From: a phage | Length of the DNA stretch: 64,000 nt | Sequence record: PQ724393.1 | Reading direction: 5' to 3' (one strand) | Part shown: one piece after another, positions 1 to 64,000 of the stretch | Layout of the letters: each line of letters starts with the position of its first letter | Position numbering within the stretch: position 1 is the first letter of the stretch | Position numbers and translations under genes: made by a program | Notes under the pieces: generated by a model | Told to the model about the DNA's origin: nothing | Database searches by the model: none | The model's input: the letters and a program-made list of their open reading frames with translations, nothing else

Positions 1-627
1 GGTATCCATCAGAGCTAAAGCTTGTTCGATAGTATTCAAGGTATCGTAAGCAATATCTTGATACTTTACAACTTCCGCATCATCTTTAGGTTTCCTATTA
101 GGTGACCAAATAACAGAAATAATAGCTTTTCCTTTATAACTATTTGTTTTAATCATGCAATTAGCCATCGGGTGAATAGTACGACAATCACCGGAAACTA
201 TAGTTTTAGAGGCCGCTTTGAGAATTAATGCAGAGTTAGCCTTGAATTCGGTAACCCAACGTTGCGGAAATAAACTACTAGGGTCCATACCTTTAATTTT
301 GATATAACCTTTTATGGTATCACCAAACCATTTGTAGCTAACAACACGGTTGGAACCTGGATGTTTCTCTTTGCCAAACTCTGAAAGGATGTCCTTATTG
401 ACCAGTCGCGAAAGCAGTCGAGAACCTTTAAATGTTTTAATGATATCATGAATGCACAAACGGCCTGCAATCTTTTCGATTTCAGATTTAAAATACAGTG
501 ACAAATCTTCATCAATTTGGTCTACCCATTTATTGATATTGGAAACTATCACCTCATACGGGGTTAATGGCGGTGTATTAGCAGTGATATACGTAGTAAA
601 AGCATTGATGTATTCGGTACGGGTCAT
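1..627 (-). CDS. hypothetical early protein, 5' portion only (gene runs off left edge)
   Basis: ATG at 627-625 preceded by GAGGAG; frame open to base 1; N-terminus MTRTEYINAF by manual translation; position matches T4 nrdC.x block. Confidence 0.5.
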   Translation of the reverse strand, partial: MTRTEYINAFTTYITANTPPLTPYEVIVSNINKWVDQIDEDLSLYFKSEIEKIAGRLCIHDIIKTFKGSRLLSRLVNKDILSEFGKEKHPGSNRVVSYKWFGDTIKGYIKIKGMDPSSLFPQRWVTEFKANSALILKAASKTIVSGDCRTIHPMANCMIKTNSYKGKAIISVIWSPNRKPKDDAEVVKYQDIAYDTLNTIEQALALMDT

Positions 628-655
628 GATATTCTCCTCAGTAGTTGATAAAAGG

Positions 656-685
656 ATTATACTCCATCCGTCCTTGGATGTAAAC
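656..685 (-). promoter_or_regulatory. sigma70-like promoter (GTTTAC-N18-TATAAT on minus strand)
   Basis: minus-strand reading GTTTACATCC...TATAAT upstream of the partial gene at 627. Confidence 0.45.
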
Positions 686-686
686 A

Positions 687-1580
687 TTATTTTAGAGCTA
701 ATAGTGCCGCGCGAAGCTTGTCACGTTGGGCTTCCATATTCTTGATGCTATTCAGAACGTCTTGAATACTCTTTTTCTCATCTTCAATCTGACCATTTAA
801 ACGGTGGATTGATTCCTGAATGCTATCTGCATAATAGGTCTCAATAGGTTTCATCGTAGGGTTAGTAACCACCAAAGAATTCTCGGGTTTAATTTTCCAA
901 TGATACGGTTCAGAATTGAATGGGCCTGGCACAGCGGTGGTTTTGAATTTGTCATAAGTAGCATACTGACCTACAGGCCCATATGACGCAGTGGAGATTC
1001 GACGTTCCATTTGTGGTTCCTTTTGTTGTGGTTGATAAGGGGCATAAGACAAAAGATATTCACGAGTTAGTTTAACATTAAAATACACTGCATCAGCCCG
1101 TCCAGAACAATCAGCATATTCATCTGTTGTAACCTTATATGATTCTACAGCCTTAATACGAGTCATTGCCTCTCTGAATAAGGTTTCGAATGCTTCACGA
1201 ATGGCCTTATTGCCTTTTGAGGTAGGACGGAAACGAACTTGAATACCGTCAGGCAGAATATTAATGACTAGGTTACGAGCCGTAAAATTAATATTCTTGA
1301 TATTAACAGGAACCGTAGAAATACGTCCTGCAGTAGCCAAGAGGTCTTTGATATTAGCTCGTAATGTTGCACCGAACAGGTGGGCCGGGCAACGGCAATA
1401 ATCGTTCAAAGAACTAATATAAGTCCCTTTACGTCCTACACCATAAGTATAATTACCATTACAAATATGACCAAAGTCTGCTAACCGGTCAATAGCGATA
1501 CGACGAGTAGTGTCATGGTCGTATATAGAGTATTCTTTACGTGTTTTAATGTTCATATTAAAGTCCAAATAATTTTTCAT
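687..1580 (-). CDS. hypothetical protein (297 aa)
   Basis: long ORF in tight minus-strand gene array; no recognisable motif. Confidence 0.6.
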   Translation of the reverse strand: MKNYLDFNMNIKTRKEYSIYDHDTTRRIAIDRLADFGHICNGNYTYGVGRKGTYISSLNDYCRCPAHLFGATLRANIKDLLATAGRISTVPVNIKNINFTARNLVINILPDGIQVRFRPTSKGNKAIREAFETLFREAMTRIKAVESYKVTTDEYADCSGRADAVYFNVKLTREYLLSYAPYQPQQKEPQMERRISTASYGPVGQYATYDKFKTTAVPGPFNSEPYHWKIKPENSLVVTNPTMKPIETYYADSIQESIHRLNGQIEDEKKSIQDVLNSIKNMEAQRDKLRAALLALK

Positions 1581-1758
1581 AGAGTTTAGCTAAAGGCCAA
1601 GTCACAATAGAAACTATTCCAAATAAAGCAAGCACTGGCCAAATAAAGGTAGCGAATACTGCTTCGCCACCTGAGCTAATTTCCATATGTTTGCGGCCAA
1701 TCAGAACAGTAATGAATCCTAATGCAAGGTACAGAAGAATAAAACCTGCGATTTCCAT
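1558..1758 (-). CDS. small hydrophobic protein (66 aa), probable membrane protein
   Basis: ORF with two hydrophobic stretches; overlaps neighbour by a few codons as is typical for T4 early genes. Confidence 0.4.
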   Translation of the reverse strand: MEIAGFILLYLALGFITVLIGRKHMEISSGGEAVFATFIWPVLALFGIVSIVTWPLAKLYEKLFGL

Positions 1759-1760
1759 AA

Positions 1761-2606
1761 TTAATCCTTAAGAAGATTTAGGATATCGATATATTTCTGG
1801 CGTTCAGCCTTAGCTTTGGCATTCAGACCAGAGAGTCGGAAAATCTCATCATCTTGTTGTTGAATTGTAACATTCAAGCAAGTAAGCAAATTGCTAAAAT
1901 ACTCGATTTGAGCTTGGTGTTTCTCATTGCTGCGCACCGGTACAGGTTCCGGTTTAGGAGCTTGTTCTGAAGGCTCTTCAGCCAGGTCTTTAATTTTATA
2001 AAGTTTAATACGCTGACCCACTCCAGTTTCGGCATCACCGAAACTAAGAACACCGTGCTGTTCTAATTCAGACAAGGCCAATCGGAGATGGAACTTCCAG
2101 TTGTCGTATTGACACCCACTGTAATGGGAAATAGTATACTCATTTTCATTTCTGGGGTGGTTAACAATACTAAAGATAATCCAATCACCTGAACCATTAG
2201 TCTTAAAGGTCATTTGTTTATCTTGACCTTTTGCAAGTCGAGCACCAAGAGCCAGTAGACGTCGTTGGTTGGCATGAAGGTCTTGAACAACTTCGTCAAA
2301 TGACATCGCCGGGATTAAACGACCATAGAGGTCGTAGCCTTTGTTATAATTTTTAAGAATAATTTTGGCATTAGCACGAGACAACATACCTGTTTTACGA
2401 AGAGTTTTCATGACTCGGTCTTCTAACGTAAACGAACCTTTAGTCTTGTCAAAGATTTTAGTGAAGTCATCTTTAACAGTACAAACGTTGAACTTGTCCC
2501 ACATCATATATAGAACCTTTTCAACTACTTCTTTAGAACTCGGAATACGACCAAATTTAACAACTTTTTTAACTTCAGAACGAATTTGATTAATTGCCTG
2601 TGACAT
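1761..2606 (-). CDS. hypothetical protein (281 aa)
   Basis: long ORF; GAGGAAAT RBS upstream of ATG at 2606. Confidence 0.6.
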   Translation of the reverse strand: MSQAINQIRSEVKKVVKFGRIPSSKEVVEKVLYMMWDKFNVCTVKDDFTKIFDKTKGSFTLEDRVMKTLRKTGMLSRANAKIILKNYNKGYDLYGRLIPAMSFDEVVQDLHANQRRLLALGARLAKGQDKQMTFKTNGSGDWIIFSIVNHPRNENEYTISHYSGCQYDNWKFHLRLALSELEQHGVLSFGDAETGVGQRIKLYKIKDLAEEPSEQAPKPEPVPVRSNEKHQAQIEYFSNLLTCLNVTIQQQDDEIFRLSGLNAKAKAERQKYIDILNLLKD

Positions 2607-2628
2607 AATAATTTCCTCAGTAAGTAAT

Positions 2629-2662
2629 TAAGAACCTAGAACCATTATACCATCCTTGGTAT
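2629..2662 (-). promoter_or_regulatory. promoter-like element with extended -10 (TGGTATAATGG on minus strand)
   Basis: plus-strand GAACCTAGAACCATTATACCAT; reverse complement gives TGnTATAAT; sits upstream of gene 1761..2606; a near-identical copy lies in the 18-19 intergenic region. Confidence 0.4.
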
Positions 2663-2669
2663 AAAGCGT

Positions 2670-3194
2670 TTATGCGAGAACCGTCTTTAAACGCTCTTCA
2701 AATTTCTGAAGCAGAGCTTGGCGTTCAGCTCGTTGTGATTTGTACTGCTCGATACGACCTGAAGTGAGGGCGTACTGTTCGTTTACTGATTCCCGCATGA
2801 ATTCAGGAATCTCTTTACAAGCTTTGATTTCGTCAAACTTATCAATAACAGCTTGTTGTTCAGCAATCAGATTATCGAAATAAGCGATATCAGATTTAAC
2901 GTTTGCCAGGTCGGATTCAGTAGGCATTAAACGTTTGTTACGTTCAGCTTGATAAGCTTGATTGGTTTCACGACTCCAGTGAAGAGTACGTTTTTTGTTA
3001 GTGTTTTTATAGAGCTCTACAATACCAACTGAATCGATGACTGCAATCCAGTTCCAACGGCTTTTGTAAATCTCTCCTCCAGATACGGTAATCTCATTAC
3101 CACAAGCAACATCGTTAAAGAACTTGCTTTGTTTTTCAGATTTGAAATTACCGTTGTTGAAATTAATCAGTGAAAAAATATCTTTAGCGTTCAT
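2670..3194 (-). CDS. hypothetical protein (174 aa)
   Basis: ORF with GGAGG RBS; preceded by the repeated promoter-hairpin element. Confidence 0.6.
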   Translation of the reverse strand: MNAKDIFSLINFNNGNFKSEKQSKFFNDVACGNEITVSGGEIYKSRWNWIAVIDSVGIVELYKNTNKKRTLHWSRETNQAYQAERNKRLMPTESDLANVKSDIAYFDNLIAEQQAVIDKFDEIKACKEIPEFMRESVNEQYALTSGRIEQYKSQRAERQALLQKFEERLKTVLA

Positions 3195-3202
3195 GATAAC
3201 CT

Positions 3203-3249
3203 CCAGTAGTTGATAGGTCTATAGTATCATTTCTACTGGAGATGTAAAC
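3203..3249 (-). promoter_or_regulatory. repeated promoter-hairpin element (GTTTAC-N17-TACTAT with flanking inverted repeat)
   Basis: core TTGATAGGTCTATAGTATCA on plus strand; inverted repeat CCAGTAG / CTACTGG encloses it; GTAAAC at 3244-3249. Confidence 0.5.
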
Positions 3250-3251
3250 AA

Positions 3252-3593
3252 CTAATAAAAACTTTTTTCACCTGCTTGCCCACTAAACCATGCGGATTGA
3301 GTGTTCTCTTTCCGTTGGTGTTTAATACGAATAAGGTATTCGTTCCTGATGGCGCAGAGTTCATCTCTGAAGTCGACTGCCAACTTAACCTGCTTACGGT
3401 CTAGATTTATTAAGGCCTGCGTCTTCGCGGCCAAGGCCAGTCTCTTGTAGTCTCCTTCTTCACAATCGGTTTTGTAAACCTTCTCGGCGAATTGGTGTTT
3501 AAATTCATTATCATAGTCTTCAATAGACTGTTTCATGGCATTAGAGTATTTCAACTCTGCTTTTATAAGGTCATAACTAAATTGTTCGAACAT
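3252..3593 (-). CDS. hypothetical protein (113 aa)
   Basis: ORF in array. Confidence 0.5.
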   Translation of the reverse strand: MFEQFSYDLIKAELKYSNAMKQSIEDYDNEFKHQFAEKVYKTDCEEGDYKRLALAAKTQALINLDRKQVKLAVDFRDELCAIRNEYLIRIKHQRKENTQSAWFSGQAGEKSFY

Positions 3594-3603
3594 AATTTCA
3601 CCT

Positions 3604-4584
3604 TTATTTCAGAAGTGTAACTTCAGCGATTTCGCTCCAGTCATTTTTATCGGTGGCAATGAAGTCCGCCAGATAAAGAGCCGTACGTAATGATACGTTA
3701 CGAAGACGAGATACATTGGCCTTCATCCAGGACAGTGCTTGATAAGTCTCAGCATCAGTCAGACCTCGATTTTGCAACATATCAGTGGAAAGGATAACGT
3801 CTTCAACACGAACCATAATCTCTTCGTTAGAGTGAACTCCGAGGTCTAAGTAAACTGAACGAGATACTAAAGCCTGGAGGTGTGGAGCAAGTTTAGTGCC
3901 ACGTTCTAATTCACGGTCAATATCAACGTTGGTGATGAACACGATGGTGCCTTCATATTCGAATTCTTTATCGATATTTTTATCATCGAGGTAAGAACTT
4001 GAAGTGCTCCAGCACACCTTACGTTTTTCACCGGTATCCAATGCCGCTTTTAACAGGTTCAGGATATCCATATCAGAGAATACATCGACATCATCGATAA
4101 GAAGAACACTATTAGGGCCGCGGTTATTCCAAAGCTGCTCGTAAAGACCGATTCCACTAATCTTTCCGTTGATTGATTTATATTCGATAGTTTCATTTTC
4201 GTGGGCATTCTGTAATGCTTTATCCAAAGAATACGTTTTACCAATACCTGCGGCACCAGAGATGATAAGGGAACGAATTTTACCATCGATGATTCCGTTA
4301 GTCATCATGTTCATTACTTTAAAACGTTTGTTGATGCGATGCTTCATTTCTTCAGCGGATTCAGTAACCATTGCAGGAGCTTCAGCACCTTCCATTTCAA
4401 CATCACATTTGAACACCCATATACCACGTTCAACACCATCAATCTGTACGAATACCTTACCATCACCGAGGTGAGCTTCGGATTCATGAATTTTGTTAGG
4501 GAACCAGGTTTTACCTGAACTCATGAACGTACCAGAGATTTCATTACCGCGATAGATACCTTTGTTGATTTTGATAGTTAACAT
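3604..4584 (-). CDS. P-loop NTPase (Walker A GAAGIGKT, Walker B VLLIDDVD), function unknown
   Basis: start moved to internal ATG at 4584 (GGAG RBS; the upstream part of the track ORF contains the promoter element); Walker motifs about 55 aa apart, AAA+-like spacing. Confidence 0.65.
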   Translation of the reverse strand: MLTIKINKGIYRGNEISGTFMSSGKTWFPNKIHESEAHLGDGKVFVQIDGVERGIWVFKCDVEMEGAEAPAMVTESAEEMKHRINKRFKVMNMMTNGIIDGKIRSLIISGAAGIGKTYSLDKALQNAHENETIEYKSINGKISGIGLYEQLWNNRGPNSVLLIDDVDVFSDMDILNLLKAALDTGEKRKVCWSTSSSYLDDKNIDKEFEYEGTIVFITNVDIDRELERGTKLAPHLQALVSRSVYLDLGVHSNEEIMVRVEDVILSTDMLQNRGLTDAETYQALSWMKANVSRLRNVSLRTALYLADFIATDKNDWSEIAEVTLLK

Positions 4585-4622
4585 TATATTCTCCGTTTCA
4601 CTCAGTAGATTTGATAGGTCCA

Positions 4623-4650
4623 TAATAACATGCTCTACGAGGTTGTAAAC
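4623..4650 (-). promoter_or_regulatory. sigma70-like promoter (GTTTAC-N16-TATTAT on minus strand)
   Basis: degenerate copy of the repeated element upstream of the ATPase gene. Confidence 0.45.
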
Positions 4651-4668
4651 ACTTTTTTGCACTAAACC

Positions 4669-4693
4669 CAAAAAAGGACCCCGAAGGGTCCTA
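4669..4693 (-). terminator. rho-independent terminator (minus strand)
   Basis: GGACCC-CGAA-GGGTCC hairpin followed by U-run on minus-strand RNA. Confidence 0.7.
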
Positions 4694-4915
4694 AATTGCG
4701 CTCCAATAATTATGGAAGCGGATATTATTGATAGCCCAGTTAATACAACGTCTTATCTGCTTAGTCGTAGGCTTGCATACGTACTTGAAATTGATTCTTC
4801 TACCGGTTTCTCTACAAACTACTTCAAGATACCAACGACAGGTTTTATGAGGTCTTCCATATGACAGGAAAACCTTGATTTCTTCTTTAACGGTAATAAG
4901 AGTTGTGGTTGTCAA
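4691..4915 (-). CDS. small Cys-containing ORF (74 aa), uncertain
   Basis: ORF between the NTase gene and the terminator; overlaps upstream gene end; four Cys residues. Confidence 0.3.
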   Translation of the reverse strand: MTTTTLITVKEEIKVFLSYGRPHKTCRWYLEVVCRETGRRINFKYVCKPTTKQIRRCINWAINNIRFHNYWSAI

Positions 4916-5897
4916 GATACACCTCTTCGACGAACTTGTCCCAGAACTTCATGTCCACCTTCGCAGGCATACCGTTCTTAGCAGCCCAGATGGCATTGGT
5001 TTCGACTTCGTCTACAATAGCTTCAAGTTCGGCCTGCACATCTTTAAAAGCATGTAACCCCTGTTTGATTTCAAGGATAAATGGCGCAGTACGTAAAGGG
5101 TATTGAAGGTCACCAGTTTGATAGATTTCCTTCAACTGGTATCCGGCCCTATAAGCATGACTCAGAGCTTTCCAGTCAATACCTTCATTGGCTTCTGCCT
5201 TACGAGCACGTTCACCATATTCGGCGTCAAGCTTATTCAGAGATTGCTTGAGCTCGATTAATGACAAAGTAGTCTGATATTTACGTCCGAGAACAGTATA
5301 GAACGTTTGTGGGCCTGTTTTCTCATGGTTATGGAATACCCATTCACAGAATTCGTTTTCAGGGAGCCGATGTTTGATATCTTCTACCTTAGTGCGACGA
5401 AGACGGTCCGGAATTCCTTCTTGATAATCAACCCATTGTTCAGGAATCTGGTTGACTATTGCCAATACACCACGCAGAGCAGCCAGTCGAGAACCTTTAA
5501 CACCATATTTGGAAGCTTGCTTGCGGACATACCCTAAATAGGCTTTCATGTTGGTTGTATAGAACCGTGAACGGTTGTCTTGGATAAATTTCCATACGTC
5601 AGGTAAATCGGATTTGACAACCAGGTCAGCCGGTGTGTGAATCATGTCCAGGGCAACGGTTTCGCCATCGGCTGCCAGTTTAAAGAAATATTTCAGACTA
5701 TAAAGTTCATGGTCAACATCATCTTTTGTATTTTTGGTAGCCGTGTTATTCGTGTTCAGGTTTGTATGGTTCATAGCCGTACCTAACAGAATATCACGCG
5801 GATGTGGAACAAAGATTTCTTTAAAATCGATATCAGATTCCGGAGTACTTGTTCCATAAAGGTGGGAGCCAAAATATCCCTTCATAACTGTTCTCAT
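4887..5897 (-). CDS. nucleotidyltransferase-fold protein (Pol-beta-like GS-x10-DxD motif near N-terminus), function unknown
   Basis: N-terminus GYFGSHLYGTSTPESDIDF matches [GS]-x9-13-DxD NTase signature; 336 aa. Confidence 0.6.
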   Translation of the reverse strand: MRTVMKGYFGSHLYGTSTPESDIDFKEIFVPHPRDILLGTAMNHTNLNTNNTATKNTKDDVDHELYSLKYFFKLAADGETVALDMIHTPADLVVKSDLPDVWKFIQDNRSRFYTTNMKAYLGYVRKQASKYGVKGSRLAALRGVLAIVNQIPEQWVDYQEGIPDRLRRTKVEDIKHRLPENEFCEWVFHNHEKTGPQTFYTVLGRKYQTTLSLIELKQSLNKLDAEYGERARKAEANEGIDWKALSHAYRAGYQLKEIYQTGDLQYPLRTAPFILEIKQGLHAFKDVQAELEAIVDEVETNAIWAAKNGMPAKVDMKFWDKFVEEVYLDNHNSYYR

Positions 5898-6700
5898 TAT
5901 TCACCTCTTTCATAGTCTTCAATAAATTGCATAATTAAACGTTGATAGTTGGATTTGGGATATCCTAATTTACTAATATAGGTTCCGAAAGCTCCACGCT
6001 TAGGCCTATTTAATTTAACCCATAAAGAATAAAGCAAATCATAATCTTGCCAATGTTTCCCTATTCTTTGCTTTGCTTTAGAAGCATCAGATTGCCTCTT
6101 TTTAGTCTCTGGATTATTTAGAGATTTCTTAACAGCATTCGAATGCCTTTCTCTAACATCAGGGCGTTTAAATGCTTCTTTAATAGCTTTAGAAATTTTC
6201 TCTTTAACTTCAGGACGGTTTTGAGCTTCTATTTGAGCCGCCGACATTTTATCTTTTATTTCTGGTAGACTCATAGTTATAGAACGTTTATTTCTATATT
6301 CTTCAGTCTTCCATATTTCTTTCATCGTATTTGAGTGAATTTCTGAAAATTTTTCTCTAACTAATTGATACCCTCTAGAAGTTAGTTTAAGATTTCTTCC
6401 TAAAGAATCCTCGCCAAAGTTATAAAATGACCACCAGGCATAAATTAATCCTGAAGAATCAGAATGAATTCTAGCTAGAAGCCAGTGTGCTATAAAATGT
6501 TCTCTAGCTGTCAACAGAACCAAATTATTAGGTTCATCACTCCCGCCAATACATGACGGGATTATATGATGGGACTCTGTATAAAAATTTAATTTGGATT
6601 TGTCTAATCCTCTAAGTTTACCTCTTTGGATTAGACTATCATAAAGCTTGGTATAATTCATTATGGATTTGTTTTGTCCTCGAAGTGGATTACAGGACAC
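5897..6700 (-). CDS. HNH homing endonuclease with NUMOD-like DNA-binding repeats (MobD-like)
   Basis: HHIIPSCIGGSDEPNNLVLLTAREHFIAHWLL HNH motif; repeated N-x-PE-x-K-x-K-x-SKA-x-K units; track start is GTG at 6700, an internal ATG near 6661 is an alternative. Confidence 0.8.
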   Translation of the reverse strand: MSCNPLRGQNKSIMNYTKLYDSLIQRGKLRGLDKSKLNFYTESHHIIPSCIGGSDEPNNLVLLTAREHFIAHWLLARIHSDSSGLIYAWWSFYNFGEDSLGRNLKLTSRGYQLVREKFSEIHSNTMKEIWKTEEYRNKRSITMSLPEIKDKMSAAQIEAQNRPEVKEKISKAIKEAFKRPDVRERHSNAVKKSLNNPETKKRQSDASKAKQRIGKHWQDYDLLYSLWVKLNRPKRGAFGTYISKLGYPKSNYQRLIMQFIEDYERGE

Positions 6701-7119
6701 ATCTTAGATTTACGAGCTTTAATGTATTGAATAACGATATTTTCTTTAGTTTCTCGGCCTTCACGCTCAGCTTGAATACGTTGCCATTCCTTTTCTTCTC
6801 TACGGGCATCATACCATGCGTGTAAATTCATCGCACCAAATGCCAAACCGATGGATAGTGCAATAATAAGAGCTATTACAATCAACCCTAAAACAAACCC
6901 TAGACTCAACAGAACAGGAGTACTTAATACAAAGAAATGCTCTAATACACCAGCTCCTGCAACAGTTAATCCAAAAAGCGTACTACCTGCAACAACAGCA
7001 CAAGCAAAACAAGCCCAAATCATTTTCCAGAAATATGCACATAAAGAGTGTGGTCGAGAATGGCTGTCATAAAAACGGTCGTGTAATTTAACGTGCCAAG
7101 AGTTTGAATTGATAATCAT
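6661..7119 (-). CDS. membrane protein (152 aa)
   Basis: ORF with two long hydrophobic helices. Confidence 0.5.
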   Translation of the reverse strand: MIINSNSWHVKLHDRFYDSHSRPHSLCAYFWKMIWACFACAVVAGSTLFGLTVAGAGVLEHFFVLSTPVLLSLGFVLGLIVIALIIALSIGLAFGAMNLHAWYDARREEKEWQRIQAEREGRETKENIVIQYIKARKSKMCPVIHFEDKTNP

Positions 7120-7129
7120 AATATTTTCC

Positions 7130-7690
7130 TTAAGAGTTCATAGTTGGGATAACAGAGTTCAGATAAGAGACTAAAGCCTTAAGCTCGTCCTTAGTAAATA
7201 CCACTTCATTTTCACCGTCATGTCTTTGGACAATGGACAACAAATCACGACCCTGATGTTGATACACGGATAATTCGGTATCATAATCCAGTTCTTCTTC
7301 ATCACCTTCAAATGTTTCACTAGAACGAATTACAGCATCTTGTCCAGGGACTTTCCATTCAACTTCTGGCTTGCATTCTTCCTGGAAGAGTTTGAAAATA
7401 CATTTAAAGAAATTACTAGAATCGCTAATGCTTAGGCATTCCGTATCAGTTTCGATATTAAACCCGTTGTCATGGTTATAAATCTGGGCCCACATATCAT
7501 CATTAATATCAAATACACCTCTAAAACTACCATTAAGATATTCGTGTTTGTCCAAAACCTTTAAATCGTAAAGTGGTTTGATATCTTGGATAGTCAGTAC
7601 GATTTTATCGTCTTCTTGTGAAAGCACAATTGCATTATCAACTACTTCAGCGGTCAGGTCACCAAACAGCCCAGATGTTTCAATAATCAT
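7130..7690 (-). CDS. hypothetical acidic protein (186 aa)
   Basis: ORF in array. Confidence 0.55.
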   Translation of the reverse strand: MIIETSGLFGDLTAEVVDNAIVLSQEDDKIVLTIQDIKPLYDLKVLDKHEYLNGSFRGVFDINDDMWAQIYNHDNGFNIETDTECLSISDSSNFFKCIFKLFQEECKPEVEWKVPGQDAVIRSSETFEGDEEELDYDTELSVYQHQGRDLLSIVQRHDGENEVVFTKDELKALVSYLNSVIPTMNS

Positions 7691-7700
7691 TTTCCGTTCC

Positions 7701-7883
7701 TCATTTCACATTTTGTTTAATAAAATTTAACAACTCTTTAAGAGCTTCATCTTCTTCTTTAGAAAGCCTGCTGCATTCACTAGCTGGGTAATCATTGCAA
7801 AACGCAGTTTCAAATCTAGCAACTGTACCTGCATAGGCCTCGATAAGCTCTTCAAGCTTTAAATGCTTTTCTTCGGTTTTCAT
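7701..7883 (-). CDS. hypothetical small protein (60 aa)
   Basis: short ORF tightly packed in array. Confidence 0.4.
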   Translation of the reverse strand: MKTEEKHLKLEELIEAYAGTVARFETAFCNDYPASECSRLSKEEDEALKELLNFIKQNVK

Positions 7884-7886
7884 AAA

Positions 7887-8153
7887 TCACCGGTTATGTT
7901 TTAAAATACTATAAAGCTCTTCGACCTGGCTCGCATTCAGACAAATCATATCATTTTCTTGTTGGAGCGTAATTCCACCTTTTTCTTCCCAATCTTTAAC
8001 AAAGATGTCATCGTCAGATTCTTCAACATCTGCCAAGAGGACAATAATACCGTCTTCAGAATTACCACTTGGGTCGTATAACATTACAGTTTCCTCGCTA
8101 ACCATGAAAAGAATAAACCAATTAAAACAGGCCCTATAAGCATTGTTAACCAA
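7887..8153 (-). CDS. hypothetical small protein (up to 88 aa; true start probably internal)
   Basis: short ORF in array. Confidence 0.4.
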   Translation of the reverse strand: MVNNAYRACFNWFILFMVSEETVMLYDPSGNSEDGIIVLLADVEESDDDIFVKDWEEKGGITLQQENDMICLNASQVEELYSILKHNR

Positions 8154-8203
8154 GCCCAGGGTTCTAAGTAATAAATCATCTCATACTCCTGTGCCATCAG
8201 CCA

Positions 8204-8386
8204 TTATGCTTTCAACTCATTAAGATACTCAACCAATGCAGCTTTAGAATTAGCCAAATCTCGTTTACACTGCTCTATTCCGGAATATGAATAGCCTTCA
8301 CAATATTCAACGGCCAGGTCATTGGATGCGTTTTCAATGTGCTGGGCGAGTTTAAGGATTTGTTCAATCTGTTCAGTAGTTAACAT
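8204..8386 (-). CDS. hypothetical small protein (60 aa)
   Basis: short ORF in array. Confidence 0.4.
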   Translation of the reverse strand: MLTTEQIEQILKLAQHIENASNDLAVEYCEGYSYSGIEQCKRDLANSKAALVEYLNELKA

Positions 8387-8390
8387 AATA

Positions 8391-8627
8391 TCACCAGTAT
8401 TTGTTGATAGTAGAAATTAATTCTTGGGCTTGGGTGGTTTTCAGTTTACATCCACAACCCTTTAATGTGTCTTTAAGGAGCCACGGTTCCTTGAGCTCGT
8501 CTTTTTCTAGGCGAATTCTATATCCTCGATAATCGGCAAAGATACTTCGGTCGTCGAATATCTTAATCTCAAGGATACGACCGTTGATTTCATATTCTAA
8601 TGAAACCGTAGTACTTGTAAGTTTCAC
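8391..8627 (-). CDS. hypothetical small protein (78 aa)
   Basis: short ORF downstream of promoter-like element; track start is GTG. Confidence 0.45.
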   Translation of the reverse strand: MKLTSTTVSLEYEINGRILEIKIFDDRSIFADYRGYRIRLEKDELKEPWLLKDTLKGCGCKLKTTQAQELISTINKYW

Positions 8628-8655
8628 ACCGTTCTCCTCATTAGTTGATAGGTCT

Positions 8656-8684
8656 ATAGTATCACGTTCCTAGAGGATGTAAAT
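8656..8684 (-). promoter_or_regulatory. repeated promoter-hairpin element (ATTTAC-N17-TACTAT)
   Basis: core TTGATAGGTCTATAGTATCA; GTAAAT at 8679-8684. Confidence 0.45.
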
Positions 8685-8693
8685 ACCTAAACG

Positions 8694-8720
8694 AAAAAAA
8701 GGTCCCACCGAAGTGAGACC
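8694..8720 (-). terminator. rho-independent terminator (minus strand)
   Basis: A-run then GGTCCCAC-CGAA-GTGAGACC hairpin on plus strand, i.e. hairpin plus U-run on minus RNA. Confidence 0.65.
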
Positions 8721-8725
8721 TTTGA

Positions 8726-9109
8726 TTATTCTAACGTTAACAAATATTTAGTCTGGTAAAAGACCCCAGTGATATCGTCCAAAGTCGACTGGATGGCCTT
8801 AGGAAGGGTATCATAGATTTTATCAGATGCTTTAAGAAGCTCGTCAAGGAAATCTACAGGGTCCTTAGGCAAGTCTGAAGCAGACGGTAATGATGCTTTA
8901 TATTCTTTGCCACTGAATCCAAGATATTGCTCACTAAATTGGTCCAGCGGTCCTTGAACTTCTACATAATAGAAGTCATACGCTTTGTGTCTTGCATAGC
9001 TTTTGGTTTCTAAATGGGCTGACTTAAAATAGGCTAAAGAAACCAGTAGCCAACCAATATAAGAATCCACTTCAGACCCTCGACCGGGTACGAAATCATT
9101 GAACTTCAT
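8726..9109 (-). CDS. hypothetical protein (127 aa), rI.-1 position
   Basis: ORF adjacent to rI-like gene; size matches T4 rI.-1 from memory. Confidence 0.5.
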   Translation of the reverse strand: MKFNDFVPGRGSEVDSYIGWLLVSLAYFKSAHLETKSYARHKAYDFYYVEVQGPLDQFSEQYLGFSGKEYKASLPSASDLPKDPVDFLDELLKASDKIYDTLPKAIQSTLDDITGVFYQTKYLLTLE

Positions 9110-9389
9110 CTTCCACCTTCATTAGTTTTGCATAACGCTCTCCGATGGCACGACCCTCAATTGAGCACGCTTCTATAGTCCGACAACTTGATATCTTCCA
9201 AGAAGCCGTAACATAGGCCCAATAGTCTTCGGAGGCCTTTATGCTAGGTCTACTCATTTGCGCATAAACAGGCATCGCACTACTAGCAAATGCATCCATC
9301 AATTTATCGTGAGTATTATTTGCTAGTGAAACTGTAGGGCTTAAACATCCCGCCATAAGGATACAAGCCGCTGTACGGAAAATATCCAT
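9096..9389 (-). CDS. RI-like periplasmic protein (putative lysis-inhibition regulator)
   Basis: 97 aa with N-terminal signal-like hydrophobic segment; C-terminal region resembles T4 RI as I recall it; located next to tk as in T4. Confidence 0.4.
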   Translation of the reverse strand: MDIFRTAACILMAGCLSPTVSLANNTHDKLMDAFASSAMPVYAQMSRPSIKASEDYWAYVTASWKISSCRTIEACSIEGRAIGERYAKLMKVEDEVQ

Positions 9390-9478
9390 ACAAAAGTCCT
9401 TTGTTGTTTTATACTATTTGCCTTTCGGCCTTAACCGATAGCGATTACCAAAAGCTAAAGCTCTACGGTTAGTATTAT

Positions 9479-9486
9479 TATTTATA
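9479..9486 (-). promoter_or_regulatory. late promoter TATAAATA (minus strand)
   Basis: TATTTATA on plus strand upstream of rI-like gene. Confidence 0.35.
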
Positions 9487-9760
9487 GCTTTTTAAGCTTA
9501 CGACAATAAGAATAGAACACGTCGTTAAAATTATGCTCAACCCAATTCCTCTGTATAGGCGAGGTAATGGAAAGCATATAATGGGCTTTAATTAAATCCA
9601 TCCCATTTTTATTAGGACATTCTTTATTATTAGCATTATACGTCGCCGCTACAACCTCTATCTCTCTTTTGTAAGCCACATCATCCATGATAGGCGAAAG
9701 AACAATATAAGAAATAGCCACAGCGAACGCTAGAATTAAAATCTTTGAATTTAGGTCCAT
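9482..9760 (-). CDS. membrane-anchored small protein (92 aa)
   Basis: ORF with N-terminal TM helix. Confidence 0.45.
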   Translation of the reverse strand: MDLNSKILILAFAVAISYIVLSPIMDDVAYKREIEVVAATYNANNKECPNKNGMDLIKAHYMLSITSPIQRNWVEHNFNDVFYSYCRKLKKL

Positions 9761-9767
9761 AGTACCC

Positions 9768-10340
9768 TCAACTCGTTATTTCTATCCAGTGCTTCCTGCA
9801 CAATGACACGTAAGAATCGTTGCCACCTATAGAAACTTGGGCTCCGTCCTTAATTGCGACACCATCTTGGACCCTAGCAGTCATAGTAGCTTTACGGCCG
9901 CAATGGCACACACCTTTGTACTCAACGAGCTTATCTGCTGTAGCGAGTAATTCAGCAGAGCCAGGAAACAGTTTACCCTGAAAATCAGTTCTTAGTCCAT
10001 AACACATAACTGGAACATTATAATTGTCTACTATCTTCGCCAGTTGTTTTATCTGTGCAGGTTCTAAGAACTGTGCTTCATCCACAAATACGCAGTGGAT
10101 ATCTTTTTGAGATTCAGCCCAACGATAGAACTCGTATAGGTCCATATCCGGAGTCACTGCATTAGCCTCTTGACTAATCCCTATACGAGACGAAATGGTA
10201 TGGCTTGATTCTCTATTGTCTATCGCAGGCTTTAAAAGGAGTACGCCCATACCACGTTCTTTGTAGTTATGAGCTGCCGTTAGCAATGAAGCTGTCTTAC
10301 CTGAGTTCATTGCCGCATAGTGAAACATCAAACTTGCCAT
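9768..10340 (-). CDS. tk: thymidine kinase
   Basis: MASLMFHYAAMNSGKTASLL P-loop and near-colinear match to T4 Tk as recalled; C-terminal CHCG...CRKH zinc motif. Confidence 0.9.
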   Translation of the reverse strand: MASLMFHYAAMNSGKTASLLTAAHNYKERGMGVLLLKPAIDNRESSHTISSRIGISQEANAVTPDMDLYEFYRWAESQKDIHCVFVDEAQFLEPAQIKQLAKIVDNYNVPVMCYGLRTDFQGKLFPGSAELLATADKLVEYKGVCHCGRKATMTARVQDGVAIKDGAQVSIGGNDSYVSLCRKHWIEITS

Positions 10341-10349
10341 ATCACCTTC

Positions 10350-10535
10350 TTATTCTGTAATACTTTCCAGATAATTTTCTAAATCGTCTGAAGCCTTATT
10401 AAGGGCTTCTAGCGCTTTATAATAGTCTTCACGGGAGTAATATTCTGTATGAAGTTCTTCGTCGTATTCGCTTTTAGCATCAACAACAGTTTCAATCATA
10501 TCCAGAATTTTATTTTTCTGTTCTTTAGTAATCAT
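10350..10535 (-). CDS. hypothetical small acidic protein (61 aa)
   Basis: short ORF; tk.x position. Confidence 0.4.
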   Translation of the reverse strand: MITKEQKNKILDMIETVVDAKSEYDEELHTEYYSREDYYKALEALNKASDDLENYLESITE

Positions 10536-10543
10536 AATATACC

Positions 10544-10729
10544 CTAAAGCGTATTCACATAAGCAATTAATTCGTTTTCTTTCTCATCAAATCTATTAGC
10601 AAATTCTTCCAGACGTTCGGCATCTATCGGGCCGTATTCATCGTAAAAAGCGTTTGCTTCGGTATGTTCATCCAAAAGCTCATGAATAAGCTCAAACAAT
10701 CTACTTTTCTGACTAATACTTAAACTCAT
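10544..10729 (-). CDS. hypothetical small acidic protein (61 aa)
   Basis: short ORF; tk.x position. Confidence 0.4.
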   Translation of the reverse strand: MSLSISQKSRLFELIHELLDEHTEANAFYDEYGPIDAERLEEFANRFDEKENELIAYVNTL

Positions 10730-10953
10730 TTAGGTTCACCATATCGCACAAATTTAGGATGTTCGCAATAACCGGAATGAAAACCTTCACCCTTATGATT
10801 AGAACATCCTTTATTAGAACAGTACCACCAGTAATCATATTCGCAATTCATTTCATCATTGCATAAAGCTGCGATTACCGGCCATTCACATTTTTCACAT
10901 TTAGCCGTTTTAAGAATTCTAGCTTGGCTCATAACCATTGCACCTTTAAGCAA
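10726..10953 (-). CDS. Cys-rich small protein (75 aa), probable zinc ribbon
   Basis: CEKCEW...CNDEMNC...CSNKGC pattern. Confidence 0.45.
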   Translation of the reverse strand: MLKGAMVMSQARILKTAKCEKCEWPVIAALCNDEMNCEYDYWWYCSNKGCSNHKGEGFHSGYCEHPKFVRYGEPK

Positions 10954-11141
10954 TATTCTTCTACATGCTGTTTACGTTTATTTTTATCTATAAAAGTATA
11001 TTCAACATATTCACCGATATACCATTTATCAGTGTTGTGTTGACTTTTTATAGGGCATTTAGTTACTCGGGTTTCGGTCCAGCGCCGAATAATTTCAGCT
11101 TTATTTTTAGGGTCAAACGGATGCGGGTAATGTGCTTTCAT
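10929..11141 (-). CDS. hypothetical small protein (70 aa)
   Basis: short ORF in array. Confidence 0.4.
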   Translation of the reverse strand: MKAHYPHPFDPKNKAEIIRRWTETRVTKCPIKSQHNTDKWYIGEYVEYTFIDKNKRKQHVEEYCLKVQWL

Positions 11142-11592
11142 AATCCACCACTATTAAATCAATATCAGGGGTAAACATGTCGATTAATTTAGAAACCTTT
11201 TCCCAATCACCGCCAGCAATACCACAACCGATGCGAGGAATATAAATTCTTGGTTTAAACAAAAGGGTTTCTGCTTGTAGATTTAATTCTATCATACAGT
11301 TTACTAAAGCACCGTAATCAAGATTAGGGCCGGGTTCGTATTGGGTGTATAAATTATAGCACATTGCAAATCCATTAGGCTTATGTTTAAAAACAATAGA
11401 CATATCGCCTAATTTATCACGAGAACCGTATTCAGTAGTGGTCTTATCAATTTCTAAGATTTTAGGATAGGCTCTTGCTAATTGACCGGCCACGCCTGAA
11501 CCCATAGTATGAAAACAGTTGCACCCATGTGCAATAATATTACCTTGGAGAAACAGGGCGACGATATCGCCCTTAATATAATCAATAATCAT
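11113..11592 (-). CDS. macro-domain-like protein (putative ADP-ribose binding or hydrolase)
   Basis: GDIVALFLQGNIIAHGCNCFHTMGSGVAGQL parallels macro-domain GDIT...NAAN...GGGV(A/D)GAI pattern; later IPRIGCGIAGG parallels the distal macro motif; judged by eye only. Confidence 0.45.
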   Translation of the reverse strand: MIIDYIKGDIVALFLQGNIIAHGCNCFHTMGSGVAGQLARAYPKILEIDKTTTEYGSRDKLGDMSIVFKHKPNGFAMCYNLYTQYEPGPNLDYGALVNCMIELNLQAETLLFKPRIYIPRIGCGIAGGDWEKVSKLIDMFTPDIDLIVVDYESTLPASV

Positions 11593-11945
11593 TTAGAGTT
11601 TAATCCTCGGTTGTAGGAGTCAACGAGTCTGTCTACCATAGACGCGCACATTTCTTTGTACTTTTTATCAGACGGAACACATTCAGTAACGTTTAGACGT
11701 TGCTCGTATCTTTTAGAAAGAGTTTTCTCTTTCATTCGGCGATGCTCGACGTCGTTCTGTCCATCTTTAAAAGCAGCTGTTATTTTTGAACTGAATTCAA
11801 TAACGCATTCAGTATTACTCGGATGACAATAATCTTTTGCTGTACGGGTGGCATACTCAACAATTGAATTATTTGTATCATCAACTTGTGACGCTAATAC
11901 TCCCGGAGCAATCAACATAAGCGCTATAGTCATCTGCTTAATCAT
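11589..11945 (-). CDS. secreted or periplasmic small protein (118 aa)
   Basis: N-terminal signal-peptide-like segment MIKQMTIALMLIAPGVLAS. Confidence 0.5.
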   Translation of the reverse strand: MIKQMTIALMLIAPGVLASQVDDTNNSIVEYATRTAKDYCHPSNTECVIEFSSKITAAFKDGQNDVEHRRMKEKTLSKRYEQRLNVTECVPSDKKYKEMCASMVDRLVDSYNRGLNSK

Positions 11946-12485
11946 TTAATACACCGCCTCAAACATCTTTTTAGATTTTAGATAATTGGCCTTTTCTAGA
12001 ACTTCAGAAGCATATTTACTGCCTGCTTTGACGTCCCAGCCCGCATTATAAGAAGCAATCGCTTTTCTCAGGTCACCTTTGTGAACATCAATCCAATAAG
12101 ACAGTTCAATGTAGGCCCAAGAGGCACTGTTCTGTCGTTTTTGGACCATACGAATTATTTCTTTGTCTGACATCTTCCAACCTACCTGTTGAACACGACT
12201 TCTTAACGTAGGCAAGTAATTTTGGAACATGCCATAAGCATGGTGCTTATCTTTATTTAAACCCTGATTAATTCCGGCGGATGATTCCTGCCATAGTAAT
12301 CCGGCCATGATATATCCTAATCCTTTTTGATTAGGGTTTTCTTTGAACTTTCCCGACTTTTGGTATTGTTCACCGAAAGCATACGCATAATGCAAATTGT
12401 CGAGTTGCTCACTGTTGAAAGTAGGCTCTACGCTATAGGCAGACATACTAACTGTCAATAGTAAAGTGGCTAATACTTTTTTCAT
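11946..12485 (-). CDS. secreted protein (179 aa), possible lytic-transglycosylase-like fold
   Basis: signal peptide MKKVLATLLLTVSMSAYS; weak resemblance to SLT motifs around LLWQESSAG. Confidence 0.4.
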   Translation of the reverse strand: MKKVLATLLLTVSMSAYSVEPTFNSEQLDNLHYAYAFGEQYQKSGKFKENPNQKGLGYIMAGLLWQESSAGINQGLNKDKHHAYGMFQNYLPTLRSRVQQVGWKMSDKEIIRMVQKRQNSASWAYIELSYWIDVHKGDLRKAIASYNAGWDVKAGSKYASEVLEKANYLKSKKMFEAVY

Positions 12486-12497
12486 GAGACCTCATTA

Positions 12498-12956
12498 TTA
12501 AAGATAGATTACTTTCGTGCTGGTTTTACCTTCTAAACGTTTAGAGTTAACAAATGCCATACGACATTTTAATGAATATCCTTTATCAGGATGTTTACGA
12601 TCTACGGTCATACCCAACCATAAGGTTTTATCAGTAATCTCGAGACGCAGCGGACGATACACTTTACCTGGGACAATTTCAGATTCTATGTCAGGAAGAG
12701 GCTCCTGGATTAAAAATTCATGGATTTCTTTAACATGGTTATGGAGTTGCTTGAATAAAGCAAAAACGTATTTTTCGTCAATTTCACGTTGGATAGCACG
12801 GTCCAACAAGTGATTAGAGTACTTAATAAAGAAAGCTGGGACCCCGCTCTTGATGGCGGCTTTTTTGATGGACGCGTTAAGTTCACGAAATTCGGTTTCG
12901 AACTGACGACGTAATTTGTTGCGGCGGATGAATACTTCTGAATTAATTTCTGACAT
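12498..12956 (-). CDS. regB: RegB sequence-specific endoribonuclease
   Basis: MSEINSEVFIRRNKLRR...LDRAIQREIDE closely matches T4 RegB as recalled; start set at ATG 12956 with GGAG RBS. Confidence 0.85.
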   Translation of the reverse strand: MSEINSEVFIRRNKLRRQFETEFRELNASIKKAAIKSGVPAFFIKYSNHLLDRAIQREIDEKYVFALFKQLHNHVKEIHEFLIQEPLPDIESEIVPGKVYRPLRLEITDKTLWLGMTVDRKHPDKGYSLKCRMAFVNSKRLEGKTSTKVIYL

Positions 12957-12967
12957 TTTGTAATCTC

Positions 12968-13013
12968 CTGTAGTTGATAGGTCTATAGTATCATGTCTAC
13001 AGGAGATGTAAAC
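12968..13013 (-). promoter_or_regulatory. repeated promoter-hairpin element with 11-bp stem masking the regB SD
   Basis: minus strand GTTTAC-ATCTCCTGTAG-loop with TACTAT-CTACAGGAGAT then 7 nt then ATG; identical copy upstream of denV. Confidence 0.55.
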
Positions 13014-13018
13014 TGCTT

Positions 13019-13297
13019 TTAGTATTTTTCCTCGGGTTGGAAAACAGAACGACAGGCCCACATGGATGCTTCTTTCAAGCGTTCGATTGCCGTACGAATC
13101 TGGGTAATGCGTTCATGAGCCTGGTCTAGTTCTTGTTCAGAAACCTCTTCGGCATCTAAGTTCATATAATAGGTAACATGTTCTTCTTCTAATGCTTTAA
13201 AGATTAAGCCTAATCGAACTTCAGCATCTTTAATGGCATTCACTTTACTGATTTTATCGTCGGTATGTGACTTGTAACCTTTGATATCTTCAATCAT
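13019..13297 (-). CDS. hypothetical small protein (92 aa), vs.x position
   Basis: short ORF. Confidence 0.45.
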   Translation of the reverse strand: MIEDIKGYKSHTDDKISKVNAIKDAEVRLGLIFKALEEEHVTYYMNLDAEEVSEQELDQAHERITQIRTAIERLKEASMWACRSVFQPEEKY

Positions 13298-13512
13298 TTC
13301 ACTTCCTCATCAGATGCAATATCATATTCTACAAAACGAAGGCCATCGTATCCACCACTAACAGAGATATACGTAGTCGGGTAAACAATTTCTTTACCAT
13401 TCCATTGACCGCCGTCCCAACATTCCATAAAGCCTTGTTCGCCCTGTTCGTGGAACCAGTCAACAAACATCTTCAGAGCTTCATCAGAGCCTTCAATTGT
13501 CAATTTAGACAT
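13294..13512 (-). CDS. hypothetical small protein (72 aa), vs.x position
   Basis: short ORF. Confidence 0.45.
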   Translation of the reverse strand: MSKLTIEGSDEALKMFVDWFHEQGEQGFMECWDGGQWNGKEIVYPTTYISVSGGYDGLRFVEYDIASDEEVK

Positions 13513-13801
13513 ATTTTTTCCAGTCAGAAATCATATGAATCTCTTGGTCATACGTCAAGAGACTGCGAGTAATAATACCCTTGCACGGCCCAGAGATGAA
13601 CTCGAGAGTGAAGTAAGGAACCTGTTTCATTAATCGGATGCTTGGGGCATGGCATCTAAAACGAGAGCCCTTAAAGGGCCCTGACATGAATACATATTCT
13701 AATGGATAGAAATAAGCATATTCGAAATTTGCAGTAAGGTCCTCTCTTCGAACCTTACGTGAGAAATAACAGAACTCAAAAAGTTCTTCATCAGTCATCA
13801 T
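13505..13801 (-). CDS. hypothetical small protein (98 aa), vs.x position
   Basis: short ORF. Confidence 0.45.
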   Translation of the reverse strand: MMTDEELFEFCYFSRKVRREDLTANFEYAYFYPLEYVFMSGPFKGSRFRCHAPSIRLMKQVPYFTLEFISGPCKGIITRSLLTYDQEIHMISDWKKYV

Positions 13802-14325
13802 TGCATTCCTATCACAAAGAACAGCGGCAGAGGTTTAGAACCCTGGCACATAAATTTGTTAATCATTACCTGGTAAGCTTCATAGAACTTATCCATCGAT
13901 GGAAGGCGCATTGGCTCTTCGATAATAATCAATAATCGAGTAACTGATAGACCACGATACTTATGGAAGTTATCTTCGTCTAAAAATGATCGCACGGTAT
14001 CATATACAATAAACCCAGGACCTTCTACTTGAAGATGTGGATGAGCCTTAGAAACCCTTTTTATTACATTACAGATTTCGCGTGACCGGTGCGAAGAACT
14101 CGACATAACAATCACATCATTACCCTTGGAAACCCAATCAGCTGCGAACTGGGCAAGGGCACTTGTTTTACCTGTTTGGCGTCCGCCGTCAAGTCGAAGA
14201 GTACCAAACTCTTGCATTCTTGAAGTAGGTTCGTACCAGGTGTATTGGTTTGAGTCTAATCGTTCAATGGCGCGTTCAGCGAAGGCGTGCATTAAGGTTA
14301 GATAAATGGGAGTTAAAAATTTCAT
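13798..14325 (-). CDS. small P-loop protein (175 aa; Walker A GGRQTGKTSA, Walker B-like LLIIIEE)
   Basis: motifs read from translation. Confidence 0.5.
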   Translation of the reverse strand: MKFLTPIYLTLMHAFAERAIERLDSNQYTWYEPTSRMQEFGTLRLDGGRQTGKTSALAQFAADWVSKGNDVIVMSSSSHRSREICNVIKRVSKAHPHLQVEGPGFIVYDTVRSFLDEDNFHKYRGLSVTRLLIIIEEPMRLPSMDKFYEAYQVMINKFMCQGSKPLPLFFVIGMQ

Positions 14326-14474
14326 AGTGGTCTCTTAGTTGTGGGGCCATTCCTTGGCACATAATTCATCCCTTTCTGCATTTACCCATTACCGCACTTG
14401 GGCTCGACCTTATTACAGGTTGGTGGGAGTCCCTCACGGAATTGTGAGGTCCAGGTTGCTCCCATTTTTAAAGA

Positions 14475-14834
14475 TTAAAGATGGTCGAGTGCCGGATTAT
14501 GAGGCTTTTCTGCTTTAGCAGTATTTTTGTGCCAATCCGATTTAGAAACACGAATTGCATCCGCACCGTAAGAGCTCTTAAGGAGGCCCTTTTTATTGTA
14601 AACACTTATAGAAGTAAGGGTGTCACCATTCCAAGTAGCATGGACGAAGTTGGATTTAGATTTAAGTTCTTTAGCCAGGCTCTGGTTGGTAGCCATAGAA
14701 GCAAAGTCTTTACCTGTAACTTTAAAAACTTCAGATGGGTTCAGCCCTTCTTTAGCCTTAGCCAATTGTTCAGGAGACATAGCTTCGTTAATGCGCTGAG
14801 TAGATTCAGTAATAAATTGTTGGTAAGTTTTCAT
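14475..14834 (-). CDS. internal-protein-like protein with capsid targeting sequence (MKTYQQFITE)
   Basis: N-terminal decapeptide matches T4 IP capsid-targeting sequence with E at the gp21 cleavage position. Confidence 0.6.
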   Translation of the reverse strand: MKTYQQFITESTQRINEAMSPEQLAKAKEGLNPSEVFKVTGKDFASMATNQSLAKELKSKSNFVHATWNGDTLTSISVYNKKGLLKSSYGADAIRVSKSDWHKNTAKAEKPHNPALDHL

Positions 14835-14858
14835 ATTATTCCTTAAGTTGATAGAAGT

Positions 14859-14888
14859 ATTCTACCACGGATTTAATTAAGCGTAAAT
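14859..14888 (-). promoter_or_regulatory. degenerate copy of repeated promoter element (ATTTAC-N18-TAGAAT)
   Basis: AGTTGATAGAAGTATTCTA resembles the repeat core; upstream of IP-like gene. Confidence 0.35.
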
Positions 14889-15293
14889 AGCCTTGCCATA
14901 GTGTTTGTACCAGGTAGGACGTTGTGCAATTTTTTCATCCAAACGGGTTTGTGAAATAGCGATAGAAGCTTCGTGAGGAGCATAATCACCACGGAATTCC
15001 TGAGGAATATCACTAATGTCCTGGACCGTAGTATCTTTGATATTAAAGCCACGTTTTAAACATTCGGCTATAAGCTCGATTTGACGCTTACGTAAAAATT
15101 CAAGCTTATCGTAAAAGAATGTAACATGGCCTGCGCCAAGGATAAAAGTAGGACTGATTTTGAAATCACGGACACGTTTACCATTAGCAACATGCTTACG
15201 AACTGCACCGAAAACACGTGGTAATTCACGATATTCAGCCATTAAGTGTTGGTCAGCCAATTCAGATACTAAGGTAAGGTTGATACGAGTCAT
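14877..15293 (-). CDS. denV: endonuclease V (pyrimidine dimer DNA glycosylase)
   Basis: 138 aa, [31 protein letters not shown]... essentially identical to T4 DenV as recalled. Confidence 0.95.
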
Positions 15294-15303
15294 TTTTAAT
15301 CTC

Positions 15304-15349
15304 CTGTAGTTGATAGGTCTATAGTATCATGTCTACAGGAGATGTAAAC
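15304..15349 (-). promoter_or_regulatory. repeated promoter-hairpin element with 11-bp stem masking the denV SD
   Basis: 46-bp identical to the regB copy; ATCTCCTGTAG / CTACAGGAGAT stem, GGAG in 3' arm. Confidence 0.55.
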
Positions 15350-15373
15350 AACTTTTATCAAGTATCGGCTTTA

Positions 15374-15970
15374 TTAATTACCACGGGCTGCATTAGCAAC
15401 GGCGTAAGCGTACTGAACATTAGCGTCTTTAAACGTACCTTTAGAGGTATCTATTTCTGCCTTAAAGCCACCTTTAGCCATAACATCAGCAAATTCTTTA
15501 CGGAAAGCCATTGCATCAAGACCTTTCCATGATGATTTGTGCTTGGCAAATTCAAGACCGGCGAAGTTGACAGCCTTAGCCAATTTATTATCAATAGTCC
15601 ATTTACCTGCTTTAGGTACAACTACCGGGCCTTTTTGTTTAGAGAACAGTTTTAAATTCCAGCGACGAAGGTCGCCGTCAGCTTTAACAAAAGCTGCGTC
15701 CAAGTTACTAGCAACAACATCCTGAATATGGCCAAATTTAAGCCCATCAGCTTCAATATTTAGGTCGTTACGCCAGCGAAGTCCTTCCCAGGCGAAAGCT
15801 TTAAAGTCAGAAGCTTTTGTAGCTAAATACCGTTCAATAGGAGCTGTTTTAGCGTCAAAACCATTTCCTGGGTTGTCAACGCCATTTCCTCGGTAGGTCC
15901 ACTCATCTTTATTAATGCCTTGGACCTTTCCTACAGAAGCTTCGGCGATAAATTCTTTATACGTTTTCAT
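15374..15970 (-). CDS. ipIII: internal protein III-like protein with capsid targeting sequence (MKTYKEFIAE)
   Basis: CTS decapeptide; 198 aa, basic; adjacent to e as ipIII is in T4. Confidence 0.65.
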   Translation of the reverse strand: MKTYKEFIAEASVGKVQGINKDEWTYRGNGVDNPGNGFDAKTAPIERYLATKASDFKAFAWEGLRWRNDLNIEADGLKFGHIQDVVASNLDAAFVKADGDLRRWNLKLFSKQKGPVVVPKAGKWTIDNKLAKAVNFAGLEFAKHKSSWKGLDAMAFRKEFADVMAKGGFKAEIDTSKGTFKDANVQYAYAVANAARGN

Positions 15971-16013
15971 ACGGGTTCCTTAAAGGTAAATATTTTAATT
16001 AGTCTGTTCAATT

Positions 16014-16042
16014 AACTGTAGATATACTATCACAATTCTAGG
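16014..16042 (-). promoter_or_regulatory. sigma70-like promoter (GTTTAC-N17-TAGTAT)
   Basis: upstream of ipIII-like gene. Confidence 0.45.
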
Positions 16043-16057
16043 AGATGTAAACTGCTT

Positions 16058-16546
16058 TTATCTATAAGCGGCCCAAGTACCTGTTTTAAATGTTGAAATC
16101 ACGCGCTTAGCACGGTTAGGGGTTTGCTTGTACCAACGAGATTGAGCCAGGTTAACTGCCGCATCGTTCCAACGTTTCTGTTGGAGCATACGTAAAGAGT
16201 TAGTGAACCCTGCTACACCTGCTTCACCCATTTGGAAGACCATGTTAATTAAAGCACAACGACGAACTTCATCGAGCACATCATAAACAGGTTTCAATTT
16301 AGGATTACGCAGAATAGCTCTACGAGCATTATCAACCGACCGGTTAAAGAGTTGTTCTGCTTCAGCCATAGTAATACGACCATTACAAACTCGACCCATA
16401 AGCTTATCAAGTTCAGCGCGGGCAACATCTTTAGATGGGTTCTTGGTAACTAACTGGCCAATACCAATAGTCCAATAACCTTCAGTGTCTTTATAAAGAT
16501 TTAAATCAAGACCTTCGTCTTGACGTAACATATCAAAAATATCCAT
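16058..16546 (-). CDS. e: lysozyme (endolysin, T4 e)
   Basis: 162 aa; [13 protein letters not shown]...[13 protein letters not shown]... matches T4 lysozyme with catalytic Glu11/Asp20 context. Confidence 0.92.
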
Positions 16547-16548
16547 AA

Positions 16549-16575
16549 TACCTCCTGAGTATAGGAGGTATTTAT
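16549..16575 (-). promoter_or_regulatory. late promoter TATAAATA plus SD-masking hairpin for gene e
   Basis: minus strand TATAAATA followed by CCUCCU-AUACUC-AGGAGG hairpin and then ATG; same arrangement as described for T4 e. Confidence 0.65.
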
Positions 16576-16576
16576 A

Positions 16577-17026
16577 TCAAAAGAGCGAATCTAAAACCTT
16601 AAACATCGACGGGCCCATGACATATTTCCATTGTGGACGTTTAATCAAGGCAAAAGCATCGAATTCAGGAATCGTACGACCATCAGGGAACGTATGGTAA
16701 GCTGTACATTTGCAATTCTTGAACTGCTCGTGTTCCACAGGCACTGTATATAAGAACAGATGTAGATTCTTATTGCTTGAATATTTGAACTCACCTAGGT
16801 CTTTCAGGAATGCAGGATCGTATGCCGTGAATCCAATCTCTTCTTCGGTTTCACGCATTGCGGCTTGAATAGGCTCTTCGCCTGGTTCTACATGACCTTT
16901 AGGAATGTCCCATTTATGACGCATGTTCTCTGGATTACGAGAGCCTGTTACACGACCCATAACTAGTTCTTTATCAACGGTCATGAACAAAATACCGGCA
17001 GATAGTTCTTTAACTTTCTTACTCAT
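16577..17026 (-). CDS. nudE: Nudix hydrolase
   Basis: Nudix box GHVEPGEEPIQAAMRETEEEIG; start set to internal ATG (MSKKVKEL) giving 150 aa. Confidence 0.8.
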   Translation of the reverse strand: MSKKVKELSAGILFMTVDKELVMGRVTGSRNPENMRHKWDIPKGHVEPGEEPIQAAMRETEEEIGFTAYDPAFLKDLGEFKYSSNKNLHLFLYTVPVEHEQFKNCKCTAYHTFPDGRTIPEFDAFALIKRPQWKYVMGPSMFKVLDSLF

Positions 17027-17255
17027 CGTCTCGTTCCCACGATTGTTTAAAGATATCTTGCATAATAATTTGAAGTCTATTTTCTGATGATGGACTTTCA
17101 CTATCAGACACTTGAAGCATATAGTCACCAATAGGACAGAACATATCCATATCGCTTTCTAAGTCTTCTTTGATTTTCTCTTCTGACGTTCCGGTATCAT
17201 AGGAATACAGATAAGAATCACATGACTCAGATTTAATATAAATTGCAATACTCAT
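17019..17255 (-). CDS. hypothetical small acidic protein (78 aa)
   Basis: ORF with ATGA overlap to upstream gene. Confidence 0.4.
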   Translation of the reverse strand: MSIAIYIKSESCDSYLYSYDTGTSEEKIKEDLESDMDMFCPIGDYMLQVSDSESPSSENRLQIIMQDIFKQSWERDDE

Positions 17256-17845
17256 TTACGGCATTCCTTAATAAACTCATTTAAATTATGTTTGTTTTTA
17301 CCTTCGTCGTAAAGACGTTGTTGACGACGTAAACGCCATGGCATTTCAATAGCCAAGCACCAAATACTTAAAGCAGCGCCAGCTGTGAAAAGATTCATTA
17401 ATCCGGCGCCAATAATAGTTCGTTCTAGCGCATCATTCCAGTTAGCATCGATTAAAAATGAACTCAACACTAACATTGGAAGTAAAGTAATAAAATACGC
17501 TACAACATATCGTCCGAACGTAAGCCATTCAGTATCGATGAGCTTAGCCTTTCCATCTTGGAGACAAATATACTTATCGTCAGTGCGGGTGATTTTCTTT
17601 ACCGGTTGCCAACCATTTACGATATAACCCATTCTGAACTCCTCAATTAAAAGCTGTTTCATTTCGGCAGTACAACCTGACCAATCTATTGTACTGGCTG
17701 AAATTCCTTCATCACAGTCATCGATATTTCGCCAGGACTTTTTAATAATCATATGTTCACCACTTGGGATAATAATTCCAGCATTTTCCGACCGACGGAT
17801 GAAGTTTGTATCAATACCCATACAACCAGGTTCATAAAGGGCCAT
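17252..17845 (-). CDS. membrane protein (197 aa)
   Basis: several TM segments in C-terminal half. Confidence 0.5.
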   Translation of the reverse strand: MALYEPGCMGIDTNFIRRSENAGIIIPSGEHMIIKKSWRNIDDCDEGISASTIDWSGCTAEMKQLLIEEFRMGYIVNGWQPVKKITRTDDKYICLQDGKAKLIDTEWLTFGRYVVAYFITLLPMLVLSSFLIDANWNDALERTIIGAGLMNLFTAGAALSIWCLAIEMPWRLRRQQRLYDEGKNKHNLNEFIKECRK

Positions 17846-18531
17846 TACCAGCCCTCCATAGGAAATTCCAGATATACTTGAGCATTAACGCGGATTTCAT
17901 TTGTAATCTTTTTAACACGGTCGGTATTACGAGACACACGACCAAACCAGCGCCACCCGTTACTTACTGCACGAGAACCTGTATGCCATGTTTGCCAATC
18001 AAACTGGAGTAACGTGCGGTCAGGAGCATCCCACTTGGTTAATTCATTGGACTCAATTTTTTCCAGAACTTCTTTATGCCACTGGCGATAGATAAGTTCG
18101 CCTTCAGGAATCTGACTGAACTGTGCAGTTCCGGTTGCAAAATGAGTAGGACACACATCAGCATTAACAAGACCAAGAATATGTTCAGAATGGTATCGAG
18201 GATTATCATAATCAGGTTGCCCTGCGGTAATAAAGTGTTGACCCACCGGAATATCTGGACGTGGTACATCATCATGGTGGAAGCCTGGAATTGCAGGGTA
18301 CCAGCCGGGCATTAACATGTGTACACGGGAATCAAATACGCATTCAACGGCTTTCCACTCATCAGGGAGATTAGTAATAAAGCTACGAGTAATAGGACCA
18401 CCATTTTGTGCAGCAAAATTCAAATCACAGTTAAAGAACATAGGCTCGTTTTTAATATCATCATTAGAAATATGACCTGCAAAACCACCTACTGCACGAG
18501 CTTTAGAATTAAAAGTTTTTGGACCGTTCAT
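17845..18531 (-). CDS. hypothetical protein with possible 2OG-Fe(II) oxygenase motifs
   Basis: GFHHDD (HxD), later WHTG (distal His) and GRVS (RxS); by eye only. Confidence 0.45.
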   Translation of the reverse strand: MNGPKTFNSKARAVGGFAGHISNDDIKNEPMFFNCDLNFAAQNGGPITRSFITNLPDEWKAVECVFDSRVHMLMPGWYPAIPGFHHDDVPRPDIPVGQHFITAGQPDYDNPRYHSEHILGLVNADVCPTHFATGTAQFSQIPEGELIYRQWHKEVLEKIESNELTKWDAPDRTLLQFDWQTWHTGSRAVSNGWRWFGRVSRNTDRVKKITNEIRVNAQVYLEFPMEGW

Positions 18532-18545
18532 AATATTTTCCTCAC

Positions 18546-18758
18546 TTACTTTTTGTTGAAAAAGTACATTTTACCTTTAGGAGATAAGGATACACGAAGG
18601 GCGTTACCAATACCAACTGAACATTTAACCAGGTCAGCAGATTTCAATTCACCAAATGCTTGACGAAGGTCTCCATCACGAGTGTTAACCATCAGGCATT
18701 TAGCACCAGCTGCACGAACTTCGTTTAACATGTTGATTGCTTGGTTAGAAAGTTTCAT
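18546..18758 (-). CDS. hypothetical small protein (about 70 aa)
   Basis: start moved to internal ATG downstream of the promoter element that lies inside the track ORF. Confidence 0.4.
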   Translation of the reverse strand: MKLSNQAINMLNEVRAAGAKCLMVNTRDGDLRQAFGELKSADLVKCSVGIGNALRVSLSPKGKMYFFNKK

Positions 18759-18795
18759 TTTATTCTCCATTTCACTCTGTTGTTTTGATAGGTCT

Positions 18796-18824
18796 ATAGT
18801 ATCACACCTATAGACCTTGTACAC
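18796..18824 (-). promoter_or_regulatory. repeated promoter-hairpin element (inverted repeat GGTCTATAG / CTATAGACC)
   Basis: core TTGATAGGTCTATAGTATCA; 9-bp inverted repeat. Confidence 0.45.
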
Positions 18825-18836
18825 TGTTTTGTGCAA

Positions 18837-19796
18837 TTATTTTTCGAAAGGACGAATTAAATGATGGTTATCTTGGAAACGCTTGATGTAGTCGTTTTCA
18901 CCTAAAGTCTTATACATATTCACTACAGCTTGGTAGTTTTCCCAGGCGTACTCGCGGAACCAACCTGAAGTGATTGAGGTACACACTTTCTCAAGAGCCA
19001 TATAAAAACTTAATGATGGTGAAATATTGAAGTCATTAGGAACCTGTGAACGTTCTAGTGCCAGGACACAAGTTTCTTCATATACACCAGCCAGTTTAAT
19101 AGCTTCGGGCAAAGCCTCGAACTTCTCACGAGAGGTCATGACTTCAGAACCTTCCTTCATATAAAAGGTATATGCAGGGCGTCCAGCCAATGCTACTGCT
19201 TCATGAATAGAGTCATGGTCCAGCGTATAAATGGTATCATTAAAGAACGATGATTTGTTTACGTCCAATTTAGGGTGAGAATAGCTCAACGTTTCTTTTT
19301 GACGTTGCAACATAATTTCCCGGAGTTCTTCGTTCAGGGTGATACCTTTATTACGAAGGTATTTGATGTGGGACATAGTTTTCAAGAAGAACGGATTATT
19401 CTTCAGGAAACGATGAGAGGTTTTGATAGCCAGACAGATATCAGGCGTTGCCCAATAGAAACCAGTAAGACGGTCCTTTTTAATATGATTTTCAGCATAT
19501 TTCAGGAGACGATAACTTGAAGTGAAATCTTCGTCTTGAAGCTCGCCAGTAATTTCTCGTACGTTAGTCAGAGCACGGACAATATAAGCTTCAAAATAGG
19601 TTTCTTTACCATTGTACATACATTTAAAGGCCTGGACATCAGGATTATCCACAGGAACATGAGCGCCGAACATCCGGGCTTTAAAGTGATTCCATGAGCC
19701 TTGGTCGGCAATGAAATCCCAATCAGAATTTTCGATATGCTTACTTTCAATCAGACCAGCGTGGTGCAGTGCACGAGAACCAATAACTAGCATCAT
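18837..19796 (-). CDS. hypothetical protein (319 aa)
   Basis: long ORF; N-terminus LVIGSRALHH...SDWDF loosely NTase-like but spacing atypical. Confidence 0.55.
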   Translation of the reverse strand: MMLVIGSRALHHAGLIESKHIENSDWDFIADQGSWNHFKARMFGAHVPVDNPDVQAFKCMYNGKETYFEAYIVRALTNVREITGELQDEDFTSSYRLLKYAENHIKKDRLTGFYWATPDICLAIKTSHRFLKNNPFFLKTMSHIKYLRNKGITLNEELREIMLQRQKETLSYSHPKLDVNKSSFFNDTIYTLDHDSIHEAVALAGRPAYTFYMKEGSEVMTSREKFEALPEAIKLAGVYEETCVLALERSQVPNDFNISPSLSFYMALEKVCTSITSGWFREYAWENYQAVVNMYKTLGENDYIKRFQDNHHLIRPFEK

Positions 19797-19998
19797 AATA
19801 TTTTCCTCATTAATAAAGACGAGTTACTTCATATTTACCCAGTTCAGATTTTTTTGCTTCAATACGCGTTGCGGCTAGATTAGCAGCCTCTAGTGAAGAA
19901 AATTGGACCACTTGGGAAGTATTCTGCCTTACGCCACCTTGTGGGTGAGTAACAAAAACAATAAGAACATTATACATAATATTTTCCTCAGAGTAAAC

Positions 19999-20238
19999 TT
20001 AAATTTCAGCAACGTAATCGTTATGCAATTCCCACATATCATCAGAATTATTCTTAATGATAGGAATTATCTCATTAGAGATTTCTTCTGCATAAGGGTC
20101 ATTGATACAGTGGGCATCTTCAAAACGAACACCGTAATCAGACTTCTTATAGGCAAAGCCATAAATCTTTTTAAACTTGGCACGACTAATTCGTACCGGC
20201 TCATCAGACTTATCAGACAATGGAGAGTAATACCACAT
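19999..20238 (-). CDS. hypothetical small protein (79 aa)
   Basis: short ORF. Confidence 0.4.
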   Translation of the reverse strand: MWYYSPLSDKSDEPVRISRAKFKKIYGFAYKKSDYGVRFEDAHCINDPYAEEISNEIIPIIKNNSDDMWELHNDYVAEI

Positions 20239-20281
20239 ATGTTCTCCTCATGTTTGTGTAGGGTAATAGTAACATGATTTT

Positions 20282-20626
20282 CTAGAGTTGTACATCACTT
20301 CTGCAATATTCTAAAAATAATTTATCGTTGTCTACGGTATCCCAACGACGCCAAGATGGGTTCCAGACCAAAGCGTTGTCACCACAATCATTGAGCTTAA
20401 AATGGTCGTAGTACATAGCTATATGTCTGGTTTCGTCACCAGAGAACCCTAGTATAGGCTCACCATGAGTATGATACATATGATGGTGCATTGAGAGGTC
20501 GCATTTGTAAAACATCTCACGTTTACCACGAATGAACAAGAAAGCTTGACCATTCATATAGAATTCTTTATCTGTTTTCAAAAGATATTTGAATACCGAA
20601 TCTTTATGCATAAGTCCTCCTACCAC
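20282..20626 (-). CDS. hypothetical protein (114 aa), His-rich segment
   Basis: ORF; MHHHMYHTHGE segment. Confidence 0.45.
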   Translation of the reverse strand: MVGGLMHKDSVFKYLLKTDKEFYMNGQAFLFIRGKREMFYKCDLSMHHHMYHTHGEPILGFSGDETRHIAMYYDHFKLNDCGDNALVWNPSWRRWDTVDNDKLFLEYCRSDVQL

Positions 20627-20641
20627 ATCCTTGTGGTTAAA

Positions 20642-20869
20642 TTATTTTCCTAACGAAACACGAGTAGGTTTTTTACCAAAATAGTCTTCATAAGACCCAT
20701 CTAAACGACCTGCTTTAGACCGACAATATGAATCGTACTTTTTGTAATAAGTCATCTCGGTATTATAACGCGGGTGTCTATCAGCCATAATAATACTTAA
20801 CGGCCAACCTTTGGCATAATCGCGAAGACCATTTATTTTACGAATGTATCTTTTCTTTAATTTTAGCAT
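20642..20869 (-). CDS. hypothetical small basic protein (75 aa)
   Basis: short ORF overlapping upstream stop. Confidence 0.4.
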   Translation of the reverse strand: MLKLKKRYIRKINGLRDYAKGWPLSIIMADRHPRYNTEMTYYKKYDSYCRSKAGRLDGSYEDYFGKKPTRVSLGK

Positions 20870-21087
20870 GAGCTCGGATACCAGATTTTACCATCAGAAC
20901 GAGCAACGAAGGTTCGGCCGGCTTCTTCGCCGTAACAAGAGCTATTCAGCCAATCTTCAAGACGAACTTCACCATCATAATCATCAAGCTCAACACCAAA
21001 ATCTTGTGCAGAAGCCATATCTTTTACTTTCTTATACAGCGCAGCCAGTTCAAGAGCAGCTTTTTCTAATTCATTAATATCAGACAT
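20863..21087 (-). CDS. tandem-family small protein 1 (C-terminus ...KIWYPSSC)
   Basis: member of five tandem paralogs with W-x-[SNP]-S-S..C C-terminus. Confidence 0.5.
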   Translation of the reverse strand: MSDINELEKAALELAALYKKVKDMASAQDFGVELDDYDGEVRLEDWLNSSCYGEEAGRTFVARSDGKIWYPSSC

Positions 21088-21096
21088 TTTATTTCC

Positions 21097-21327
21097 TTAG
21101 CAAGACATAGAGGAGTTAAACCAGAAACCCTGGCCATCATTGATACCGTAATCACTGCGAATCCAGTCATATTCTTCGTATTCTTCGCTAGAAGCCGGAA
21201 TATAACGCTGGAAACGGTCTGCGGCGTGTAAATTAAAAATTTCGCCGGTTTTATCGGCCAGCTGCTCACCTTCACAGATTAGTGCACGGATTTGGTCTTC
21301 GATTTCTTTAACAGTTTTAGAAGTCAT
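21097..21327 (-). CDS. tandem-family small protein 2 (C-terminus ...GFWFNSSMSC)
   Basis: 9-nt spacer to neighbour; conserved junction TGC-TAA-GGAA..ATG. Confidence 0.5.
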   Translation of the reverse strand: MTSKTVKEIEDQIRALICEGEQLADKTGEIFNLHAADRFQRYIPASSEEYEEYDWIRSDYGINDGQGFWFNSSMSC

Positions 21328-21336
21328 TTTATTACC

Positions 21337-21534
21337 TTAGCATTCGTAAGAGGAGGACACCCAAGAGGTACCACTAATTGTAATACAACCATTATAAAGC
21401 GTGATATGACGTTCCAGGTCACGAACACCGTCGATATAGATATCAGCTTCTTCGCGTTCTTCTTTACAAATCTGGATAACGTTTTCAATAGCTGCGGCTG
21501 CAGTACGGATTGCACAATCTAGTTCACGAGACAT
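21337..21534 (-). CDS. tandem-family small protein 3 (C-terminus ...TSWVSSSYEC)
   Basis: same family. Confidence 0.5.
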   Translation of the reverse strand: MSRELDCAIRTAAAAIENVIQICKEEREEADIYIDGVRDLERHITLYNGCITISGTSWVSSSYEC

Positions 21535-21543
21535 AATAATTCC

Positions 21544-21825
21544 TTAACATTCAGAAGAAGAGGATACCCATCCACCATTTTCTAGGCTGGTAGTGTAATC
21601 ATGTTGGTTTACAATAGCGTACTGAGCTTCACCGTATTCTTCCCAGTGGGCCAGGTCAGCTTTCAAGGCGCCAGGAGAATAATAGTCACCGCCCATACCG
21701 CGAGCAGGGTATATATTAAAATGAGTCTCATATTTGTTGGCAATTTCCTCGGCACGACGAATAGCTTTATGGATATCATTTACTGCAGCAGCCAGCTCTT
21801 TATTTTTACGGTAATCATTCATCAT
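21544..21825 (-). CDS. tandem-family small protein 4 (C-terminus ...GGWVSSSSEC)
   Basis: same family. Confidence 0.5.
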   Translation of the reverse strand: MMNDYRKNKELAAAVNDIHKAIRRAEEIANKYETHFNIYPARGMGGDYYSPGALKADLAHWEEYGEAQYAIVNQHDYTTSLENGGWVSSSSEC

Positions 21826-21834
21826 AGCGTTTCC

Positions 21835-22125
21835 TTAGCACATTGCCGAAGAGGAGACCCAAGCACCAACTGTAACGACGCCATTTTCAACTTCACCACC
21901 ATTGTTTTCAATTTCATCTTTAAACCACTGGGAGCATTCATAACCAACAGGGTAGTATGTACGTCCTGAGCCATAATCACCTGTTCCGAATTGAATACCG
22001 TACTTATCGGCAATAGCTTCACATTTGGATTCGATGGTATCCACTTTATTCAGAAGAGCATAGATAGCCTTTTCTGCAGATTTCTCGTCATTGTATTCAG
22101 GGATTTCAATTTCAATTTTATTCAT
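21835..22125 (-). CDS. tandem-family small protein 5 (C-terminus ...GAWVSSSAMC)
   Basis: same family. Confidence 0.5.
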   Translation of the reverse strand: MNKIEIEIPEYNDEKSAEKAIYALLNKVDTIESKCEAIADKYGIQFGTGDYGSGRTYYPVGYECSQWFKDEIENNGGEVENGVVTVGAWVSSSAMC

Positions 22126-22475
22126 GATTTACATTCCTTAATAAAGGTTTCAAGGTCATTACGTTTGGTTTGTTTTACATACTCATTATAATTAGCCATC
22201 TCTAAAGCATATCTCTTTTTACGTGGCTTGTTTATTTTATTAGTTTGGGCGATATCAAAGACCAATGGGATAAAGTATCCTATTAAAGCCGGAACCCAAA
22301 TCCATGCGAGGCTCATATCTTCAAACGGATGGCGAGGCATACCATTAATAATCCCGCCGACAAGAAATCCAATTATCCCTGCAACCATACTAGTAGCAAT
22401 GCCGAGGAATAATGAAATAGAGATATCGTAATCTGCTAATGCGTAACCAGGGTCGGTTTTACTAGGCTTATACAT
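22122..22475 (-). CDS. membrane protein (about 117 aa)
   Basis: start set to internal ATG (MYKPSK) overlapping upstream stop; two TM segments. Confidence 0.45.
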   Translation of the reverse strand: MYKPSKTDPGYALADYDISISLFLGIATSMVAGIIGFLVGGIINGMPRHPFEDMSLAWIWVPALIGYFIPLVFDIAQTNKINKPRKKRYALEMANYNEYVKQTKRNDLETFIKECKS

Positions 22476-23004
22476 TTTGGACCTCTTTGGCGTATTCGCG
22501 GCATTCAGCAATAAAACGATTAAGCTTACGTTGTTGTTTACGACTTTCTAATGTGTATTCGTTGGCTAAAATAATAAGCTCATCTTTATCGTAGTTTTTG
22601 ATATCCGAATAACTCGGGCGACGGTCGATCATTCCAAATACATCACCATTTTCTAAAGCTACATAGCATACTAAATGGTAATCATCGTCTGCCATATTAA
22701 GAAGCACACAATCAGCGCTCTCGTTTAAAGAATATACTGAATAACGTAGTCCGGCGAATTCCACTCGTTGAATAGCCAGATTTACGTCAATAATTTCCAA
22801 AGCATCTTCAAAAGAAAGGTCTTCAGCTAAAGCAAAAATAAAAGGTAATTTGGTAGTATCGCCACGGCTAGATGTTCTGCTTAAGAAATCGTTTGAATAG
22901 CCTAGGTCTTGGCGAATTCTATAAAGAACTGAATTGGTTTCATGGGAAAGACCGCTATTTTTAAACCAATCAATATTGGATATCAAATTATCATATAAGC
23001 TCAT
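22468..23004 (-). CDS. hypothetical protein (178 aa)
   Basis: ORF. Confidence 0.5.
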   Translation of the reverse strand: MSLYDNLISNIDWFKNSGLSHETNSVLYRIRQDLGYSNDFLSRTSSRGDTTKLPFIFALAEDLSFEDALEIIDVNLAIQRVEFAGLRYSVYSLNESADCVLLNMADDDYHLVCYVALENGDVFGMIDRRPSYSDIKNYDKDELIILANEYTLESRKQQRKLNRFIAECREYAKEVQNV

Positions 23005-23025
23005 AATATTCTCCTCTCCTCCAAA

Positions 23026-23043
23026 TAGGGAGACCGAAGTCTC
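23026..23043 (-). terminator. hairpin, possible weak terminator
   Basis: GGGAGAC-CGAA-GTCTCCC; weak U-run. Confidence 0.4.
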
Positions 23044-23052
23044 CCAGTAACA

Positions 23053-23646
23053 TTACTTAAGTGAATTAATGTAGTCTTCGATATCAGCAGAAGTCGTATC
23101 CATTCCAACTTGCGGGCCTTTAAACGTTTCTACACGAAGTAGGGTATCTTCAATATCAATCTTAGTCAATGCGGCGATTTCAACAACATCATCGGCAGTA
23201 GCAATACCCAGGGCAGCCATATTACGAGTTTCACGAATGTACTCAAGCTTAACCGCTAGTTCCTGGCGAGAGTCATCAAGTTCCTTGACCTTAAGCTTAA
23301 TTTCATTACGCATTTCAACATAATCATCGGCTTTCTTACGAAGTTGAGTAGCCGTACGACGATAAAGGAGGCCAAGTTTAGCATGCACCTGAACATCAGC
23401 ACCTTCTTTAATCAGTTTACGAATTTCACGTTCTTTAGAACTAGCCAGTTGGTCCTTTTCGTTAGCGAGTTCACGAATACGTTTTTCTTCATTCACGGAC
23501 TTAACATGAGCAGTCTGGAGTTCAGTGATTTTATCAATCAGAGTAGAAGCCGCTTTGGTGTATTGGTCTTCGATTGACAGGTTCTGAGACATTGCTGTAC
23601 CCAGTTTAGAACGGATGAATTCAACGATTTTCTTTAAAGTGTTCAT
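23053..23646 (-). CDS. coiled-coil protein (197 aa)
   Basis: heptad-rich, charged; no specific motif. Confidence 0.55.
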
Positions 23647-23689
23647 AGTATTTCCTTCAGTTGGTTAACGTTTTGTAATCCATGAGGAC

Positions 23690-23719
23690 ATTATACCCTG
23701 TCCTCTGAGGGATGTAAAC
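23690..23719 (-). promoter_or_regulatory. sigma70-like promoter (GTTTAC-N18-GTATAAT)
   Basis: minus strand GTTTACATCC...GTATAATG upstream of gene at 23646. Confidence 0.5.
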
Positions 23720-23721
23720 AT

Positions 23722-24120
23722 TTATTTCATTTTTGCGAGGCAAATTTCATTGGCTTCCCATTGAGCTTGCTTAATAATAGCTTTGGATACAGGAGCCCTT
23801 TGGCCATAAGTTTTTGACGTTGAGAGAACAATACATTTGTTTGCTTCATTATGCCAGCCCCATGATTTTTCGCCATGGGTGCCTTTAACTACAGCTGACA
23901 CCTCAACAGAGCAACCACCATCAGAAATCTTGGTTTCGACAATCCATTCATTTCTCTCAGCAGCTTCAAGTTCCAATCTAGTTTTTTCTTCATACATCGC
24001 GGCCCAATCAGTTTTTGCCAAGTTGAAAGTAAGAGCTTTCTCTAATTCTTTGGCATATTTTTGTTGTTCAGGTGTTAATGAATTATACAACTCTTGCATT
24101 TCTTTATCTTCGATATTCAT
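23722..24120 (-). CDS. hypothetical protein (132 aa)
   Basis: ORF with GAGGAG RBS. Confidence 0.5.
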   Translation of the reverse strand: MNIEDKEMQELYNSLTPEQQKYAKELEKALTFNLAKTDWAAMYEEKTRLELEAAERNEWIVETKISDGGCSVEVSAVVKGTHGEKSWGWHNEANKCIVLSTSKTYGQRAPVSKAIIKQAQWEANEICLAKMK

Positions 24121-24145
24121 TATGATCTCCTCAAATTATGGGCTC

Positions 24146-24175
24146 ATAATATCTTAATCATGGGCCCATGTAAAC
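24146..24175 (-). promoter_or_regulatory. sigma70-like promoter (GTTTAC-N18-TATTAT)
   Basis: upstream of 23722..24120. Confidence 0.45.
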
Positions 24176-24178
24176 GTT

Positions 24179-24457
24179 TTATTTCATATTATTGAAATAA
24201 TCTTCCGCATCAAAATCGTTATCATGATAAACTTTGGTAGACAATTTAACATAACCTTCGGCGGCGAACATATTAACCACAACCTTTACAGTATACCATT
24301 GTCCATCATCATTACCCATTACTGCATAGGTTTCAAATATGGGATGGTCATCACCGATAACTTTAATATCGTTAACTGTAGCACCAAATTCTTCAGGAAC
24401 GCATTTCATAAAGAAATTAAACAATTCACCATAATTATCCATTTTACTCTCCTTCAC
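24179..24457 (-). CDS. hypothetical small acidic protein (92 aa)
   Basis: ORF with GGAG RBS. Confidence 0.5.
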   Translation of the reverse strand: MKESKMDNYGELFNFFMKCVPEEFGATVNDIKVIGDDHPIFETYAVMGNDDGQWYTVKVVVNMFAAEGYVKLSTKVYHDNDFDAEDYFNNMK

Positions 24458-24477
24458 ACTGTTGTTTTGATAGGTCT

Positions 24478-24506
24478 ATAGTATCATGTTCTACGAAAGA
24501 GTAAAC
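24478..24506 (-). promoter_or_regulatory. repeated promoter-hairpin element (GTTTAC-N17-TACTAT)
   Basis: core TTGATAGGTCTATAGTATCA. Confidence 0.5.
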
Positions 24507-24530
24507 ATCTTTTTTAAACTTTTTAGAAAC

Positions 24531-24558
24531 AAAAAAGGCCCAACCTTTCGGAAGGGCC
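24531..24558 (-). terminator. rho-independent terminator (minus strand)
   Basis: A-run then GGCCC..TTCGG..GGGCC hairpin on plus strand. Confidence 0.6.
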
Positions 24559-24650
24559 TAGAATCAGTTCTTGTAGAACCGGAATGGGTTTATGTGGAAG
24601 GCTAACATAGCTTTTATTTTAAAAGTTTCATATATTTCTCTAAGTTAACC

Positions 24651-24670
24651 AAAAAAGCCCCAGACGGGGC
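24651..24670 (-). terminator. rho-independent terminator (minus strand)
   Basis: AAAAAA-GCCCC-AGA-CGGGGC immediately after IP-like gene stop. Confidence 0.7.
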
Positions 24671-24675
24671 TTTCG

Positions 24676-25140
24676 TTATTTGATTTGTTTAGCAGACCAG
24701 ATACGGTCTTTGATGATTTTCTGAATATCTTCAACATACTCTAAGTCGTGAGCATGCGGATTATCTTTGAAGCTATGTGCTCGTGCCAGTTTCTGGCCTT
24801 CTGTTTTGATTACTAAAAGCTCTTTAAGAATTGCTTCATACTTAGAAATGATTCCTTTAGCGATATTTTTTTCTTGAGCGGCTTTAGGGTCCGCTTTTGA
24901 CGCAGGTGCTTTACCTGTAGCTTTCTGGAACAATTCACCTGATGCAGCTAGGCTTTTAAAAACTCGGCTAACAGTATTAGCATTAGTAAAACCTTCGGCT
25001 TTAAAATCTTTAATAAAACGGAAACGTTCTTCATCAGAGGCGTCTTTGTAAGAATATTTACCTGCTTGAATTGCTGCAATCGCGGCGGCTTTTACATCTG
25101 AACTAGATTGTTCGGTCAAAAATTCATTGTAAGTTTTCAT
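24676..25140 (-). CDS. internal-protein-like protein with capsid targeting sequence (MKTYNEFLTE)
   Basis: CTS-like N-terminus; 154 aa, Lys/Ala-rich; located beside tRNA cluster, not at a canonical T4 ip locus. Confidence 0.6.
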   Translation of the reverse strand: MKTYNEFLTEQSSSDVKAAAIAAIQAGKYSYKDASDEERFRFIKDFKAEGFTNANTVSRVFKSLAASGELFQKATGKAPASKADPKAAQEKNIAKGIISKYEAILKELLVIKTEGQKLARAHSFKDNPHAHDLEYVEDIQKIIKDRIWSAKQIK

Positions 25141-25181
25141 TATTATTTCCTAAGTTAATTAACTTATCTATTTATTATGCC

Positions 25182-25209
25182 AAAAAGCCCCAACCTTTCG
25201 GAAGGGGCC
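25182..25209 (-). terminator. rho-independent terminator (minus strand)
   Basis: AAAAA-GCCCC..TTCGG..GGGGCC hairpin. Confidence 0.65.
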
Positions 25210-25589
25210 ATGCCTTGCGGTAACCTTGTCGGGGTTCCACCTGCTAGGCAAGTGTTTGTACGAAACGCCAGGATTCGAACCCGGTTATTAAGCAGTTGAC
25301 GCTACTCAATATTTTTAAAAGGCCATATCTCGACCATATCCGAACGTTCCGTCAAAAACGCTACTCGGCTTACGGCAAAGATATTTCCTCGAATCGATAA
25401 TTAGGTGCGCCGTTTCTGCTGTGATGTAAGGGGACATTAACAGATCGTAAAGATTTGTTAATGCCAGTCCTTACTCAGGGAACATCAGTCCGACGACTTA
25501 CCGGTAGCGACCCGGTTTCTTGTTTGTTGCGCCGGTGAATGCTGGTAATCAGTCTTCATACGACGGCTTGACTATATAATAGTCTTCAT

Positions 25590-25665
25590 TTGGTATCCCG
25601 CCCTGGGATCGAACCAGGACCGCAAACTTAGAAGGATCGTATGCTATCCATTACACCAGCGGGAC
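25590..25665 (-). tRNA. tRNA-Arg (anticodon UCU)
   Basis: minus strand GTCCCGCTGGTGTAATGGATAGCATACGATCCTTCTAAGTTTGCGGTCCTGGTTCGATCCCAGGGCGGGATACCA; cloverleaf foldable by eye, anticodon loop CTTCTAAG. Confidence 0.8.
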
Positions 25666-25670
25666 ATAGT

Positions 25671-25747
25671 TGGTGACCCGGACCAGATTTGAACTGGTAA
25701 CCTTTCCCTTATGAGGGGACTGCTGCTAACCATTGAGCTACAGGGCC
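25671..25747 (-). tRNA. tRNA with CAU anticodon (Ile-type as in T4, or Met)
   Basis: minus strand GGCCCTGTAGCTCAATGGTTAGCAGCAGTCCCCTCATAAGGGAAAGGTTACCAGTTCAAATCTGGTCCGGGTCACCA; anticodon loop CCTCATAAG. Confidence 0.75.
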
Positions 25748-25752
25748 TTAAT

Positions 25753-26019
25753 TTAAATTACAAATCCAGCAGGGGCATTATCATCTTTAGCCATGTGCTG
25801 AATTGTATGATAAGTCATTTCTTCAGGAGCAACCAGATAAGCCGCAACGTTAACTAGTGGAATTATTTTTGGTTTAGCGAACGTGCTATCAGAAATTGCC
25901 ATAAAGGGCTCGCCGTCGGTCTCAACTTCGCCAAATTGGCACTCGTAAGAAATAGAACAACGTTTGGTGGTGGTTGTCTTGGTTTTAGGGTCATAAAAAG
26001 CTAATTTTAATACTAACAT
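25753..26019 (-). CDS. hypothetical small protein (88 aa)
   Basis: ORF with GAGGT RBS. Confidence 0.45.
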   Translation of the reverse strand: MLVLKLAFYDPKTKTTTTKRCSISYECQFGEVETDGEPFMAISDSTFAKPKIIPLVNVAAYLVAPEEMTYHTIQHMAKDDNAPAGFVI

Positions 26020-26197
26020 AATACCTCAAATAAAATTAAGTAAAGTAAGTTTGATTAATAGACCTTGTCTATTATGAAAGGCTCTTTGAGGGAAGAACCT
26101 TTGGTAATAGAGGGTTACTTAATAATGTTAGAGTAATAATATCACATTACTCTTAAAGCATATTACTATTTTTAGGAATAGTCTGGTCAAATTTGAT

Positions 26198-26488
26198 TCA
26201 TTGTGGCCACATATTAATGTAATCAAGTTTAATAGAAGCAATCTTCAAAGGATTTTTAAAGATGTCGTATTCGACCAATCCATTTTCAGTTGCAGTATAA
26301 AAAGTAAAATTAACAGAATTATAACGATGACTGTTAACTTTGAGTTTAACGTCGCTTGAACTACGGCCAATATTAACCTGTTGAACATCAAGCACGGCAT
26401 CTTTGCCAAAGTTGCGAATCAGTAGCTCTGCTGCAACCTGGTCCGAATTATAGCCATTCTCTGGATTAGTAACTTTAACGTATAGCAT
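26198..26488 (-). CDS. hypothetical small protein (96 aa)
   Basis: ORF. Confidence 0.45.
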   Translation of the reverse strand: MLYVKVTNPENGYNSDQVAAELLIRNFGKDAVLDVQQVNIGRSSSDVKLKVNSHRYNSVNFTFYTATENGLVEYDIFKNPLKIASIKLDYINMWPQ

Positions 26489-26869
26489 TTAACCCTCGTC
26501 TACAATAGTGTGGGTATTGGCATTAACAATCTGCCACCAGTCAAAACGATTGGAACCATAACAAGGCTTATTCTCGTTTTCTTTAATGATATCGCGCAGT
26601 TCATCTTCAGTCGCTGCCTTTGCGATTAAGTCAGCATAACCGCCACGAGGATAATAGTTATCACCGGCAAAGAGCAAAAAGTTTGTTTTGATATTCTTGA
26701 ATTCTTCAAGAGTAATAACTGTTCCGCCAGGTTGAACAATATCTATATAACTATATCCTAATTTCTGTGCTTCATTTACCGCTTCGAGCAGGGTGTCGTG
26801 TGCCCACCCAATTTGGCAATCTGGTTTTTCAGATGGATTTGCTTGATAATCCGCATACACTTTATACAT
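26489..26869 (-). CDS. hypothetical protein (about 126 aa)
   Basis: start set to internal ATG (MYKVYADY); upstream part of track ORF overlaps next gene. Confidence 0.45.
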   Translation of the reverse strand: MYKVYADYQANPSEKPDCQIGWAHDTLLEAVNEAQKLGYSYIDIVQPGGTVITLEEFKNIKTNFLLFAGDNYYPRGGYADLIAKAATEDELRDIIKENENKPCYGSNRFDWWQIVNANTHTIVDEG

Positions 26870-26870
26870 T

Positions 26871-27068
26871 TTACTCACCTTTAGAGATTTTATCCATAAC
26901 GAAAGAAATTGAACCAATTAAGAATGCCACTACTAAAGAAATTATATTCTCGGAAGTTGAAAGCATATCGAGCATGAATCCTGCAAACATACTAAAGCCG
27001 AAAGCAGTAACAGCGGCCAGTGCAGTAACATTTCTAATTAATTCACAACGTTTCATTTTATTCTCCAA
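26871..27068 (-). CDS. small membrane protein (65 aa)
   Basis: two hydrophobic helices. Confidence 0.4.
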   Translation of the reverse strand: MENKMKRCELIRNVTALAAVTAFGFSMFAGFMLDMLSTSENIISLVVAFLIGSISFVMDKISKGE

Positions 27069-27092
27069 TCACTCATTTGTTTTGATAGGGCT

Positions 27093-27122
27093 ATAGTATC
27101 ACCACTAAAGCCCGTTGTAAAC
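27093..27122 (-). promoter_or_regulatory. repeated promoter-hairpin element (GTTTAC-N18-TACTAT; inverted repeat GGGCT / AGCCC)
   Basis: core TTGATAGGGCTATAGTATCA, one substitution compensated in the flanking repeat. Confidence 0.45.
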
Positions 27123-27124
27123 AC

Positions 27125-28071
<947 letters not shown>

Positions 28072-28079
<8 letters not shown>

Positions 28080-28833
28080 TTTTATTTCCTAATAATTTAT
28101 CAATAGTAGTGTATAGTTCAGAAAGAGTGCCGTTATTTTCAACAACAACGTCACCAGGTAAAATTGGTAGACCCGCTTCAGTGATGTGCGAGTCTTGTAC
28201 TTGACCGGTTTCAGCGCGAACTACATGAATAATCGTAGCACCCATCGCTCTGAGCGAATCAATTTCGTGTGTTTGACGAACATCAGGTACGACATAGTAT
28301 TTCGCATCAGAGTATATTTTATCAAAATAGTCTAAAGCGAACAACTTAACCCAATACATCTTATCAAATTGGTTAACAATAATATCAGTCCCAAGGGTCT
28401 GCATGAGACGACGTACTGACCAATTGTTATTTTTATTTATTACTTCAAACAGTTGGTCTTTTGTTTCTTCAGACAGATACTGGACCGGGGTAAGACCATA
28501 ATGATATGCGGTACGAACATCCATTCCTGGAATAGGAAGGATATTATTCAGTTTGACAATAGCATTTTCAAAGATATCAATCACATCATATGGTTTTAAA
28601 GGAAGGATTTCTTCACGGTCGTAACCGATACCTTCAAAACAGTTAAAATCGAGTTTAGGCATATAACTACGGTCGAATACAGGGTCATCAGAGATGTATT
28701 CATAGGCTTCAGCCAGATACTTTTTAATAGGACCTGCTAGCTGAAATTTTACCGAATCCATATTTTCGATTACATAGTTAGCAACGGTATCCTTACCGCT
28801 ACGTTTGATTCCTACAATTGATATTAGTTTCAT
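28072..28833 (-). CDS. 1: deoxynucleoside monophosphate kinase (gene 1)
   Basis: MKLISIVGIKRSGKDT P-loop; T4 gp1-like. Confidence 0.9.
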
Positions 28834-29360
28834 TATTTTCTCATAGATGGATGCATAGACATACGAGCCACACGTTGTTCGGCGTACGAATCAATTTGTG
28901 GACGACCTGTAACTATTGTACCATCTATTTCTACAGCAAACGATTTGAAGTTGAATGTTGCTGTAGCGATTATCGCAGGGTCAGAATCTTCTTTATACGA
29001 GTACTGGATTTCCGAGAGGTCAGAGGGCCAACCGCCGTAGTAATGAATGCTCATTACGATTTTCTGTTTGTTGTTATCAAGGATGTGGAGCGTAATTGCT
29101 TCAGGTAAGCCTTTAGGATGCCAGGCTTCTGAATCATGGGTTACGTAGTTGTTTAATGATAACATCCACTTATAAACGTCAAGCCATGATTTCAATTCTT
29201 TGTCCACAAGAAAGTTCACGACCAATGGGTCGAATTCTACAGTAGAACCTGGCAGCTTAGCACGATGTATGCCCTGGGTCGATCCTGGGACGTCTGAGAT
29301 CGGAATATGGATACCAGGTAGTGTTACATCTTGTACGTTCAATTTGAATGACTGTGTCAT
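28833..29360 (-). CDS. 3: tail completion and sheath stabiliser (gene 3)
   Basis: position between genes 2 and 1; start chosen at internal Met giving 175 aa (T4 gp3 is about 176 aa); alternative start at 29423. Confidence 0.65.
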   Translation of the reverse strand: MTQSFKLNVQDVTLPGIHIPISDVPGSTQGIHRAKLPGSTVEFDPLVVNFLVDKELKSWLDVYKWMLSLNNYVTHDSEAWHPKGLPEAITLHILDNNKQKIVMSIHYYGGWPSDLSEIQYSYKEDSDPAIIATATFNFKSFAVEIDGTIVTGRPQIDSYAEQRVARMSMHPSMRK

Positions 29361-29505
29361 TCCTGAGTCACTAACCTCTAAGATAAAGTTAGTGGTGTTA
29401 GTTTGGTTAAATAAACCGTTCATAAGGTTCCTATATTGCTTAAGTCCCGGACAGTGTATAATGGTCCTAGGTCTGTTCCATTCAATAACTGGCTGGGATA
29501 ATAGA

Positions 29506-30333
29506 TTATGAATTCTTCCATACTTTCTGAGCTGAGTAACGCTTACCTTTAGACATAAATTGCTGAAGTGGAAGCATGACCACATTAGCCCAATCAGCAG
29601 GTTTTATCTCTACTAAAGGGCCCTTGATATTTCCAGGGATATAAGCCTTAATCATCACGTCTGCACCAGCGAATCCTTTTACCTTACTCCAATCGATTTT
29701 TAATTTAGTCGAGTTAGTAATGGTAGGCGTACTCGCGTATTGCTTCAGCAATTCTTCCAGAAATTGTTGACGTGCTTTAGGTGGAATATAGTGTAAGTTC
29801 AGTCCGTACATTAAATTATGCTTACCTAACCCAAGATAAATGATTAAAGGATATTTGTCCCAGTATGGTAGGGTATCCTTGTGCTTGGCGTCATAGATAT
29901 AAGCATAAAGCTTACCAGGAGATGGTTTAGATACCTGGTGTCCACGAATTCCTTTCTTTAATGTTTCTGTAAACCATTTAGCTGATTTATTGTTTACAGC
30001 GGCGCCTTCGTTAGCAATCTTATCACGAATACTCTTTCTAAAACTATTCACCAAAATTAATTGACGTTCGGCTTTGGTTAATTTATTGCCAGGTTTATTC
30101 TGAAGTTTTTCAACCTGTACAGCAGTTTTAATTCGACTCGAGTATCGAGACATCGCAGATGTAAAGCTAGAATACTTAATGCCTTTATCTTCAGCGAATT
30201 TCTTAGCCGAGACACCTTTAGCCTTAGCCTTGGCATATTCAACGCCTAAAGTTATCCATTGTTGTTCTGAACGAGTAGGCTTGGAACCTTTTGTGGTTTC
30301 AGTAGCCTCATTGATGTAGGAAAATATACTCAT
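29506..30333 (-). CDS. 2: DNA end protector protein (gene 2)
   Basis: position and size (about 275 aa from MSIFSY start) as T4 gp2. Confidence 0.75.
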
Positions 30334-30779
30334 CCTTTCCATCCTAATTTTTTCAGTGAATGTTCGGTAATCAATCTAAAGGTGATACCCATTTTATCTG
30401 CTGTAGCTTTAGCTGCTTTCCACTTATCAGTATTAACAGACCAAGTATAGTGTTCGTTGATATATCTCTTTTTAGCAGCCGTAGTCATTTTAACAGGCAC
30501 CGCAGGAGCATGGGTTTCTTTAAAAGGTTTGACTTCAAAAAAGAATTGTTGGCCTGTATCAAATTTAACCCAGAAGTCCATAAAATATCGTCTTTTCTTT
30601 CCTTCGGCATTGCAAAAGTATGGGATAACCACCTCTTCTGAATTCCACTGGACTACATTAGGATGGTTGTCAAGCCAACGCATAAACCATGCTTCCCAAG
30701 AGGAACGATATTGGATTTTCTTCCAATCACCTTTATATTTTTGTAAGTTTGTAGGTTTAAATTTCCCTGAGTAAGCCAT
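30330..30779 (-). CDS. 4: head completion protein (gene 4)
   Basis: MAYSGKF...QYRSSWE...[10 protein letters not shown] matches T4 gp4. Confidence 0.88.
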
Positions 30780-30790
30780 AGTTGCCTCCT

Positions 30791-30798
30791 TATAAATA
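30791..30798 (+). promoter_or_regulatory. late promoter TATAAATA for gene 53
   Basis: exact TATAAATA 28 nt upstream of ATG. Confidence 0.7.
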
Positions 30799-30805
30799 TT
30801 AATAT

Positions 30806-30813
30806 TATTTATA
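30806..30813 (-). promoter_or_regulatory. late promoter TATAAATA for gene 4 (divergent)
   Basis: TATTTATA on plus strand. Confidence 0.65.
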
Positions 30814-30825
30814 CTCGGAGGCCCT

Positions 30826-31428
30826 ATGCTCTTCTCATTTTTCGATCCTATCGATTACGAATCAAAAACAGTCAAGCCGGATTCAGGCTCATTAACAAAT
30901 GCCGATGTACTGAGCGTGCCGATGACTGATATATTTAGAAATTATAAAGAATATTTTGATAAAGTGGCTAAAAACTATACACTAAAGACTTATTATATCA
31001 ACGGGGCCCCTCGTCCAGAAGAATTGGCTAATCAACTTTATGGTAATGTCCAATTATATTGGGTTTTATTGATGTGTAATAATATATACGACCCTTATTA
31101 CGGCTGGATTACAGGCCAAGAAGTTGCATATCAAGCGGCAATCCAAAGATATTCTACTGCAGGTGGCAATCAAGTTCTTTATCATGTTAATGAAAAGGGT
31201 GAGAAATTCTGGAATCTTGTTAATACTCCAGAAAACCCATATACTTGGTATGATAAAGGTGATACAGAAAAACGTTATCCTCAATATGAGGGCCCTTTGG
31301 CTGCAGTAGATATTTACGAGGATGCTATTCGTAAAAATGAATATAAGCGCGAAATAAAGATTGTGGACCCTAATGATATTGAGTCCTTTATTTCTGCCCT
31401 TATTCGCGAAATGGAGAAAGCCCTCTAA
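30826..31428 (+). CDS. 53: baseplate wedge protein gp53
   Basis: MLFSFFDPIDYE...; T4 gp53-like throughout. Confidence 0.9.
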   Translation: MLFSFFDPIDYESKTVKPDSGSLTNADVLSVPMTDIFRNYKEYFDKVAKNYTLKTYYINGAPRPEELANQLYGNVQLYWVLLMCNNIYDPYYGWITGQEVAYQAAIQRYSTAGGNQVLYHVNEKGEKFWNLVNTPENPYTWYDKGDTEKRYPQYEGPLAAVDIYEDAIRKNEYKREIKIVDPNDIESFISALIREMEKAL

Positions 31429-33215
31429 TGATTAACATGTCTGATAATGTAAGTTGGTTCGTCGGTGTAGTTGAAGACCGAATGGACCCGCTCAAACAAG
31501 GCCGAGTACGTGTACGCGTATGGGGTATGCATCCCTATGAAAAGGTACAAGGCCCTGTAAAAGGTCTTCGTACAGAAGATTTACCATGGATGTCGGTATT
31601 AATGCCTACATCTTCGGCCTCTGTTTCAGGTATACAAACCGCTATGACCGGTATGGTCCCAGGTACACAAGTTTATGGCCACTTTCTTGATAAGTGGAAA
31701 TTAAACGGACTTGTCCTCGGTACATACGGTTCTGCATCAAAACAAAAAGCAAACCCTAATGAAGGTTTTAGCGACCCAACAGGCCAATATCCACTTTATT
31801 TAGGTAACGATGCCGCTGCACTAAACCGAGGTGGTGAAGTTGGATATGATGCCACTTCTAACGTAATCCAGGATTCTAACCTAGATTTAGGTATTAATCC
31901 TGACGGTTTAGATTTAAGTCAAGTCAAGCCTGACGATAATCCTAATTTCACAATAGAAAACATGCTTCACCGTGATGAAGGGCTTCGACTGAAGGTATAT
32001 TGGGACACCGAAGGTTATCCTACTATCGGTATAGGTCACCTTATTACGCCACAACCTATTAGAGATATGAACCAAATAAACAAAATATTGTCTAAACAAA
32101 TAGGTCGAGAAGTTAAAGGTAACCCTGGCGCAATATCAATGGATGAGGCTTCTAAATTATTCCAAGAAGACCTTAAAAAAGTCCAAAGCGATATAGGTCG
32201 ACATAGTGTTGTGGGTCCGGTTTACAATAAAGAAAACCGTTCAAGACAAATGGCTCTTGAAAACATGGCTTTCCAAATGGGTTTAGGTGGGCTTGCTAAA
32301 TTCCGTGGTATGCTCAGTGCTATGCTAATAGGCGATTATAAAAAGGCATTTGAGGAAGCTCGTAATTCAGTGTGGTTCAACCAAACTAAGGGCCGTGCAT
32401 CAAGGGTATCAATGATTATCCTTACAGGTAACATGGAATCATACGGTATTATGGCCCCTAAAGAAAGGTCATTTAAAGGGCGTTCGTATAGAATGATTCA
32501 AACTTTTGCCGCACCTGCAAATTCAGACCCAGCCGACCCATGGACCCCAGAAGATACAAGGATTCTGTTTAAAGAGCCAGAATCAAGTTACAAGGGCGAA
32601 TATCCTTACGTGCAGACAATGCAAACTGAAGGTGGGCATATCCAAGAATTCGATAACACCCCAGGGCAAGAACGTTATCGTTTAATCCATCCTACAGGTA
32701 GTTATGAAGAAGTTGCTCCTGATGGCCGCAAAACTTCTAAGACGGTAGCCGATGGTTATTATATGACCCAAGGCGATTCTAATACTTATGTCGGCGGTAA
32801 TAATAAAGTCAACATAGGCGGTGATGAAACATATTATAATATGGCTAACGTTCGCCGTCAGACCGACGGAAACGAAAGCATTCATATTCGAGGGAATGAA
32901 ACCAAAACTGTAGAAGGTAATGGAACTCTGCTTGTTAAAGGAAATGTTAAAATAGTTATTATGGGTACTGCTGATATAACTGTTGAACAAGAAGCATATA
33001 TTACGGTTGAAAAAGATACAACAGTTAATGTCAACCAGAATGCAGATATAAGCGTTAAACAAAAGGCCACAATAAATGCTCAAAATATGGATGTAAATGT
33101 CGAACAAGATTTAAATTTTGCAGCGACGAACATTAATTTAAACGCATCAAATACTGTGCATATGGATGGCGGTTCATTAGCTAAAGTATCTGGTGGCAAC
33201 GTACAGGTCGGTTAA
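31428..33215 (+). CDS. 5: baseplate hub and tail-associated lysozyme gp5
   Basis: N-terminal OB domain, central T4-lysozyme-like domain (YWDTEGYPTIGIGHLI), C-terminal beta-helix repeats (VxGxxxxx). Confidence 0.95.
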   Translation: MINMSDNVSWFVGVVEDRMDPLKQGRVRVRVWGMHPYEKVQGPVKGLRTEDLPWMSVLMPTSSASVSGIQTAMTGMVPGTQVYGHFLDKWKLNGLVLGTYGSASKQKANPNEGFSDPTGQYPLYLGNDAAALNRGGEVGYDATSNVIQDSNLDLGINPDGLDLSQVKPDDNPNFTIENMLHRDEGLRLKVYWDTEGYPTIGIGHLITPQPIRDMNQINKILSKQIGREVKGNPGAISMDEASKLFQEDLKKVQSDIGRHSVVGPVYNKENRSRQMALENMAFQMGLGGLAKFRGMLSAMLIGDYKKAFEEARNSVWFNQTKGRASRVSMIILTGNMESYGIMAPKERSFKGRSYRMIQTFAAPANSDPADPWTPEDTRILFKEPESSYKGEYPYVQTMQTEGGHIQEFDNTPGQERYRLIHPTGSYEEVAPDGRKTSKTVADGYYMTQGDSNTYVGGNNKVNIGGDETYYNMANVRRQTDGNESIHIRGNETKTVEGNGTLLVKGNVKIVIMGTADITVEQEAYITVEKDTTVNVNQNADISVKQKATINAQNMDVNVEQDLNFAATNINLNASNTVHMDGGSLAKVSGGNVQVG

Positions 33216-33216
33216 T

Positions 33217-35280
33217 ATGAATTACTACGATAAAGTTGATGAAGTGGTAGGGACTGTAACAAGTCCCTGTGATGACGCAGTAGGACCTGGTGAATATCGC
33301 CGGGTTAAATGGGAATTATATAACCCAACAGGTGCTTTTATTCAACCCGGGAATGGCGTTGAATGGGATACCGAGATTATTCCACTAGCTACACATTTAT
33401 ACACACAAAATCCATTTGGTAATAAGTCCGAAACTTTTCCTGCACCTCCCCCGCCGGAAGATGGAACAAGTCAAGGTATCTGGTGTGCTAAACTCGGAAT
33501 ATTCTTTATTACGCAATTGGATTTAGAAAATTATGTAGAATCGATTGGTGCAACTCTTTTGCCCGGTAATGATTGGTACGGCGCTGATTTATCAAAATCT
33601 GTATTGTATAAAACATCTATTGAATATGATATGTATCGCATCGAAAACTGTGGCGGTGTATGGACGTCACAAGGCCCCAGAATGGACCCCAGGACGATGA
33701 TTGCAGTTACGGCTGATTATCATATGTATGTCAACTTTAACGGCCTTGGTGACTCCCGCAGGGCTTATTTGAAGTACTATGAGACAAAACCTTGTACTTA
33801 TGTTGGACTGGTATTAAATCTAGATGTTGATATGAGTATCCCAGGAACTCCGATTCCAGGACCAGTATCCATCGGGTCTTTACCACCAGAAATAACCGGG
33901 CGAGCCAGGGCAATAAGCTGTGTTCCTTTTACAGCGGAATTCCCTTACAACGGATTGACCAATGCGATTATGGCTTCATGGAATACATCTAGGAATTCAT
34001 TCAAATTATATTGGGATATGCTCCCTGGATGGCCATCATCTGGTGGAACCGATTGGGAAAAATTCTTCGATTCCGGTTATAGTAAGCTATCGGTCGCAAT
34101 GGAAGAGCTAGGCAACTCAGCTGTTGCTATGTGTCAATATGTTCAGCAAATGGCTTTTCTTGCATTTAAAGATGCCATATCACAGGTCTTGGATATTGTT
34201 GGTGGTGGGTGGGACTTACTTAAAAGCTTTTTACCCTCGATTACTATTATGGGCATGACTATTGACCTGGAAGACCTCTGCACTTCAGGTGATGGTGTAC
34301 AGAAATTAAAAGAAGCATGGAAAAACTTTAATTTAGAAGAAACCATCCAATCGATTTATTCTGCCATTGGGTCGGCATACGATTATTCGGTTGAACGCGT
34401 CAAGATGTATTCGCGTGACCTTATTGATGCAATTACAGACTTGTATGACTGGGCCTGGTCTCAATTGCTTATGGCTGGTGTTGCATTATCAAAACTGTGT
34501 GTAGACCTCGCTCAAATATGGAGTATGCCTCCTATAGTTCCGAACCCAGTTTGGAGCGTTATTACTGCGGTCAAGGAAATGATGAAGCAAGTTAAACCAC
34601 TGGACATGATAATGAGCGGTAACTTTCCAGGATTCACGGCATCAGATGTTTATCAAATGGTTATGGAAAAGGTAGACCAGAAAATAGACGAAGCTTATGC
34701 AATGATTGAGGCTCTTAAAACCCAGGCACTCAATCTGTGGAATGAGATTAAGCTCAAAAAGCAAGAAGTACAAAAACAAGCTATTGAATTTAAACAATAT
34801 CTTTCAGGAATGTACGAAAAAGTTACAGACGAGCTAACTGCTCAGAAGGAAGCCGCATTAGCACAAGCTGAAGCTGCACTTGAACTTTTAAAGAATAAAT
34901 ATAAACAGATTAAGAACTCTATTACCGAAAGTCAAACCTCCGTTTCTGATGTATTAGATATGGCTTTAGAAGAATTCAAAAAACTTCCTATTGTGGCTCA
35001 AATGGAAGAACTTCTCGGTATGCTCGGAGCTACTGTAGATGATATCATGGTTATATACGAGAACTCAGTAACTAAAGCAAAATCTTTATATCACGAATTT
35101 ACTGATGGTTCCAGGTCAATGAAAGACTTGTGCAAATCAATGTATAACCAAATATCAACATTATCCTTAAGTAAGGTGGTACAATGGATTAATAAGATGC
35201 TGGGAATATTCGGTTTAACGATTGCATTTCCATCCCTTTCCATTTGCATACCTTGTTTAGAATCTCCTACTAGGAATTAA
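33217..35280 (+). CDS. large hypothetical protein (687 aa) in the gene 5 to gene 6 interval
   Basis: ATG at 33217 directly after gp5 stop; C-terminal third strongly coiled-coil; hydrophobic extreme C-terminus; no PAAR motif. Confidence 0.75.
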   Translation: MNYYDKVDEVVGTVTSPCDDAVGPGEYRRVKWELYNPTGAFIQPGNGVEWDTEIIPLATHLYTQNPFGNKSETFPAPPPPEDGTSQGIWCAKLGIFFITQLDLENYVESIGATLLPGNDWYGADLSKSVLYKTSIEYDMYRIENCGGVWTSQGPRMDPRTMIAVTADYHMYVNFNGLGDSRRAYLKYYETKPCTYVGLVLNLDVDMSIPGTPIPGPVSIGSLPPEITGRARAISCVPFTAEFPYNGLTNAIMASWNTSRNSFKLYWDMLPGWPSSGGTDWEKFFDSGYSKLSVAMEELGNSAVAMCQYVQQMAFLAFKDAISQVLDIVGGGWDLLKSFLPSITIMGMTIDLEDLCTSGDGVQKLKEAWKNFNLEETIQSIYSAIGSAYDYSVERVKMYSRDLIDAITDLYDWAWSQLLMAGVALSKLCVDLAQIWSMPPIVPNPVWSVITAVKEMMKQVKPLDMIMSGNFPGFTASDVYQMVMEKVDQKIDEAYAMIEALKTQALNLWNEIKLKKQEVQKQAIEFKQYLSGMYEKVTDELTAQKEAALAQAEAALELLKNKYKQIKNSITESQTSVSDVLDMALEEFKKLPIVAQMEELLGMLGATVDDIMVIYENSVTKAKSLYHEFTDGSRSMKDLCKSMYNQISTLSLSKVVQWINKMLGIFGLTIAFPSLSICIPCLESPTRN

Positions 35281-35281
35281 A

Positions 35282-37240
35282 ATGGCTACTCCTACGAATT
35301 ACCAATTAACAAGAACCGTTAACGCTATCCCAAAAGTATTTGTGGGAGCTACGTTTGAAGAAATTAAAAAGAATATTATAGACTGGCTTTCTAGCCAGGA
35401 CGAATTTAAGGATTATGATTTCGTTGGTTCTCGAATGAATATCCTTATTGATATGCTTGCTTATAATACCCTTTATATGCAGCAATTTGCTAACACCGCT
35501 TTATACGAATCTTTTATAGGAACTGCAAACCTTCGTTCTTCGGTTGTCCAGGCTGCACAAGATAATGGATATCTTCCTAGTTCTAAATCCGCGGCAAAAA
35601 CTTCCGTAATGCTTACGTGTACTCAGGCTCTTAATGAAAAGAATATTCGTATTCCACGTGGTACTAAATTCTTGGCTTATGCTCGTGATACTTCAGCCGA
35701 TCCATATGCCTTTGTGACCACTGATAACGTTATTGCAGTGCGTGACGTTAATAACCAGTACTGGCCCATTGTTTCTCTGGCTCAAGGACGTATTATTCGT
35801 ACCGAACTTAAATACGACCCTAAAACTCCTATTCTTATTCGTGACCCGGATATTGATAGACAAGAAGTTAAACTTTATGTTGATGGGGCAGAATGGATTA
35901 ACTGGACCGATAAATCAATGGTTCACGCTGGTAGCACCTCGACAATTTACTATATGCGCGAAACCGTAGATGGTAATACCGAATTCTTCTTTGGTGAAGG
36001 TGAAGCCGAGAAATCTGTTGCAGGCGGAGTATTAGAAGCTAATTATATCGGCGGTCTAAAACCTGTTAAAGATTCTACCATTGTTATAGAATACCTTCGT
36101 ACAGACGGTGAAGTTGCAAACGGTGCAGTTGACTTCAGTTATGCTGACTCCTTGGCTTATATTACTGTAGAAAAAATTACTGAAAACTATAACGACGACC
36201 CTGATTATGTCGGTGCTGATGGTGGTGGTGACCCTGAAGATATCGAACGTATTCGTGAATTGGCCGTAGTTAAGCGTGAAGCGCAGATGCGTGCTGTAAC
36301 AGGAACCGACTATGATACATTCGTATCTGAACGTTTTGGCTCTATTGTACAAGCAGTACAAACCTTTACAGACCCAAATAAACCAGGTTATGCTTTTGTC
36401 ACCATTAAACCTAAATCAGGGCTATATTTGACAGCCGTCCAACGTGAAGACATCCAAGACTACCTAAAAGAATTTAACTTAGCCCCTATTACCGCTTCTG
36501 TTATTTCTCCTGATTATTTGTTCTTAAAGCATAAAATTAAGGTATCGTATGCCTTGAATAAATTACAGGAATCTGAACAGTGGCTGTCGGCTCAAATTCT
36601 TTCTCAGATAGACCGTTATTATATTAACGAAGTAGAAATTTTTAACCATGGATTCGCTAAGTCAAAAATGCTGACTTATATTGATAATGCTGACCATAGT
36701 ATTTTAGGCTCCTCTGCTACCGTAACAATGGTTCGTGAGGTATTGAACTTTTTCAAAACCCCTGAATCAGGTATTAAATACTATAATCAATACACTAACC
36801 GTTCTGTGGTTTCTAGTGAATTTGAGTTTGTCCCTACTATCGTTTCTGAAGACAGTCCTGCGTATAATGTCAGAATTGCCGCTACAGATAAAGACGAACG
36901 TGGTGATGGTAAAATGGTTATTGGTCCTTTCCGTCCAGGAGATGTAATTGAAAACCAATATATTAAACCATATACAGGAAATGACTTTGATAAAATGCCT
37001 GCTCCTGCAGACCAATCCGTTTATTACGTTATAGGTGAAATTGATTATTATTCAGATTTCATTTTCTGGGACATTGCGGCTATCGGTTTAACGTCCGATC
37101 GTTTTGAAGTTCAATCTATAGAACTTTATGCGGGACCTGACCAAGACAACATCTTTACAAAAGACGGTTCGTTAATCGTATTTGAAGATGACCTCCGCCC
37201 TCAATACACGACCATTGAATTAGAACCTATTACAATATAA
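35282..37240 (+). CDS. 6: baseplate wedge protein gp6
   Basis: colinear with T4 gp6 (MATPTNYQLTRT...). Confidence 0.9.
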   Translation: MATPTNYQLTRTVNAIPKVFVGATFEEIKKNIIDWLSSQDEFKDYDFVGSRMNILIDMLAYNTLYMQQFANTALYESFIGTANLRSSVVQAAQDNGYLPSSKSAAKTSVMLTCTQALNEKNIRIPRGTKFLAYARDTSADPYAFVTTDNVIAVRDVNNQYWPIVSLAQGRIIRTELKYDPKTPILIRDPDIDRQEVKLYVDGAEWINWTDKSMVHAGSTSTIYYMRETVDGNTEFFFGEGEAEKSVAGGVLEANYIGGLKPVKDSTIVIEYLRTDGEVANGAVDFSYADSLAYITVEKITENYNDDPDYVGADGGGDPEDIERIRELAVVKREAQMRAVTGTDYDTFVSERFGSIVQAVQTFTDPNKPGYAFVTIKPKSGLYLTAVQREDIQDYLKEFNLAPITASVISPDYLFLKHKIKVSYALNKLQESEQWLSAQILSQIDRYYINEVEIFNHGFAKSKMLTYIDNADHSILGSSATVTMVREVLNFFKTPESGIKYYNQYTNRSVVSSEFEFVPTIVSEDSPAYNVRIAATDKDERGDGKMVIGPFRPGDVIENQYIKPYTGNDFDKMPAPADQSVYYVIGEIDYYSDFIFWDIAAIGLTSDRFEVQSIELYAGPDQDNIFTKDGSLIVFEDDLRPQYTTIELEPITI

Positions 37241-37268
37241 GCCTCTTAGGAGGCTTTGAGGAGATTTA

Positions 37269-40200
37269 ATGTCTGTGCAAGCGCCTTCCGTTACTAGTTT
37301 GAGAATTGATAAACTCTCGGCTAACCATGTAAGTATTCTTTGGGATGACGTAGGCGCCAATTTCTATTATTTCGTAGAACTGGCCCAAACCAAGGATGCG
37401 GGTGAATCTATACCCGATGATAAGTTATTTTGGAGAAATTTAGGTTACACCCCGAACAATAACTGGTTCGAAGAAAGATTTATTTCTCCTAATTCGTTTT
37501 ATAAAATGCGTGTCGCTGTAGCTGCTCAAGGATTTGAACAATCTGAATGGGTTTATACAGAAGAATTCGAGACATTTTCTACTAACGCATATACCTTCGA
37601 GCATATGCGTGAATTTACTTTATCCAATAAATTCATTGAAGAAAAATTTACCAAAAATAACCAGAGTTACGTGGATTTTAATAGTGACGCTATTATGGCC
37701 TCTATGATGTCCGAAGATTTTACTTGGACTCCGGCATATTCACACCTTTCTTCAATTTCTAATTATGTATTAAAGGCTGACCGCTTCCATGAGATTCAAG
37801 GAAGTATCCAAGCTGTTTGTAAAGACCCTAATCGTTCCATTTTAATGGAGCTTGGTGGTGTACTTTACCTTTTAGAAAGATTCCAGAACACAGCTAAGGT
37901 ATCCAATGATAAGGCCCAGAACTGGCATTATATCCGTTTGTTTAATGACCGAGTAGGTAATCCAGTTTCACGTACGGCTCATTATCAAACAGACACCACA
38001 ACTTATGTTTTAGGTTATGACCGTATATTTTACGGACGTAAATCGAGCGATATCAGATGGTCTGCTGATGATGTACGTTTTAGCTCACAAGACGTGACAT
38101 TTGCTAAAATTGGTAGTGATATCGACCTTGATTTTGAAATTGAAATTTTTGGTTCTTATGCACGTTTGCCATTGGCTATTTCTACTATCGCAGAAGCTAT
38201 GTGTGCTTCGGATGATTTTATTTACGTTGCAGCCCGTGACAGAGTTTATAAAGCAAAAACTACTGATGCTCCTATTGACACCGACCCAGGTTCTCCTACT
38301 TACGGTGAAAAAATATTTGAAAGCGGATATTCGACCATAACCGGTAACCCTAAAGCAGTTTGTTATAAGTTAGACTCAATCCAAGGAAATACCTTTGCCT
38401 TAATTACAGGTGAAGTTAAAGAAGAAAGAATGGACCCTACTAAAGAAGAAAACGTGGTTGATTCTGAATCTAAAGGTGTTTATTGGTTGGATGCCGAAAC
38501 CGATACATGGACCAGAGTATTTGGTAACACTGAAGAAGAGAGACGTCGTATTGAGCACGGGTACACTAGCATGTCTACCGATGGCGAAGAAATATTCTTT
38601 AGCTCAAGTAACTTCAAATATGAAGTAGAAGTTGATAACGAATTACCTTTAGAATACCCTATTGTGGCCTCAGCGGTAAAATATGTTAAGGACGAACAGT
38701 GGATTCACGATAAACATTATCTGATGATGAGCTTTAGAGCTAACAGTAAGTCAGATTTTAAAGAATTCAAACCTGGTCGAATGGGCTATTATGCTGAACC
38801 ATTCTTTAGTTGGTCTAGACGCGACGGGACCCGTTCTTGGATTACCACAAGTAATCATGCAATGGTTGTTTATAACGATGCCTTATACCAGAAAATTATT
38901 GATTTAAACAGTGGTTCTTCTCCTGAACGTATTATTCGTGAAATTTGGGATAAAGGCTTTTGTACCGTAACATGTCCTAATATCGAATTCAATGGATTTA
39001 AAAAATACTCTTCAGGTATAATGATTCACAAATCATCAGGTGAATTGGTTGGATATTTCGAGTTCGACTACCGAGTTCGAGATGAAGTTAAAATAATTTG
39101 GAAGCCTAAAGAAATAATGTTTACGGCTGAACTCCAAAACCAAGAGCATGAAATTCCATGGACCCCTAAAGAGGAAACTGGTGAACAAGACCCTGATTTG
39201 CGTCCTTTATTGGTTAAAATGGTTCCCGATAGTTATTTGCTTCAAGATTCTAACTTTGAAAAATTCTGCGAATATTATCTCCAGTTTATTAGTGATGGCT
39301 CCGGTACCCATTATAATAATCTATTAAATCTTATTCGTAACCAATATCCTAGAGAAGAAGATGCATGGGAATACTTATGGTCTGAAATCTATAAACGCAA
39401 TATCTATTTGTCTAAAGAAAAACGCGACGAAGTAGTTCGTTTCTTCCAAGCAAGACAATCGGATTTCTGGTCTACAAAAGGTACCGAAGCTTCATATAAA
39501 TTCCTGTTTAAATTACTTTATAACGAAGATGTTGAAATTGACATCGAGTCCAAGAACTCGATTGAATATGATATCATCGTAGAATCTGACAATATCAGTG
39601 AAGATATCGTGGGCCAAACGATTTATACTCCTACAGGAAGAAGTAATGTTACTTATATAGAACGAAATTACAAAGAGGGTAAATTGCAATGGCGTTTAAC
39701 CATTCACAATCTTTTAGGCCGTTTTATAGTAGGACAAGAGATTAAATCTGAACGCACCTCATTTAAAGGTATGATAGTGCAGGGTGTACGCGGTAAAGAA
39801 TTGTTAAGTAACAATATCGATTATATTAACCGTAACCGTTCTTATTATGTTATGACTATTAAATCCAACCTCCCTACTTCTCGATACCGTAATGACGTGT
39901 TGAGATTTGTCCACCCTGTAGGATTTGGCTTTATAGGGATTACGTTGCTTTCTATGTTTGTTAACGTTGGTTTGACATTAAAGCACACGGAAACCATTAT
40001 TAATATACTTAAGAACTATAAGTGGGACTCAGGTCTTCCATCCGAGTGGTACGATAGAGTTGCTGTAATCGGATTTGATGGTAATATAGAAAGAGACCCT
40101 AGAACAGGACTTCCGGTTTATAACGTTGGGCCTAAAGCAGGCGAACCGTTCCCTATTCCTAATGATTATGATGCAGAAAATGATTTCTCTGTATTCCAAG

Positions 40201-40361
40201 GTCAATTACCTCATGAACGTATTAAAAAGCATAGTCCTTTATTTGACCAAAGTGCAGTAACATTTTCAAAATGGCGCGCTTTAGTTGACGATAGGCTTAA
40301 AGCTGATATTGGAAACCCTAGAGACCCGCAAGACCCAACTCAGGTAAAAATTGATGATTAA
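37269..40361 (+). CDS. 7: baseplate wedge initiator gp7
   Basis: 1030 aa, position and size as T4 gp7. Confidence 0.9.
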   Translation: MSVQAPSVTSLRIDKLSANHVSILWDDVGANFYYFVELAQTKDAGESIPDDKLFWRNLGYTPNNNWFEERFISPNSFYKMRVAVAAQGFEQSEWVYTEEFETFSTNAYTFEHMREFTLSNKFIEEKFTKNNQSYVDFNSDAIMASMMSEDFTWTPAYSHLSSISNYVLKADRFHEIQGSIQAVCKDPNRSILMELGGVLYLLERFQNTAKVSNDKAQNWHYIRLFNDRVGNPVSRTAHYQTDTTTYVLGYDRIFYGRKSSDIRWSADDVRFSSQDVTFAKIGSDIDLDFEIEIFGSYARLPLAISTIAEAMCASDDFIYVAARDRVYKAKTTDAPIDTDPGSPTYGEKIFESGYSTITGNPKAVCYKLDSIQGNTFALITGEVKEERMDPTKEENVVDSESKGVYWLDAETDTWTRVFGNTEEERRRIEHGYTSMSTDGEEIFFSSSNFKYEVEVDNELPLEYPIVASAVKYVKDEQWIHDKHYLMMSFRANSKSDFKEFKPGRMGYYAEPFFSWSRRDGTRSWITTSNHAMVVYNDALYQKIIDLNSGSSPERIIREIWDKGFCTVTCPNIEFNGFKKYSSGIMIHKSSGELVGYFEFDYRVRDEVKIIWKPKEIMFTAELQNQEHEIPWTPKEETGEQDPDLRPLLVKMVPDSYLLQDSNFEKFCEYYLQFISDGSGTHYNNLLNLIRNQYPREEDAWEYLWSEIYKRNIYLSKEKRDEVVRFFQARQSDFWSTKGTEASYKFLFKLLYNEDVEIDIESKNSIEYDIIVESDNISEDIVGQTIYTPTGRSNVTYIERNYKEGKLQWRLTIHNLLGRFIVGQEIKSERTSFKGMIVQGVRGKELLSNNIDYINRNRSYYVMTIKSNLPTSRYRNDVLRFVHPVGFGFIGITLLSMFVNVGLTLKHTETIINILKNYKWDSGLPSEWYDRVAVIGFDGNIERDPRTGLPVYNVGPKAGEPFPIPNDYDAENDFSVFQGQLPHERIKKHSPLFDQSAVTFSKWRALVDDRLKADIGNPRDPQDPTQVKIDD

Positions 40362-41358
40362 TTCAACAGTAATATATCGTTCTATTGTTACTTCTAAATT
40401 TAGAACGGAAAAGATGTACAACTTTTACAGAACAATCGGTGATGGTGAAGACCAGAACACGATGTATGTATCTTTCGGGAGAGCCCAACCATGGGCTCCT
40501 AACGAAAACGACCCAGGCTTTGCTCCACCTTATCCTGTAGATGATTCTGAGGGCGTAGAAGACGTCTGGACAAACATGATGGGTTGTGTTAAGGTTTATA
40601 AGAGTATGCTGGATTGTGTTGTTCCTCGCAAAGACTGGGGCGATACCTCTTATCCTAACCCTTTCACTTTCCAAATCGGTGAAATTGTAGTGGCTAACAG
40701 CCAACCTCAAAACCGTACTGATGTTGGTGCGGGTTGGATGGTTTATCGTTGTGTAGACGTGCCTGAATCAGGTGCATGTTCTATTTTGTCCCTTGATAAT
40801 AAAACCGAGTGTATTAAACTTGGCGGTAAATGGACTGCTAATGTTCCTTCAGTTAAAGCTCCAGCAGGACAAGGCGATACGGAAGGTATGGTAGACACCG
40901 GTGATGGTTACCTTTGGGAATACCTTTATGAGATTCCACCTGATGTAAGTATCAACCGTTGTACTAATGAATATATTGTAGTTCCATGGCCAGAAGAAAT
41001 TGCTGAAGACCCTGAACGTTGGGGATACGAAAACAACTTAACTTGGCAGCAAGACGATTATGGTTTAATTTATCGTATTAAAGGCAATACTATTCGTTTT
41101 AAAGCATTCTTAGATTCGGTTTACTTCCCTGAATTTAGTCTGCCTGGTAACAAAGGGTTTAGACAGCTTTCGATAATTTCTAACCCGTTAGAAGCTAAAG
41201 CTCACCCATCCGATCCGATCATTAAAGCCGAAAAAGAGTACTACGATGTTATAGACCTCTCCCACCATTCAGGTGAAATGATTTATATGGAAAACCGTCC
41301 TCCGGTTATTCGTTCCATGGACCAAACAGAAGAAATTAACATTATCTTCGAATTCTAA
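40354..41358 (+). CDS. 8: baseplate wedge protein gp8
   Basis: start at ATG 40354 (MINSTVIYR), matching T4 gp8 N-terminus. Confidence 0.9.
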   Translation: MINSTVIYRSIVTSKFRTEKMYNFYRTIGDGEDQNTMYVSFGRAQPWAPNENDPGFAPPYPVDDSEGVEDVWTNMMGCVKVYKSMLDCVVPRKDWGDTSYPNPFTFQIGEIVVANSQPQNRTDVGAGWMVYRCVDVPESGACSILSLDNKTECIKLGGKWTANVPSVKAPAGQGDTEGMVDTGDGYLWEYLYEIPPDVSINRCTNEYIVVPWPEEIAEDPERWGYENNLTWQQDDYGLIYRIKGNTIRFKAFLDSVYFPEFSLPGNKGFRQLSIISNPLEAKAHPSDPIIKAEKEYYDVIDLSHHSGEMIYMENRPPVIRSMDQTEEINIIFEF

Positions 41359-41361
41359 TAA

Positions 41362-41375
41362 GGGCCGCAAGGCCC
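41362..41375 (+). terminator. hairpin after gene 8 (weak terminator)
   Basis: GGGCC-GCAA-GGCCC followed by TTT. Confidence 0.45.
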
Positions 41376-41384
41376 TTTCGGGGG

Positions 41385-41392
41385 TATAAATA
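41385..41392 (+). promoter_or_regulatory. late promoter TATAAATA for gene 9
   Basis: exact match upstream of ATG 41419. Confidence 0.65.
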
Positions 41393-41418
41393 CAGTATAT
41401 CAATAATGAGGCATACCT

Positions 41419-42279
41419 ATGATTAAGCAAACTGGTAAGTTACTAATTGACGTCGGTGAGATTGGTAATGCTAGCACCGGCGACATTCTTTATGACGGTG
41501 GCGTTAAACTGAACACCGACTTAAACAACATCTATAATACTTTTGGTGACCAACGTAAAACAGCCCTTACGGGTGAAACCACCGGTCAAAAATTACATGC
41601 CACTGGATACTATCAAAAATTCGGCGATACCGACCAAGCGGGTTCTGTTGATTTAGGCTCTTTGGTGGATGTCGATGCTTCTACCGGTTCTATAGTTTTA
41701 ACAACCGTAAAAGGAGCTGTAGGTGAAGGTATTGAAATAATTAACTCTAATGGAAGTATTTCAGCTACTAACTATCTTGAAATCCGTATATTGGATTCGT
41801 TTTTGAACCATCCTACATCGGCCTTAAGAATAGTAACTCCTTATACTCGAGTTCTTTTATGGTGTGTAAGCGATATAAACGGTATAGCTGTATGGGATTA
41901 TTCTATTGAGAGCATGTTTGGTGACAAACGAGTACCATTAAATAGAACATATAACATTTCCAACGTACCTAGAGATATACCGGTGGTTTATTCAGGTCAA
42001 TATTCTTTAGTTAAGCTTTTGGTTACGGCAGTAAATGCCAATGAAACCGTTTATAAAGCTTCTGAATATCTTTTGTTTATGGATAACCAAGCTAAAAAAA
42101 TATATTCCACGGAATATGCTGTTATCCGTCGTGGACAAGCCACTGATGAAGACGAAATTTACAATCTCGATTTTAAATTTGATGCATCCAACTATATAGT
42201 GGCTACGGCATCATCTGAAACCCCTATGAGATTAGCAATTAAAGTCGTAGATACCCAAACTATTGGAGTCCCAGTATAA
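41419..42279 (+). CDS. 9: baseplate wedge tail fiber connector gp9
   Basis: size and position as T4 gp9. Confidence 0.85.
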   Translation: MIKQTGKLLIDVGEIGNASTGDILYDGGVKLNTDLNNIYNTFGDQRKTALTGETTGQKLHATGYYQKFGDTDQAGSVDLGSLVDVDASTGSIVLTTVKGAVGEGIEIINSNGSISATNYLEIRILDSFLNHPTSALRIVTPYTRVLLWCVSDINGIAVWDYSIESMFGDKRVPLNRTYNISNVPRDIPVVYSGQYSLVKLLVTAVNANETVYKASEYLLFMDNQAKKIYSTEYAVIRRGQATDEDEIYNLDFKFDASNYIVATASSETPMRLAIKVVDTQTIGVPV

Positions 42280-44090
42280 TGAAACAAGAATTAAAAATCG
42301 GCCAGGCCGTTGATGATGGCTCCGGAGATTACCTGCGCGCAGGTGGTCTAAAAATCAATAATAACTTTAATGAGTTATACTATCAATTAGGTGACGGAGA
42401 TAATCCTCACGCTGCTGGTGCCTGGAAACAATATTCTACTGCAGACGGTCCTTTACTTAATGCTGTTATGGGTCATAGCTATACATTGAATACCCAAGGT
42501 GGAAGGATTAACGTTCAACTTCCTAAAGGCACTCCATCAGAATATAACTTTGTAATTCGTTTACGTGACGTTTATTCTTCTTGGCAAGCTAACCCTGTGA
42601 CTATTATACCAGCCCCAGGTGATACAATTAAAGGTTCCGCTGTACAGGTTGAAATAGCTCGTAATTTTGCCGACCTTGAACTTGTTTACTGTGCCCCGGG
42701 ACGTTGGGAATATGTTGAGAACAAGCAAGTTAACCGTATTCCAAATAACGACCTCGCTACTGTAGCAACTAAACAGTTTATTGCTACTGAAGGTCAAACT
42801 GATTTCTTGGATATTTTCCCAGGCCTAACCTATAATATTTCAAGTCTTAGCGTTATCCAACGTGGTAACACCTTGTTCTACGGGGTGAATGATATATTTG
42901 ATGAAGCTACTTCTGAGTTTGGTAGCCCAGGTACAAACCCAGGCGAATTGGTTGAATTGAACGGTAAAGATATCCGTTTGAAATATCCTTGTGAAGCCGG
43001 CGATACGGTAATTATTAAATCGTATAACGATGGATTGGCCCAATGGCGCAGTTCTTATAATCGTCGTGATATTACTATTTTAGATACGACCCTTACCCAT
43101 GAAACCACAGTTAACGGTTCTAAAGTAGTATTAGACCTTTCTACCGTACAGACTATTACATCAGCAGAATTAAATGTTTCTCCTACAAGCCCTATTAACC
43201 CTAATGCTTGTCAGGTAATGCTTAATAGTACTTTATTGCACCAAGCTGGTACTGCCGGATTCCCTGCTTTCTATTGTGAAGGTGTTGATACGGATGATGC
43301 AGGCCTTTGTGCAGATTCAGGTGGTGTATGGACCCAATCTAAATCCGATTATATTTTGAATATTGCAGATGACGATAAAATCGAGTCATTTGAATTTGGA
43401 CGTAAACTGGAACATGGTGATATCCTTACTGTAATTTGGTATAACAATGATATTGGTACCACTATGACTATTGATGAGATTTTAGATACCACAAATGATA
43501 TCTATATTTCTCAAGGTCCTTCAGTATCTTTAACCGGTCGGGTTCGTATTACTGATGTGGATAATCCATTTTCTCCTAACTTTGAACCTGTAGCAGAATC
43601 TGAAGTTTCTATTAATACGGCAGCAGTGATGTTTGATTTGTTCCACCCTATTGGAACGATTTATGAGAACACCGTGAACCCTAATAACCCTGCAACTTAT
43701 ATGGGTATGGGTAGTTGGAAAAGACTGTCTGATAGTTTCCTTGTAGGTTGGTCTCCGGACGCCGATTCATTGTTCAATGCGAACAATAACGATTTAGATT
43801 CTGGCGGTGCTCCTAAATCTACTGCAGGTGGTACGGGTGGTTCTCATAATATTTCCATTAAATATGAAAACGTTCCTGAACTTAATACAGATGACAAGGT
43901 ATTAGTTGCCGATGATAACGGCCCTATTGTTATTGGCGGATGTTTGGTAGACCCGGATGCCCAAGGCCCGGCTTATACAAAATATCGTGAAGATAAAGCT
44001 ACGATAAACAAACAGCAATCTACAACGCCTATTCCTATTGGCACTTTGCCTCCATATACAACCGTTTATCGCTGGGTGAGGATTGCGTAA
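42279..44090 (+). CDS. 10: baseplate wedge and short tail fiber attachment protein gp10
   Basis: size and position as T4 gp10. Confidence 0.85.
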   Translation: MKQELKIGQAVDDGSGDYLRAGGLKINNNFNELYYQLGDGDNPHAAGAWKQYSTADGPLLNAVMGHSYTLNTQGGRINVQLPKGTPSEYNFVIRLRDVYSSWQANPVTIIPAPGDTIKGSAVQVEIARNFADLELVYCAPGRWEYVENKQVNRIPNNDLATVATKQFIATEGQTDFLDIFPGLTYNISSLSVIQRGNTLFYGVNDIFDEATSEFGSPGTNPGELVELNGKDIRLKYPCEAGDTVIIKSYNDGLAQWRSSYNRRDITILDTTLTHETTVNGSKVVLDLSTVQTITSAELNVSPTSPINPNACQVMLNSTLLHQAGTAGFPAFYCEGVDTDDAGLCADSGGVWTQSKSDYILNIADDDKIESFEFGRKLEHGDILTVIWYNNDIGTTMTIDEILDTTNDIYISQGPSVSLTGRVRITDVDNPFSPNFEPVAESEVSINTAAVMFDLFHPIGTIYENTVNPNNPATYMGMGSWKRLSDSFLVGWSPDADSLFNANNNDLDSGGAPKSTAGGTGGSHNISIKYENVPELNTDDKVLVADDNGPIVIGGCLVDPDAQGPAYTKYREDKATINKQQSTTPIPIGTLPPYTTVYRWVRIA

Positions 44091-44755
44091 TGACTTTAAC
44101 AGAAATGAAAAGCGGGTTAAAATCCCGCCTTGCCGACTTTTTAGAATTTTCTTTTACAACTAATCAACCTGCCGCAGTGGCAGGTCAACGCCCTATTGGT
44201 GGTCCATCGGCAAACCAAACCCAAAAAGGTGTTTATTACCCTACGGTCCAAAGTGCTATTGATGATATTGCTTTCCGTGCAGAACTTCCTGTCAATGCAG
44301 TGGTAACTACTACTGAAAACAGGGCACCTGGCTTTATTCAACAATCAGATAAATTAACTTTCTCCGGCTCCATTTCTTCTGGTGGCGAATTAGGCGATAC
44401 GGTTATTATTAAGGTATTCGGTTTGCCTGTTGAAGTTATTGTGGGTGATTCTTCGGTCCTGGTTGCTTCTAAAGTTAACGATGCTTTTATAAGCGCTATT
44501 GCCGATAGTTATATTTTGGCAGAAACGTCTATCGACCCTCTAGACCAGTCTACTTTAAACATTAAATATAACGACTACCAAAACCATATTTTTGAGCCAT
44601 TTAAACAAGCAGGATGCACCATTTCTCAGACTATAGTTCAACAGCCTCGCGCAGGTTATGGATACTGGGAATATTTAGGTTCTACTACAGAATCTATGAC
44701 AGGTGGAACCGTAAATGGAACAACAACCTTATATCACTATAAGCGAGTAAGTTAA
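44090..44755 (+). CDS. 11: baseplate wedge protein gp11
   Basis: size and position as T4 gp11. Confidence 0.85.
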   Translation: MTLTEMKSGLKSRLADFLEFSFTTNQPAAVAGQRPIGGPSANQTQKGVYYPTVQSAIDDIAFRAELPVNAVVTTTENRAPGFIQQSDKLTFSGSISSGGELGDTVIIKVFGLPVEVIVGDSSVLVASKVNDAFISAIADSYILAETSIDPLDQSTLNIKYNDYQNHIFEPFKQAGCTISQTIVQQPRAGYGYWEYLGSTTESMTGGTVNGTTTLYHYKRVS

Positions 44756-46287
44756 TGTCTACAAATACACTAAAACACATAAGTGATAAATCAGAATTTA
44801 AAACATTCGACCCTACCGGGTCGAATTTTGACCCCTCTATTACTAATGTCCAGGATGCATTGGCGTCTATTTCCGCTATAGGTGTTACAGGTAATATACC
44901 TTCGGCTTCTGAAACAGAACAGGGTATTATTAGATTAGCGACCCAACAAGAAGTTATTGATGGCACCGATACTTTCTCTGCAGTAACTCCGGCCACTTTA
45001 AAAGGCCGTTTAGATATTCCTACTCAAGCAACAGAAACTTATGTAGGTATCACCCGTTATGCCACTAATGGTGAAGCCATTGCTGGAACAGAAACCCAGG
45101 CTGCAATCGTAGCATCGTCTTTGAAAGCTACTATAGATTATACATTCACCAATCGTTTAGCCACAGAGAACACTACAGGCGTACTCAAGATTTCAACCCT
45201 GCCGGCCGCTCTAGCAGGTACAGATGATACGACGGCAATGACACCGCTGAAAACCGCCCAGGCAATTGGCGCTGCTACATCGGCATTACCGACTTATGCC
45301 AGTGCTACTCAAACTACTGAAGGTATTGTTAGAATCGCAACAAATGCTGAAGTGGCAAATGGCACATTGACTAATGGTGTGGCAATTTCTCCTTCTGGGT
45401 TAAAATCTTTAACTTCTACCCAAGGACGGGCAGGTATTATTAGATTAGCCACTCCACAAGAAGCTTCTGCTGGCAGTGATTCTAATATAGCTTTATCTCC
45501 TTCAACTCTTCTTTCTCGTACTGGTACTACCGGAAGAGTGGGCGTTGTTAAATTAACAACTACGGTCGGTTCTGGTGATGGAAGCACTGCATTGGCATAT
45601 AATGCTAACGTTATTTCTACCACAGGCGGCACCATTAATGGTACTTTAAACGTTAACGGTACTTTACGTCGCAATGGGCGCGATGTTGTTACTATCGACC
45701 AATTAAAAGATTCTGTCCCTATCGGTACTATTGTTATGTGGGGTGGCCAGATTAATAATATCCCTGCAGGTTGGGCCGTTTGTGATGGCGGTAACTCTGG
45801 TGAACAAGGATTCCGAAATGTAGTTGGTAGTAAATGGGGTTCAACTGGAGCACGTCCTGACTTCCGTGGATTATATCCTAGAGGTGCAAACCAGACTAAC
45901 GACGGTGGATTAAGAGAATGGGATGCCAACGTTAGAATTAGAGATGCCAAAGGTAATGATGCCAAAGGTAAACCTAAATTAGGCGTGGGTTGCGGTTCAT
46001 ATGGCCATGGTACTGTACAAGCCCAGCAGCTTCGTTTCCATAAACACGCTGGTGGTTTTGGCGAACACGACAACGCAGGTGCATTTGGTAATACCGTTCG
46101 TTCCAACTTTGCCGGTACTCGTAAAGGGCTGGACTGGGATAACCGTTCCTACTTTACAAACGAAGGATATGAAATTGACGGTTCTGGTTCACGAGATTCA
46201 AGAACTACTCTAAACAGTGAAGGGTTGGTTGGTAACGAAAACCGTCCTTGGACTATGTCCATCCTATTCATTATTAAAGTTGCTTAA
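44755..46287 (+). CDS. 12: short tail fiber protein gp12
   Basis: repetitive N-terminal fibre region; size and position as T4 gp12. Confidence 0.85.
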   Translation: MSTNTLKHISDKSEFKTFDPTGSNFDPSITNVQDALASISAIGVTGNIPSASETEQGIIRLATQQEVIDGTDTFSAVTPATLKGRLDIPTQATETYVGITRYATNGEAIAGTETQAAIVASSLKATIDYTFTNRLATENTTGVLKISTLPAALAGTDDTTAMTPLKTAQAIGAATSALPTYASATQTTEGIVRIATNAEVANGTLTNGVAISPSGLKSLTSTQGRAGIIRLATPQEASAGSDSNIALSPSTLLSRTGTTGRVGVVKLTTTVGSGDGSTALAYNANVISTTGGTINGTLNVNGTLRRNGRDVVTIDQLKDSVPIGTIVMWGGQINNIPAGWAVCDGGNSGEQGFRNVVGSKWGSTGARPDFRGLYPRGANQTNDGGLREWDANVRIRDAKGNDAKGKPKLGVGCGSYGHGTVQAQQLRFHKHAGGFGEHDNAGAFGNTVRSNFAGTRKGLDWDNRSYFTNEGYEIDGSGSRDSRTTLNSEGLVGNENRPWTMSILFIIKVA

Positions 46288-46296
46288 GGAAATAAA

Positions 46297-47841
46297 ATGA
46301 TTGACAAACTGAGTATTAAAGAACTTCCGTTTGTCGATGGTGTACCCGATGCATCCCAAGAGCGTATCCGTTGGATACGCAATGGAGAATGTATTGAAGG
46401 AGCCACGACTAAATACGGTCACGACGGTAATTTGAATGCCCCTGCTTTAGGAGTACAAACCAACGTAGTTAGATTAGAAGAAAACAGTATAGCTTCTAAA
46501 GACAAAATTAACGAGCTTGTGGATAACGTTAATTTGATTAATGAAGCCCTAGATATTTCTACTGATACGGGTGTTATTCAGCAAATTGAAAAGAACCGAG
46601 TTGATATACTGGCTGTGGATGCAAAGGCTTCCGAAACTAAACAAGAATTAGGTGATTTAACCGTTAATTTTAATTTTTTAGAAGAAGATGTAGGTTATTA
46701 CGACCCGTCTTTAGATGGCCCATATCTCACTGTCAGAGAAAATATAAATCTTCTTAAATCTGAAATTGGTCATTATGCGAACCAGGATATAAACAGCCAA
46801 CCGCTTCCTCCAGGTGAAACTTCTGAAGCCACCGGCATGAAACGACGCATTATGGATAATACCAGTGCTATTGTCGACCATTCACAACGTATAGATACCC
46901 TTGAAAAGAATTACGAAGATTCCGATGTAGGGCAGCTCGGGCTTAAGATTAACGAAATTCGTGAAGAACTAGGTCCTCATATCGATACCGTAGGTAAACA
47001 ACCAACGTATACCAGGATTTCTACTCTTGAAACTGCTGCTGTAAGCTTTAACGAATCAATAGATTCTATCAAAACCAGTATAGGTTTTAATAAAGGCCCT
47101 ATTGATACAAGAGTAACCACGCTGGAAACTAAAACTTCCACTTTAGAAAACACTGTTAATAACGGTTTGACCCCTAGAGTTACTGCAGTGGAAACCGCTA
47201 TCGGCGAGGCAGGTACCCCTACTTCTATTAATGGTAGATTAGGTGGCTTACGTACTGATGTTAATGAACTAAAAACTATAGTAGGTGCCAGTTCGTCTGA
47301 AGGGCTTCGTTTCCAGGTTTCTGATATTGACCGTAAAATTGGCGCCGATGTAAGTCCGGCTGCAGGAACAATTAATAAACGTTTGAATGACCTTACGACT
47401 CAAGGTAATACTTCGGCCTCAACTATTCAGGATTTACAGGCTGAAATTGGTAATAACCAAACCGGTATTAAAGGTTCTATTCTTAAAATTACCAACCAAA
47501 TTGAAGGAACAAACCCTAACGGTAGCACTGTAGAAGAACGAGGGTTAATAAACTCTGTTAAAGGCCTTGAAGCTCAAATGCCTACTAAATTGGGCGATGC
47601 CCCTGCTGATGGTAAATTGTACGGGCGTAAAGATGCTGCATGGGCTGAAATCCTTGGCACTACAGAAATTGATACGGTCAAAGCTTCTTTATTGGAGGCT
47701 GAAGGTAAAATCACTGCACTAGAAACTGAGTTGGCTAAACGCCCTCCTGTTGCTCCTGCGGCTGATGGACTCCCGTATGTTCTGGTTGATAACGCATGGG
47801 TGCTATTGTCAGATTTTGTGACTTTAAACCCGGCACCATAA
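46297..47841 (+). CDS. wac: fibritin (whisker, wac)
   Basis: long coiled-coil with C-terminal foldon-like GLPYVLVDNAWVLLSDF. Confidence 0.85.
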   Translation: MIDKLSIKELPFVDGVPDASQERIRWIRNGECIEGATTKYGHDGNLNAPALGVQTNVVRLEENSIASKDKINELVDNVNLINEALDISTDTGVIQQIEKNRVDILAVDAKASETKQELGDLTVNFNFLEEDVGYYDPSLDGPYLTVRENINLLKSEIGHYANQDINSQPLPPGETSEATGMKRRIMDNTSAIVDHSQRIDTLEKNYEDSDVGQLGLKINEIREELGPHIDTVGKQPTYTRISTLETAAVSFNESIDSIKTSIGFNKGPIDTRVTTLETKTSTLENTVNNGLTPRVTAVETAIGEAGTPTSINGRLGGLRTDVNELKTIVGASSSEGLRFQVSDIDRKIGADVSPAAGTINKRLNDLTTQGNTSASTIQDLQAEIGNNQTGIKGSILKITNQIEGTNPNGSTVEERGLINSVKGLEAQMPTKLGDAPADGKLYGRKDAAWAEILGTTEIDTVKASLLEAEGKITALETELAKRPPVAPAADGLPYVLVDNAWVLLSDFVTLNPAP

Positions 47842-47846
47842 TAAAA

Positions 47847-47864
47847 GGGCTTCGGCCCTTTTTT
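47847..47864 (+). terminator. rho-independent terminator after wac
   Basis: GGGC-TTCG-GCCC then TTTTTT. Confidence 0.75.
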
Positions 47865-47866
47865 GC

Positions 47867-47874
47867 TATAAATA
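47867..47874 (+). promoter_or_regulatory. late promoter TATAAATA for gene 13
   Basis: exact match. Confidence 0.65.
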
Positions 47875-47895
47875 CGGTTATTAGAGGAATAAAAC

Positions 47896-48828
47896 ATGGC
47901 AAGCGAATCATTTAACCCTAAGCAACTCAAGGACGCTATTCTGCGCCGCCTGGGTGCACCGATTACAAATATTGAAGTAACTACAGACCAAGTATACGAT
48001 TGCATCCAGCGCGCTCTAGAGCTCTACGGTGAATACCATTATAACGGGTATAACAAAGGTTATCAGGCTTTTTATATCGGCCATGACGATGAAGAAAAAT
48101 TCCGTAATGGTGTATTTGACCTTAAAGGCCGTAATATATTTGCGGTGACACAAATTTTGAGAACCAATGTAGGTTCTTTAACATCTATGGATGGGCAAGC
48201 AACTTATCCATGGTTTACTGATTTTGTATTAGGCTTAGCTGGTATTAATGGTGGGCTTGGGTCTTCATGTAACAGTTTTGGACCTAATGCCTTCGGCGCC
48301 GACCTTGGTTATTTTACCCAACTAATGCAATATCGTTCTATGATGCAGGACCTTTTGGTTCCACTACCTGATTATTGGTATAACGATGCCACTGAACAGT
48401 TGAAGGTAATGGGTAACTTTGTTAAAGGCGATTTTATTGTAATCGAAGTTTATACTCGTTCTTTTAATGGAGTCGATTCTATGGTAGGAAACACCGTAGG
48501 CTATGGTTATGCTTCGGCTTGTGGTGAAAACGAATGGAGCCCAGGTGCTATTTGGGATAACCCGGCGCGTCGTATTTCCGGTATGCGTGTAGGCGAGGAC
48601 CTTGGTCTTCAAGACGGTGCATATAATAACCGTTGGGTTAAAGATTATGCCACGGCATTGGTTAAAGAAGTCAATGGCAATATTCTAGCCAAACACCAAG
48701 GCATGCAACTTGCAGGTGGAACCACCGTAGATGGTATTCGATTGATTGAAGAAGCTCGTTTAGAAAAAGAACGACTTCGCGAAGAATTGGATTTGCTCGA
48801 CCCACCAACACCTATTTTAATTGGATAA
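47896..48828 (+). CDS. 13: neck protein gp13
   Basis: size and position as T4 gp13. Confidence 0.85.
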
Positions 48829-48830
48829 TT

Positions 48831-49604
48831 ATGGCTACTTTCGATTCGAGTTTATTCGCTAAGCTAGAAGATAATACTGGCTATGCTAACACGAACGAAA
48901 CTGAAATAATGAACCCTTTCGTCAACTTTTATCGCCATGAGAATACCCAAACCTTGGCTGATGCTTTAGTTGCTGAGTCTATTCAGATGCGTGGTATTGA
49001 GCTTTATTATATACCACGTGAATATGTTAAACCGGACCAGCTATTTGGCGAAGACCTTCAGAACAAATTTACTAAAGCCTGGAAGTTTGCAGGTTATTTG
49101 GATTCCTTTGAAGGTTATTCCGGTGACAATACTTATTTCAGTAAGTTCGGTATGATGGTTAATGATGAAGTAACAATCACAATTAACCCTAACCTTTTTA
49201 AACATCAATGCAATGGCACTGAACCTGTTTCAGGCGATTTGATTTATTTCCCAATGGATAATAGCTTATTTGAAATTAACTGGGTTCAACCTTATGACCC
49301 ATTCTATCAAGTGGGTGCTAACGTCCAGCGTCGAATCACTGCTACCAAGTTCATTTACAATGGTGAAGAACTTCGTCCTGAATTACAGAGAAATGAAGGT
49401 ATTAATATTCCTGAATTTAGTGAGCTTGATTTAATGCCTATTAAGAATATCGACGGATTGGCTGACGTCTCCGACATTCAATATGAAGAGGTCAATGAGA
49501 TTAATTCTGAAGCGGCGGAATTCGTACATCCTTATGTTGTGATTAATGGACGAGGAGAGGATGCTCCTCCTACAGCATTTGATGATGCTTTTTTAGATGA
49601 TTAA
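48831..49604 (+). CDS. 14: neck protein gp14
   Basis: size and position as T4 gp14. Confidence 0.85.
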
Positions 49605-49642
49605 ATAATACATGGCGCATGGTGCGCCATTTAGGAGGTTTG

Positions 49643-50505
49643 ATGTTTGGACATTGGTATAATAGTTCGCTACGTCGCTATATTGTTTTGATGGGTGATT
49701 TATTTTCCCATGTTCAAGTAGCACGTCAAAGAGAAGATACAGGACTTAAATTTATTAAGGTTCCTATTACATATGCTTCTAAAGAAAGATTTATGGCTAA
49801 CTTAGGTAAATGGACGGCAGTACAGAATATTCCAAACCCTAATATGACAGCTAAAGAACGGGCCGAACAAAAAGCTAAAGTGGAAACAGTTCTTCCGCGT
49901 ATGAACCTCCAAATGGTTGATATGCTTTACAACTCACAATATAAAACGGCCCTTCAAAACAGAACACAAATTCAATTTGAGAATGGCGACCCACGTAAGC
50001 GTGTCAGCCAATATTCTCCTACTCCGGTTAAAATGATTTTCGAACTGGGTATTTACACTAGAACCCAAGATGATATGTTCCAAATTGTAGAACAGATTAT
50101 GCCTTATTTCCAACCTCACTTCAATACAACTATCACTGAACTCTATACAAACGAAATTAAATTTGACCGTGATATCCGTATTGTGTTCCAATCTATAGCA
50201 ATGGATGAACAATTAGAAGGTGATACCACTTCTAGACGTCGCTTAGAGTGGTCTATGATGTTTGAGGTTAATGGTTGGTTATATCCTCCTGTGAAGGAAA
50301 TGGAAGGCGAAATTAAAACCATTTATCTTGATTTCTTTGCCAACTCAAAGGAACTCGCTCCTGAAGGTAATTTCGAATCGGTTGATAGCGAAGTGGTTCC
50401 TAGAGGTGTAGAAGAAAAAGAATGGGATGGAAGTTCTGTTCAAACATATTCACAAGATATTCCAGTGCCTGTCGAGCCAGCGCCTCCAGCACCAAGGAGA
50501 AACCC

Positions 50506-50509
<4 letters not shown>
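49643..50509 (+). CDS. 15: tail sheath stabiliser and completion protein gp15
   Basis: start at internal ATG (MFGHWYNSS) matching T4 gp15 N-terminus. Confidence 0.85.
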
Positions 50510-52819
<2,310 letters not shown>

Positions 52820-52848
52820 ACAATAAAGCATAACCAAGAGGATTCAAA

Positions 52849-54831
52849 ATGTCTTTATTATCACCGGGCATTGAGCTCAAAGAAACGTCCGTACAGAGTA
52901 CTGTCGTTCGTAACGCAACGGGTCGTGCAGCGCTGGTTGGTAAATTCCAGTGGGGCCCTGCTTTCCAGGTAACTCAAATTACTAACGAAGTTGAACTGGT
53001 GGATTTGTTTGGAGGTCCTAACAACGAAGTGGCAGATTATTTTATGTCTGGTATGAACTTCCTCCAATATGGTAACGACCTTCGTACTGTTCGTGTTGTT
53101 AACCGTGAATTCGCTAAAAACGCATCTCCTGTTGCAGGCAATATCGAAACCACTATTACTACGGCTGGTTCTAACTATGCAGTAGGCGATAAAATTAATA
53201 TCAAGCACAACCAAACTGTTGTTGAATCTGAAGGTCGTGTGACTTCTGTAGATACGGATGGTAAAATTCTTTCCGTGTTTATCCCATCAGCAAAAATTAT
53301 TGCTTATGCACGTTCTTTAAACCAGTATCCTACCCTGGGCCCGGCTTGGACGGCTGAAGTTACTTCCGCTTCTTCTGGTGTTTCCGGTACTATTACCGTA
53401 GGTAAAATTGTTACGGATTCAGGTATTCTTTTAACTGAAGCAGAGAACAGTGAAGAAGCTATTACTTCCCTGGAATTCCAAGCATCTCTTAAGAAATTTG
53501 CTATGCCAGGCGTAGTTGCTCTTTATCCAGGCGAAATTGGTTCCACCTTAGAAGTAGAAATCGTTTCCAAAGCCGCTTATGATGTTGGTTCTTCTAAAAT
53601 GCTGGATATTTATCCGGGCGGTGGTTCTCGTGCTTCTATTGCCAAGGCGGTATTTAATTACGGGCCACAAACAGATGACCAATACGCGATTATTGTTCGT
53701 CGTGATGGCGCTATCGTAGAATCTGTCGTACTTTCTACCAAAGAAGGTGAAAAAGACGTTTACGGTAATAACATTTATCTTGACGACTATTTCGCTAAAG
53801 GTACTTCTAACTATATTTTTGCTACCTCTTTGAACTGGCCTAAAGGCTTCAGCGGTATCATTAATCTGATGGGTGGTGTATCTGCTAACGATAAGGTTAC
53901 TGCGAGTGATTTGATGCAGGGTTGGGATTTGTTCGCCGACCGTGAAGCACTCCATATTAACCTTTTGATTGCCGGGGCCGTTGCCGGTGAAGGTGATGAA
54001 GTTGCTTCTACCGTCCAGAAACACGTTGTTAGTATTGCTGATGAACGTCAGGATTGCTTAGCATTTATTTCTCCTCCTAAAGGACTGTTGGTTAACGTTC
54101 CATTGACTCGTGCAGTAGATAATCTTATCGACTGGCGTACCGGTGCAGGTACTTTCGATACCAACAACATGAACATTAGCACCACTTATGCTGCTATTGA
54201 CGGTAACTATAAATATCAGTATGACAAATATAATGACGTAAACCGTTGGGTGCCTCTGGCCGCTGATATGGCTGGTTTGTGTGCGCGTACAGATGATGTT
54301 TCTCAGCCTTGGATGTCTCCGGCCGGTTATAACCGTGGTCAGATTCTTAACGTTCTGAAATTGGCAATTGAACCTCGTCAAGCTCAACGCGACCGCATGT
54401 ACCAAGAAGCTATTAACCCGGTTGTTGGTTTTGCTGGTGGCGATGGTTTCGTATTGTTTGGTGATAAGACTGCAACTAAAGTTCCATCTCCGATGGACCA
54501 TATTAACGTTCGCCGTCTGTTCAATATGCTTAAGAAAAATATCGGTGATGCCTCTAAATATAAACTGTTTGAATTGAACGATAACTTCACTCGTTCAAGC
54601 TTCCGTATGGAAGTTTCTCAGTACTTAGATGGTATTAAGGCACTTGGTGGGATTTATGAAGGACGTGTGGTTTGTGATACTACAGTGAACACCCCTGCGG
54701 TTATAGACCGTAATGAGTTTATTGCTAATATCTACGTTAAACCTTCTCGTTCTATTAACTACATCACGTTGAACTTCGTTGCAACGAGCACTGGTGCTGA
54801 TTTTGATGAATTGATTGGACCTTTAGTATAA
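52849..54831 (+). CDS. 18: tail sheath protein gp18
   Basis: 660 aa, colinear with T4 gp18. Confidence 0.95.
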   Translation: MSLLSPGIELKETSVQSTVVRNATGRAALVGKFQWGPAFQVTQITNEVELVDLFGGPNNEVADYFMSGMNFLQYGNDLRTVRVVNREFAKNASPVAGNIETTITTAGSNYAVGDKINIKHNQTVVESEGRVTSVDTDGKILSVFIPSAKIIAYARSLNQYPTLGPAWTAEVTSASSGVSGTITVGKIVTDSGILLTEAENSEEAITSLEFQASLKKFAMPGVVALYPGEIGSTLEVEIVSKAAYDVGSSKMLDIYPGGGSRASIAKAVFNYGPQTDDQYAIIVRRDGAIVESVVLSTKEGEKDVYGNNIYLDDYFAKGTSNYIFATSLNWPKGFSGIINLMGGVSANDKVTASDLMQGWDLFADREALHINLLIAGAVAGEGDEVASTVQKHVVSIADERQDCLAFISPPKGLLVNVPLTRAVDNLIDWRTGAGTFDTNNMNISTTYAAIDGNYKYQYDKYNDVNRWVPLAADMAGLCARTDDVSQPWMSPAGYNRGQILNVLKLAIEPRQAQRDRMYQEAINPVVGFAGGDGFVLFGDKTATKVPSPMDHINVRRLFNMLKKNIGDASKYKLFELNDNFTRSSFRMEVSQYLDGIKALGGIYEGRVVCDTTVNTPAVIDRNEFIANIYVKPSRSINYITLNFVATSTGADFDELIGPLV

Positions 54832-54849
54832 TCTATTATCCCAGGCTGT

Positions 54850-54920
54850 AATATAAAGAACCTAAAACCATTATACCATGAGTTTGGTTACAGCGTACAT
54901 CACGTAGAATTGCGCCTGGG
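54850..54920. other. structured intergenic element: 8-bp inverted repeat (TCCCAGGC / GCCTGGGA) enclosing a TGGTATAATGG promoter-like motif on the minus strand
   Basis: read directly; shares a 24-bp block with the element at 2629-2662. Confidence 0.4.
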
Positions 54921-54956
54921 ATTGATTAACTATCAGGAATATGATTTATCAACTGT

Positions 54957-54964
54957 TATAAATA
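54957..54964 (+). promoter_or_regulatory. late promoter TATAAATA for gene 19
   Basis: exact match; followed by GTTCCTGG-TGTG-TCCAGGAAC hairpin. Confidence 0.65.
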
Positions 54965-55016
54965 AATTAATCAGAATGTTCCTGGTGTGTCCAGGAACTG
55001 GCTTATGAGGCATCCC

Positions 55017-55508
55017 ATGGAGTTGACAGATATCACTCGTGCATTTGAATCAGGTGACTTTGCACGCCCTAACCTTTTCGAAGTGGAAATTCCATTTCTC
55101 GGTAAAAACTTTAGCTTTAAATGTAAAGCAGCACCTATGCCGGCAGGCATTGTAGAAAAAGTACCGGTTGGCTACATGAACCGTAAAATTAACGTAGCTG
55201 GTGACCGTACGTTTGATGATTGGACAATTACCATTTATAACGATGATGCACATGACACCCGTCAAGCAATTGTCGATTGGCAGAATCTCTGTCATGGTAT
55301 GACCAATGAAATTACCGGTGCAGCACCTGCAGAATATAAGAAACAAGCAGTAGTTCGCCAGTTCCATCGTGACGGCAAGACTGTGACCAAAGAAGTTACA
55401 ATTTACGGCTTATGGCCTACTAACGTTGGTGAAGTCCAGATGGATTGGGACAGCAACAACGAGGTAGAAACTTTCGAATCTACGTTCGCTATCGATTGGT
55501 GGGAATGA
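55017..55508 (+). CDS. 19: tail tube protein gp19
   Basis: start at internal ATG (MELTDITRAFESGDFARPNLF) matching T4 gp19. Confidence 0.93.
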   Translation: MELTDITRAFESGDFARPNLFEVEIPFLGKNFSFKCKAAPMPAGIVEKVPVGYMNRKINVAGDRTFDDWTITIYNDDAHDTRQAIVDWQNLCHGMTNEITGAAPAEYKKQAVVRQFHRDGKTVTKEVTIYGLWPTNVGEVQMDWDSNNEVETFESTFAIDWWE

Positions 55509-55509
55509 G

Positions 55510-55517
55510 TATAAATA
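55510..55517 (+). promoter_or_regulatory. late promoter TATAAATA for gene 20
   Basis: exact match; followed by GGAGC-TTCG-GCTCC hairpin in 5' UTR. Confidence 0.6.
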
Positions 55518-55565
55518 GAATTATCAAGGAGCTTCGGCTCCTTATCCCATTCATCGGAGACTCTA

Positions 55566-57140
55566 ATGGCAAACTTTAATACAATATTAAGTTTTCTTAA
55601 GCCTTGGGCTAAAGAAGATGAACAAGAATATAAGCAACAAATTAATAACAATTTAGAGTCTGTCACCGCACCTAAGCTTGATGATGGCGCTCGCGAAATT
55701 GAGACACAAGAGCAAAATATTCCTTATAATGCTCTTATGCAACAGATGTTTGGTAGTAATGAGCCTGAAGTTAAAAATACCAGGGAACTTATTGATACCT
55801 ACCGTAATTTAATGAACAACTATGAAGTCGACAACGCTGTACAGGAAATTGTGTCTGACGCTATTGTCTATGAGGATGATAAAGAAGTAGTTGCATTGAA
55901 TTTAGACGGGACAGAATTTAGTCAAGCAATTAAAGATAAAATCTTGGCCGAATTCAGTGAAGTTTTAAACCTTTTAAATTTCCAACGTAAAGGCACTGAC
56001 CATTTCCAACGCTGGTATGTAGACTCAAGAATTTTCTTTCATAAAATTATAAACCCTAAAAAAATGAAAGATGGCGTACAAGAGCTTCGTCGCTTAGACC
56101 CACGCCAAGTCCAGTATATTCGTGAAATCGTTACACGTATGGAAGATGGTGTTAAAGTTGTAGACGGATATCGCGAGTTTTTCGTTTATGATACAGGCCA
56201 TGAAAGTTATTGCGCTGATGGACGCATTTATTCGGCCGGGACTAAAGTTAAAATTCCTCGTGCTGCTGTGGTTTATGCACATTCCGGATTATTAGATTGT
56301 TGTGGTAAAAACATCATTGGCTATTTGCAACGTGCTATTAAGCCTGCAAACCAGCTTAAATTGATGGAAGACGCAATGGTCATCTACCGTATTACCCGTG
56401 CTCCTGACCGTCGTGTGTTTTATATAGATACAGGTAATATGCCTTCACGTAAGGCTGCAGCACAAATGCAACATATCATGAACACGATGAAAAACCGTGT
56501 TGTGTATGATGCTTCGACAGGTAAAATTAAAAACCAACAACACAATATGTCCATGACTGAAGACTATTGGTTGCAACGTCGTGATGGTAAAGCGGTAACA
56601 GAAGTTGATACAATGCCAGGTGCTACTGGTATGAGTGATATGGATGACGTTCTTTATTTCCGCACAGCACTTTATCGTGCGCTGCGTGTTCCTGAATCAC
56701 GTATCCCTAGCGAGTCTAATTCTGGTGTTATGTTTGATGCCGGTACAGCAATCACTCGTGACGAATTAAAATTCTCTAAATGGATTCGTCAACTACAAAA
56801 CAAATTTGAAGAAATTTTCCTAGACCCTTTAAAAACAAACCTCATTCTTAAAAAGATTATTACAGAAGATGAGTGGGAAAAGGAAATAAATAATATTAAA
56901 GTTACGTTTAACCGTGATAGCTATTTCAGTGAAATGAAAGATGCTGAAATCATGGAACGCAGAATCAATATGCTAACGATGGCTGAACCATTTATTGGTA
57001 AGTATATTTCACATCAAACGGCTATGAAAGATTTCCTCCAAATGACCGACGAAGAAATTAATCAAGAAGCTAAGCAAATTGAAGAAGAGTCTAAAGAGGC
57101 TCGTTTCCAAAACCCAGATGAAGAAGAAGAGGATTTCTAA
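55566..57140 (+). CDS. 20: portal vertex protein gp20
   Basis: 524 aa, as T4 gp20. Confidence 0.95.
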
Positions 57141-57385
57141 TGGAAGATTTAATCGAAGCTATTAAATCAAACGACCTCGTAGCAGTTCGTAAAGCAGCAG
57201 CCCCGCTTATCGAATCTCGAGTAACCGCTTTGATTGAAGCCCGTAAAGCAGAAATTGCTCGCTCCGTTATGATTGAAGGCGAAGAAGCTGACGAAGATGA
57301 CGAAGACGACGAAAAATCCGATAAAGCAGATAAGAAAGACAAAAAAGAATCTGACGATGCGGATGATGACGAGGACGACGAATAA
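57140..57385 (+). CDS. 67: prohead core protein gp67
   Basis: 81 aa with acidic C-terminus, as T4 gp67. Confidence 0.85.
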
Positions 57386-57813
57386 TGTTCCTTATCCCTG
57401 ATGATTACGAATTAACTCTAGAAAGTGTAGAGGCCAAAATTCCAGAAGCACAGGGACGTTTTGCTGCTCTTTCTGAAGCGCTCGAGAAAAGCGATATAAA
57501 TAATCTTGTAGAGAACATGATTGCTGAAGGCGATATCGAATGTGCTATCGCTCTTGGTTCTTTAAATGAATCAATGGCTCTTAACGAATTTATCGTTAAA
57601 CACGTTTCCTCTAAAGGTGAGCTTACTCGTACTAAAGATATTAAAACCCGTCAACGTAACGCATTCCAAACGACAGGGTTATCTAAAGCAAAACGCCGTC
57701 AGATTGCTCGTAAAGCATCTAAAACCAAACGTGCTAATCCATCTACTCAAGTGCGTGCTGAACGTAAGCGTAAGAAAGCCCGTTCTAAACGTAAAGCTTT
57801 TGGACTTAACTAA
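57385..57813 (+). CDS. 68: prohead core protein gp68
   Basis: 142 aa, basic C-terminus, as T4 gp68. Confidence 0.85.
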
Positions 57814-58448
57814 TGAAACCTGAATTGCTCATCGAACATTGGGGACAACCAGGTGAAATTATCGATGGGGTTCCTATGTTGGAATCTCATGATGGAAAAA
57901 ATTCTGGGCTTGCTCCCGGCCTTTATATAGAAGGCATTTTCATGCAAGCAGAGGTAGTTAACCGTAATAAACGCCTTTACCCAAAACCTATTTTGGAAAA
58001 AGCCGTTGCCGATTATATGGCTGAACAGGTTGCTACTAAACAAGCTTTAGGAGAATTAAACCATCCACCTCGTGCTAACGTTGACCCTATGCAAGCTGCT
58101 ATCATTATTGAAGATATGTGGTGGAAAGGTAATGATGTTTATGGACGTGCACGTATCATCGAAGGTGACCATGGCCCGGGTGATAAACTAGCCGCAAATA
58201 TTCGAGCGGGTTGGGTTCCTGGTGTTAGTTCTCGTGGTCTTGGTTCTTTAACCGAAACCAATAAAGGATATAAGCGTGTAAACGAAGGTTATAAATTAAC
58301 CGTCGGTGTTGATGCAGTATGGGGACCATCTGCTCCTGATGCTTATGTAACTCCAAAGCAAATTACAGAATCACAAACGGTAGAAACCGATACCAGTGCC
58401 GATGACGCCTTTATGGCTCTCGCAGAGGCCATGAAAAAAGCGTTATAA
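57813..58448 (+). CDS. 21: prohead core scaffold protease gp21
   Basis: 211 aa; closely matches T4 gp21. Confidence 0.95.
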   Translation: MKPELLIEHWGQPGEIIDGVPMLESHDGKNSGLAPGLYIEGIFMQAEVVNRNKRLYPKPILEKAVADYMAEQVATKQALGELNHPPRANVDPMQAAIIIEDMWWKGNDVYGRARIIEGDHGPGDKLAANIRAGWVPGVSSRGLGSLTETNKGYKRVNEGYKLTVGVDAVWGPSAPDAYVTPKQITESQTVETDTSADDAFMALAEAMKKAL

Positions 58449-58452
58449 ATAT
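58445..58452 (+). promoter_or_regulatory. late promoter TATAAATA for gene 22
   Basis: exact match. Confidence 0.6.
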
Positions 58453-58478
58453 TATTATCTAAACAACAGGACTACAAA

Positions 58479-59294
58479 ATGCTTAAAGAACAACTGATCG
58501 CCGAAGCACAGAATATTGATGCTTCCGTTGCTCTTGACAGTATTTTCGAATCAGTTAATATTTCTCCGGAAGCAAAAGAAACTTTCGGCACTGTATTCGA
58601 AGCTACCGTCAAGCAACACGCCGTAAAACTGGCTGAATCTCACATCGCTAAAATCGCTGAAAAAGCGGAAGAAGAAGTCGAGAAAAATAAAGAAGAAGCT
58701 GAAGAAAAAGCCGATAAGAAAATCCAAGAAGCTGCCGGTCGTTTCCTTGACCACGTTGCTAAAGAATGGATGGCTGAAAACCAGCTGGCTGTTGATAAAG
58801 GTATTAAAGCCGAACTGTTCGAATCCATGTTGATGGGTATGAAAGAACTGTTTGTTGAACACAATGTGGTTGTTCCAGAAGAAGCAGTAGATGTTGTTGC
58901 TGAAATGGAAGAAGAACTCCAAGAGCAGAAAGATGAAACCGCTCGTCTGTTCGAAGAAGTTGGTAAGCGCGATGCGTATATTAATTACGTACAGCGTGAA
59001 GTTGCTGTTACGGAAGCAACTAAAGACCTGACTGAATCTCAAAAAGAAAAAGTTAGTTCTCTGGTAGAAGGCATGGATTATTCCGATGCATTCGGTAAAA
59101 AAATTGGCGCTATTGTTGAAATGGTTAAAGGTCAGTCTGACGTTGAAAACCCAATCACTGAAGCCGCTATAAATAAAAATGTAGACGATGCTGCGGCACT
59201 GAATTACATTTCAGAAGCAGTTGAAGAAAAAGGCGCTAAGCCTACCCTGTCCTTCGCGGACCTGTCTGCAATCGCAGCATCACGAATTTCTTAA
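58479..59294 (+). CDS. 22: prohead core scaffold protein gp22
   Basis: 271 aa, Glu/Ala-rich helical, as T4 gp22. Confidence 0.9.
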   Translation: MLKEQLIAEAQNIDASVALDSIFESVNISPEAKETFGTVFEATVKQHAVKLAESHIAKIAEKAEEEVEKNKEEAEEKADKKIQEAAGRFLDHVAKEWMAENQLAVDKGIKAELFESMLMGMKELFVEHNVVVPEEAVDVVAEMEEELQEQKDETARLFEEVGKRDAYINYVQREVAVTEATKDLTESQKEKVSSLVEGMDYSDAFGKKIGAIVEMVKGQSDVENPITEAAINKNVDDAAALNYISEAVEEKGAKPTLSFADLSAIAASRIS

Positions 59295-59315
59295 TTTAAT
59301 AAGGTTATACAACAC

Positions 59316-60875
59316 ATGAAAAAGAATGCATTAGTTCAAAAATGGTCCGCTCTGCTGGAAAACGAAGCCCTTCCTGAAATCGTGGGTGCTTCTAAACAAG
59401 CTATCATCGCTAAAATTTTCGAAAACCAGGAACAAGACATCCTGACTGCTCCGGAATACCGTGATGAAAAAATCTCTGAAGCATTTGGTTCTTTCCTGAC
59501 CGAAGCTGAAATTGGTGGTGACCACGGTTATGATGCTACCAATATCGCAGCTGGCCAGACTTCTGGTGCTGTAACTCAGATTGGGCCGGCAGTAATGGGT
59601 ATGGTTCGTCGTGCTATTCCTCATCTGATTGCTTTTGATATTTGTGGTGTTCAGCCTCTGAATAACCCTACCGGCCAGGTATTTGCCCTTCGTGCAGTTT
59701 ACGGTAAAGACCCTATCGCTGCTGGCGCTAAAGAAGCTTTCCATCCGATGTATTCTCCGGACGCTATGTTCTCTGGTCAGGGTGCTGCTAAATCTTTCGA
59801 AGCACTGGCCGCAAGCAAAGTTCTGGAAGTTGGTAAAATTTATTCCCACTTCTTCGAAGCTACCGGTGCTGCACACTTCCAGGCTGTTGAAGCTGTAACC
59901 GTTGATGCTGCTGCTACCGATGCCGCTAAACTGGATGCTGCTGTTACCGCTTTGATTGAAGCTGGTAAGTTGGCTGAATTGGCTGAAGGTATGGCTACTT
60001 CTATCGCTGAACTTCAGGAAGGCTTTAACGGTTCTCAGGATAACCCATGGAACGAAATGGGCTTCCGCATCGACAAACAAGTTATCGAAGCTAAATCCCG
60101 TCAGCTGAAAGCAAGCTACTCTATCGAACTGGCACAGGACCTTCGTGCAGTACACGGTATGGATGCAGATGCTGAACTGTCCGGTATCCTTGCTACCGAA
60201 ATTATGCTCGAAATCAACCGTGAAGTTATCGATTGGATTAACTACTCTGCACAGGTTGGTAAATCTGGTATGACCAACACCGTTGGCGCTAAAGCTGGTG
60301 TGTTTGACTTCCAGGACCCGATTGATATCCGTGGTGCTCGTTGGGCCGGTGAGAGCTTTAAAGCCCTTCTGTTCCAGATTGATAAAGAAGCAGCCGAAAT
60401 CGCTCGTCAGACCGGTCGTGGTGCTGGTAACTTCATCATCGCTTCCCGTAACGTAGTTAACGTACTGGCTGCAGTTGATACTTCTGTAAGTTATGCAGCT
60501 CAAGGTCTGGGTCAGGGTTTCAACGTTGACACAACCAAAGCAGTATTTGCCGGTGTTCTTGGTGGTAAATATCGTGTTTACATCGACCAGTATGCTCGTT
60601 CCGATTACTTCACCATCGGTTATAAAGGTTCCAACGAAATGGACGCAGGTATCTACTATGCTCCGTACGTTGCACTGACTCCGCTGCGTGGTTCCGATCC
60701 GAAGAACTTCCAACCGGTAATGGGCTTCAAAACTCGTTACGGTATCGGTATTAACCCGTTCGCTGACCCAGCTGCTCAGGCGCCTACCAAACGTATTCAG
60801 AATGGTATGCCTGACATCGTTAACAGCCTCGGTCTGAATGGTTACTTCCGTCGGGTTTATGTCAAAGGAATTTGA
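59316..60875 (+). CDS. 23: major capsid protein gp23
   Basis: 519 aa; very high similarity to T4 gp23 along whole length as recalled. Confidence 0.97.
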   Translation: MKKNALVQKWSALLENEALPEIVGASKQAIIAKIFENQEQDILTAPEYRDEKISEAFGSFLTEAEIGGDHGYDATNIAAGQTSGAVTQIGPAVMGMVRRAIPHLIAFDICGVQPLNNPTGQVFALRAVYGKDPIAAGAKEAFHPMYSPDAMFSGQGAAKSFEALAASKVLEVGKIYSHFFEATGAAHFQAVEAVTVDAAATDAAKLDAAVTALIEAGKLAELAEGMATSIAELQEGFNGSQDNPWNEMGFRIDKQVIEAKSRQLKASYSIELAQDLRAVHGMDADAELSGILATEIMLEINREVIDWINYSAQVGKSGMTNTVGAKAGVFDFQDPIDIRGARWAGESFKALLFQIDKEAAEIARQTGRGAGNFIIASRNVVNVLAAVDTSVSYAAQGLGQGFNVDTTKAVFAGVLGGKYRVYIDQYARSDYFTIGYKGSNEMDAGIYYAPYVALTPLRGSDPKNFQPVMGFKTRYGIGINPFADPAAQAPTKRIQNGMPDIVNSLGLNGYFRRVYVKGI

Positions 60876-60906
60876 TAACATAAGTTATTAATTCTTAAAA
60901 TTATTT

Positions 60907-60924
60907 GGGAGACTTCGGTCTCCC
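60907..60924 (+). terminator. hairpin terminator after gene 23 (possibly bidirectional)
   Basis: GGGAGAC-TTCG-GTCTCCC followed by T-rich tract. Confidence 0.6.
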
Positions 60925-60939
60925 ATTCTTGTTTCTATA

Positions 60940-61206
60940 CTATGCAATCTTAACACGACGGTTGATGATATCACGGAAGTCAATACGATTTTCTTGGATT
61001 TTCAGCCAGTTACCAGATTTGTCTTTGGTATGGGTAGAGTATTCACCGTTCCACCAGAAGTCGGTAGCATAAGCCATGGCTTCGTATTTCTTAACTAGTG
61101 CATTCACTGCATTACCGTTAGGATTGGAACCATATTTTTCTACCAGGGCTTTGATGTCTTTATCAAGAGCGGAAAGAGTAGTACGAATAAAGTTTAACTT
61201 GTTCAT
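60940..61206 (-). CDS. hypothetical small protein (about 88 aa) between genes 23 and 24
   Basis: start at ATG 61206 with GAGGAG RBS; driven by copy of repeated promoter element; no GIY-YIG or HNH motif. Confidence 0.5.
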   Translation of the reverse strand: MNKLNFIRTTLSALDKDIKALVEKYGSNPNGNAVNALVKKYEAMAYATDFWWNGEYSTHTKDKSGNWLKIQENRIDFRDIINRRVKIA

Positions 61207-61235
61207 TTTTAATCTCCTCATGTTTTGATAGGTCT

Positions 61236-61265
61236 ATAGTAACATGTGATAACCTTGCTGTAAAC
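61236..61265 (-). promoter_or_regulatory. repeated promoter-hairpin element (GTTTAC-N18-TACTAT)
   Basis: core TTGATAGGTCTATAGTAACA, only copy in the late region. Confidence 0.5.
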
Positions 61266-61271
61266 AACTTT

Positions 61272-61279
61272 TATAAATA
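61272..61279 (+). promoter_or_regulatory. late promoter TATAAATA for gene 24
   Basis: exact match. Confidence 0.65.
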
Positions 61280-61307
61280 AACATATACCCTCAATAAGGA
61301 AAGCGCA

Positions 61308-62591
61308 ATGGCAAAGATTAACGAATTACTGCGCGAGTCAACAACTACTTCTAGCAACTCATTGGGTCGCCCTAATCTTGTTGCTTTGACCCGTGCTACA
61401 ACCAAATTGATTTACCGTGATATTATTGCTGAACAACGTACTAGCCAGCCTATTGCTGCATTGTATGGTGTCAAATATCTTACTCCTGATAATGAATTTA
61501 GCTTCCAAACTGGTGCCGTTTATGGTGGTGAAGTTGGTTCTAAAGACCGTGAAACTATCCCGGAACTCACAGATAAGGCCCAGGCTATTGCCAAGGGTGA
61601 ATATTTCAAGTATCAGAACATAGTTTATAAGGCTCTTCAAGCAAGCCCACTCGCATCCACTAGCGCTACAGAATTGGCTGATGCCCTTCAAGAAGGTTTG
61701 GTGTCATTAACATGTCGTCTGGTTCCTGATGCGGCTCACACAGAGAAATTCGAAGCAGGTGATGTTGAAATTAGTAATGCAGTATTCCAGGTTAATAAAT
61801 GGAACGCACCTGTTAAGTCTCGTAAACTTAAGACCGCTTTGACTGTAGAACTAGCCCAAGACATGGAATCCAATGGCTTCGACGCCCCTGCATTCTTAGA
61901 AGACCTCCTGGCTACAGTAATGGCTGATGAGATTAATAAAGACGTTCTGCAGTCTCTAATAACCGTATCTAAACGCTATAAAGTTACCGGTGTATCTGAT
62001 AATGGTATCATGGATTTGACTTATGATAGCGCTCCAGAATCTGCACGTAAACTTTATGAAATTGTTTGTGAGATGAATTCTGAAATCCAGAAAACTACTT
62101 CTTATTCTGGTACGTTTGTTGTGGCTTCAAGTCGTGTAGCTGCAATGCTTGCGGGTTCAGGCTGGTTAAAACATAAACCTGAAGATAATAATTGGCTCCC
62201 AGAAACTGCCTATGGTTATTTGCTGAATGGATTACCTCTGTTCTGTGACGTTAACAGCCCATTGGATTATGTTATCGTCGGTGTTAAAGAGAACTATGGT
62301 GGTAATGAAGTCGTCGGTTCTATTTTCTACGCCCCATACACAGAAGGCCTGGATTTAGATGACCCGGAACACGTCGGTGCTTATAAGGTTATTGTTGACC
62401 CGGATTCATTACAGCCTTCTATTTCTCTGATGGTTCGTTATGCGCTGTCCGCTAACCCGTACACCGTAGCTAAAGACGATAAAGAAGCTCGTGTTATCGA
62501 TGCAACCAATATGGATTTAATGGCTGGTCAGAGTAATATGTCCTATCTGCTCGGTGTTAAACTTCCAGCAATTATTTACGAGGCTGATTAA
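61308..62591 (+). CDS. 24: head vertex protein gp24
   Basis: 427 aa; closely matches T4 gp24 as recalled. Confidence 0.95.
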   Translation: MAKINELLRESTTTSSNSLGRPNLVALTRATTKLIYRDIIAEQRTSQPIAALYGVKYLTPDNEFSFQTGAVYGGEVGSKDRETIPELTDKAQAIAKGEYFKYQNIVYKALQASPLASTSATELADALQEGLVSLTCRLVPDAAHTEKFEAGDVEISNAVFQVNKWNAPVKSRKLKTALTVELAQDMESNGFDAPAFLEDLLATVMADEINKDVLQSLITVSKRYKVTGVSDNGIMDLTYDSAPESARKLYEIVCEMNSEIQKTTSYSGTFVVASSRVAAMLAGSGWLKHKPEDNNWLPETAYGYLLNGLPLFCDVNSPLDYVIVGVKENYGGNEVVGSIFYAPYTEGLDLDDPEHVGAYKVIVDPDSLQPSISLMVRYALSANPYTVAKDDKEARVIDATNMDLMAGQSNMSYLLGVKLPAIIYEAD

Positions 62592-63871
62592 TGTCTAAGA
62601 TTATAGACCTAATTAAAGAATCCACATTGACGGCTGCCAACTCGGTTGGCCGTCCTGCTCTTCTTTCATACACCCAAGCAACTAATAAACGAATCTTTAA
62701 AGCCCTAGTTGCTGAACAAAAAACAAGCCAACCTGTTGCTGCTCTGTACGGGGTTCGTGTACTTAACCCTGATGACAAAATGACTTATCTTGGTGGCGCT
62801 ACATTTGCAGGCCAGATTGGTATGTCGGAACGTGAAAATATTCCTGAATTTACCGATTCGTCTACAGCTTATGCAGCCGGCGATATGTTCCAGTTTGAAA
62901 GTGTAGTGTTTAAAGTTCTAGAAGCATCTCCTTTCGCCGGAACCACGGAAACCGACCTTGGTGAAGTTATTTCTGAAGCAGTGGCAGCCGGGCATATTCG
63001 TATGGTATCAGATGCTGCTATTACTTCTAAATTTGAACAAGGCCATCCCGAAATTGCTGAAGCAGGCTTCCGTATTGACAAATGGCAATCTGAGGTTAAA
63101 TCACGTAAACTGAAAACTTCGTTGACAGTCGAATTAGCCCAAGACCTAGAATCAAACGGATTTAATGCTCCTAATTTCGTTGAAAATCTGCTAGGCATTC
63201 AAATGGCAGAAGAAATTAATAAGGACGTATTACAGTCATTAATTACGGTGAGTTCTCGTTTTAAAGTCCAAGGTGTTTCCGAAAAGGGTGTATTGGACCT
63301 TACTAACCCACGTTACGATAATGCCCAGGACCGTGCTCGTACATTATATTATTACATGTGTGAGATGAACTCTGCCGTCCAACGTCAAACTTCTTTCGCC
63401 GGGACTTATGCAGTAGCTAGTTCTCGTTGTGCTGCTATTCTCGCCGCTTCCGGTTGGGTTGAGAAAAAGGAAGACCAAGACGAACTGGCTTACGGTATAT
63501 TAAAAAATGGCCTGCCTCTTTATGCCGATATGAATAGTCCGTGTGATTATGTTATTGTTGGCGTAAATGCTCAGATGGGTGAAGGACAGACGGTCGCATC
63601 TTTATATTATGCGCCTTATACGGAAGGTTTGAATGTGGTTGACGAAGAAGGTGATACTTCGGTAGGTGAATTTAAGGTTATTGTTGACCCGGAAAGCTTG
63701 CAACCTACAGTAGCATTGCTTGCTCGTTATGCATTGACGGCAAACCCTTATACCGTCGCTAAGGACGATAAAGAAGCCCGCATTATTGATGGTTCTGATA
63801 TGGACAAAATGGCTAATCAAAGTCAATTGAGTTCTTATCTCGGTGTAAAATTACCACCTTTAGAAAAATAA
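62591..63871 (+). CDS. second head vertex protein, divergent gp24 paralog
   Basis: 426 aa; alignable to the first copy along its full length with shared blocks (KSRKLKT..TVELAQD, INKDVLQSLITVS, YAPYTEGL, YTVAKDDKEAR); TAATG overlap. Confidence 0.85.
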   Translation: MSKIIDLIKESTLTAANSVGRPALLSYTQATNKRIFKALVAEQKTSQPVAALYGVRVLNPDDKMTYLGGATFAGQIGMSERENIPEFTDSSTAYAAGDMFQFESVVFKVLEASPFAGTTETDLGEVISEAVAAGHIRMVSDAAITSKFEQGHPEIAEAGFRIDKWQSEVKSRKLKTSLTVELAQDLESNGFNAPNFVENLLGIQMAEEINKDVLQSLITVSSRFKVQGVSEKGVLDLTNPRYDNAQDRARTLYYYMCEMNSAVQRQTSFAGTYAVASSRCAAILAASGWVEKKEDQDELAYGILKNGLPLYADMNSPCDYVIVGVNAQMGEGQTVASLYYAPYTEGLNVVDEEGDTSVGEFKVIVDPESLQPTVALLARYALTANPYTVAKDDKEARIIDGSDMDKMANQSQLSSYLGVKLPPLEK

Positions 63872-63873
63872 AA

Positions 63874-63889
63874 GGGACCGTAAGGTCCC
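63874..63889. terminator. hairpin terminator, likely bidirectional
   Basis: GGGACC-GTAA-GGTCCC followed by T-run on plus and A-run context on minus. Confidence 0.6.
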
Positions 63890-63897
63890 TTTATCAT

Positions 63898-64000
63898 TTA
63901 TTTGGATACTAGTTCAATCCATACTGCTCGTAAGGTATCTTTTACGCACTCAACGAGCTGCTTTTTAACTTCAACAGGATTTTCGGCATCAGTTAATTCT
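63898..64000 (-). CDS. hypothetical protein, 3' end only (gene continues beyond right edge)
   Basis: open minus-strand frame ending at TAA 63900-63898 (...RAVWIELVSK); T4 has rnlB/hoc in this position. Confidence 0.4.
   Translation of the reverse strand, partial: ELTDAENPVEVKKQLVECVKDTLRAVWIELVSK

Follow-up and report, generated by a model that had tools for sequence, protein, structure and literature searches.

Phage T4 encodes MobE and MobA, two characterised homing endonucleases of the HNH class whose activity has been shown. Both are free-standing and promoter-less and are translationally coupled to the upstream gene, as described for nrdA and mobE, where the coupling runs through a UAAUGA overlap and the cassette carries no promoter (PMC2988022). 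MobD, a paralogue of the same class, differs from them in its C-terminal region, insertion site and target, and was listed in a 2010 review as free-standing and HNH, with activity 'not determined' and target unknown (PMC2988022). Our literature search found no reported activity for any MobD and no experimental paper after that review.

The overall logic of MobD resembles that of I-HmuI of Bacillus phage SPO1 (PDB 1U3E), in which the HNH core is followed by elongated helical elements that track the DNA and by a helix-turn-helix at the C-terminus. I-HmuI, however, is an intron-encoded nicking endonuclease, whereas MobD is free-standing. The two also fall in separate His-Me subgroups, I-HmuI in group 2 (HNH_3/zf-His_Me_endon) and T4 MobA-E in group 1 with PF01844 (PMC5714182).

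Here we analyse a 64,000-nt stretch of phage DNA (PQ724393.1; hereafter, the window) from a Dhakavirus-like T4-type phage, an E. coli phage related to T4. Sequence comparisons identify one of its genes as mobD, the free-standing HNH-family homing endonuclease gene of T4-type phages, intact, selectively maintained and probably spreading by homing. The window holds an ordinary intact copy of this gene, and its comparison with other alleles shows recent movement and hints at a cut site.

Gene model and domain architecture of MobD

The initial annotation had placed a homing endonuclease ORF at 5897-6700. The ORF is real, but position 6700 is only the upstream GTG at which the maximal ORF opens (5897..6700, minus strand, 267 aa), and the coding sequence spans 5897..6661 (minus strand), encoding 254 aa from an ATG to a TAA. 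We consider the ATG at 6661 the true start because MNY is the N-terminus in all homologues (M1, Y3 and Y7 are near-invariant in an alignment of 92 sequences), because the alignment of T4 MobD to the window protein begins at residue 1, and because a start at the GTG would run 40 nt into the upstream gene.

The deduced product shares 204 of 252 residues (81%; E 8e-162) with T4 MobD, with 79% nucleotide identity between the genes, and matches PHROG 655 ('homing endonuclease') over residues 1-250 (E 1e-56). The mobD genes of phages E33, VR26 and TH40, annotated as mobD or homing endonuclease in VR26 and E33, are 94-96% identical in nucleotide sequence. An NCBIfam search returned no useful family. 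The gene lies directly 5' of an nrdC.11 homologue (4887..5897) in the same orientation, an arrangement common to T4T, VR26 and the window, and downstream of a mobD.1-type small-gene array. Its initial description as placed like mobD in T4 was exact. By sequence, the gene is an ortholog of the mobD already known from T4, at its usual locus, and not merely mobD-like; it should be annotated as mobD, a free-standing HNH homing endonuclease gene.

T4 MobD (ADJ39816.1 in T4T) has the same domain order, but with 5 additional residues, and its gene shares 17 nt with nrdC.11 where the window gene shares 1 nt. Unlike the window, T4 lacks the membrane-protein gene between mobD.1 and mobD; in Tequatroviruses devoid of mobD, the place of T4 mobD is taken by ~960 nt that include this membrane-protein gene. 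In VR26 (YP_009213934.1), E33 and TH40 the neighbours are the same and the junctions are identical to those of the window (TAATG at both ends and an 11-nt leader), although their genomic backgrounds differ and their membrane protein is only ~75% identical to that of the window. The E33 record annotates only a 429-nt fragment of mobD; its ORF is intact.

The nuclease core occupies residues 27-62 (6476..6583, minus strand; ..YTESHHIIPSCIGGSDEPNNLVLLTAREHFIAHWL..). As the initial annotation had recognised, it contains an HNH catalytic motif, of which E29, H31, H32, P35, N46, H55 and H59 are invariant across the 92 homologues; the loss of the histidines on exact alignment, which would have spoken against this assignment, did not occur. 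The AlphaFold2 (AF2) model (mean pLDDT 93) predicts a beta-beta-alpha core formed by strands 29-32 and 47-50 and helix 52-65, all with pLDDT >94. A group II intron maturase and McrA carry HNH domains to which the motif aligns, although the zinc-binding cysteines of these classical domains are absent from the window protein; a family profile matched solved HNH domains in the PDB (E 1e-3 to 5e-3), and the structural neighbours of the model are phage Mob-type endonucleases, including T4 MobB (E 4e-9). A search of solved structures with the whole model gave nothing significant. The window protein did not reach the 21.4-bit threshold of Pfam HNH (PF01844), scoring 17.8 bits as a whole and 19.6 bits with its N-terminal 109 aa, a narrow shortfall for a motif that is both short and divergent; 45 of the 92 family members match PF01844 at E ≤ 0.001. 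The catalytic His and Asn and the metal-ligand His, in a predicted beta-beta-alpha fold, thus argue for membership in the HNH/His-Me finger group. Membership of the I-HmuI type was considered and discarded: PF13392 and PF05551 gave no Pfam match at E ≤ 1, I-HmuI was absent from the PDB sequence and fold matches of the protein, and MobA-E are classed with PF01844.

Five tandem 17-residue units (residues 117-200; 6062..6313, minus strand), with the consensus P-E-v-K-e-K-x-S-x-A-x-K, lie between the nuclease and the C-terminal domain, and the AF2 model places one short helix in each (120-131, 133-147, 150-164, 167-181 and 184-200). They had been described as NUMOD repeats; the repeats are real, but only NUMOD3-like. 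Pfam NUMOD3 (PF07460) scored 7.7 bits (E 4.6) on the isolated repeat region, against a threshold of 20.4, and an HMM trained on the repeats of the window protein failed to find canonical NUMOD3 motifs in homologues, so we rejected them as NUMOD3 members. Their position, however, is homologous to that of NUMOD3 units: 45 of the 92 family members pass the NUMOD3 model, and in one homologue, 39% identical over 99% of the length, the NUMOD3 motifs (2e-13) align onto the window repeats. We therefore call them NUMOD3-derived by position, degenerate and presumably DNA-binding. The remainder of the protein (residues 201-254; 5900..6061, minus strand) forms a three-helix domain, presumably a helix-turn-helix DNA-binding module. 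The predicted layout is an N-terminal beta-beta-alpha-metal nuclease core (catalytic His32, Asn46, His55/59), a helical linker, five NUMOD3-derived helices and the C-terminal three-helix domain, the last two being the putative sequence-reading parts.

Junctions with neighbouring genes and expression

The gene is free-standing, as initially annotated: it is flanked by two ORFs, each of which it overlaps through a TAATG stop/start sequence. Upstream (6659..6663, minus strand), the overlap joins mobD to the stop codon of a gene for a 152-aa membrane protein (6661..7119, minus strand; PHROG 944 at 2e-56), which gains a C-terminal T-N-P in mobD-bearing alleles from the 11-nt mobD leader. Downstream (5895..5899, minus strand), it joins the mobD stop to the start of nrdC.11 (4887..5897, minus strand), encoding a 336-aa nucleotidyltransferase (Pfam RlaP at 7e-11; PHROG 388). 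A Shine-Dalgarno sequence for nrdC.11, AGAGGTGA, is located inside the last mobD codons (5901..5908, minus strand) and is absent from mobD-less alleles, in which the membrane-protein stop and the nrdC.11 start overlap as ATGA.

No Shine-Dalgarno was found within 10 nt before the mobD start, RNA structure around this start was not significant (z -0.85), and no T4 late promoter (TATAAATA) occurs near the gene, the nearest on the minus strand being at 9479-9486. Promoter-like and terminator-like sites bound the transcription unit containing mobD. A candidate MotA-type middle promoter, TGCTTTA-12 nt-TAAATT, identified by consensus match, is present within mobD (6012..6036, minus strand), ~115 nt upstream of nrdC.11; the pattern has 9 matches in the window against 3.5 expected, and it is conserved in the four Dhakavirus/Gaprivervirus alleles, whereas in T4 it is not. 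Translational coupling of mobD to the upstream gene is probable by analogy with T4 nrdA/mobE; mobD has neither a promoter nor a ribosome-binding site of its own and sits inside an early/middle transcription unit. The upstream TAATG overlap, the embedded ribosome-binding site for nrdC.11 and the placement in the unit suggest that mobD rides on host expression without polar damage.

Distribution, lateral transfer and selection

Comparison with relatives that lack the ORF, as the initial annotation had proposed, revealed a precise presence/absence polymorphism. With the closest relative, fDHCT2, identity is ~99% over 33 kb, and at mobD this phage is shorter by exactly 773 nt. The same empty junction, ..AAAGAATGAGAAC.., is common to all mobD-less relatives. 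In GenBank, only E33, VR26 and TH40 carry mobD within this clade: just 4 of 166 mobD-matching records exceed 90% identity, whereas the 4 kb around the gene have matches of ≥80% identity in 297 records. The gene is thus sporadically and precisely present or absent at one site among close relatives, a hallmark of homing genes.

It has also moved independently of its flanks. In a phage recovered from a metagenome (L038), mobD is 99.9% identical to that of the window and the flanks are 79-96% identical. With this phage and a second one, L040, the window shares a unit that extends from 16 nt before mobD to nt 35 of nrdC.11 (5863..6677, minus strand), with 1 mismatch in 815 nt and sharp limits at -16 and +798 relative to the mobD ATG, which suggests that the cassette was recently transferred between divergent phage backgrounds. 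Between the window and T4, pS is 0.64 for mobD, the lowest of the neighbourhood, and 0.68-0.80 for the other genes.

The site had also been viewed as an insertion hot spot, which holds in part: in other T4-like genera the slot 5' of nrdC.11 contains unrelated genes, but none is a recognisable endonuclease. In the window phage, mobD marks a recombination-prone junction. Within the first ~500 nt of nrdC.11 (5401-5897), the window departs in a fine-scale mosaic from fDHCT2, to which it is otherwise nearly identical. We rejected this patch as a single co-conversion tract, since it is assembled from a number of short segments of differing origin and since the window has comparable patches at sites well away from any endonuclease gene. 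The region being generally mosaic with respect to fDHCT2, mosaicism beside mobD is weak evidence alone.

The gene could alternatively be an old, vertically inherited resident of the T4-type lineage, lost many times and no longer mobile. Three genera (Tequatrovirus, Dhakavirus and Gaprivervirus) do have it at one and the same locus, and its 79% nucleotide identity to T4 mobD is of the same order as that of nrdC.10 and nrdC.11 (72-73%). Yet the empty junction, with its ATGA overlap, is exactly the same in every mobD-less allele, which repeated independent deletions would not regenerate; moreover, a 99.9% identical cassette with sharp tract ends lies between flanks differing by 5-20%, and a phage without mobD is ~99% identical to the window elsewhere. 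We thus regard long residence as very unlikely.

Purifying selection acts on mobD: all ten pairwise comparisons gave dN/dS values of 0.02-0.09, each of the four segments into which the gene was divided for the window-T4 pair gave 0.04-0.10, and no frameshifts or stops were found in the five orthologues examined. These data, including a dN/dS of 0.05 for the HNH segment, together with the invariance of all catalytic and metal-binding positions in 92 homologues, make it very unlikely that MobD is a relic devoid of catalytic activity or acts purely by binding DNA, as might be proposed from the sub-threshold Pfam HNH score of the window sequence, the missing zinc-binding cysteines in the McrA and maturase alignments and the 'not determined' entry for T4 MobD (PMC2988022). 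A different possibility is that the enzyme is active and kept for the benefit of the phage, for excluding markers of co-infecting competitors or in some other domesticated nuclease role, its own spread being a by-product. T4 endonucleases have been linked to the exclusion of T2 markers (PMC2988022), purifying selection on mobD matches that on the neighbouring cellular-type gene (omega of 0.07 for mobD and 0.05 for nrdC.11 in the window-T4 pair), and retention is favoured because mobD provides nrdC.11 with its ribosome-binding site and may also give it a middle promoter. Against this, few members of its own clade have the gene (three phages in GenBank) and the nrdC.11-mobD.3 block is deletable in T4 (PMC9825161). 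We consider phage benefit rather improbable as the main reason for its maintenance; it is compatible with homing, and the two are not mutually exclusive.

We favour homing, in which, by analogy with T4 MobE and MobA, MobD would nick or cut the mobD-less allele near the empty site during mixed infection. Recombinational repair off the mobD-bearing genome would then copy in mobD together with a short stretch of flank. From the same analogy we infer that MobD is enzymatically active, as either a nicking or a double-strand-cutting enzyme, on a target close to this site.

A hairpin in nrdC.11 as candidate target

Our best guess for the MobD target is an inverted repeat at nt 19-34 of nrdC.11, or else the empty junction. 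Most mobD-less phages have at this position the hairpin GGCTAC-TTCG-GTAGCC, C(UUCG)G in the mRNA, which is identical across several T4-like genera. The window carries instead GGATATTTTGGCTCCC (5864..5879, minus strand), presumably the immune version according to the allele comparison. Hairpin and hairpin-less haplotypes differ at 7 of 15 positions, all changes being synonymous and including a switch of serine codon family. From these data, it is possible, though doubtful, that MobD targets the conserved GGCTAC-TTCG-GTAGCC and that mobD-bearing genomes, as well as a minority of 'resistant empty' ones, MX01 and SP18 among them, escape through seven synonymous changes that destroy the hairpin. 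If so, MobD would exploit a site constrained three times over: by the protein (G-S of the nucleotidyltransferase motif), by RNA structure and by gene overlap.

We initially scored a perfect association of the hairpin-less nrdC.11 block with mobD (6 versus 9 alleles). This claim was withdrawn and restated as mobD never occurring with the hairpin because a junction BLAST and three loci showed the block in mobD-less phages. The public alleles fall into three classes: empty with the hairpin, empty without it, and mobD without it. Together with the sharply bounded recent cassette, these classes offer a cheap and concrete route to assigning the target of MobD.

The chances are about even that loss of the hairpin has nothing to do with immunity to cleavage. 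The hairpin could be an RNA element for coupled translation, of the membrane-protein gene and nrdC.11 in empty alleles, that became redundant with the Shine-Dalgarno supplied by mobD; C(UUCG)G hairpins are reportedly a known feature of T4 mRNAs. Otherwise, mobD may first have landed in a hairpin-less haplotype and stayed linked to it, and the hairpin-less flank may reflect this simple linkage instead of target-site immunity. The block lies within 35 nt of mobD, a very tight linkage; empty sites combined with the hairpin-less haplotype are found in MX01, SP18 and TH22 and, according to BLAST, in phages 212, P896 and TH15; and other genera (L020, L023 and L024) natively have comparable sequences without the hairpin. 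Resistant empty alleles are, however, an expected product of homing cycles, and the number and synonymous nature of the changes, with the serine codon-family switch, are more in line with escape from cleavage. Likewise, mobD and the hairpin were found together in none of seven alleles, T4 included, and T4 has its own cluster of changes with respect to mobD-less Tequatroviruses, with seven at nrdC.11 nt 9-21 and then one in the next 92 nt.

An ortholog of T4 mobD

Megablast of positions 4500-8500 identified the window as a Dhakavirus-like, T4-type coliphage, with phage fDHCT2 as the closest record (97.8% identity, 81% of the query covered); over 33 kb the two are 99.25% identical. The ORF scan returned a maximal minus-strand frame (267 aa from a GTG) at the coordinates of the initial annotation, 5897..6700. 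The frame stands, but its start was corrected to an ATG at 6661, so that the product has 254 aa and the N-terminus MNYTKLYDSL, because all homologues share this N-terminus (M1, Y3 and Y7 hardly vary in an alignment of 92), the alignment with T4 MobD starts at residue 1, and the GTG-extended form would reach 40 nt into the upstream gene. As read from the sequence, the gene overlaps its neighbour at each end by one base (TAATG). Downstream lies the nucleotidyltransferase gene nrdC.11 (4887..5897; Pfam RlaP, PHROG 388), and upstream a gene for a 152-aa membrane protein (6661..7119; PHROG 944) and MobD.1, with T4_y05I domains.

The best nucleotide matches of the ORF, annotated as mobD or homing endonuclease, were in phages E33 (95.9%), VR26 (94.4%) and TH40 (93.7%); T4 and many T4-like phages showed about 79% identity. 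The product is 81% identical to T4 MobD across 252 residues and matched PHROG 655, 'homing endonuclease', at 1e-56. As in the T4 record T4T and in VR26, mobD lies directly upstream of nrdC.11. Identity and shared synteny thus turn the placement 'as mobD in T4' from an analogy into orthology. Since a 2010 review of T4 endonucleases already lists mobD as a free-standing HNH gene inserted between nrdC.11 and mobD.1, with its activity not determined and its target unknown (PMC2988022), the window gene adds one more member to a known and annotated family, in the locus known for it. A literature search found no experimental work on MobD after that review. T4 can do without its nrdC.11-mobD.3 block (PMC9825161). 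When every ORF of 80 aa or longer in window 1-64000 was put through a simple motif screen, no other endonuclease gene of Mob-type HNH or GIY-YIG kind came up.

The ORF is intact in all five orthologues examined, E33 included, and dN/dS (Nei-Gojobori) was 0.02-0.09 in every orthologue pair, 0.04-0.10 in each of four mobD segments of the window-T4 pair, and 0.05, a similar value, for nrdC.11. Intact frames and low dN/dS counter the idea that mobD is a decaying relic. The E33 record annotates only 429 nt of the 765-nt gene (L001 3232-3660), an annotation slip.

HNH core and tandem repeats

The HNH motif, E29-x-H31-H32-x2-P35 ... N46 ... H55 ... H59, is invariant in the alignment of 92 homologues, and the histidines whose loss would have spoken against the endonuclease (H31, H32, H55 and H59) are all retained. 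McrA and a group II intron maturase have HNH motifs that align with it. By itself, the protein scored 17.8-19.6 bits with Pfam HNH, just under the 21.4 threshold, and 45 of the 92 family members matched PF01844 at E ≤ 0.001. In the published His-Me classification, T4 MobA-E fall into the PF01844 group and outside the I-HmuI group (PMC5714182). Together, T4 MobD orthology, the conserved motif and PHROG 655 uphold the homing-endonuclease interpretation.

A confident AlphaFold2 model from the 92-sequence alignment (mean pLDDT 93) predicted a beta-beta-alpha core (strands 29-32 and 47-50, helix 52-65). Beyond the core come a linker that is also helical, a row of five helices, each about 15 residues long, across 120-200, and at the C-terminus three short ones. 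Whole-chain fold searches against solved structures were uninformative; neighbours among predicted viral structures were phage Mob-type endonucleases, including T4 MobB (E 4e-9). Each of these five helices matches one unit of a tandem 17-residue repeat, P-E-v-K-e-K-x-S-x-A-x-K, bearing out the repeats of the initial annotation. The 'NUMOD' label needs a caveat: the units score below the Pfam NUMOD3 threshold (7.7 vs 20.4 bits), and a profile built from them did not recover canonical NUMOD3 motifs. NUMOD3 is carried by 45 of the 92 homologues, and because their canonical motifs land on the window repeats in pairwise and multiple alignments while the Pfam score stays low, we call these degenerate NUMOD3-type units.

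Transfer of the mobD cassette

Comparison with relatives lacking the ORF showed that fDHCT2 is without exactly mobD (window 5902-6672 unmatched, net 773 nt), and that a single empty junction, ...GAGRAYAAAGAATGAGAAC..., is common to all mobD-less relatives. Only E33, VR26 and TH40 carry the window mobD type in GenBank, in contrast to 297 records with at least 80% identity to the 4 kb around it. The exact MobD protein is also encoded on metagenome contigs. In one, a 165-kb scaffold (L038), mobD is 99.9% identical to that of the window, between flanks of 88-96% (upstream) and 79-98% (downstream) identity. The near-identical tract (5863..6677) begins 16 nt ahead of the mobD ATG and reaches as far as nt 35 of nrdC.11, with dense mismatches right outside both ends. 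Such sharp ends between divergent flanks are direct evidence of recent cassette transfer between distinct genomes through recombination. Compared with T4, mobD shows the lowest synonymous divergence of its neighbourhood, a weak pointer to movement because synonymous sites are near saturation. Next to mobD, the first 500 nt of nrdC.11 differ from fDHCT2 at 52 positions, against 0-7 per 200 nt in the adjoining 3 kb; we give this little weight because the patch is a mosaic of several sources and similar ones occur elsewhere in the window. Short patches that diverge strongly from fDHCT2, at 401-600 (29 mismatches per 200 nt) and 2001-2200 (48 per 200 nt), lie in the nrdC.x gene block, far from any recognisable endonuclease gene.

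In other T4-like genera (L015-L027, L034), the stretch of 400-1200 nt between the membrane-protein gene and nrdC.11, immediately 5' of the latter, is occupied by genes that are unrelated and of unknown function (PHROGs 10164, 7981, 12852 and 3576), none with an endonuclease signature. The 'insertion hot spot' of the initial annotation is thus borne out as a variable slot, but not visibly as one for endonucleases. In T4T (L003 2427-3263), mobD.1 and mobD are not separated by a membrane-protein gene; at the place of T4 mobD, mobD-less Tequatroviruses (L012, L014, L032; 2035-2996) have some 960 nt in which this gene lies, indicating that in T4 mobD replaces DNA and is not a simple insertion. In a Tequatrovirus contig (L013 2817-3017), a MobD.3-like ORF leads directly into nrdC.11, the two overlapping by 17 nt as in T4, and nt 1-32 of nrdC.11 are T4-type; the arrangement resembles what a deletion spanning mobD.3 to the mobD 3' end would leave in a genome that once bore mobD.

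A candidate target in nrdC.11, and expression signals

In most mobD-less phages (e.g. L002, L005, L007, L019, L026), nrdC.11 nt 19-34 read GGCTAC-TTCG-GTAGCC, an inverted repeat in the 5' coding region with a perfect 6-bp stem and UUCG loop, a C(UUCG)G hairpin (-10.1 kcal/mol, z -4.3; 0 of 200 shuffles). Of the 25 mobD-less alleles examined, 16 have every base of the stem paired, and six of the 16 (L017, L019, L021, L022, L026, L027) belong to genera whose NrdC.11 protein is 68-70% identical to that of the window, and there the hairpin nucleotides are identical with nearby third codon positions scrambled. The hairpin is missing from all seven mobD-bearing alleles, T4 and the window (5864-5879) included. 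In the mobD-bearing alleles of Dhakavirus/Gaprivervirus, seven positions depart from the hairpin form, all of them synonymously, among them a serine AGC-to-TCC switch; when T4 is compared with three Tequatroviruses that lack mobD, nrdC.11 nt 9-21 contain 7 differences and the following 92 nt a single one.

A perfect association of hairpin loss with mobD was dropped, since hairpin-less empty sites occur in MX01, SP18 and TH22 (L043-L045; junction BLAST and fetched loci) and, by identity in junction BLAST, in phages 212, P896 and TH15. The first three combine a normal empty junction with the nrdC.11 5' haplotype that otherwise accompanies mobD, and are candidate 'resistant empty' alleles. Alleles thus fall into three classes: empty with hairpin, empty without, and mobD without. 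These classes fit a homing cycle in which the hairpin DNA would be the MobD target and the hairpin-less form immune, a reading that we consider less likely than not. They would fit equally well if the hairpin-less form were merely tightly linked to mobD, or if the hairpin were an RNA element made redundant once mobD brings a Shine-Dalgarno sequence; the six phages joining the hairpin-less haplotype to an empty site favour these readings, whereas the failure to see mobD together with the hairpin in seven mobD-bearing alleles speaks against them. The forward-looking element of our analysis is limited to this testable prediction for the MobD target.

The sequence AGAGGTGA, a Shine-Dalgarno for nrdC.11, lies within the last mobD codons, 3 nt ahead of the nrdC.11 ATG. 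In mobD-less alleles, the nrdC.11 start overlaps the membrane-protein stop as ATGA; the fDHCT2 record (L002 1888-2886) hides this by starting nrdC.11 at the second ATG (999 nt, not 1011). No Shine-Dalgarno sequence precedes mobD, and RNA structure at its start is not unusual; judging by the TAATG overlap, its translation may be coupled to that of the membrane-protein gene. Such coupling has been proposed for nrdA/mobE in T4 (PMC2988022). No late promoter was found near mobD. A MotA-box-like middle-promoter match inside the gene (6036..6012) is kept in the four alleles from Dhakavirus/Gaprivervirus and missing from T4. The likely transcription unit is delimited on one side by a terminator-like hairpin with a sigma-70-like promoter after it (~8720-8656), and on the other by a second terminator-like hairpin (4692-4675). 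Part of this picture of mobD expression is one that we infer.

Elsewhere in the window, only two tRNA genes are present, Arg-TCT and Met-CAT (25591-25747, minus strand), in agreement with the fDHCT2 annotation. Segments 10353-10544, 10730-10927, 14424-14804 and 15297-15359 are absent from fDHCT2, which is ~99% identical otherwise. The N-terminus of ORF 14475..14834, MKTYQQFITES, resembles that of the neighbouring ORF 15374..15970, MKTYKEFIAEAS, located where fDHCT2 annotates internal protein III, which suggests a swapped internal-protein gene.

What the first reader, a model, noticed from the sequence alone, without database searches (positions are those of the whole stretch)
11113..11592. Macro-domain-like protein in the tk-regB interval
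The 159-aa product follows the macro-domain pattern (GDI[VT] ... NAAN-like HGCN ... GSGVAGQ ... IGCGIAGG). A macro domain in a phage that encodes ADP-ribosyltransferases, and that infects hosts with ADP-ribosylating defences, could be an ADP-ribose eraser or sensor.
Basis: inference. Interest (0 to 1): 0.5.

Follow-up and report, generated by a model that had tools for sequence, protein, structure and literature searches.

The report
Phage Tk.4 macrodomain, anti-DarT2 eraser
The gene is a real macro-domain enzyme, but an ordinary one: it is this phage's copy of T4 gene tk.4, long annotated as a macro (A1pp) protein and recently shown in T4 to protect against the DNA-ADP-ribosylating defence DarTG2.

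Summary
Window 11113-11592 (minus strand) encodes a 159-aa protein. It passes Pfam Macro (33.4 bits, cut-off 22), folds confidently as a macrodomain (pLDDT 94) and carries all four quoted motifs.

It is the syntenic orthologue of T4 Tk.4: 56% identity, in the gene order regB-vs.1-vs-tk.4-tk.3-tk. It is 95-97% identical to the proteins of JS98-like (Dhakavirus) phages. RefSeq already labels tk.4 "phosphatase; contains A1pp phosphatase motif".

A 2025 preprint (HIDEN-SEQ) showed that deleting T4 tk.4 sensitises T4 to DarTG2, and renamed the gene adfM.

One refinement came out of this work. At the position of the catalytic lysine of DarG (K80) and TARG1 (K84), the Tk.4 family has an invariant glutamine (Q84), as in Streptomyces SCO6735 (Q85). 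SCO6735 is a stand-alone macrodomain shown to remove thymidine-linked ADP-ribose from DNA. The PhiKZ protein also named AdfM is lysine-type.

The most likely mechanism is early-expressed, orphan-antitoxin-like hydrolysis of DarT2-made ADP-ribosyl-thymidine on phage ssDNA, by a Gln/Asn-positioned, water-mediated reaction. No Tk.4-family protein has been tested biochemically. Interest is low.

The parts
11113..11592 (-). tk.4 / adfM-type coding sequence, 159 aa; the stop codon is at 11113-11115. It is a single macrodomain with no extra domain.
   Evidence: ORF. Pfam Macro. PHROG 335. 56% identity to T4 Tk.4 over the full length. AF2 pLDDT 94.2.
11515..11529 (-). H22-G23-C24-N25-C26. It aligns with SCO6735 H24-V25-C26-N27. 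N25 is the conserved Asn that positions the catalytic Gln and the distal ribose.
   Evidence: Invariant H22, G23, N25, C26 in 70 homologues. Alignments. Mutational data for SCO6735 N27S and for PhiKZ gp104 N23A.
11482..11502 (-). G31-S-G-V-A-G-Q37, the first glycine-rich ADP-ribose (phosphate-binding) loop.
   Evidence: G33 and A35 invariant, G31 nearly invariant. Aligned with the GxG loop of all reference macrodomains.
11341..11355 (-). N80-L-Y-T-Q84. Q84 sits at the position of the catalytic Lys of DarG (K80) and TARG1 (K84) and of the essential Gln85 of SCO6735.
   Evidence: MAFFT alignment and profile alignment agree. N80, Y82 and Q84 are invariant. The motif N-x-Y-[TS]-Q occurs in 115 of 120 homologues. 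The TARG1 sequence was verified against PDB 2lgr.
11209..11232 (-). I121-G-C-G-I-A-G-G128, the second glycine-rich (diphosphate-binding) loop. A126 lies at the position of TARG1 D125.
   Evidence: G122 and G124 invariant; A126, G127, G128 nearly invariant. Alignment.
11589..11945 (-). vs (valyl-tRNA synthetase modifier), the upstream neighbour. Its TGA stop overlaps the tk.4 ATG (ATGA at 11589-11592), which suggests the two are translated as one unit.
   Evidence: JS98 annotation.
10929..11141 (-). tk.3-like ORF, the downstream neighbour. It overlaps the 3' end of tk.4 by 29 nt.
   Evidence: JS98 annotation shows the same overlap (locus 12452-12480).
12985..13012 (-). Nearest upstream T4-type early-promoter cassette (TTTACA-16-TACTAT with TG), just 5' of regB. 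It is the likely start of the regB-vs.1-vs-tk.4 transcript (inferred).
   Evidence: Promoter scan. The same cassette recurs upstream of other ORFs in the window. No convincing terminator lies between it and tk.4. Function was not tested.

Best explanation
This is the orthologue of phage T4 Tk.4 (recently named AdfM) in a JS98-like T-even phage. It is a stand-alone, 159-aa macrodomain of the ALC1-like class (the group holding TARG1, DarG, SCO6735 and Poa1p).

Its most likely function is that of an orphan antitoxin. It is probably transcribed early, from the promoter upstream of regB. It would bind ADP-ribose attached by a host DarT2 toxin to thymidine in single-stranded phage DNA and hydrolyse the N-glycosidic bond. 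That would restore replicable DNA and let the phage grow on DarTG2-carrying hosts.

The chemistry is predicted to be of the SCO6735 type rather than the DarG type. An invariant Gln (Q84), held in place by an invariant Asn (N25), positions the distal ribose, and a backbone-held water performs the reaction. There is no catalytic lysine.

Basis of each step:
- Shown here: macrodomain identity, orthology and synteny with T4 tk.4, and the active-site residue pattern.
- Shown elsewhere: the T4 knockout phenotype, and SCO6735 activity on dT-ADPr DNA.
- Inferred: that this particular protein has the same substrate and uses the Gln mechanism.
For: Macrodomain identity:
- Pfam Macro is hit above its cut-off.
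- The AF2 model has pLDDT 94.2.
- Foldseek's top hits are TARG1, Poa1p, BT1257 and DarG, all at probability 1.00.
- The best NCBIfam and PADLOC families are both DarG, matching its macro part only.

Orthology:
- 56% identity to T4 Tk.4 over the full length.
- The same neighbours as in T4 and JS98.

Function of the orthologue:
- tk.4 was the single significant hit of a T4 transposon screen on a DarTG2 host.
- A clean tk.4 knockout sensitised T4 to DarTG2 (bioRxiv 10.1101/2025.11.20.689424).

Mechanism:
- Q84 aligns with SCO6735 Q85, DarG K80 and TARG1 K84 in both MAFFT and profile alignments.
- In SCO6735, Q85A abolishes and N27S nearly abolishes removal of thymidine-linked ADP-ribose from DNA, and SCO6735 protects cells from DarT (PMC9411070).
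- H22, G23, N25, Q84 and the Gly loops are invariant in 70 homologues.
- They are also kept in 7 of 7 distant phage homologues from other lineages.
- A different phage macrodomain, PhiKZ gp104, has been shown in vitro to strip DarT2-made ADP-ribose from DNA (PMC13309987). The strategy therefore exists in phages.
Against: - No member of the Tk.4 family has been assayed biochemically. The T4 evidence is genetic and comes from a preprint.
- The T4 protein is only 56% identical to this one.
- The DarG catalytic lysine is absent.
- The SCO6735 residues implicated in DNA binding are not conserved. K34 corresponds to S32 here, and the K89-bearing mobile loop is about 5-6 residues shorter.
- The protein is acidic (pI 5.07). 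This is not discriminating, because the active PhiKZ AdfM has pI 5.05.
- The N-terminal half is also very similar to yeast Poa1p, an ADP-ribose-1''-phosphate phosphatase (E 2.5e-10), so other substrates cannot be excluded.
- The residue-level equivalences rest on sequence alignments. The fold searches gave scores only.
Confidence: 0.75

Rival explanations
1. It mainly erases protein ADP-ribosylation. It would remove Glu/Asp-linked ADP-ribose placed by host defence transferases, or tune the marks placed by the phage's own Alt/ModA/ModB enzymes. DNA repair would be a side activity.
For: TARG1 and SCO6735, both close in fold and profile score, remove ADP-ribose from proteins as well as from DNA.
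Against: The only phenotype known for the orthologue is specific to DarTG2, a DNA-modifying system. From general knowledge, Alt, ModA and ModB modify arginine, a linkage not known to be cleaved by ALC1-like macrodomains. No transferase gene is adjacent.
Confidence: 0.1
2. It protects without catalysis. It would bind and block DarT2 itself, or shield ADP-ribosylated DNA.
For: Catalytically dead SCO6735 Q85A, DarG K80A and TARG1 K84A all inhibit DarT in vitro, and SCO6735 does so most strongly.
Against: Residues needed only for catalysis and ribose positioning (N25, Q84) are invariant across the family and across distant phage lineages. The protein lacks the C-terminal DarT-binding domain of DarG: it is 159 aa against a 338-position DarG model.
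Confidence: 0.07
3. It is what the database label says, a 'phosphatase'. It would dephosphorylate ADP-ribose-1''-phosphate, as yeast Poa1p does, or otherwise process free ADP-ribose derivatives (O-acetyl-ADP-ribose, NAD-salvage intermediates).
Against: The 'phosphatase' label comes only from the old domain name A1pp. Nothing in the neighbourhood makes ADP-ribose-1''-phosphate. The match to the YmdB-type deacetylase model is negligible (17 bits against a cut-off of 291). The T4 phenotype is explained by DNA de-ADP-ribosylation.
Confidence: 0.06

Closest known systems
Phage T4 Tk.4 (NP_049723; renamed AdfM, anti-DarT factor Macrodomain, in bioRxiv 10.1101/2025.11.20.689424)
   Same: Same length class (155 against 159 aa), 56% identity end to end, and the same position between vs and tk.3. 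The same invariant residues are present, including Q84. Same PHROG family.
   Different: 44% of residues differ. This copy reads IGCGIAGG where T4 has IGAGIGKG. It also has a 4-aa C-terminal extension that overlaps tk.3 by 29 nt. The anti-DarTG2 phenotype has been shown only for the T4 allele.
Streptomyces coelicolor SCO6735 (PDB 5e3b) and Bacteroides BT1257 (2afc/2fg1): stand-alone Gln-type ALC1-like macrodomains
   Different: Identity is only 27-28%. The DNA-contacting K34 and K89 of SCO6735 are absent, and the mobile loop after the Gln is about 5-6 residues shorter. This protein is acidic rather than basic. It is phage-borne rather than chromosomal.
DarG antitoxin macrodomain (T. aquaticus 5m31, M. 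tuberculosis 5m3i; NCBIfam NF048014)
   Different: There is no C-terminal DarT-binding domain and no adjacent darT gene. The catalytic Lys80 is replaced by Gln. The score of 28 bits is far below the family cut-off of 250.
PhiKZ gp104, also named AdfM (Cell Rep 2026, PMC13309987)
   Same: It is a phage-encoded stand-alone macrodomain that counters DarTG2. Its removal of DarT2 marks from DNA has been shown in vitro.
   Different: It is a different sub-lineage. It is DarG-like with the lysine (FPTKD). It shares only 18% identity with the window protein (BLASTP E 0.003) and gets the lowest profile score of the references, 36 bits. It is imported into a phage nucleus, which T-even phages lack.
Human TARG1/OARD1 (PDB 4j5r, 2lgr)
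   Same: It is the top Foldseek hit (E 1.2e-9, TM 0.72-0.82). It belongs to the same class and also removes thymidine-linked DNA ADP-ribose (title and abstract of PMC8501950).
   Different: The catalytic dyad K84/D125 is replaced here by Q84/A126.

Membership tests
Pfam Macro (PF01661) | Profile score above the curated gathering threshold | tested here: met
   33.4 bits against a cut-off of 22, E 5e-8, covering profile positions 2-117 of 118.
Pfam Macro (PF01661) | Macrodomain alpha/beta fold | tested here: met
T4 Tk.4 / AdfM orthologous group | Full-length similarity to T4 Tk.4 | tested here: met
   56% identity over 155 aa with no gaps, E 1e-68. PHROG 335 at E 1e-70.
T4 Tk.4 / AdfM orthologous group | Conserved position between vs and tk.3 in the tk-regB block | tested here: met
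   T4 order. JS98 order. Collinearity of the window with JS98.
T4 Tk.4 / AdfM orthologous group | Needed for growth on DarTG2-carrying hosts | not testable with these tools
   Shown only for T4. Testing it here needs a knockout of this phage.
DarG antitoxin (NCBIfam NF048014) | Score above the family cut-off, with two-domain architecture (macro plus C-terminal DarT-binding domain) | tested here: not met
   28.1 bits against a cut-off of 250. Only model positions 1-142 of 338 are matched, and the protein ends at 159 aa.
DarG antitoxin (NCBIfam NF048014) | Encoded next to a darT (DUF4433) toxin gene | tested here: not met
   The neighbours are vs and tk.3. A genuine DarTG locus fetched for comparison shows DUF4433 directly upstream of the macro gene.
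DarG antitoxin (NCBIfam NF048014) | Catalytic lysine (K80 in T. aquaticus and M. tuberculosis DarG) | tested here: not met
   Gln84 occupies that column in both MAFFT and HMM alignments.
SCO6735-type (Gln-type) ALC1-like macrodomain | Essential Gln at the TARG1-K84 / DarG-K80 position, held by the conserved Asn | tested here: met
   Q84 and N25 are invariant in 70 homologues and align with SCO6735 Q85 and N27. Their roles are described.
SCO6735-type (Gln-type) ALC1-like macrodomain | Extended mobile loop with DNA-contacting lysines (K89, K94) and K34 | tested here: not met
   The loop after Q84 is QYEPGPN, against QHGMKTGSKGAP in SCO6735. K34 corresponds to S32.
SCO6735-type (Gln-type) ALC1-like macrodomain | Hydrolysis of thymidine-linked ADP-ribose on ssDNA | not testable with these tools
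   Needs an enzyme assay.
Poa1p-type ADP-ribose-1''-phosphate phosphatase | Residues probed in the deposited Poa1p mutants (H23, S30, F152) | tested here: inconclusive
   H22 aligns with Poa1p H23, and T29 with S30 (alignment). The mutant names come from PDB titles. The F152 equivalent could not be assigned, and the primary paper is not in the library.

The most novel reading that the evidence does not exclude
T-even phages and nucleus-forming jumbo phages recruited two different sub-lineages of ALC1-like macrodomains for the same job: a Gln-type (Tk.4, SCO6735-like) and a Lys-type (PhiKZ gp104, DarG-like). The Gln-type Tk.4 family occurs in about 2,700 phage genome records across many lineages. 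Like SCO6735 and TARG1, it may be a broad-spectrum eraser acting on DNA-thymidine, protein Glu/Asp and perhaps RNA or free ADP-ribose derivatives. If so, it would neutralise more ADP-ribosylating defences than DarTG2 alone.
Probability: 0.3. Interest if true: 0.45.

Novelty: already known. Interest (0 to 1): 0.2.

Why it matters
ADP-ribosylation of phage DNA by DarT toxins is an established bacterial defence, and phage-encoded erasers decide host range. This gene tells us that the phage very probably resists DarTG2-carrying E. coli or Shigella hosts, which is useful when choosing or engineering therapeutic T-even phages.

The one point beyond the literature I could read is the active site. The T-even AdfM has the SCO6735-type glutamine, not the DarG lysine. 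This predicts a different catalytic mechanism, and perhaps a different inhibitor and substrate profile, from DarG and from PhiKZ AdfM. It would be cheap to test. It does not open a new category.

Tried and rejected
- The promoter and terminator scan around the gene found no more sites than shuffled controls: 10 against 12.6 promoter-like sites and 4 against 2.7 terminator-like sites. Only the cassette upstream of regB gained support, and that came from its recurrence elsewhere in the window.
- A truncated query against PDB (aa 40-159), meant to expose the SCO6735 and DarG alignments, showed only the C-terminal loop. I instead recovered the reference sequences by querying PDB with a plasmid DarG and a Streptomyces SCO6735 homologue.
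- Net charge and pI, tried as a test of DNA binding, did not discriminate. The window protein has pI 5.07, but the biochemically active PhiKZ AdfM has pI 5.05.
- I looked for a darT partner next to non-T4 homologues and found none. The Pelagimonas chromosomal copy is orphan, and another copy sits among phage nucleotide-metabolism genes.
- I looked for a second macrodomain gene in the window and found none. The next best six-frame hit has E 0.31.
- The Poa1p structure paper is not in the library, so the roles of its H23 and S30 could not be checked.
- The CmdTAC paper mentions macrodomains only in its reference list. It gave no evidence either way on RNA ADP-ribosylation.

Full report
**Observation**

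The window has an ATG-started ORF at 11113..11592 on the minus strand, encoding 159 aa.

The gene lies between thymidine kinase (9768..10340) and regB (12498..12956). This stretch is collinear with phage JS98 at about 95% nucleotide identity, in the order regB, vs.1, vs, tk.4, tk.3, orf102, tk.2, tk.

The tk.4 ATG overlaps the TGA stop of vs (ATGA at 11589-11592), and its 3' end overlaps the tk.3 ORF by 29 nt. Against the JS98 allele there are 17 synonymous and 5 non-synonymous codon differences, so the ORF is a gene under purifying selection.

**Is it a macrodomain?**

Yes. The evidence:
- Pfam Macro (PF01661) is matched over nearly the whole profile, at 33.4 bits against a curated cut-off of 22.
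- PHROG 335 is matched at E 1e-70.
- An AlphaFold2 model built on a 70-sequence alignment has mean pLDDT 94.2 and pTM 0.89.
- Foldseek against PDB returns TARG1, Poa1p, BT1257 and DarG macrodomains first, all at probability 1.00.

The protein therefore belongs to what the SCO6735 paper calls the ALC1-like class. It is the only macrodomain ORF in the 64-kb window.

**What gene is it?**

It is tk.4. The T4 protein Tk.4 is 56% identical over its full length, with no gaps, and sits in the same place between vs and tk.3. RefSeq records of both T4 and JS98 already describe tk.4 as "phosphatase; Tk.4; contains A1pp phosphatase motif". A1pp is the old name of the macro domain. Several GenBank records call the orthologue "macro domain protein".

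Near-identical proteins (95-97.5%) exist in many deposited Dhakavirus-like phages. tblastn finds relatives in 2,772 phage records. A published survey reports macro domains in 41% of myoviruses (PMC9503650). The presence of the domain is therefore not new.

**What does it do?**

A November 2025 preprint used transposon sequencing of T4 (HIDEN-SEQ). It found tk.4 as the single significant hit on a host expressing DarTG2, confirmed that a clean tk.4 knockout becomes DarTG2-sensitive, and renamed the gene adfM. It proposed, without biochemistry, that the protein removes ADP-ribose from DNA as the DarG antitoxin does.

In agreement, the best NCBIfam and PADLOC families for both the window protein and T4 Tk.4 are DarG. 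Only its N-terminal macro part is matched, and far below the family cut-off (28 bits against 250).

An independent 2026 paper gave the same name, AdfM, to PhiKZ gp104. It showed in vitro that gp104 strips DarT2-made ADP-ribose from a TNTC oligonucleotide, and that an N23A mutant is impaired (PMC13309987). That paper does not mention Tk.4.

**Active site**

I recovered the sequences of T. aquaticus and M. tuberculosis DarG macrodomains, SCO6735 and BT1257 from PDB alignments. I verified human TARG1 against 2lgr and translated PhiKZ gp104 from the paper.

A MAFFT alignment and a profile alignment with an HMM of the Tk.4 family agree on these equivalences:

| Window residue | SCO6735 | DarG | TARG1 | PhiKZ gp104 |
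|---|---|---|---|---|
| H22 | H24 | – | – | – |
| N25 | N27 | N22 | – | N23 |
| Q84 | Q85 | K80 | K84 | – |
| A126 | – | – | D125 | – |

H22, G23, N25, C26, N80, Y82, Q84, G122, G124 and W130 are invariant in 70 homologues. The N-x-Y-[TS]-Q motif is present in 115 of the 120 best database homologues. In seven of seven sampled distant phage homologues the Gln and the His-x-x-Asn-Cys motif are kept, in a slightly looser form of the motif (N-x-[YC]-[TG]-Q). These came from Felixounavirus, Pakpunavirus, Kuttervirus, a Vibrio Demerecviridae phage, an Acinetobacter phage, a Klebsiella jumbo phage and an E. coli 'plasmid'.

SCO6735 is the one biochemically studied enzyme with this Gln. According to PMC9411070:
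- It cleaves thymidine-linked ADP-ribose from DNA.
- Q85A abolishes the activity and N27S nearly abolishes it.
- A backbone-held water is proposed as the proton donor.
- The protein protects Streptomyces from DarT.

The T-even AdfM is therefore a Gln-type enzyme. PhiKZ gp104 is DarG-like and lysine-type (FPTKD), only 18% identical, and the weakest profile match among the references. Two proteins that now share a name come from different sub-lineages.

**Mechanism proposed**

The nearest upstream promoter-like element is a T4-type early-promoter cassette just 5' of regB (12985-13012, TTTACA-16-TACTAT). The same cassette recurs in front of several other ORFs in the window. No convincing terminator lies between it and tk.4, and the tk.4 start is coupled to vs.

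I infer early co-expression with regB, vs.1 and vs. The protein would then bind ADP-ribosyl-thymidine on single-stranded phage DNA and hydrolyse it, using the Q84/N25-positioned, water-mediated chemistry of SCO6735. It would act as an orphan antitoxin with no toxin-binding domain. Confidence is about 0.75.

**Caveats**

- No Tk.4-family protein has been assayed.
- The T4 allele is 56% identical, and the evidence for it is a preprint.
- The SCO6735 lysines implicated in DNA contact (K34, K89) are missing, and the loop after the Gln is shorter.
- The N-terminal half is nearly as similar to yeast Poa1p, an ADP-ribose-1''-phosphate phosphatase, as to anything else.
- In one Vibrio phage the homologue sits among NAD-salvage genes.

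**Rivals**

- Protein-ADP-ribose eraser as the main role (confidence 0.10).
- Non-catalytic DarT2 blocker or binder (0.07).
- Small-molecule ADP-ribose phosphatase or deacetylase (0.06).

The first is plausible as a side activity, because SCO6735 and TARG1 are dual-substrate. The second is disfavoured by the invariance of residues that matter for catalysis. The third rests mostly on a legacy label.

**Membership**

The protein is a member of Pfam Macro and of the Tk.4/AdfM orthologous group. It is not a DarG family member: it has no C-terminal domain, no adjacent darT and no catalytic Lys, and it scores far below the cut-off. It shares the defining Gln/Asn pair with SCO6735 but not that enzyme's extended lysine-bearing loop. 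In short, it works like the DarG macrodomain and is built like a trimmed SCO6735.

**Verdict**

But the gene is already known, annotated and functionally assigned in T4. The only added value is the observation that the T-even AdfM is Gln-type. Interest is 0.2.

Noticed in passing
window 5897-6700 (-): A 267-aa HNH homing-endonuclease-like ORF carrying the motif HHIIPSCIGGSDEPNNLVLLTAREH. It matches the T4 nrdC.11-mobD region at about 76% nucleotide identity. It has no counterpart in the closest relative JS98, whose flanks join directly. It looks like a mobD-type mobile insertion present in this phage but absent from JS98.
   Followed up: partly
window 3197-3249, 4612-4687, 12954-13039, 15291-15357, 24440-24486, 27047-27122: A repeated 60-80-nt cassette sits in front of several minus-strand ORFs, including regB. 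It reads GTTTACA-N17-TACTAT-AGACCTATCAA...GGAG...ATG. It looks like a T4-type early promoter plus a conserved 5' leader, of the kind proposed to mediate modular shuffling in T4-type genomes.
   Followed up: partly
window 10350-10729 (-): Two adjacent 61-aa acidic ORFs, tk.1-like and tk.2-like. The first (10350..10535) lies in a stretch of about 190 bp with no match in JS98.
   Followed up: no
window 10726-10953 (-): A 75-aa Cys-rich ORF (CEKCEWP...C...C...C...C), possibly a zinc-binding protein. It corresponds to JS98 orf102 (RB32 ORF111c-like), which has no assigned function.
   Followed up: no
L013 (Vibrio phage Athena, NC_055851 106271-106984): The Tk.4-family homologue lies between ribose-phosphate pyrophosphokinase and nicotinamide phosphoribosyltransferase genes. 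This is an NAD-salvage context. It hints that some family members handle free ADP-ribose derivatives.
   Followed up: no
L003 (E. coli 'plasmid' pRHB39-C03_2, CP057073 14856-25308): A 137-kb non-mobilizable 'plasmid' carries a 43%-identical Tk.4 homologue. All 21 annotated products in the 10-kb stretch fetched are hypothetical.
   Followed up: no
window 25591-25747 (-): Only two tRNA genes are found in the window, tRNA-Arg(TCT) and tRNA-Met(CAT), and they are adjacent. From memory, T4 has eight tRNA genes in the equivalent region.
   Followed up: no
literature, T2 tk.4: A June 2026 preprint reports that the T2 tk.4 mRNA is captured with the host sRNA ArcZ on Hfq (RIL-seq) and that the protein is detected in infected cells. 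It mislabels tk.4 as 'putative thymidine kinase' (bioRxiv 10.64898/2026.06.19.733364).
   Followed up: no
literature, gene naming: Two unrelated-lineage phage macrodomains were independently named AdfM within months of each other: T4 Tk.4 (Gln-type) and PhiKZ gp104 (Lys-type, DarG-like). The PhiKZ paper states that no macrodomain Adf had been reported.
   Followed up: yes

Follow-up and report, generated by a model that had tools for sequence, protein, structure and literature searches.

A repeated early-promoter cassette in a T4-like coliphage, with predicted masking of the Shine-Dalgarno sequence by a promoter-spanning hairpin at regB and denV

The ~60 nt that separate regB from the preceding minus-strand gene in a phage genome (sequence record PQ724393.1) are filled entirely by a cassette whose core recurs in front of other genes, raising the question of whether this element is simply a promoter or a promoter set within a hairpin that governs translation of the gene behind it. 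A preliminary description of the 64,000-nucleotide stretch analysed here (the window) had proposed the latter for a dispersed family of at least 12 copies. The repeat itself is real. The core TGATACTATAGACCTATCAA was matched nine times on the minus strand of the whole window with up to three mismatches (Table 1), against 0 expected by chance and no match in any shuffled sequence, and two degenerate copies and a related ipIII promoter bring the family to 12. The positions first given for the core agree with ours within a few bases, except for 16014, which is not a core copy at all: the site is the early promoter of ipIII (gcagtttacatctcctagaattgtgaTAGTATatctacag), having only the -35 box and the start of the spacer in common with the family. 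The degenerate copies at ~656 and ~14859 proved to be true relatives, sharing TTTAC(A/G), a spacer of 17-18 nt, TATAAT or TAGAAT, and a common (C/T)TATCAA start region. Two further matches were treated as chance, namely a plus-strand site at 45687-45706 (differing from the 20-nt core at 4 positions in a fuzzy search, and from a 17-nt pattern at 3 positions over 45690-45706), because its flanks lack a recognisable promoter layout, and a minus-strand pattern match at 31724, because of its poor -35 and -10 boxes.

Judged by its sequence, the element is an early promoter of the sigma-70 type from a JS98/T4-like coliphage. The cassette, a compact intergenic unit that occupies the entire space of about 60 nt between two minus-strand genes, comprises an A-rich tract, GTTTAC (with the variants GTGTAC and ATTTAC among copies), 17 nt, TGn-TACTAT, a start region of AGACCT followed by ATCAA, a Shine-Dalgarno (SD) sequence and an ATG, the putative +1 being placed on the first A of ATCAA by the usual 7-nt rule. 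The T4-type early pattern (GTTTAC, ~17 nt, TG plus TAnnnT) was found in all nine core copies and the three relatives, runs of A lie directly 5' of the -35 box in most copies as a likely UP element (ctaaaagca, gataaaagtt, ttaaaaaagat), and an independent consensus scan returned TTTACA-16-TACTAT with TG at 13012 and 15348. The promoter geometry first described, with GTTTAC at -35 spacing and TACTAT at -10, was thus confirmed, TG preceding TACTAT. Each of the copies is followed, 35-60 nt downstream, by a minus-strand open reading frame (ORF) in the correct orientation, including regB at the focal copy (PHROG endoribonuclease family match, E = 7e-72) and denV at 15329 (PHROG endonuclease V match); the 88-aa ORF at the 61244 copy lies between plus-strand gp23 and gp24-like genes and has no same-strand gene upstream.

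The element also fits the T4 early promoter consensus, a comparison that had been suggested at the outset (PMC1524935, PMC2988021). In the T4-like early consensus, GTTTAC occupies -36 to -31 and an A-rich tract -40 to -44, RB69 early promoters carry C at -3 to -1 (PMC1524935), and extra conserved regions are known in T4 early promoters (PMC2988021). The T4 regB promoter has been described as a "typical early promoter", and the regB copy corresponds to it and, by analogy, would fire immediately after infection (PMC3014915). The T4 RefSeq annotation (NC_000866) holds no promoter features, hence no confirmation of the T4 denV and regB promoters. The near-identical 20-nt core is the tight early-promoter consensus of this phage group, covering -15 to +5. 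The cassette layout was unchanged across some 100 different copies drawn from many T4-like contigs, the T4 denV upstream region matches the denV copy of the window in core and stem, and the regB and denV cassettes of the window are identical over about 55 nt; recombination or gene conversion among copies probably underlies the uniformity of the core.

Table 1. Cassettes, relatives and comparator in the window (all on the minus strand; core mismatches to TGATACTATAGACCTATCAA in brackets)
Feature	Position	Core	Class	Details
regB cassette (focal copy)	12954..13013	12974-12993 (0)	A	
regB cassette, -35	13013-13008			GTTTAC
regB cassette, 5' arm	13007-12997			ATCTCCTGTAG
regB cassette, TGA	12993-12991			
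regB cassette, -10	12990-12985			TACTAT
regB cassette, inferred +1	12978			A
regB cassette, 3' arm	12973-12963			CTACAGGAGAT
regB cassette, SD inside 3' arm	12968-12965			GGAG
regB start codon	12956-12954			ATG
Stop codon of gene upstream of regB cassette	13021-13019			TAA
denV copy	15291..15349	15310-15329 (0)	A	Arms identical to regB copy; ATG at 15293
3229 copy	3192..3249	3210-3229 (0)	A	Compensated stem ATCTCCAGTAG/CTACTGGAGGT; upstream of 174-aa ORF, function unknown
8664 copy	8625..8684	8645-8664 (0)		Bulged partial SD pairing, TCCTC.TAG with CTAATGAGGA; -35 ATTTAC; GTG start at 8627
4630 copy	4582..4650	4611-4630 (3)		Degenerate core TGTTATTATGGACCTATCAA; no predicted SD masking
18804 copy	18756..18824	18785-18804 (0)	B	9-10 bp stem (A)GGTCTATAG-N8-CTATAGACC(T) around -10
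27101 copy	27054..27122	27082-27101 (1)	B	18-nt spacer; stem GGGCTtTAG/CTATAGCCC
24486 copy	24440..24506	24467-24486 (0)		Without copy-specific stem; weak long-range pairing, CTCTTTC with GAAGGAGAG
61244 copy	61204..61265	61225-61244 (1)		Isolated; weak stem; serves 88-aa minus-strand ORF
Degenerate member	625..685			GTTTAC, 18 nt, TATAAT, ccttTTATCAA, then SD GAGGAG
Degenerate member	14832..14888			ATTTAC, 18 nt, TAGAAT, acttCTATCAA
ipIII early promoter	15968..16052			Same -35 and spacer start as family; long leader
Gene e leader (comparator)	16547..16576			Late promoter TATAAATA (16576-16569) overlaps 5' arm ATACCTCCT; 3' arm AGGAGGTAT = SD

The hairpins fall into two classes. In class A (3229, regB and denV) the promoter spacer pairs with the SD, and in class B (18804 and 27101) the stem encloses the -10 box only and leaves the SD free. 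These five of the 12 window copies are the ones with a strong copy-specific stem, that of 27101 having one mismatch, while the pairings at 8664, 4630, 24486 and 61244 are weak or bulged and no better than those of chimeras. The assertion that most copies are flanked by complementary inverted repeats was accordingly overstated, and GGTCTATAG/CTATAGACC, cited as repeats flanking the core, are not such, since the 3' arm is the core itself. GGAG does lie within the 3' arm at both regB and denV as described; its reported distance of 7 nt to the ATG is correct for denV, the figure at regB being 8.

Complementarity of the arms was assessed across copies. In the class A register, 68 double-change cells were counted against 38 ± 6.5 in shuffles, none of 500 shuffles reaching 68, and the covariation score of 0.25 (against 0.16) lay above that of every slid register. 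The stems do covary, and the hairpin first proposed withstands this check. Pair counting was uninformative for register B, since the 3' arm there falls within the invariant core, and this register was tested instead by a contingency table of AGNCC against GG(T/G)CT: AGACC went with GGTCT 15:0 over at least 8 different downstream genes, and AGCCC with GGGCT 28:1 (29 copies with either spacer motif) over at least 14. The 27101 copy is an example, its core variant AGCCC being matched by GGGCT in the spacer; at 18804 the register B pairing is 9/9. Four perfect compensated stem alleles were found, together with hybrid stems such as that of L098, in which the 5' arm comes from one allele and the 3' arm from another. 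The summed folding energy of the real window pairings was -117.4, against -95.0 ± 6.4 with permuted 5' halves, a value reached by 6 of 5000 permutations. When 5' halves were swapped, four of ten independent window copies, that at 3229 among them, beat all chimeras, in a test of low power given that many spacers have a generic anti-SD in common. G·U outnumbered A·C by 8:1 in the family stems and by 10:1 in 19 distinct SD-containing helices, and the pairing looks RNA-level. Taken at the level of sequence, the complementarity of the stems, which differ among copies, is under selection. An Rfam scan of the whole window returned nothing at the element, only two tRNAs (25594-25747) reaching the gathering score.

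Folds were predicted for read-through RNA and for the transcript of each cassette's own promoter. At regB, the read-through RNA was predicted at -19.4 kcal/mol (z = -5.3) and the own transcript as unstructured (0 kcal/mol), with a probability of the SD being unpaired, P, of 0.00 and 0.63, respectively. Similar values were obtained at denV (-19.3 kcal/mol, z = -4.6; P of 0.00 on read-through versus 0.43 on the own transcript) and at 3229 (0.00 versus 0.54; z = -2.8), and these three of the nine window copies are those with complete predicted masking in read-through RNA. Elsewhere P on read-through and own transcript came to 0.37 and 0.66 (8664), 0.26 and 0.85 (24486), 0.60 and 0.48 (4630), and 0.37 and 0.37 (18804, -15.4 kcal/mol, z = -2.5), the SD of the last copy lying ~25 nt downstream of its stem and being unmasked. 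The gene e leader of the window (its ORF having a Phage_lysozyme match) behaved as a positive control, with P of 0.01 on read-through and 0.34 on the late-promoter transcript.

Masking in read-through RNA but not in the own transcript is therefore strongly supported for regB and denV as far as predicted folds go, and the earlier proposal that the SD is occluded on read-through and exposed on the own transcript holds for these two genes by predicted folds and conservation. Its generalisation to the whole dispersed family is not supported: masking was predicted for only three of nine window copies and, across phages, for 36 of 100 copies in read-through RNA and none of 100 in own transcripts, counts that represent non-independent events, the copies and orthologues being related by descent and recombination. 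About two thirds of the family members (6/9 in the window) are without strong predicted masking, and the promoter-in-hairpin mechanism holds for a subset of copies, not the whole family. Among controls for the 100 copies, ~7/100 were masked with a shuffled spacer and ~25/100 as chimeras. Of 30 distinct proximal spacers, 15 contained an anti-SD motif (CTCC, CCTC or TCCT), the background frequency being 4%; a generic CTCC or CCTC after the -35 box supplies much of the masking signal and could reflect a promoter-spacer preference instead of an anti-SD.

At regB and denV the predicted mask is deeply conserved. It was present at regB in six of seven lineages, with different arms in each, the exception (the L117 group) having only a class B stem and P of 0.71. 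For denV, 27 of 33 distinct upstream regions masked the SD, compared with 0/33 own transcripts and 21% of upstream-shuffled controls, through 21 distinct arm pairs in two architectures. The denV anti-SD was found in one of two places, -28 to -23 or -5 to +1, and in every case preceded the inferred +1; in the second architecture it ends at -1 to +1, so that a start site a few nucleotides further upstream would weaken the argument. Even fDHCT2, which has a different promoter at denV, retains GTGTTCTC pairing with GAGAACAC. In T4, stems were found at denV, regB, ipII and ipIII, the SDs of ipII and ipIII being unmasked.

The reading that we prefer, with a probability of about 0.6, is that at regB, denV and the 3229 copy an early promoter is nested in an SD-masking hairpin from which its own transcript is free. 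Many copies have a hairpin with its 5' arm inside the promoter, placed in the -35/-10 spacer or in the discriminator ahead of +1, and this arm would thus be transcribed only on RNAs begun further upstream; candidates for such read-through RNA are late transcripts, for instance one running from gene e through ipIII into denV, and extensions of delayed-early or middle transcription. On class A read-through RNA an 11-bp helix would hide GGAG from ribosomes and probably from RegB too, while RNA from the own promoter would begin in the loop, lack the anti-SD arm and be open. With the SD open only on the own transcript, translation of the early gene would be tied to the brief firing of its own promoter. 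The class B hairpin would also be specific to read-through RNA, with the SD untouched unless an outer anti-SD helix stacks on top. We infer the existence and abundance of read-through RNA, the effect on translation and the start site alike. On the minus strand, ipIII and denV follow the late promoter of gene e, and the consensus scan found no convincing terminator-like site in between. ipII and ipIII have to be translated from RNAs of this kind, and in T4 they are not masked. Translation of the preceding gene ends at a stop codon 11 nt ahead of the 5' arm, and a ribosome terminating there could partially open the helix, giving translational coupling and not silencing.

An alternative of low probability is that hairpins of both classes act on RNA stability or processing and not on translation, either by shielding GGAG from RegB on long transcripts or by blocking 3'-to-5' exonucleases and so preserving the upstream cistron. 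RegB cuts GGAG in early SDs, its own included, and is inhibited by secondary structure, and sixteen RegB-resistant T4 RNAs have GGAG within stable structures (PMC3014915, PMC1702504). Class B stems ~25 nt upstream of a GGAG, and the excess of G·U over A·C, which points to function in RNA, would also be accommodated. The proposal largely overlaps with SD masking, however, a paired GGAG being hidden from ribosomes and RegB alike; the resistance of T4 denV RNA to RegB has a reason in its sequence, C at position 9 (PMC1702504).

Equally improbable is that the stem-loops are terminators or attenuators of upstream transcripts, with transcription resumed from the promoter and the SD affected only incidentally. 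Such a role was proposed by Arbiol et al. for promoter-early stem-loop (PeSL) cassettes, following the observation that an RB49 stem-loop placed between a promoter and lacZ reduced expression about as much as rrnB T1 (PMC2839356). At three jumbo-phage denV loci (L156, L159 and L165) the -35 box sits in a hairpin, AAAAGGGTTGAC-TTCG-GTCAGCCCTTTTT, followed by a T-run, and these are genuinely terminator-like. In the JS98-type group, however, the stems are A/U-rich and no U-tract follows them (class A being followed by UUACAAAAUG and class B by UAUCAAAAC), none was reported by a terminator-like scan, which applies a sequence criterion only, and none looks like an intrinsic terminator by sequence. 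Termination also leaves unexplained both the tracking of the SD by the 3' arm through 21 denV arm pairs and the shift of the anti-SD between spacer and discriminator, always upstream of +1.

The least probable alternative is that the inverted repeats have no function in RNA, being by-products of cassette duplication, of recombination or gene conversion between promoter copies, or of templated quasi-palindrome correction, or that their action is in DNA, through a cruciform, as a site of recombination, or as an operator whose dyad is TGATA-N9-TATCA: the shared regB/denV cassette, the hybrid stems, the exact replacement of a 387-bp segment of fDHCT2 (another promoter plus ipII) by the denV cassette of the window, and the PeSL recombination and mini-circles demonstrated in RB49 and phi1 (PMC2839356) all agree with recombination, but this explains the spread of cassettes and not the kept complementarity of their arms, in that the orthologous positions at denV and regB repeatedly show unrelated arms, in two architectures, the SD being included every time and its partner lying upstream of +1, and with a G·U over A·C bias of 8-10 to 1, neither of which mismatches a cruciform or double-stranded site would tolerate. 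Among five synteny breaks between fDHCT2 and the window, one is exactly the denV cassette, one abuts the 14887 copy and three are without a copy.

Returning to the nested promoter and its mask, a wider proposal may be put forward tentatively, at slightly less than even odds: that it is a general device of T-even phages, the gene e switch in mirror image, by which a subset of early genes (regB, denV and several small ORFs) are translated only from their own immediate-early transcript, remaining silent on delayed-early, middle and late read-through RNA with GGAG hidden from RegB, and which has been kept and apparently re-invented in two architectures among divergent T4-like lineages. If true, a post-transcriptional layer would be added to the shut-off of T4-type early genes, translation being tied to one transcript isoform and a window of 2-3 min despite later transcription through the gene. 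This could explain how late synthesis of the toxic nuclease RegB and the repair enzyme DenV is avoided; e and ipIII, both strongly transcribed late, precede denV. PeSL stem-loops in the T-even branch would then be translational insulators rather than terminators, and an anti-SD in the spacer or discriminator upstream of +1 would predict isoform-specific translation, a rule of use in annotation and engineering. Because mutations in a 5' arm that lies in the spacer would leave the -35 and -10 boxes intact, the hypothesis is directly testable.

A literature search returned nothing specific on an SD hairpin nested around an early promoter, nor T4 transcription start site maps. Valerie et al. (1986, Nucleic Acids Res 14:8637) are said to have noted potential stem-loops upstream of T4 ipIII, ipII, denV and orf61.9, reportedly with neither comparative evidence nor a model based on promoter position; of these loci, stems were found here too at denV, ipII and ipIII.

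The cassette is of a kind already published as PeSL (PMC2839356, PMC4122927), a status that the preliminary description had not recognised. As in the accounts of Arbiol et al. (2010, PMC2839356) and Comeau et al. (2014, PMC4122927), it is a repeated intergenic motif in which an AT-rich region and a sigma-70-like early promoter are combined with a stem-loop, SD and start codon, and it clusters near small early or ORFan genes; the published cassettes are associated with indels, as those here may be. Its promoter fits the T4/PST PeSL consensus TTTACW-N17-TAYWAT, and class B stems overlapping the -10 box match one published subclass. The published stem-loops lie entirely 5' of the start site, in all five subclasses of RB49 and phi1 as well as in PST and T4, where they are placed "just upstream of the promoter", and they are read as terminators, the word "translation" being absent from the main text of 2010 (PMC2839356). 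In contrast, class A stems span the -10 box and the start site, end in the SD with which they covary and lack terminator features, a position outside the described subclasses; nor is the JS98/Dhakavirus-type core consensus described in either paper (PMC2839356, PMC4122927).

With the early sigma-70 promoters of T4 the element shares the GTTTAC -35 box, TGn, the -10 box, the A-rich UP element, the extra conserved positions and a location 5' of early genes, T4 regB and denV having promoters at orthologous positions. It differs in the unusual uniformity of its core, 20 nt being identical in six copies, and in the embedded complementarity to the SD, which is no part of the promoter definition.

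The closest parallel in mechanism is provided by the T4 e, soc, 49, I-TevI and segB and the Aeh1 mobE leaders, in which the SD or AUG is buried in a helix on long transcripts and a promoter in or next to the 5' arm yields a shorter, translated RNA without that arm (PMC3014915, PMC2988022). The likeness to gene e drawn at the outset is apt as regards this logic, class A copies having the SD held in a predicted stable helix on upstream transcripts and an own transcript without the 5' arm, but the internal promoter here is an early sigma-70 promoter and not a late one, no late promoter TATAAATA being found in the cassettes. Two T4 reviews of 2010 list sequestration of ribosome-binding sites for late genes only. 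As the promoter is early and so are the genes, namely regB, denV and small ORFs, the predicted effect would be the mirror image of that at gene e, with translation confined to the immediate-early period.

The phage is a T4-like coliphage of the JS98/WG01/fDHCT2 group (92-97% identity), and a search of the window for the core TGATACTATAGACCTATCAA returned nine minus-strand matches with at most three mismatches against none in shuffled sequence, bearing out the repeated minus-strand core of the preliminary description with minor corrections. A relaxed search for the promoter followed by a (C/T)TATCA start region added two degenerate members, whose -35 hexamers lie at 684 and 14887, so that the degenerate copies previously listed near 656 and 14859 were retained. 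The copy listed at about 16014 was rejected, being the ipIII early promoter, which shares with the family no more than its -35 and the beginning of the spacer. Ten of the eleven members lie at 0.6-27 kb within a dense minus-strand early-gene array. The eleventh, at 61.2 kb, has no same-strand gene upstream, is without a strong stem, and is the promoter for an 88-aa minus-strand ORF between plus-strand gp23 and gp24-like genes. This ORF (60940-61265, minus strand), with the early-promoter core copy in front, has no Pfam match and is flanked by a 519-aa putative gp23 (59316-60875, plus) and a 427-aa ORF with a Pfam Gp23 match (61308-62591, plus), the latter being probably gp24; its location between the two is that of segD in T4. 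On the plus strand, a TATAAATA motif at 61272-61279 shares bases with the A/T-rich stretch that precedes the 61.2 kb minus-strand promoter. Elsewhere, the family occupies up to 15 places in JS98, three to five in RB69-like phages and one in T4, where the region upstream of denV carries the same core and the same stem as in the window (cagtttacatctcctgtaggtatgatactatagacctatcaactacaggagaac).

On the minus strand all copies are built alike: the stop codon of the preceding gene and a brief run rich in A are followed by GTTTAC, 17 nt of spacer closing with TGA, TACTAT, AGACCT and ATCAA, and 10-30 nt with GGAG or GAGG then lead to the ATG. The first A of ATCAA, 7 nt past the -10, would be the +1. 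The cassette takes up the entire intergenic gap, the upstream TAA at regB lying just 5 nt from the -35, and the two focal copies precede the ORFs for RegB and endonuclease V. The layout is that published for T4-type early promoters, with GTTTAC at -36 to -31, an A-rich UP element and, in RB69, a preference for C at -3 to -1 (PMC1524935), and with "additional regions of consensus" reported for T4 (PMC2988021). A generic consensus scan also independently called TTTACA-16-TACTAT with an upstream TG at the copies, and the promoter reading was upheld. The element is the early promoter of a T-even-type phage in a cassette form resembling the promoter-plus-stem-loop cassettes of T4-like phages already published as PeSLs (PMC2839356, PMC4122927), and this part is already known. 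Inside the invariant core lies an internal dyad, TGATA-N9-TATCA (for example at 12974-12993, minus strand), which RNAfold folds into a minor 5-bp hairpin within the loop that class A stems enclose and which may simply follow from TGnTA...TATCA.

A total of 108 viral-contig stretches containing TACTATAGNCCTATCAA were collected, giving 123 distinct copies whose core-anchored alignment was gapless. Class A has 11 bp of pairing between the start of the spacer (its first 11 nt) and the 11 nt after ATCAA, which include GGAG, and four alleles of this stem are perfectly compensated (CCTGTAG/CTACAGG, CCAGTAG/CTACTGG, CCATTAG/CTAATGG and CCTCATG/CATGAGG). Class B has a 9-bp stem of the distal spacer with the -10 and discriminator (GGTCTATAG-N8-CTATAGACC), and class C uses neither register. 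The covariation analysis proposed earlier was run on this multi-phage alignment and revealed covariation in register A, with 68 double-change cells versus 38 ± 6.5 in shuffles and a score of 0.25 versus 0.16, reached by 0/500 shuffles and above every slid register. Such a count is not applicable to register B, the 3' arm of which is the invariant core, and the contingency of the variable core base against the spacer was used instead: copies with AGACC carried GGTCT in 15 cases and GGGCT in none (at least eight different downstream genes), while those with AGCCC were paired with GGGCT by 28 to 1 (at least 14 different downstream genes). At imperfect stem positions, G·U exceeded A·C by 8:1 in the family stems and by 10:1 in 19 distinct SD-containing helices, which fits the prediction of selection on the sense-strand transcript and speaks against either a cruciform or a binding site on the duplex. 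When the 5' half was swapped for that of another copy, the real fold beat every chimera only for 3229, 12993 (the arms of which are identical to those of 15329), 18804 and 27101; the other six window copies did not fold better than all of their chimeras.

The 5' arm of class A lies in the promoter spacer and cannot be present in any RNA begun at that promoter, whatever the exact +1. Predicted masking among nine window copies was complete in three, partial in three and absent in three (see the table), and the regB leader folds at -19.4 kcal/mol (z = -5.3) on read-through RNA while its own 26-nt leader is unstructured. With masking defined as P(SD unpaired) below 0.1, 36 of 100 distinct copies across phages were predicted to be masked on read-through RNA and 0/100 on their own transcript, compared with approximately 7 with a shuffled spacer and approximately 25 with 5' halves permuted between copies. 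The latter figure is due to a generic CTCC, CCTC or TCCT present in half of the distinct proximal spacers (15/30 versus a 4% background). Masking on read-through RNA only, as claimed in the preliminary description, is borne out by comparative evidence for the regB, denV and 3229 copies, and not for the whole family, about one third of whose copies mask. For these three the proposed mechanism is well supported at the level of sequence and modelled structure; we infer each functional step, be it the start site, the read-through or the translational effect, from sequence and predicted folding.

Predicted openness of the SD, P(SD unpaired), in window copies (named by the coordinate where the minus-strand core begins) and in seven divergent regB lineages
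Copy or lineage	Pairing	Read-through RNA	Own transcript
3229		0.00	0.54
12993 (regB)		0.00	0.63
15329 (denV)		0.00	0.43
8664		0.37	0.66
24486		0.26	0.85
61244		0.39	0.83
4630		0.60	0.48
18804		0.37	0.37
27101		0.62	0.95
regB, window/JS98 group	AUCUCCUGUAG/CUACAGGAGAU	0.00	0.58
regB, T4	UCCUCUUgAC/GUuAAGAGGA	0.00	0.92
regB, L126	15-bp UUUCUCCUCUUUAUG/CAUAAAGAGGAGAAA	0.00	0.59
regB, L127	L126 arms, two central mismatches	0.00	0.59
regB, L120 group	outer UCUCC/GGAGA on inner class B stem	0.02	0.35
regB, L128 group	outer UUUCCUU/AAGGAGA on inner GGGCCAUG stem	0.00	0.54
regB, L117 group	class B stem only	0.71	0.68

The regB SD was predicted to be masked on read-through RNA (P ≤ 0.02) and open on its own transcript (0.35-0.92) in six of the seven lineages. 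RegB is a nuclease that cleaves the SD of its own mRNA, and GGAG within RNA structure is shielded from the enzyme (PMC3014915, PMC1702504); its tightly limited synthesis would be a reason for masking to be useful at this gene. The window regB SD context, GGAGATTACAA (12957-12968, minus strand), has C at position 9 of the RegB/S1 target consensus GGAGRAYARAA, a base reportedly absent from efficiently cut T4 sites (PMC1702504), and the denV leader GGAGATTAAAA is the better fit.

Among 33 distinct denV upstream regions with a recognisable promoter and SD, masking was predicted in 27 on read-through RNA and in none on the own transcript, against 21% in upstream-shuffled controls. The 21 distinct arm pairs fall into two architectures, with the anti-SD either in the proximal spacer (-28 to -23) or in the discriminator, from the end of the -10 to about +1 (for example TATGAT-GTCTTCC...GGAGGACATC), and in both it lies upstream of the inferred +1. 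Even the close relative fDHCT2, with a different denV promoter, still pairs GTGTTCTC with GAGAACAC. Three clear exceptions (L156, L159 and L165, contigs of 345-378 kb) have an open SD and a -35 (TTGACT) inside a hairpin that resembles a terminator, with a T-run after it (for example AAAAGGGTTGAC-TTCG-GTCAGCCCTTTTT), a terminator-plus-promoter arrangement like that of RB49-type PeSLs. The late-promoter motif occurs on the minus strand of the early region only at gene e and at 9479-9486, and a consensus scan found only one weak terminator-like site between gene e and denV, within the e coding region. Late transcripts from gene e would cross e and ipIII into denV; ipII and ipIII would have to be produced from such late transcripts, and no SD masking was found at either gene in T4, in contrast to denV. 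Valerie et al. reportedly described potential stem-loops before T4 ipIII, ipII, denV and orf61.9 in 1986.

The proposal that PeSLs have a role in recombination also has support here. The window denV cassette (15297-15359) exactly replaces a 387-bp segment of fDHCT2 (16248-16634) containing another promoter and ipII. The window is without ipII and has denV directly after ipIII, and T4 ipII has its own promoter and hairpin, a pattern consistent with recombination between adjacent promoter cassettes. In the window, the cassettes of regB and denV are identical over approximately 55 nt. In L098, with the flanks of the 3229 orthologue, the stem is a hybrid that takes its 5' arm from the ATTAG allele and its 3' arm from the CTACTGG allele. 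This stem and the L127 cassette look like footprints of recombination or gene conversion within the cassette. L127 has a different gene upstream of its mismatched regB stem.

Several further features of the window were noted in comparison with fDHCT2. Two adjacent 61-aa ORFs (10350-10535 and 10544-10729, minus), both matching DUF7438, resemble tandem paralogues; only one of them is covered by the fDHCT2 alignment, the window having approximately 190 bp extra at 10353-10544, and a further 200 bp or so (10730-10927) is unaligned. Approximately 770 bp (5902-6672, minus) missing from fDHCT2 lies inside a 267-aa ORF (5897-6700, GTG start) with no Pfam match, and neither boundary of the segment carries a promoter copy. 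Two adjacent tRNA genes (25594-25747, minus; Rfam RF00005, 48.8 and 50.9 bits) have tRNA-Arg and tRNA-Met as their annotated fDHCT2 counterparts.

The stem-loops of RB49 and phi1 PeSLs are found at five alternative positions, each of them before the start site, and were read as terminators or attenuators, the word "translation" being absent from the main text of that 2010 paper (PMC2839356); those of PST and T4 are described as just upstream of the promoter (PMC4122927). A consensus scan found no terminator features at the window stems. Class B fits the published subclass overlapping the -10, whereas none of the described positions corresponds to class A, whose stem runs across the start site and finishes in the SD. 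Classical examples of leaders that sequester the RBS and have an internal promoter are T4 e, soc, 49, I-TevI and segB and Aeh1 mobE, and both 2010 T4 reviews list only late promoters for them (PMC3014915, PMC2988022). The window gene e (lysozyme) leader (16547-16576, minus) shows the same classical arrangement as T4 gene e and served as a positive control: there is overlap between its late promoter TATAAATA (16576-16569) and the 5' arm ATACCTCCT, the SD itself serves as the 3' arm (AGGAGGTAT), and P(SD unpaired) is 0.01 on read-through RNA versus 0.34 on the late-promoter transcript. Set against these late-promoter cases, the predicted SD mask nested with an early promoter appears to be a new variant.
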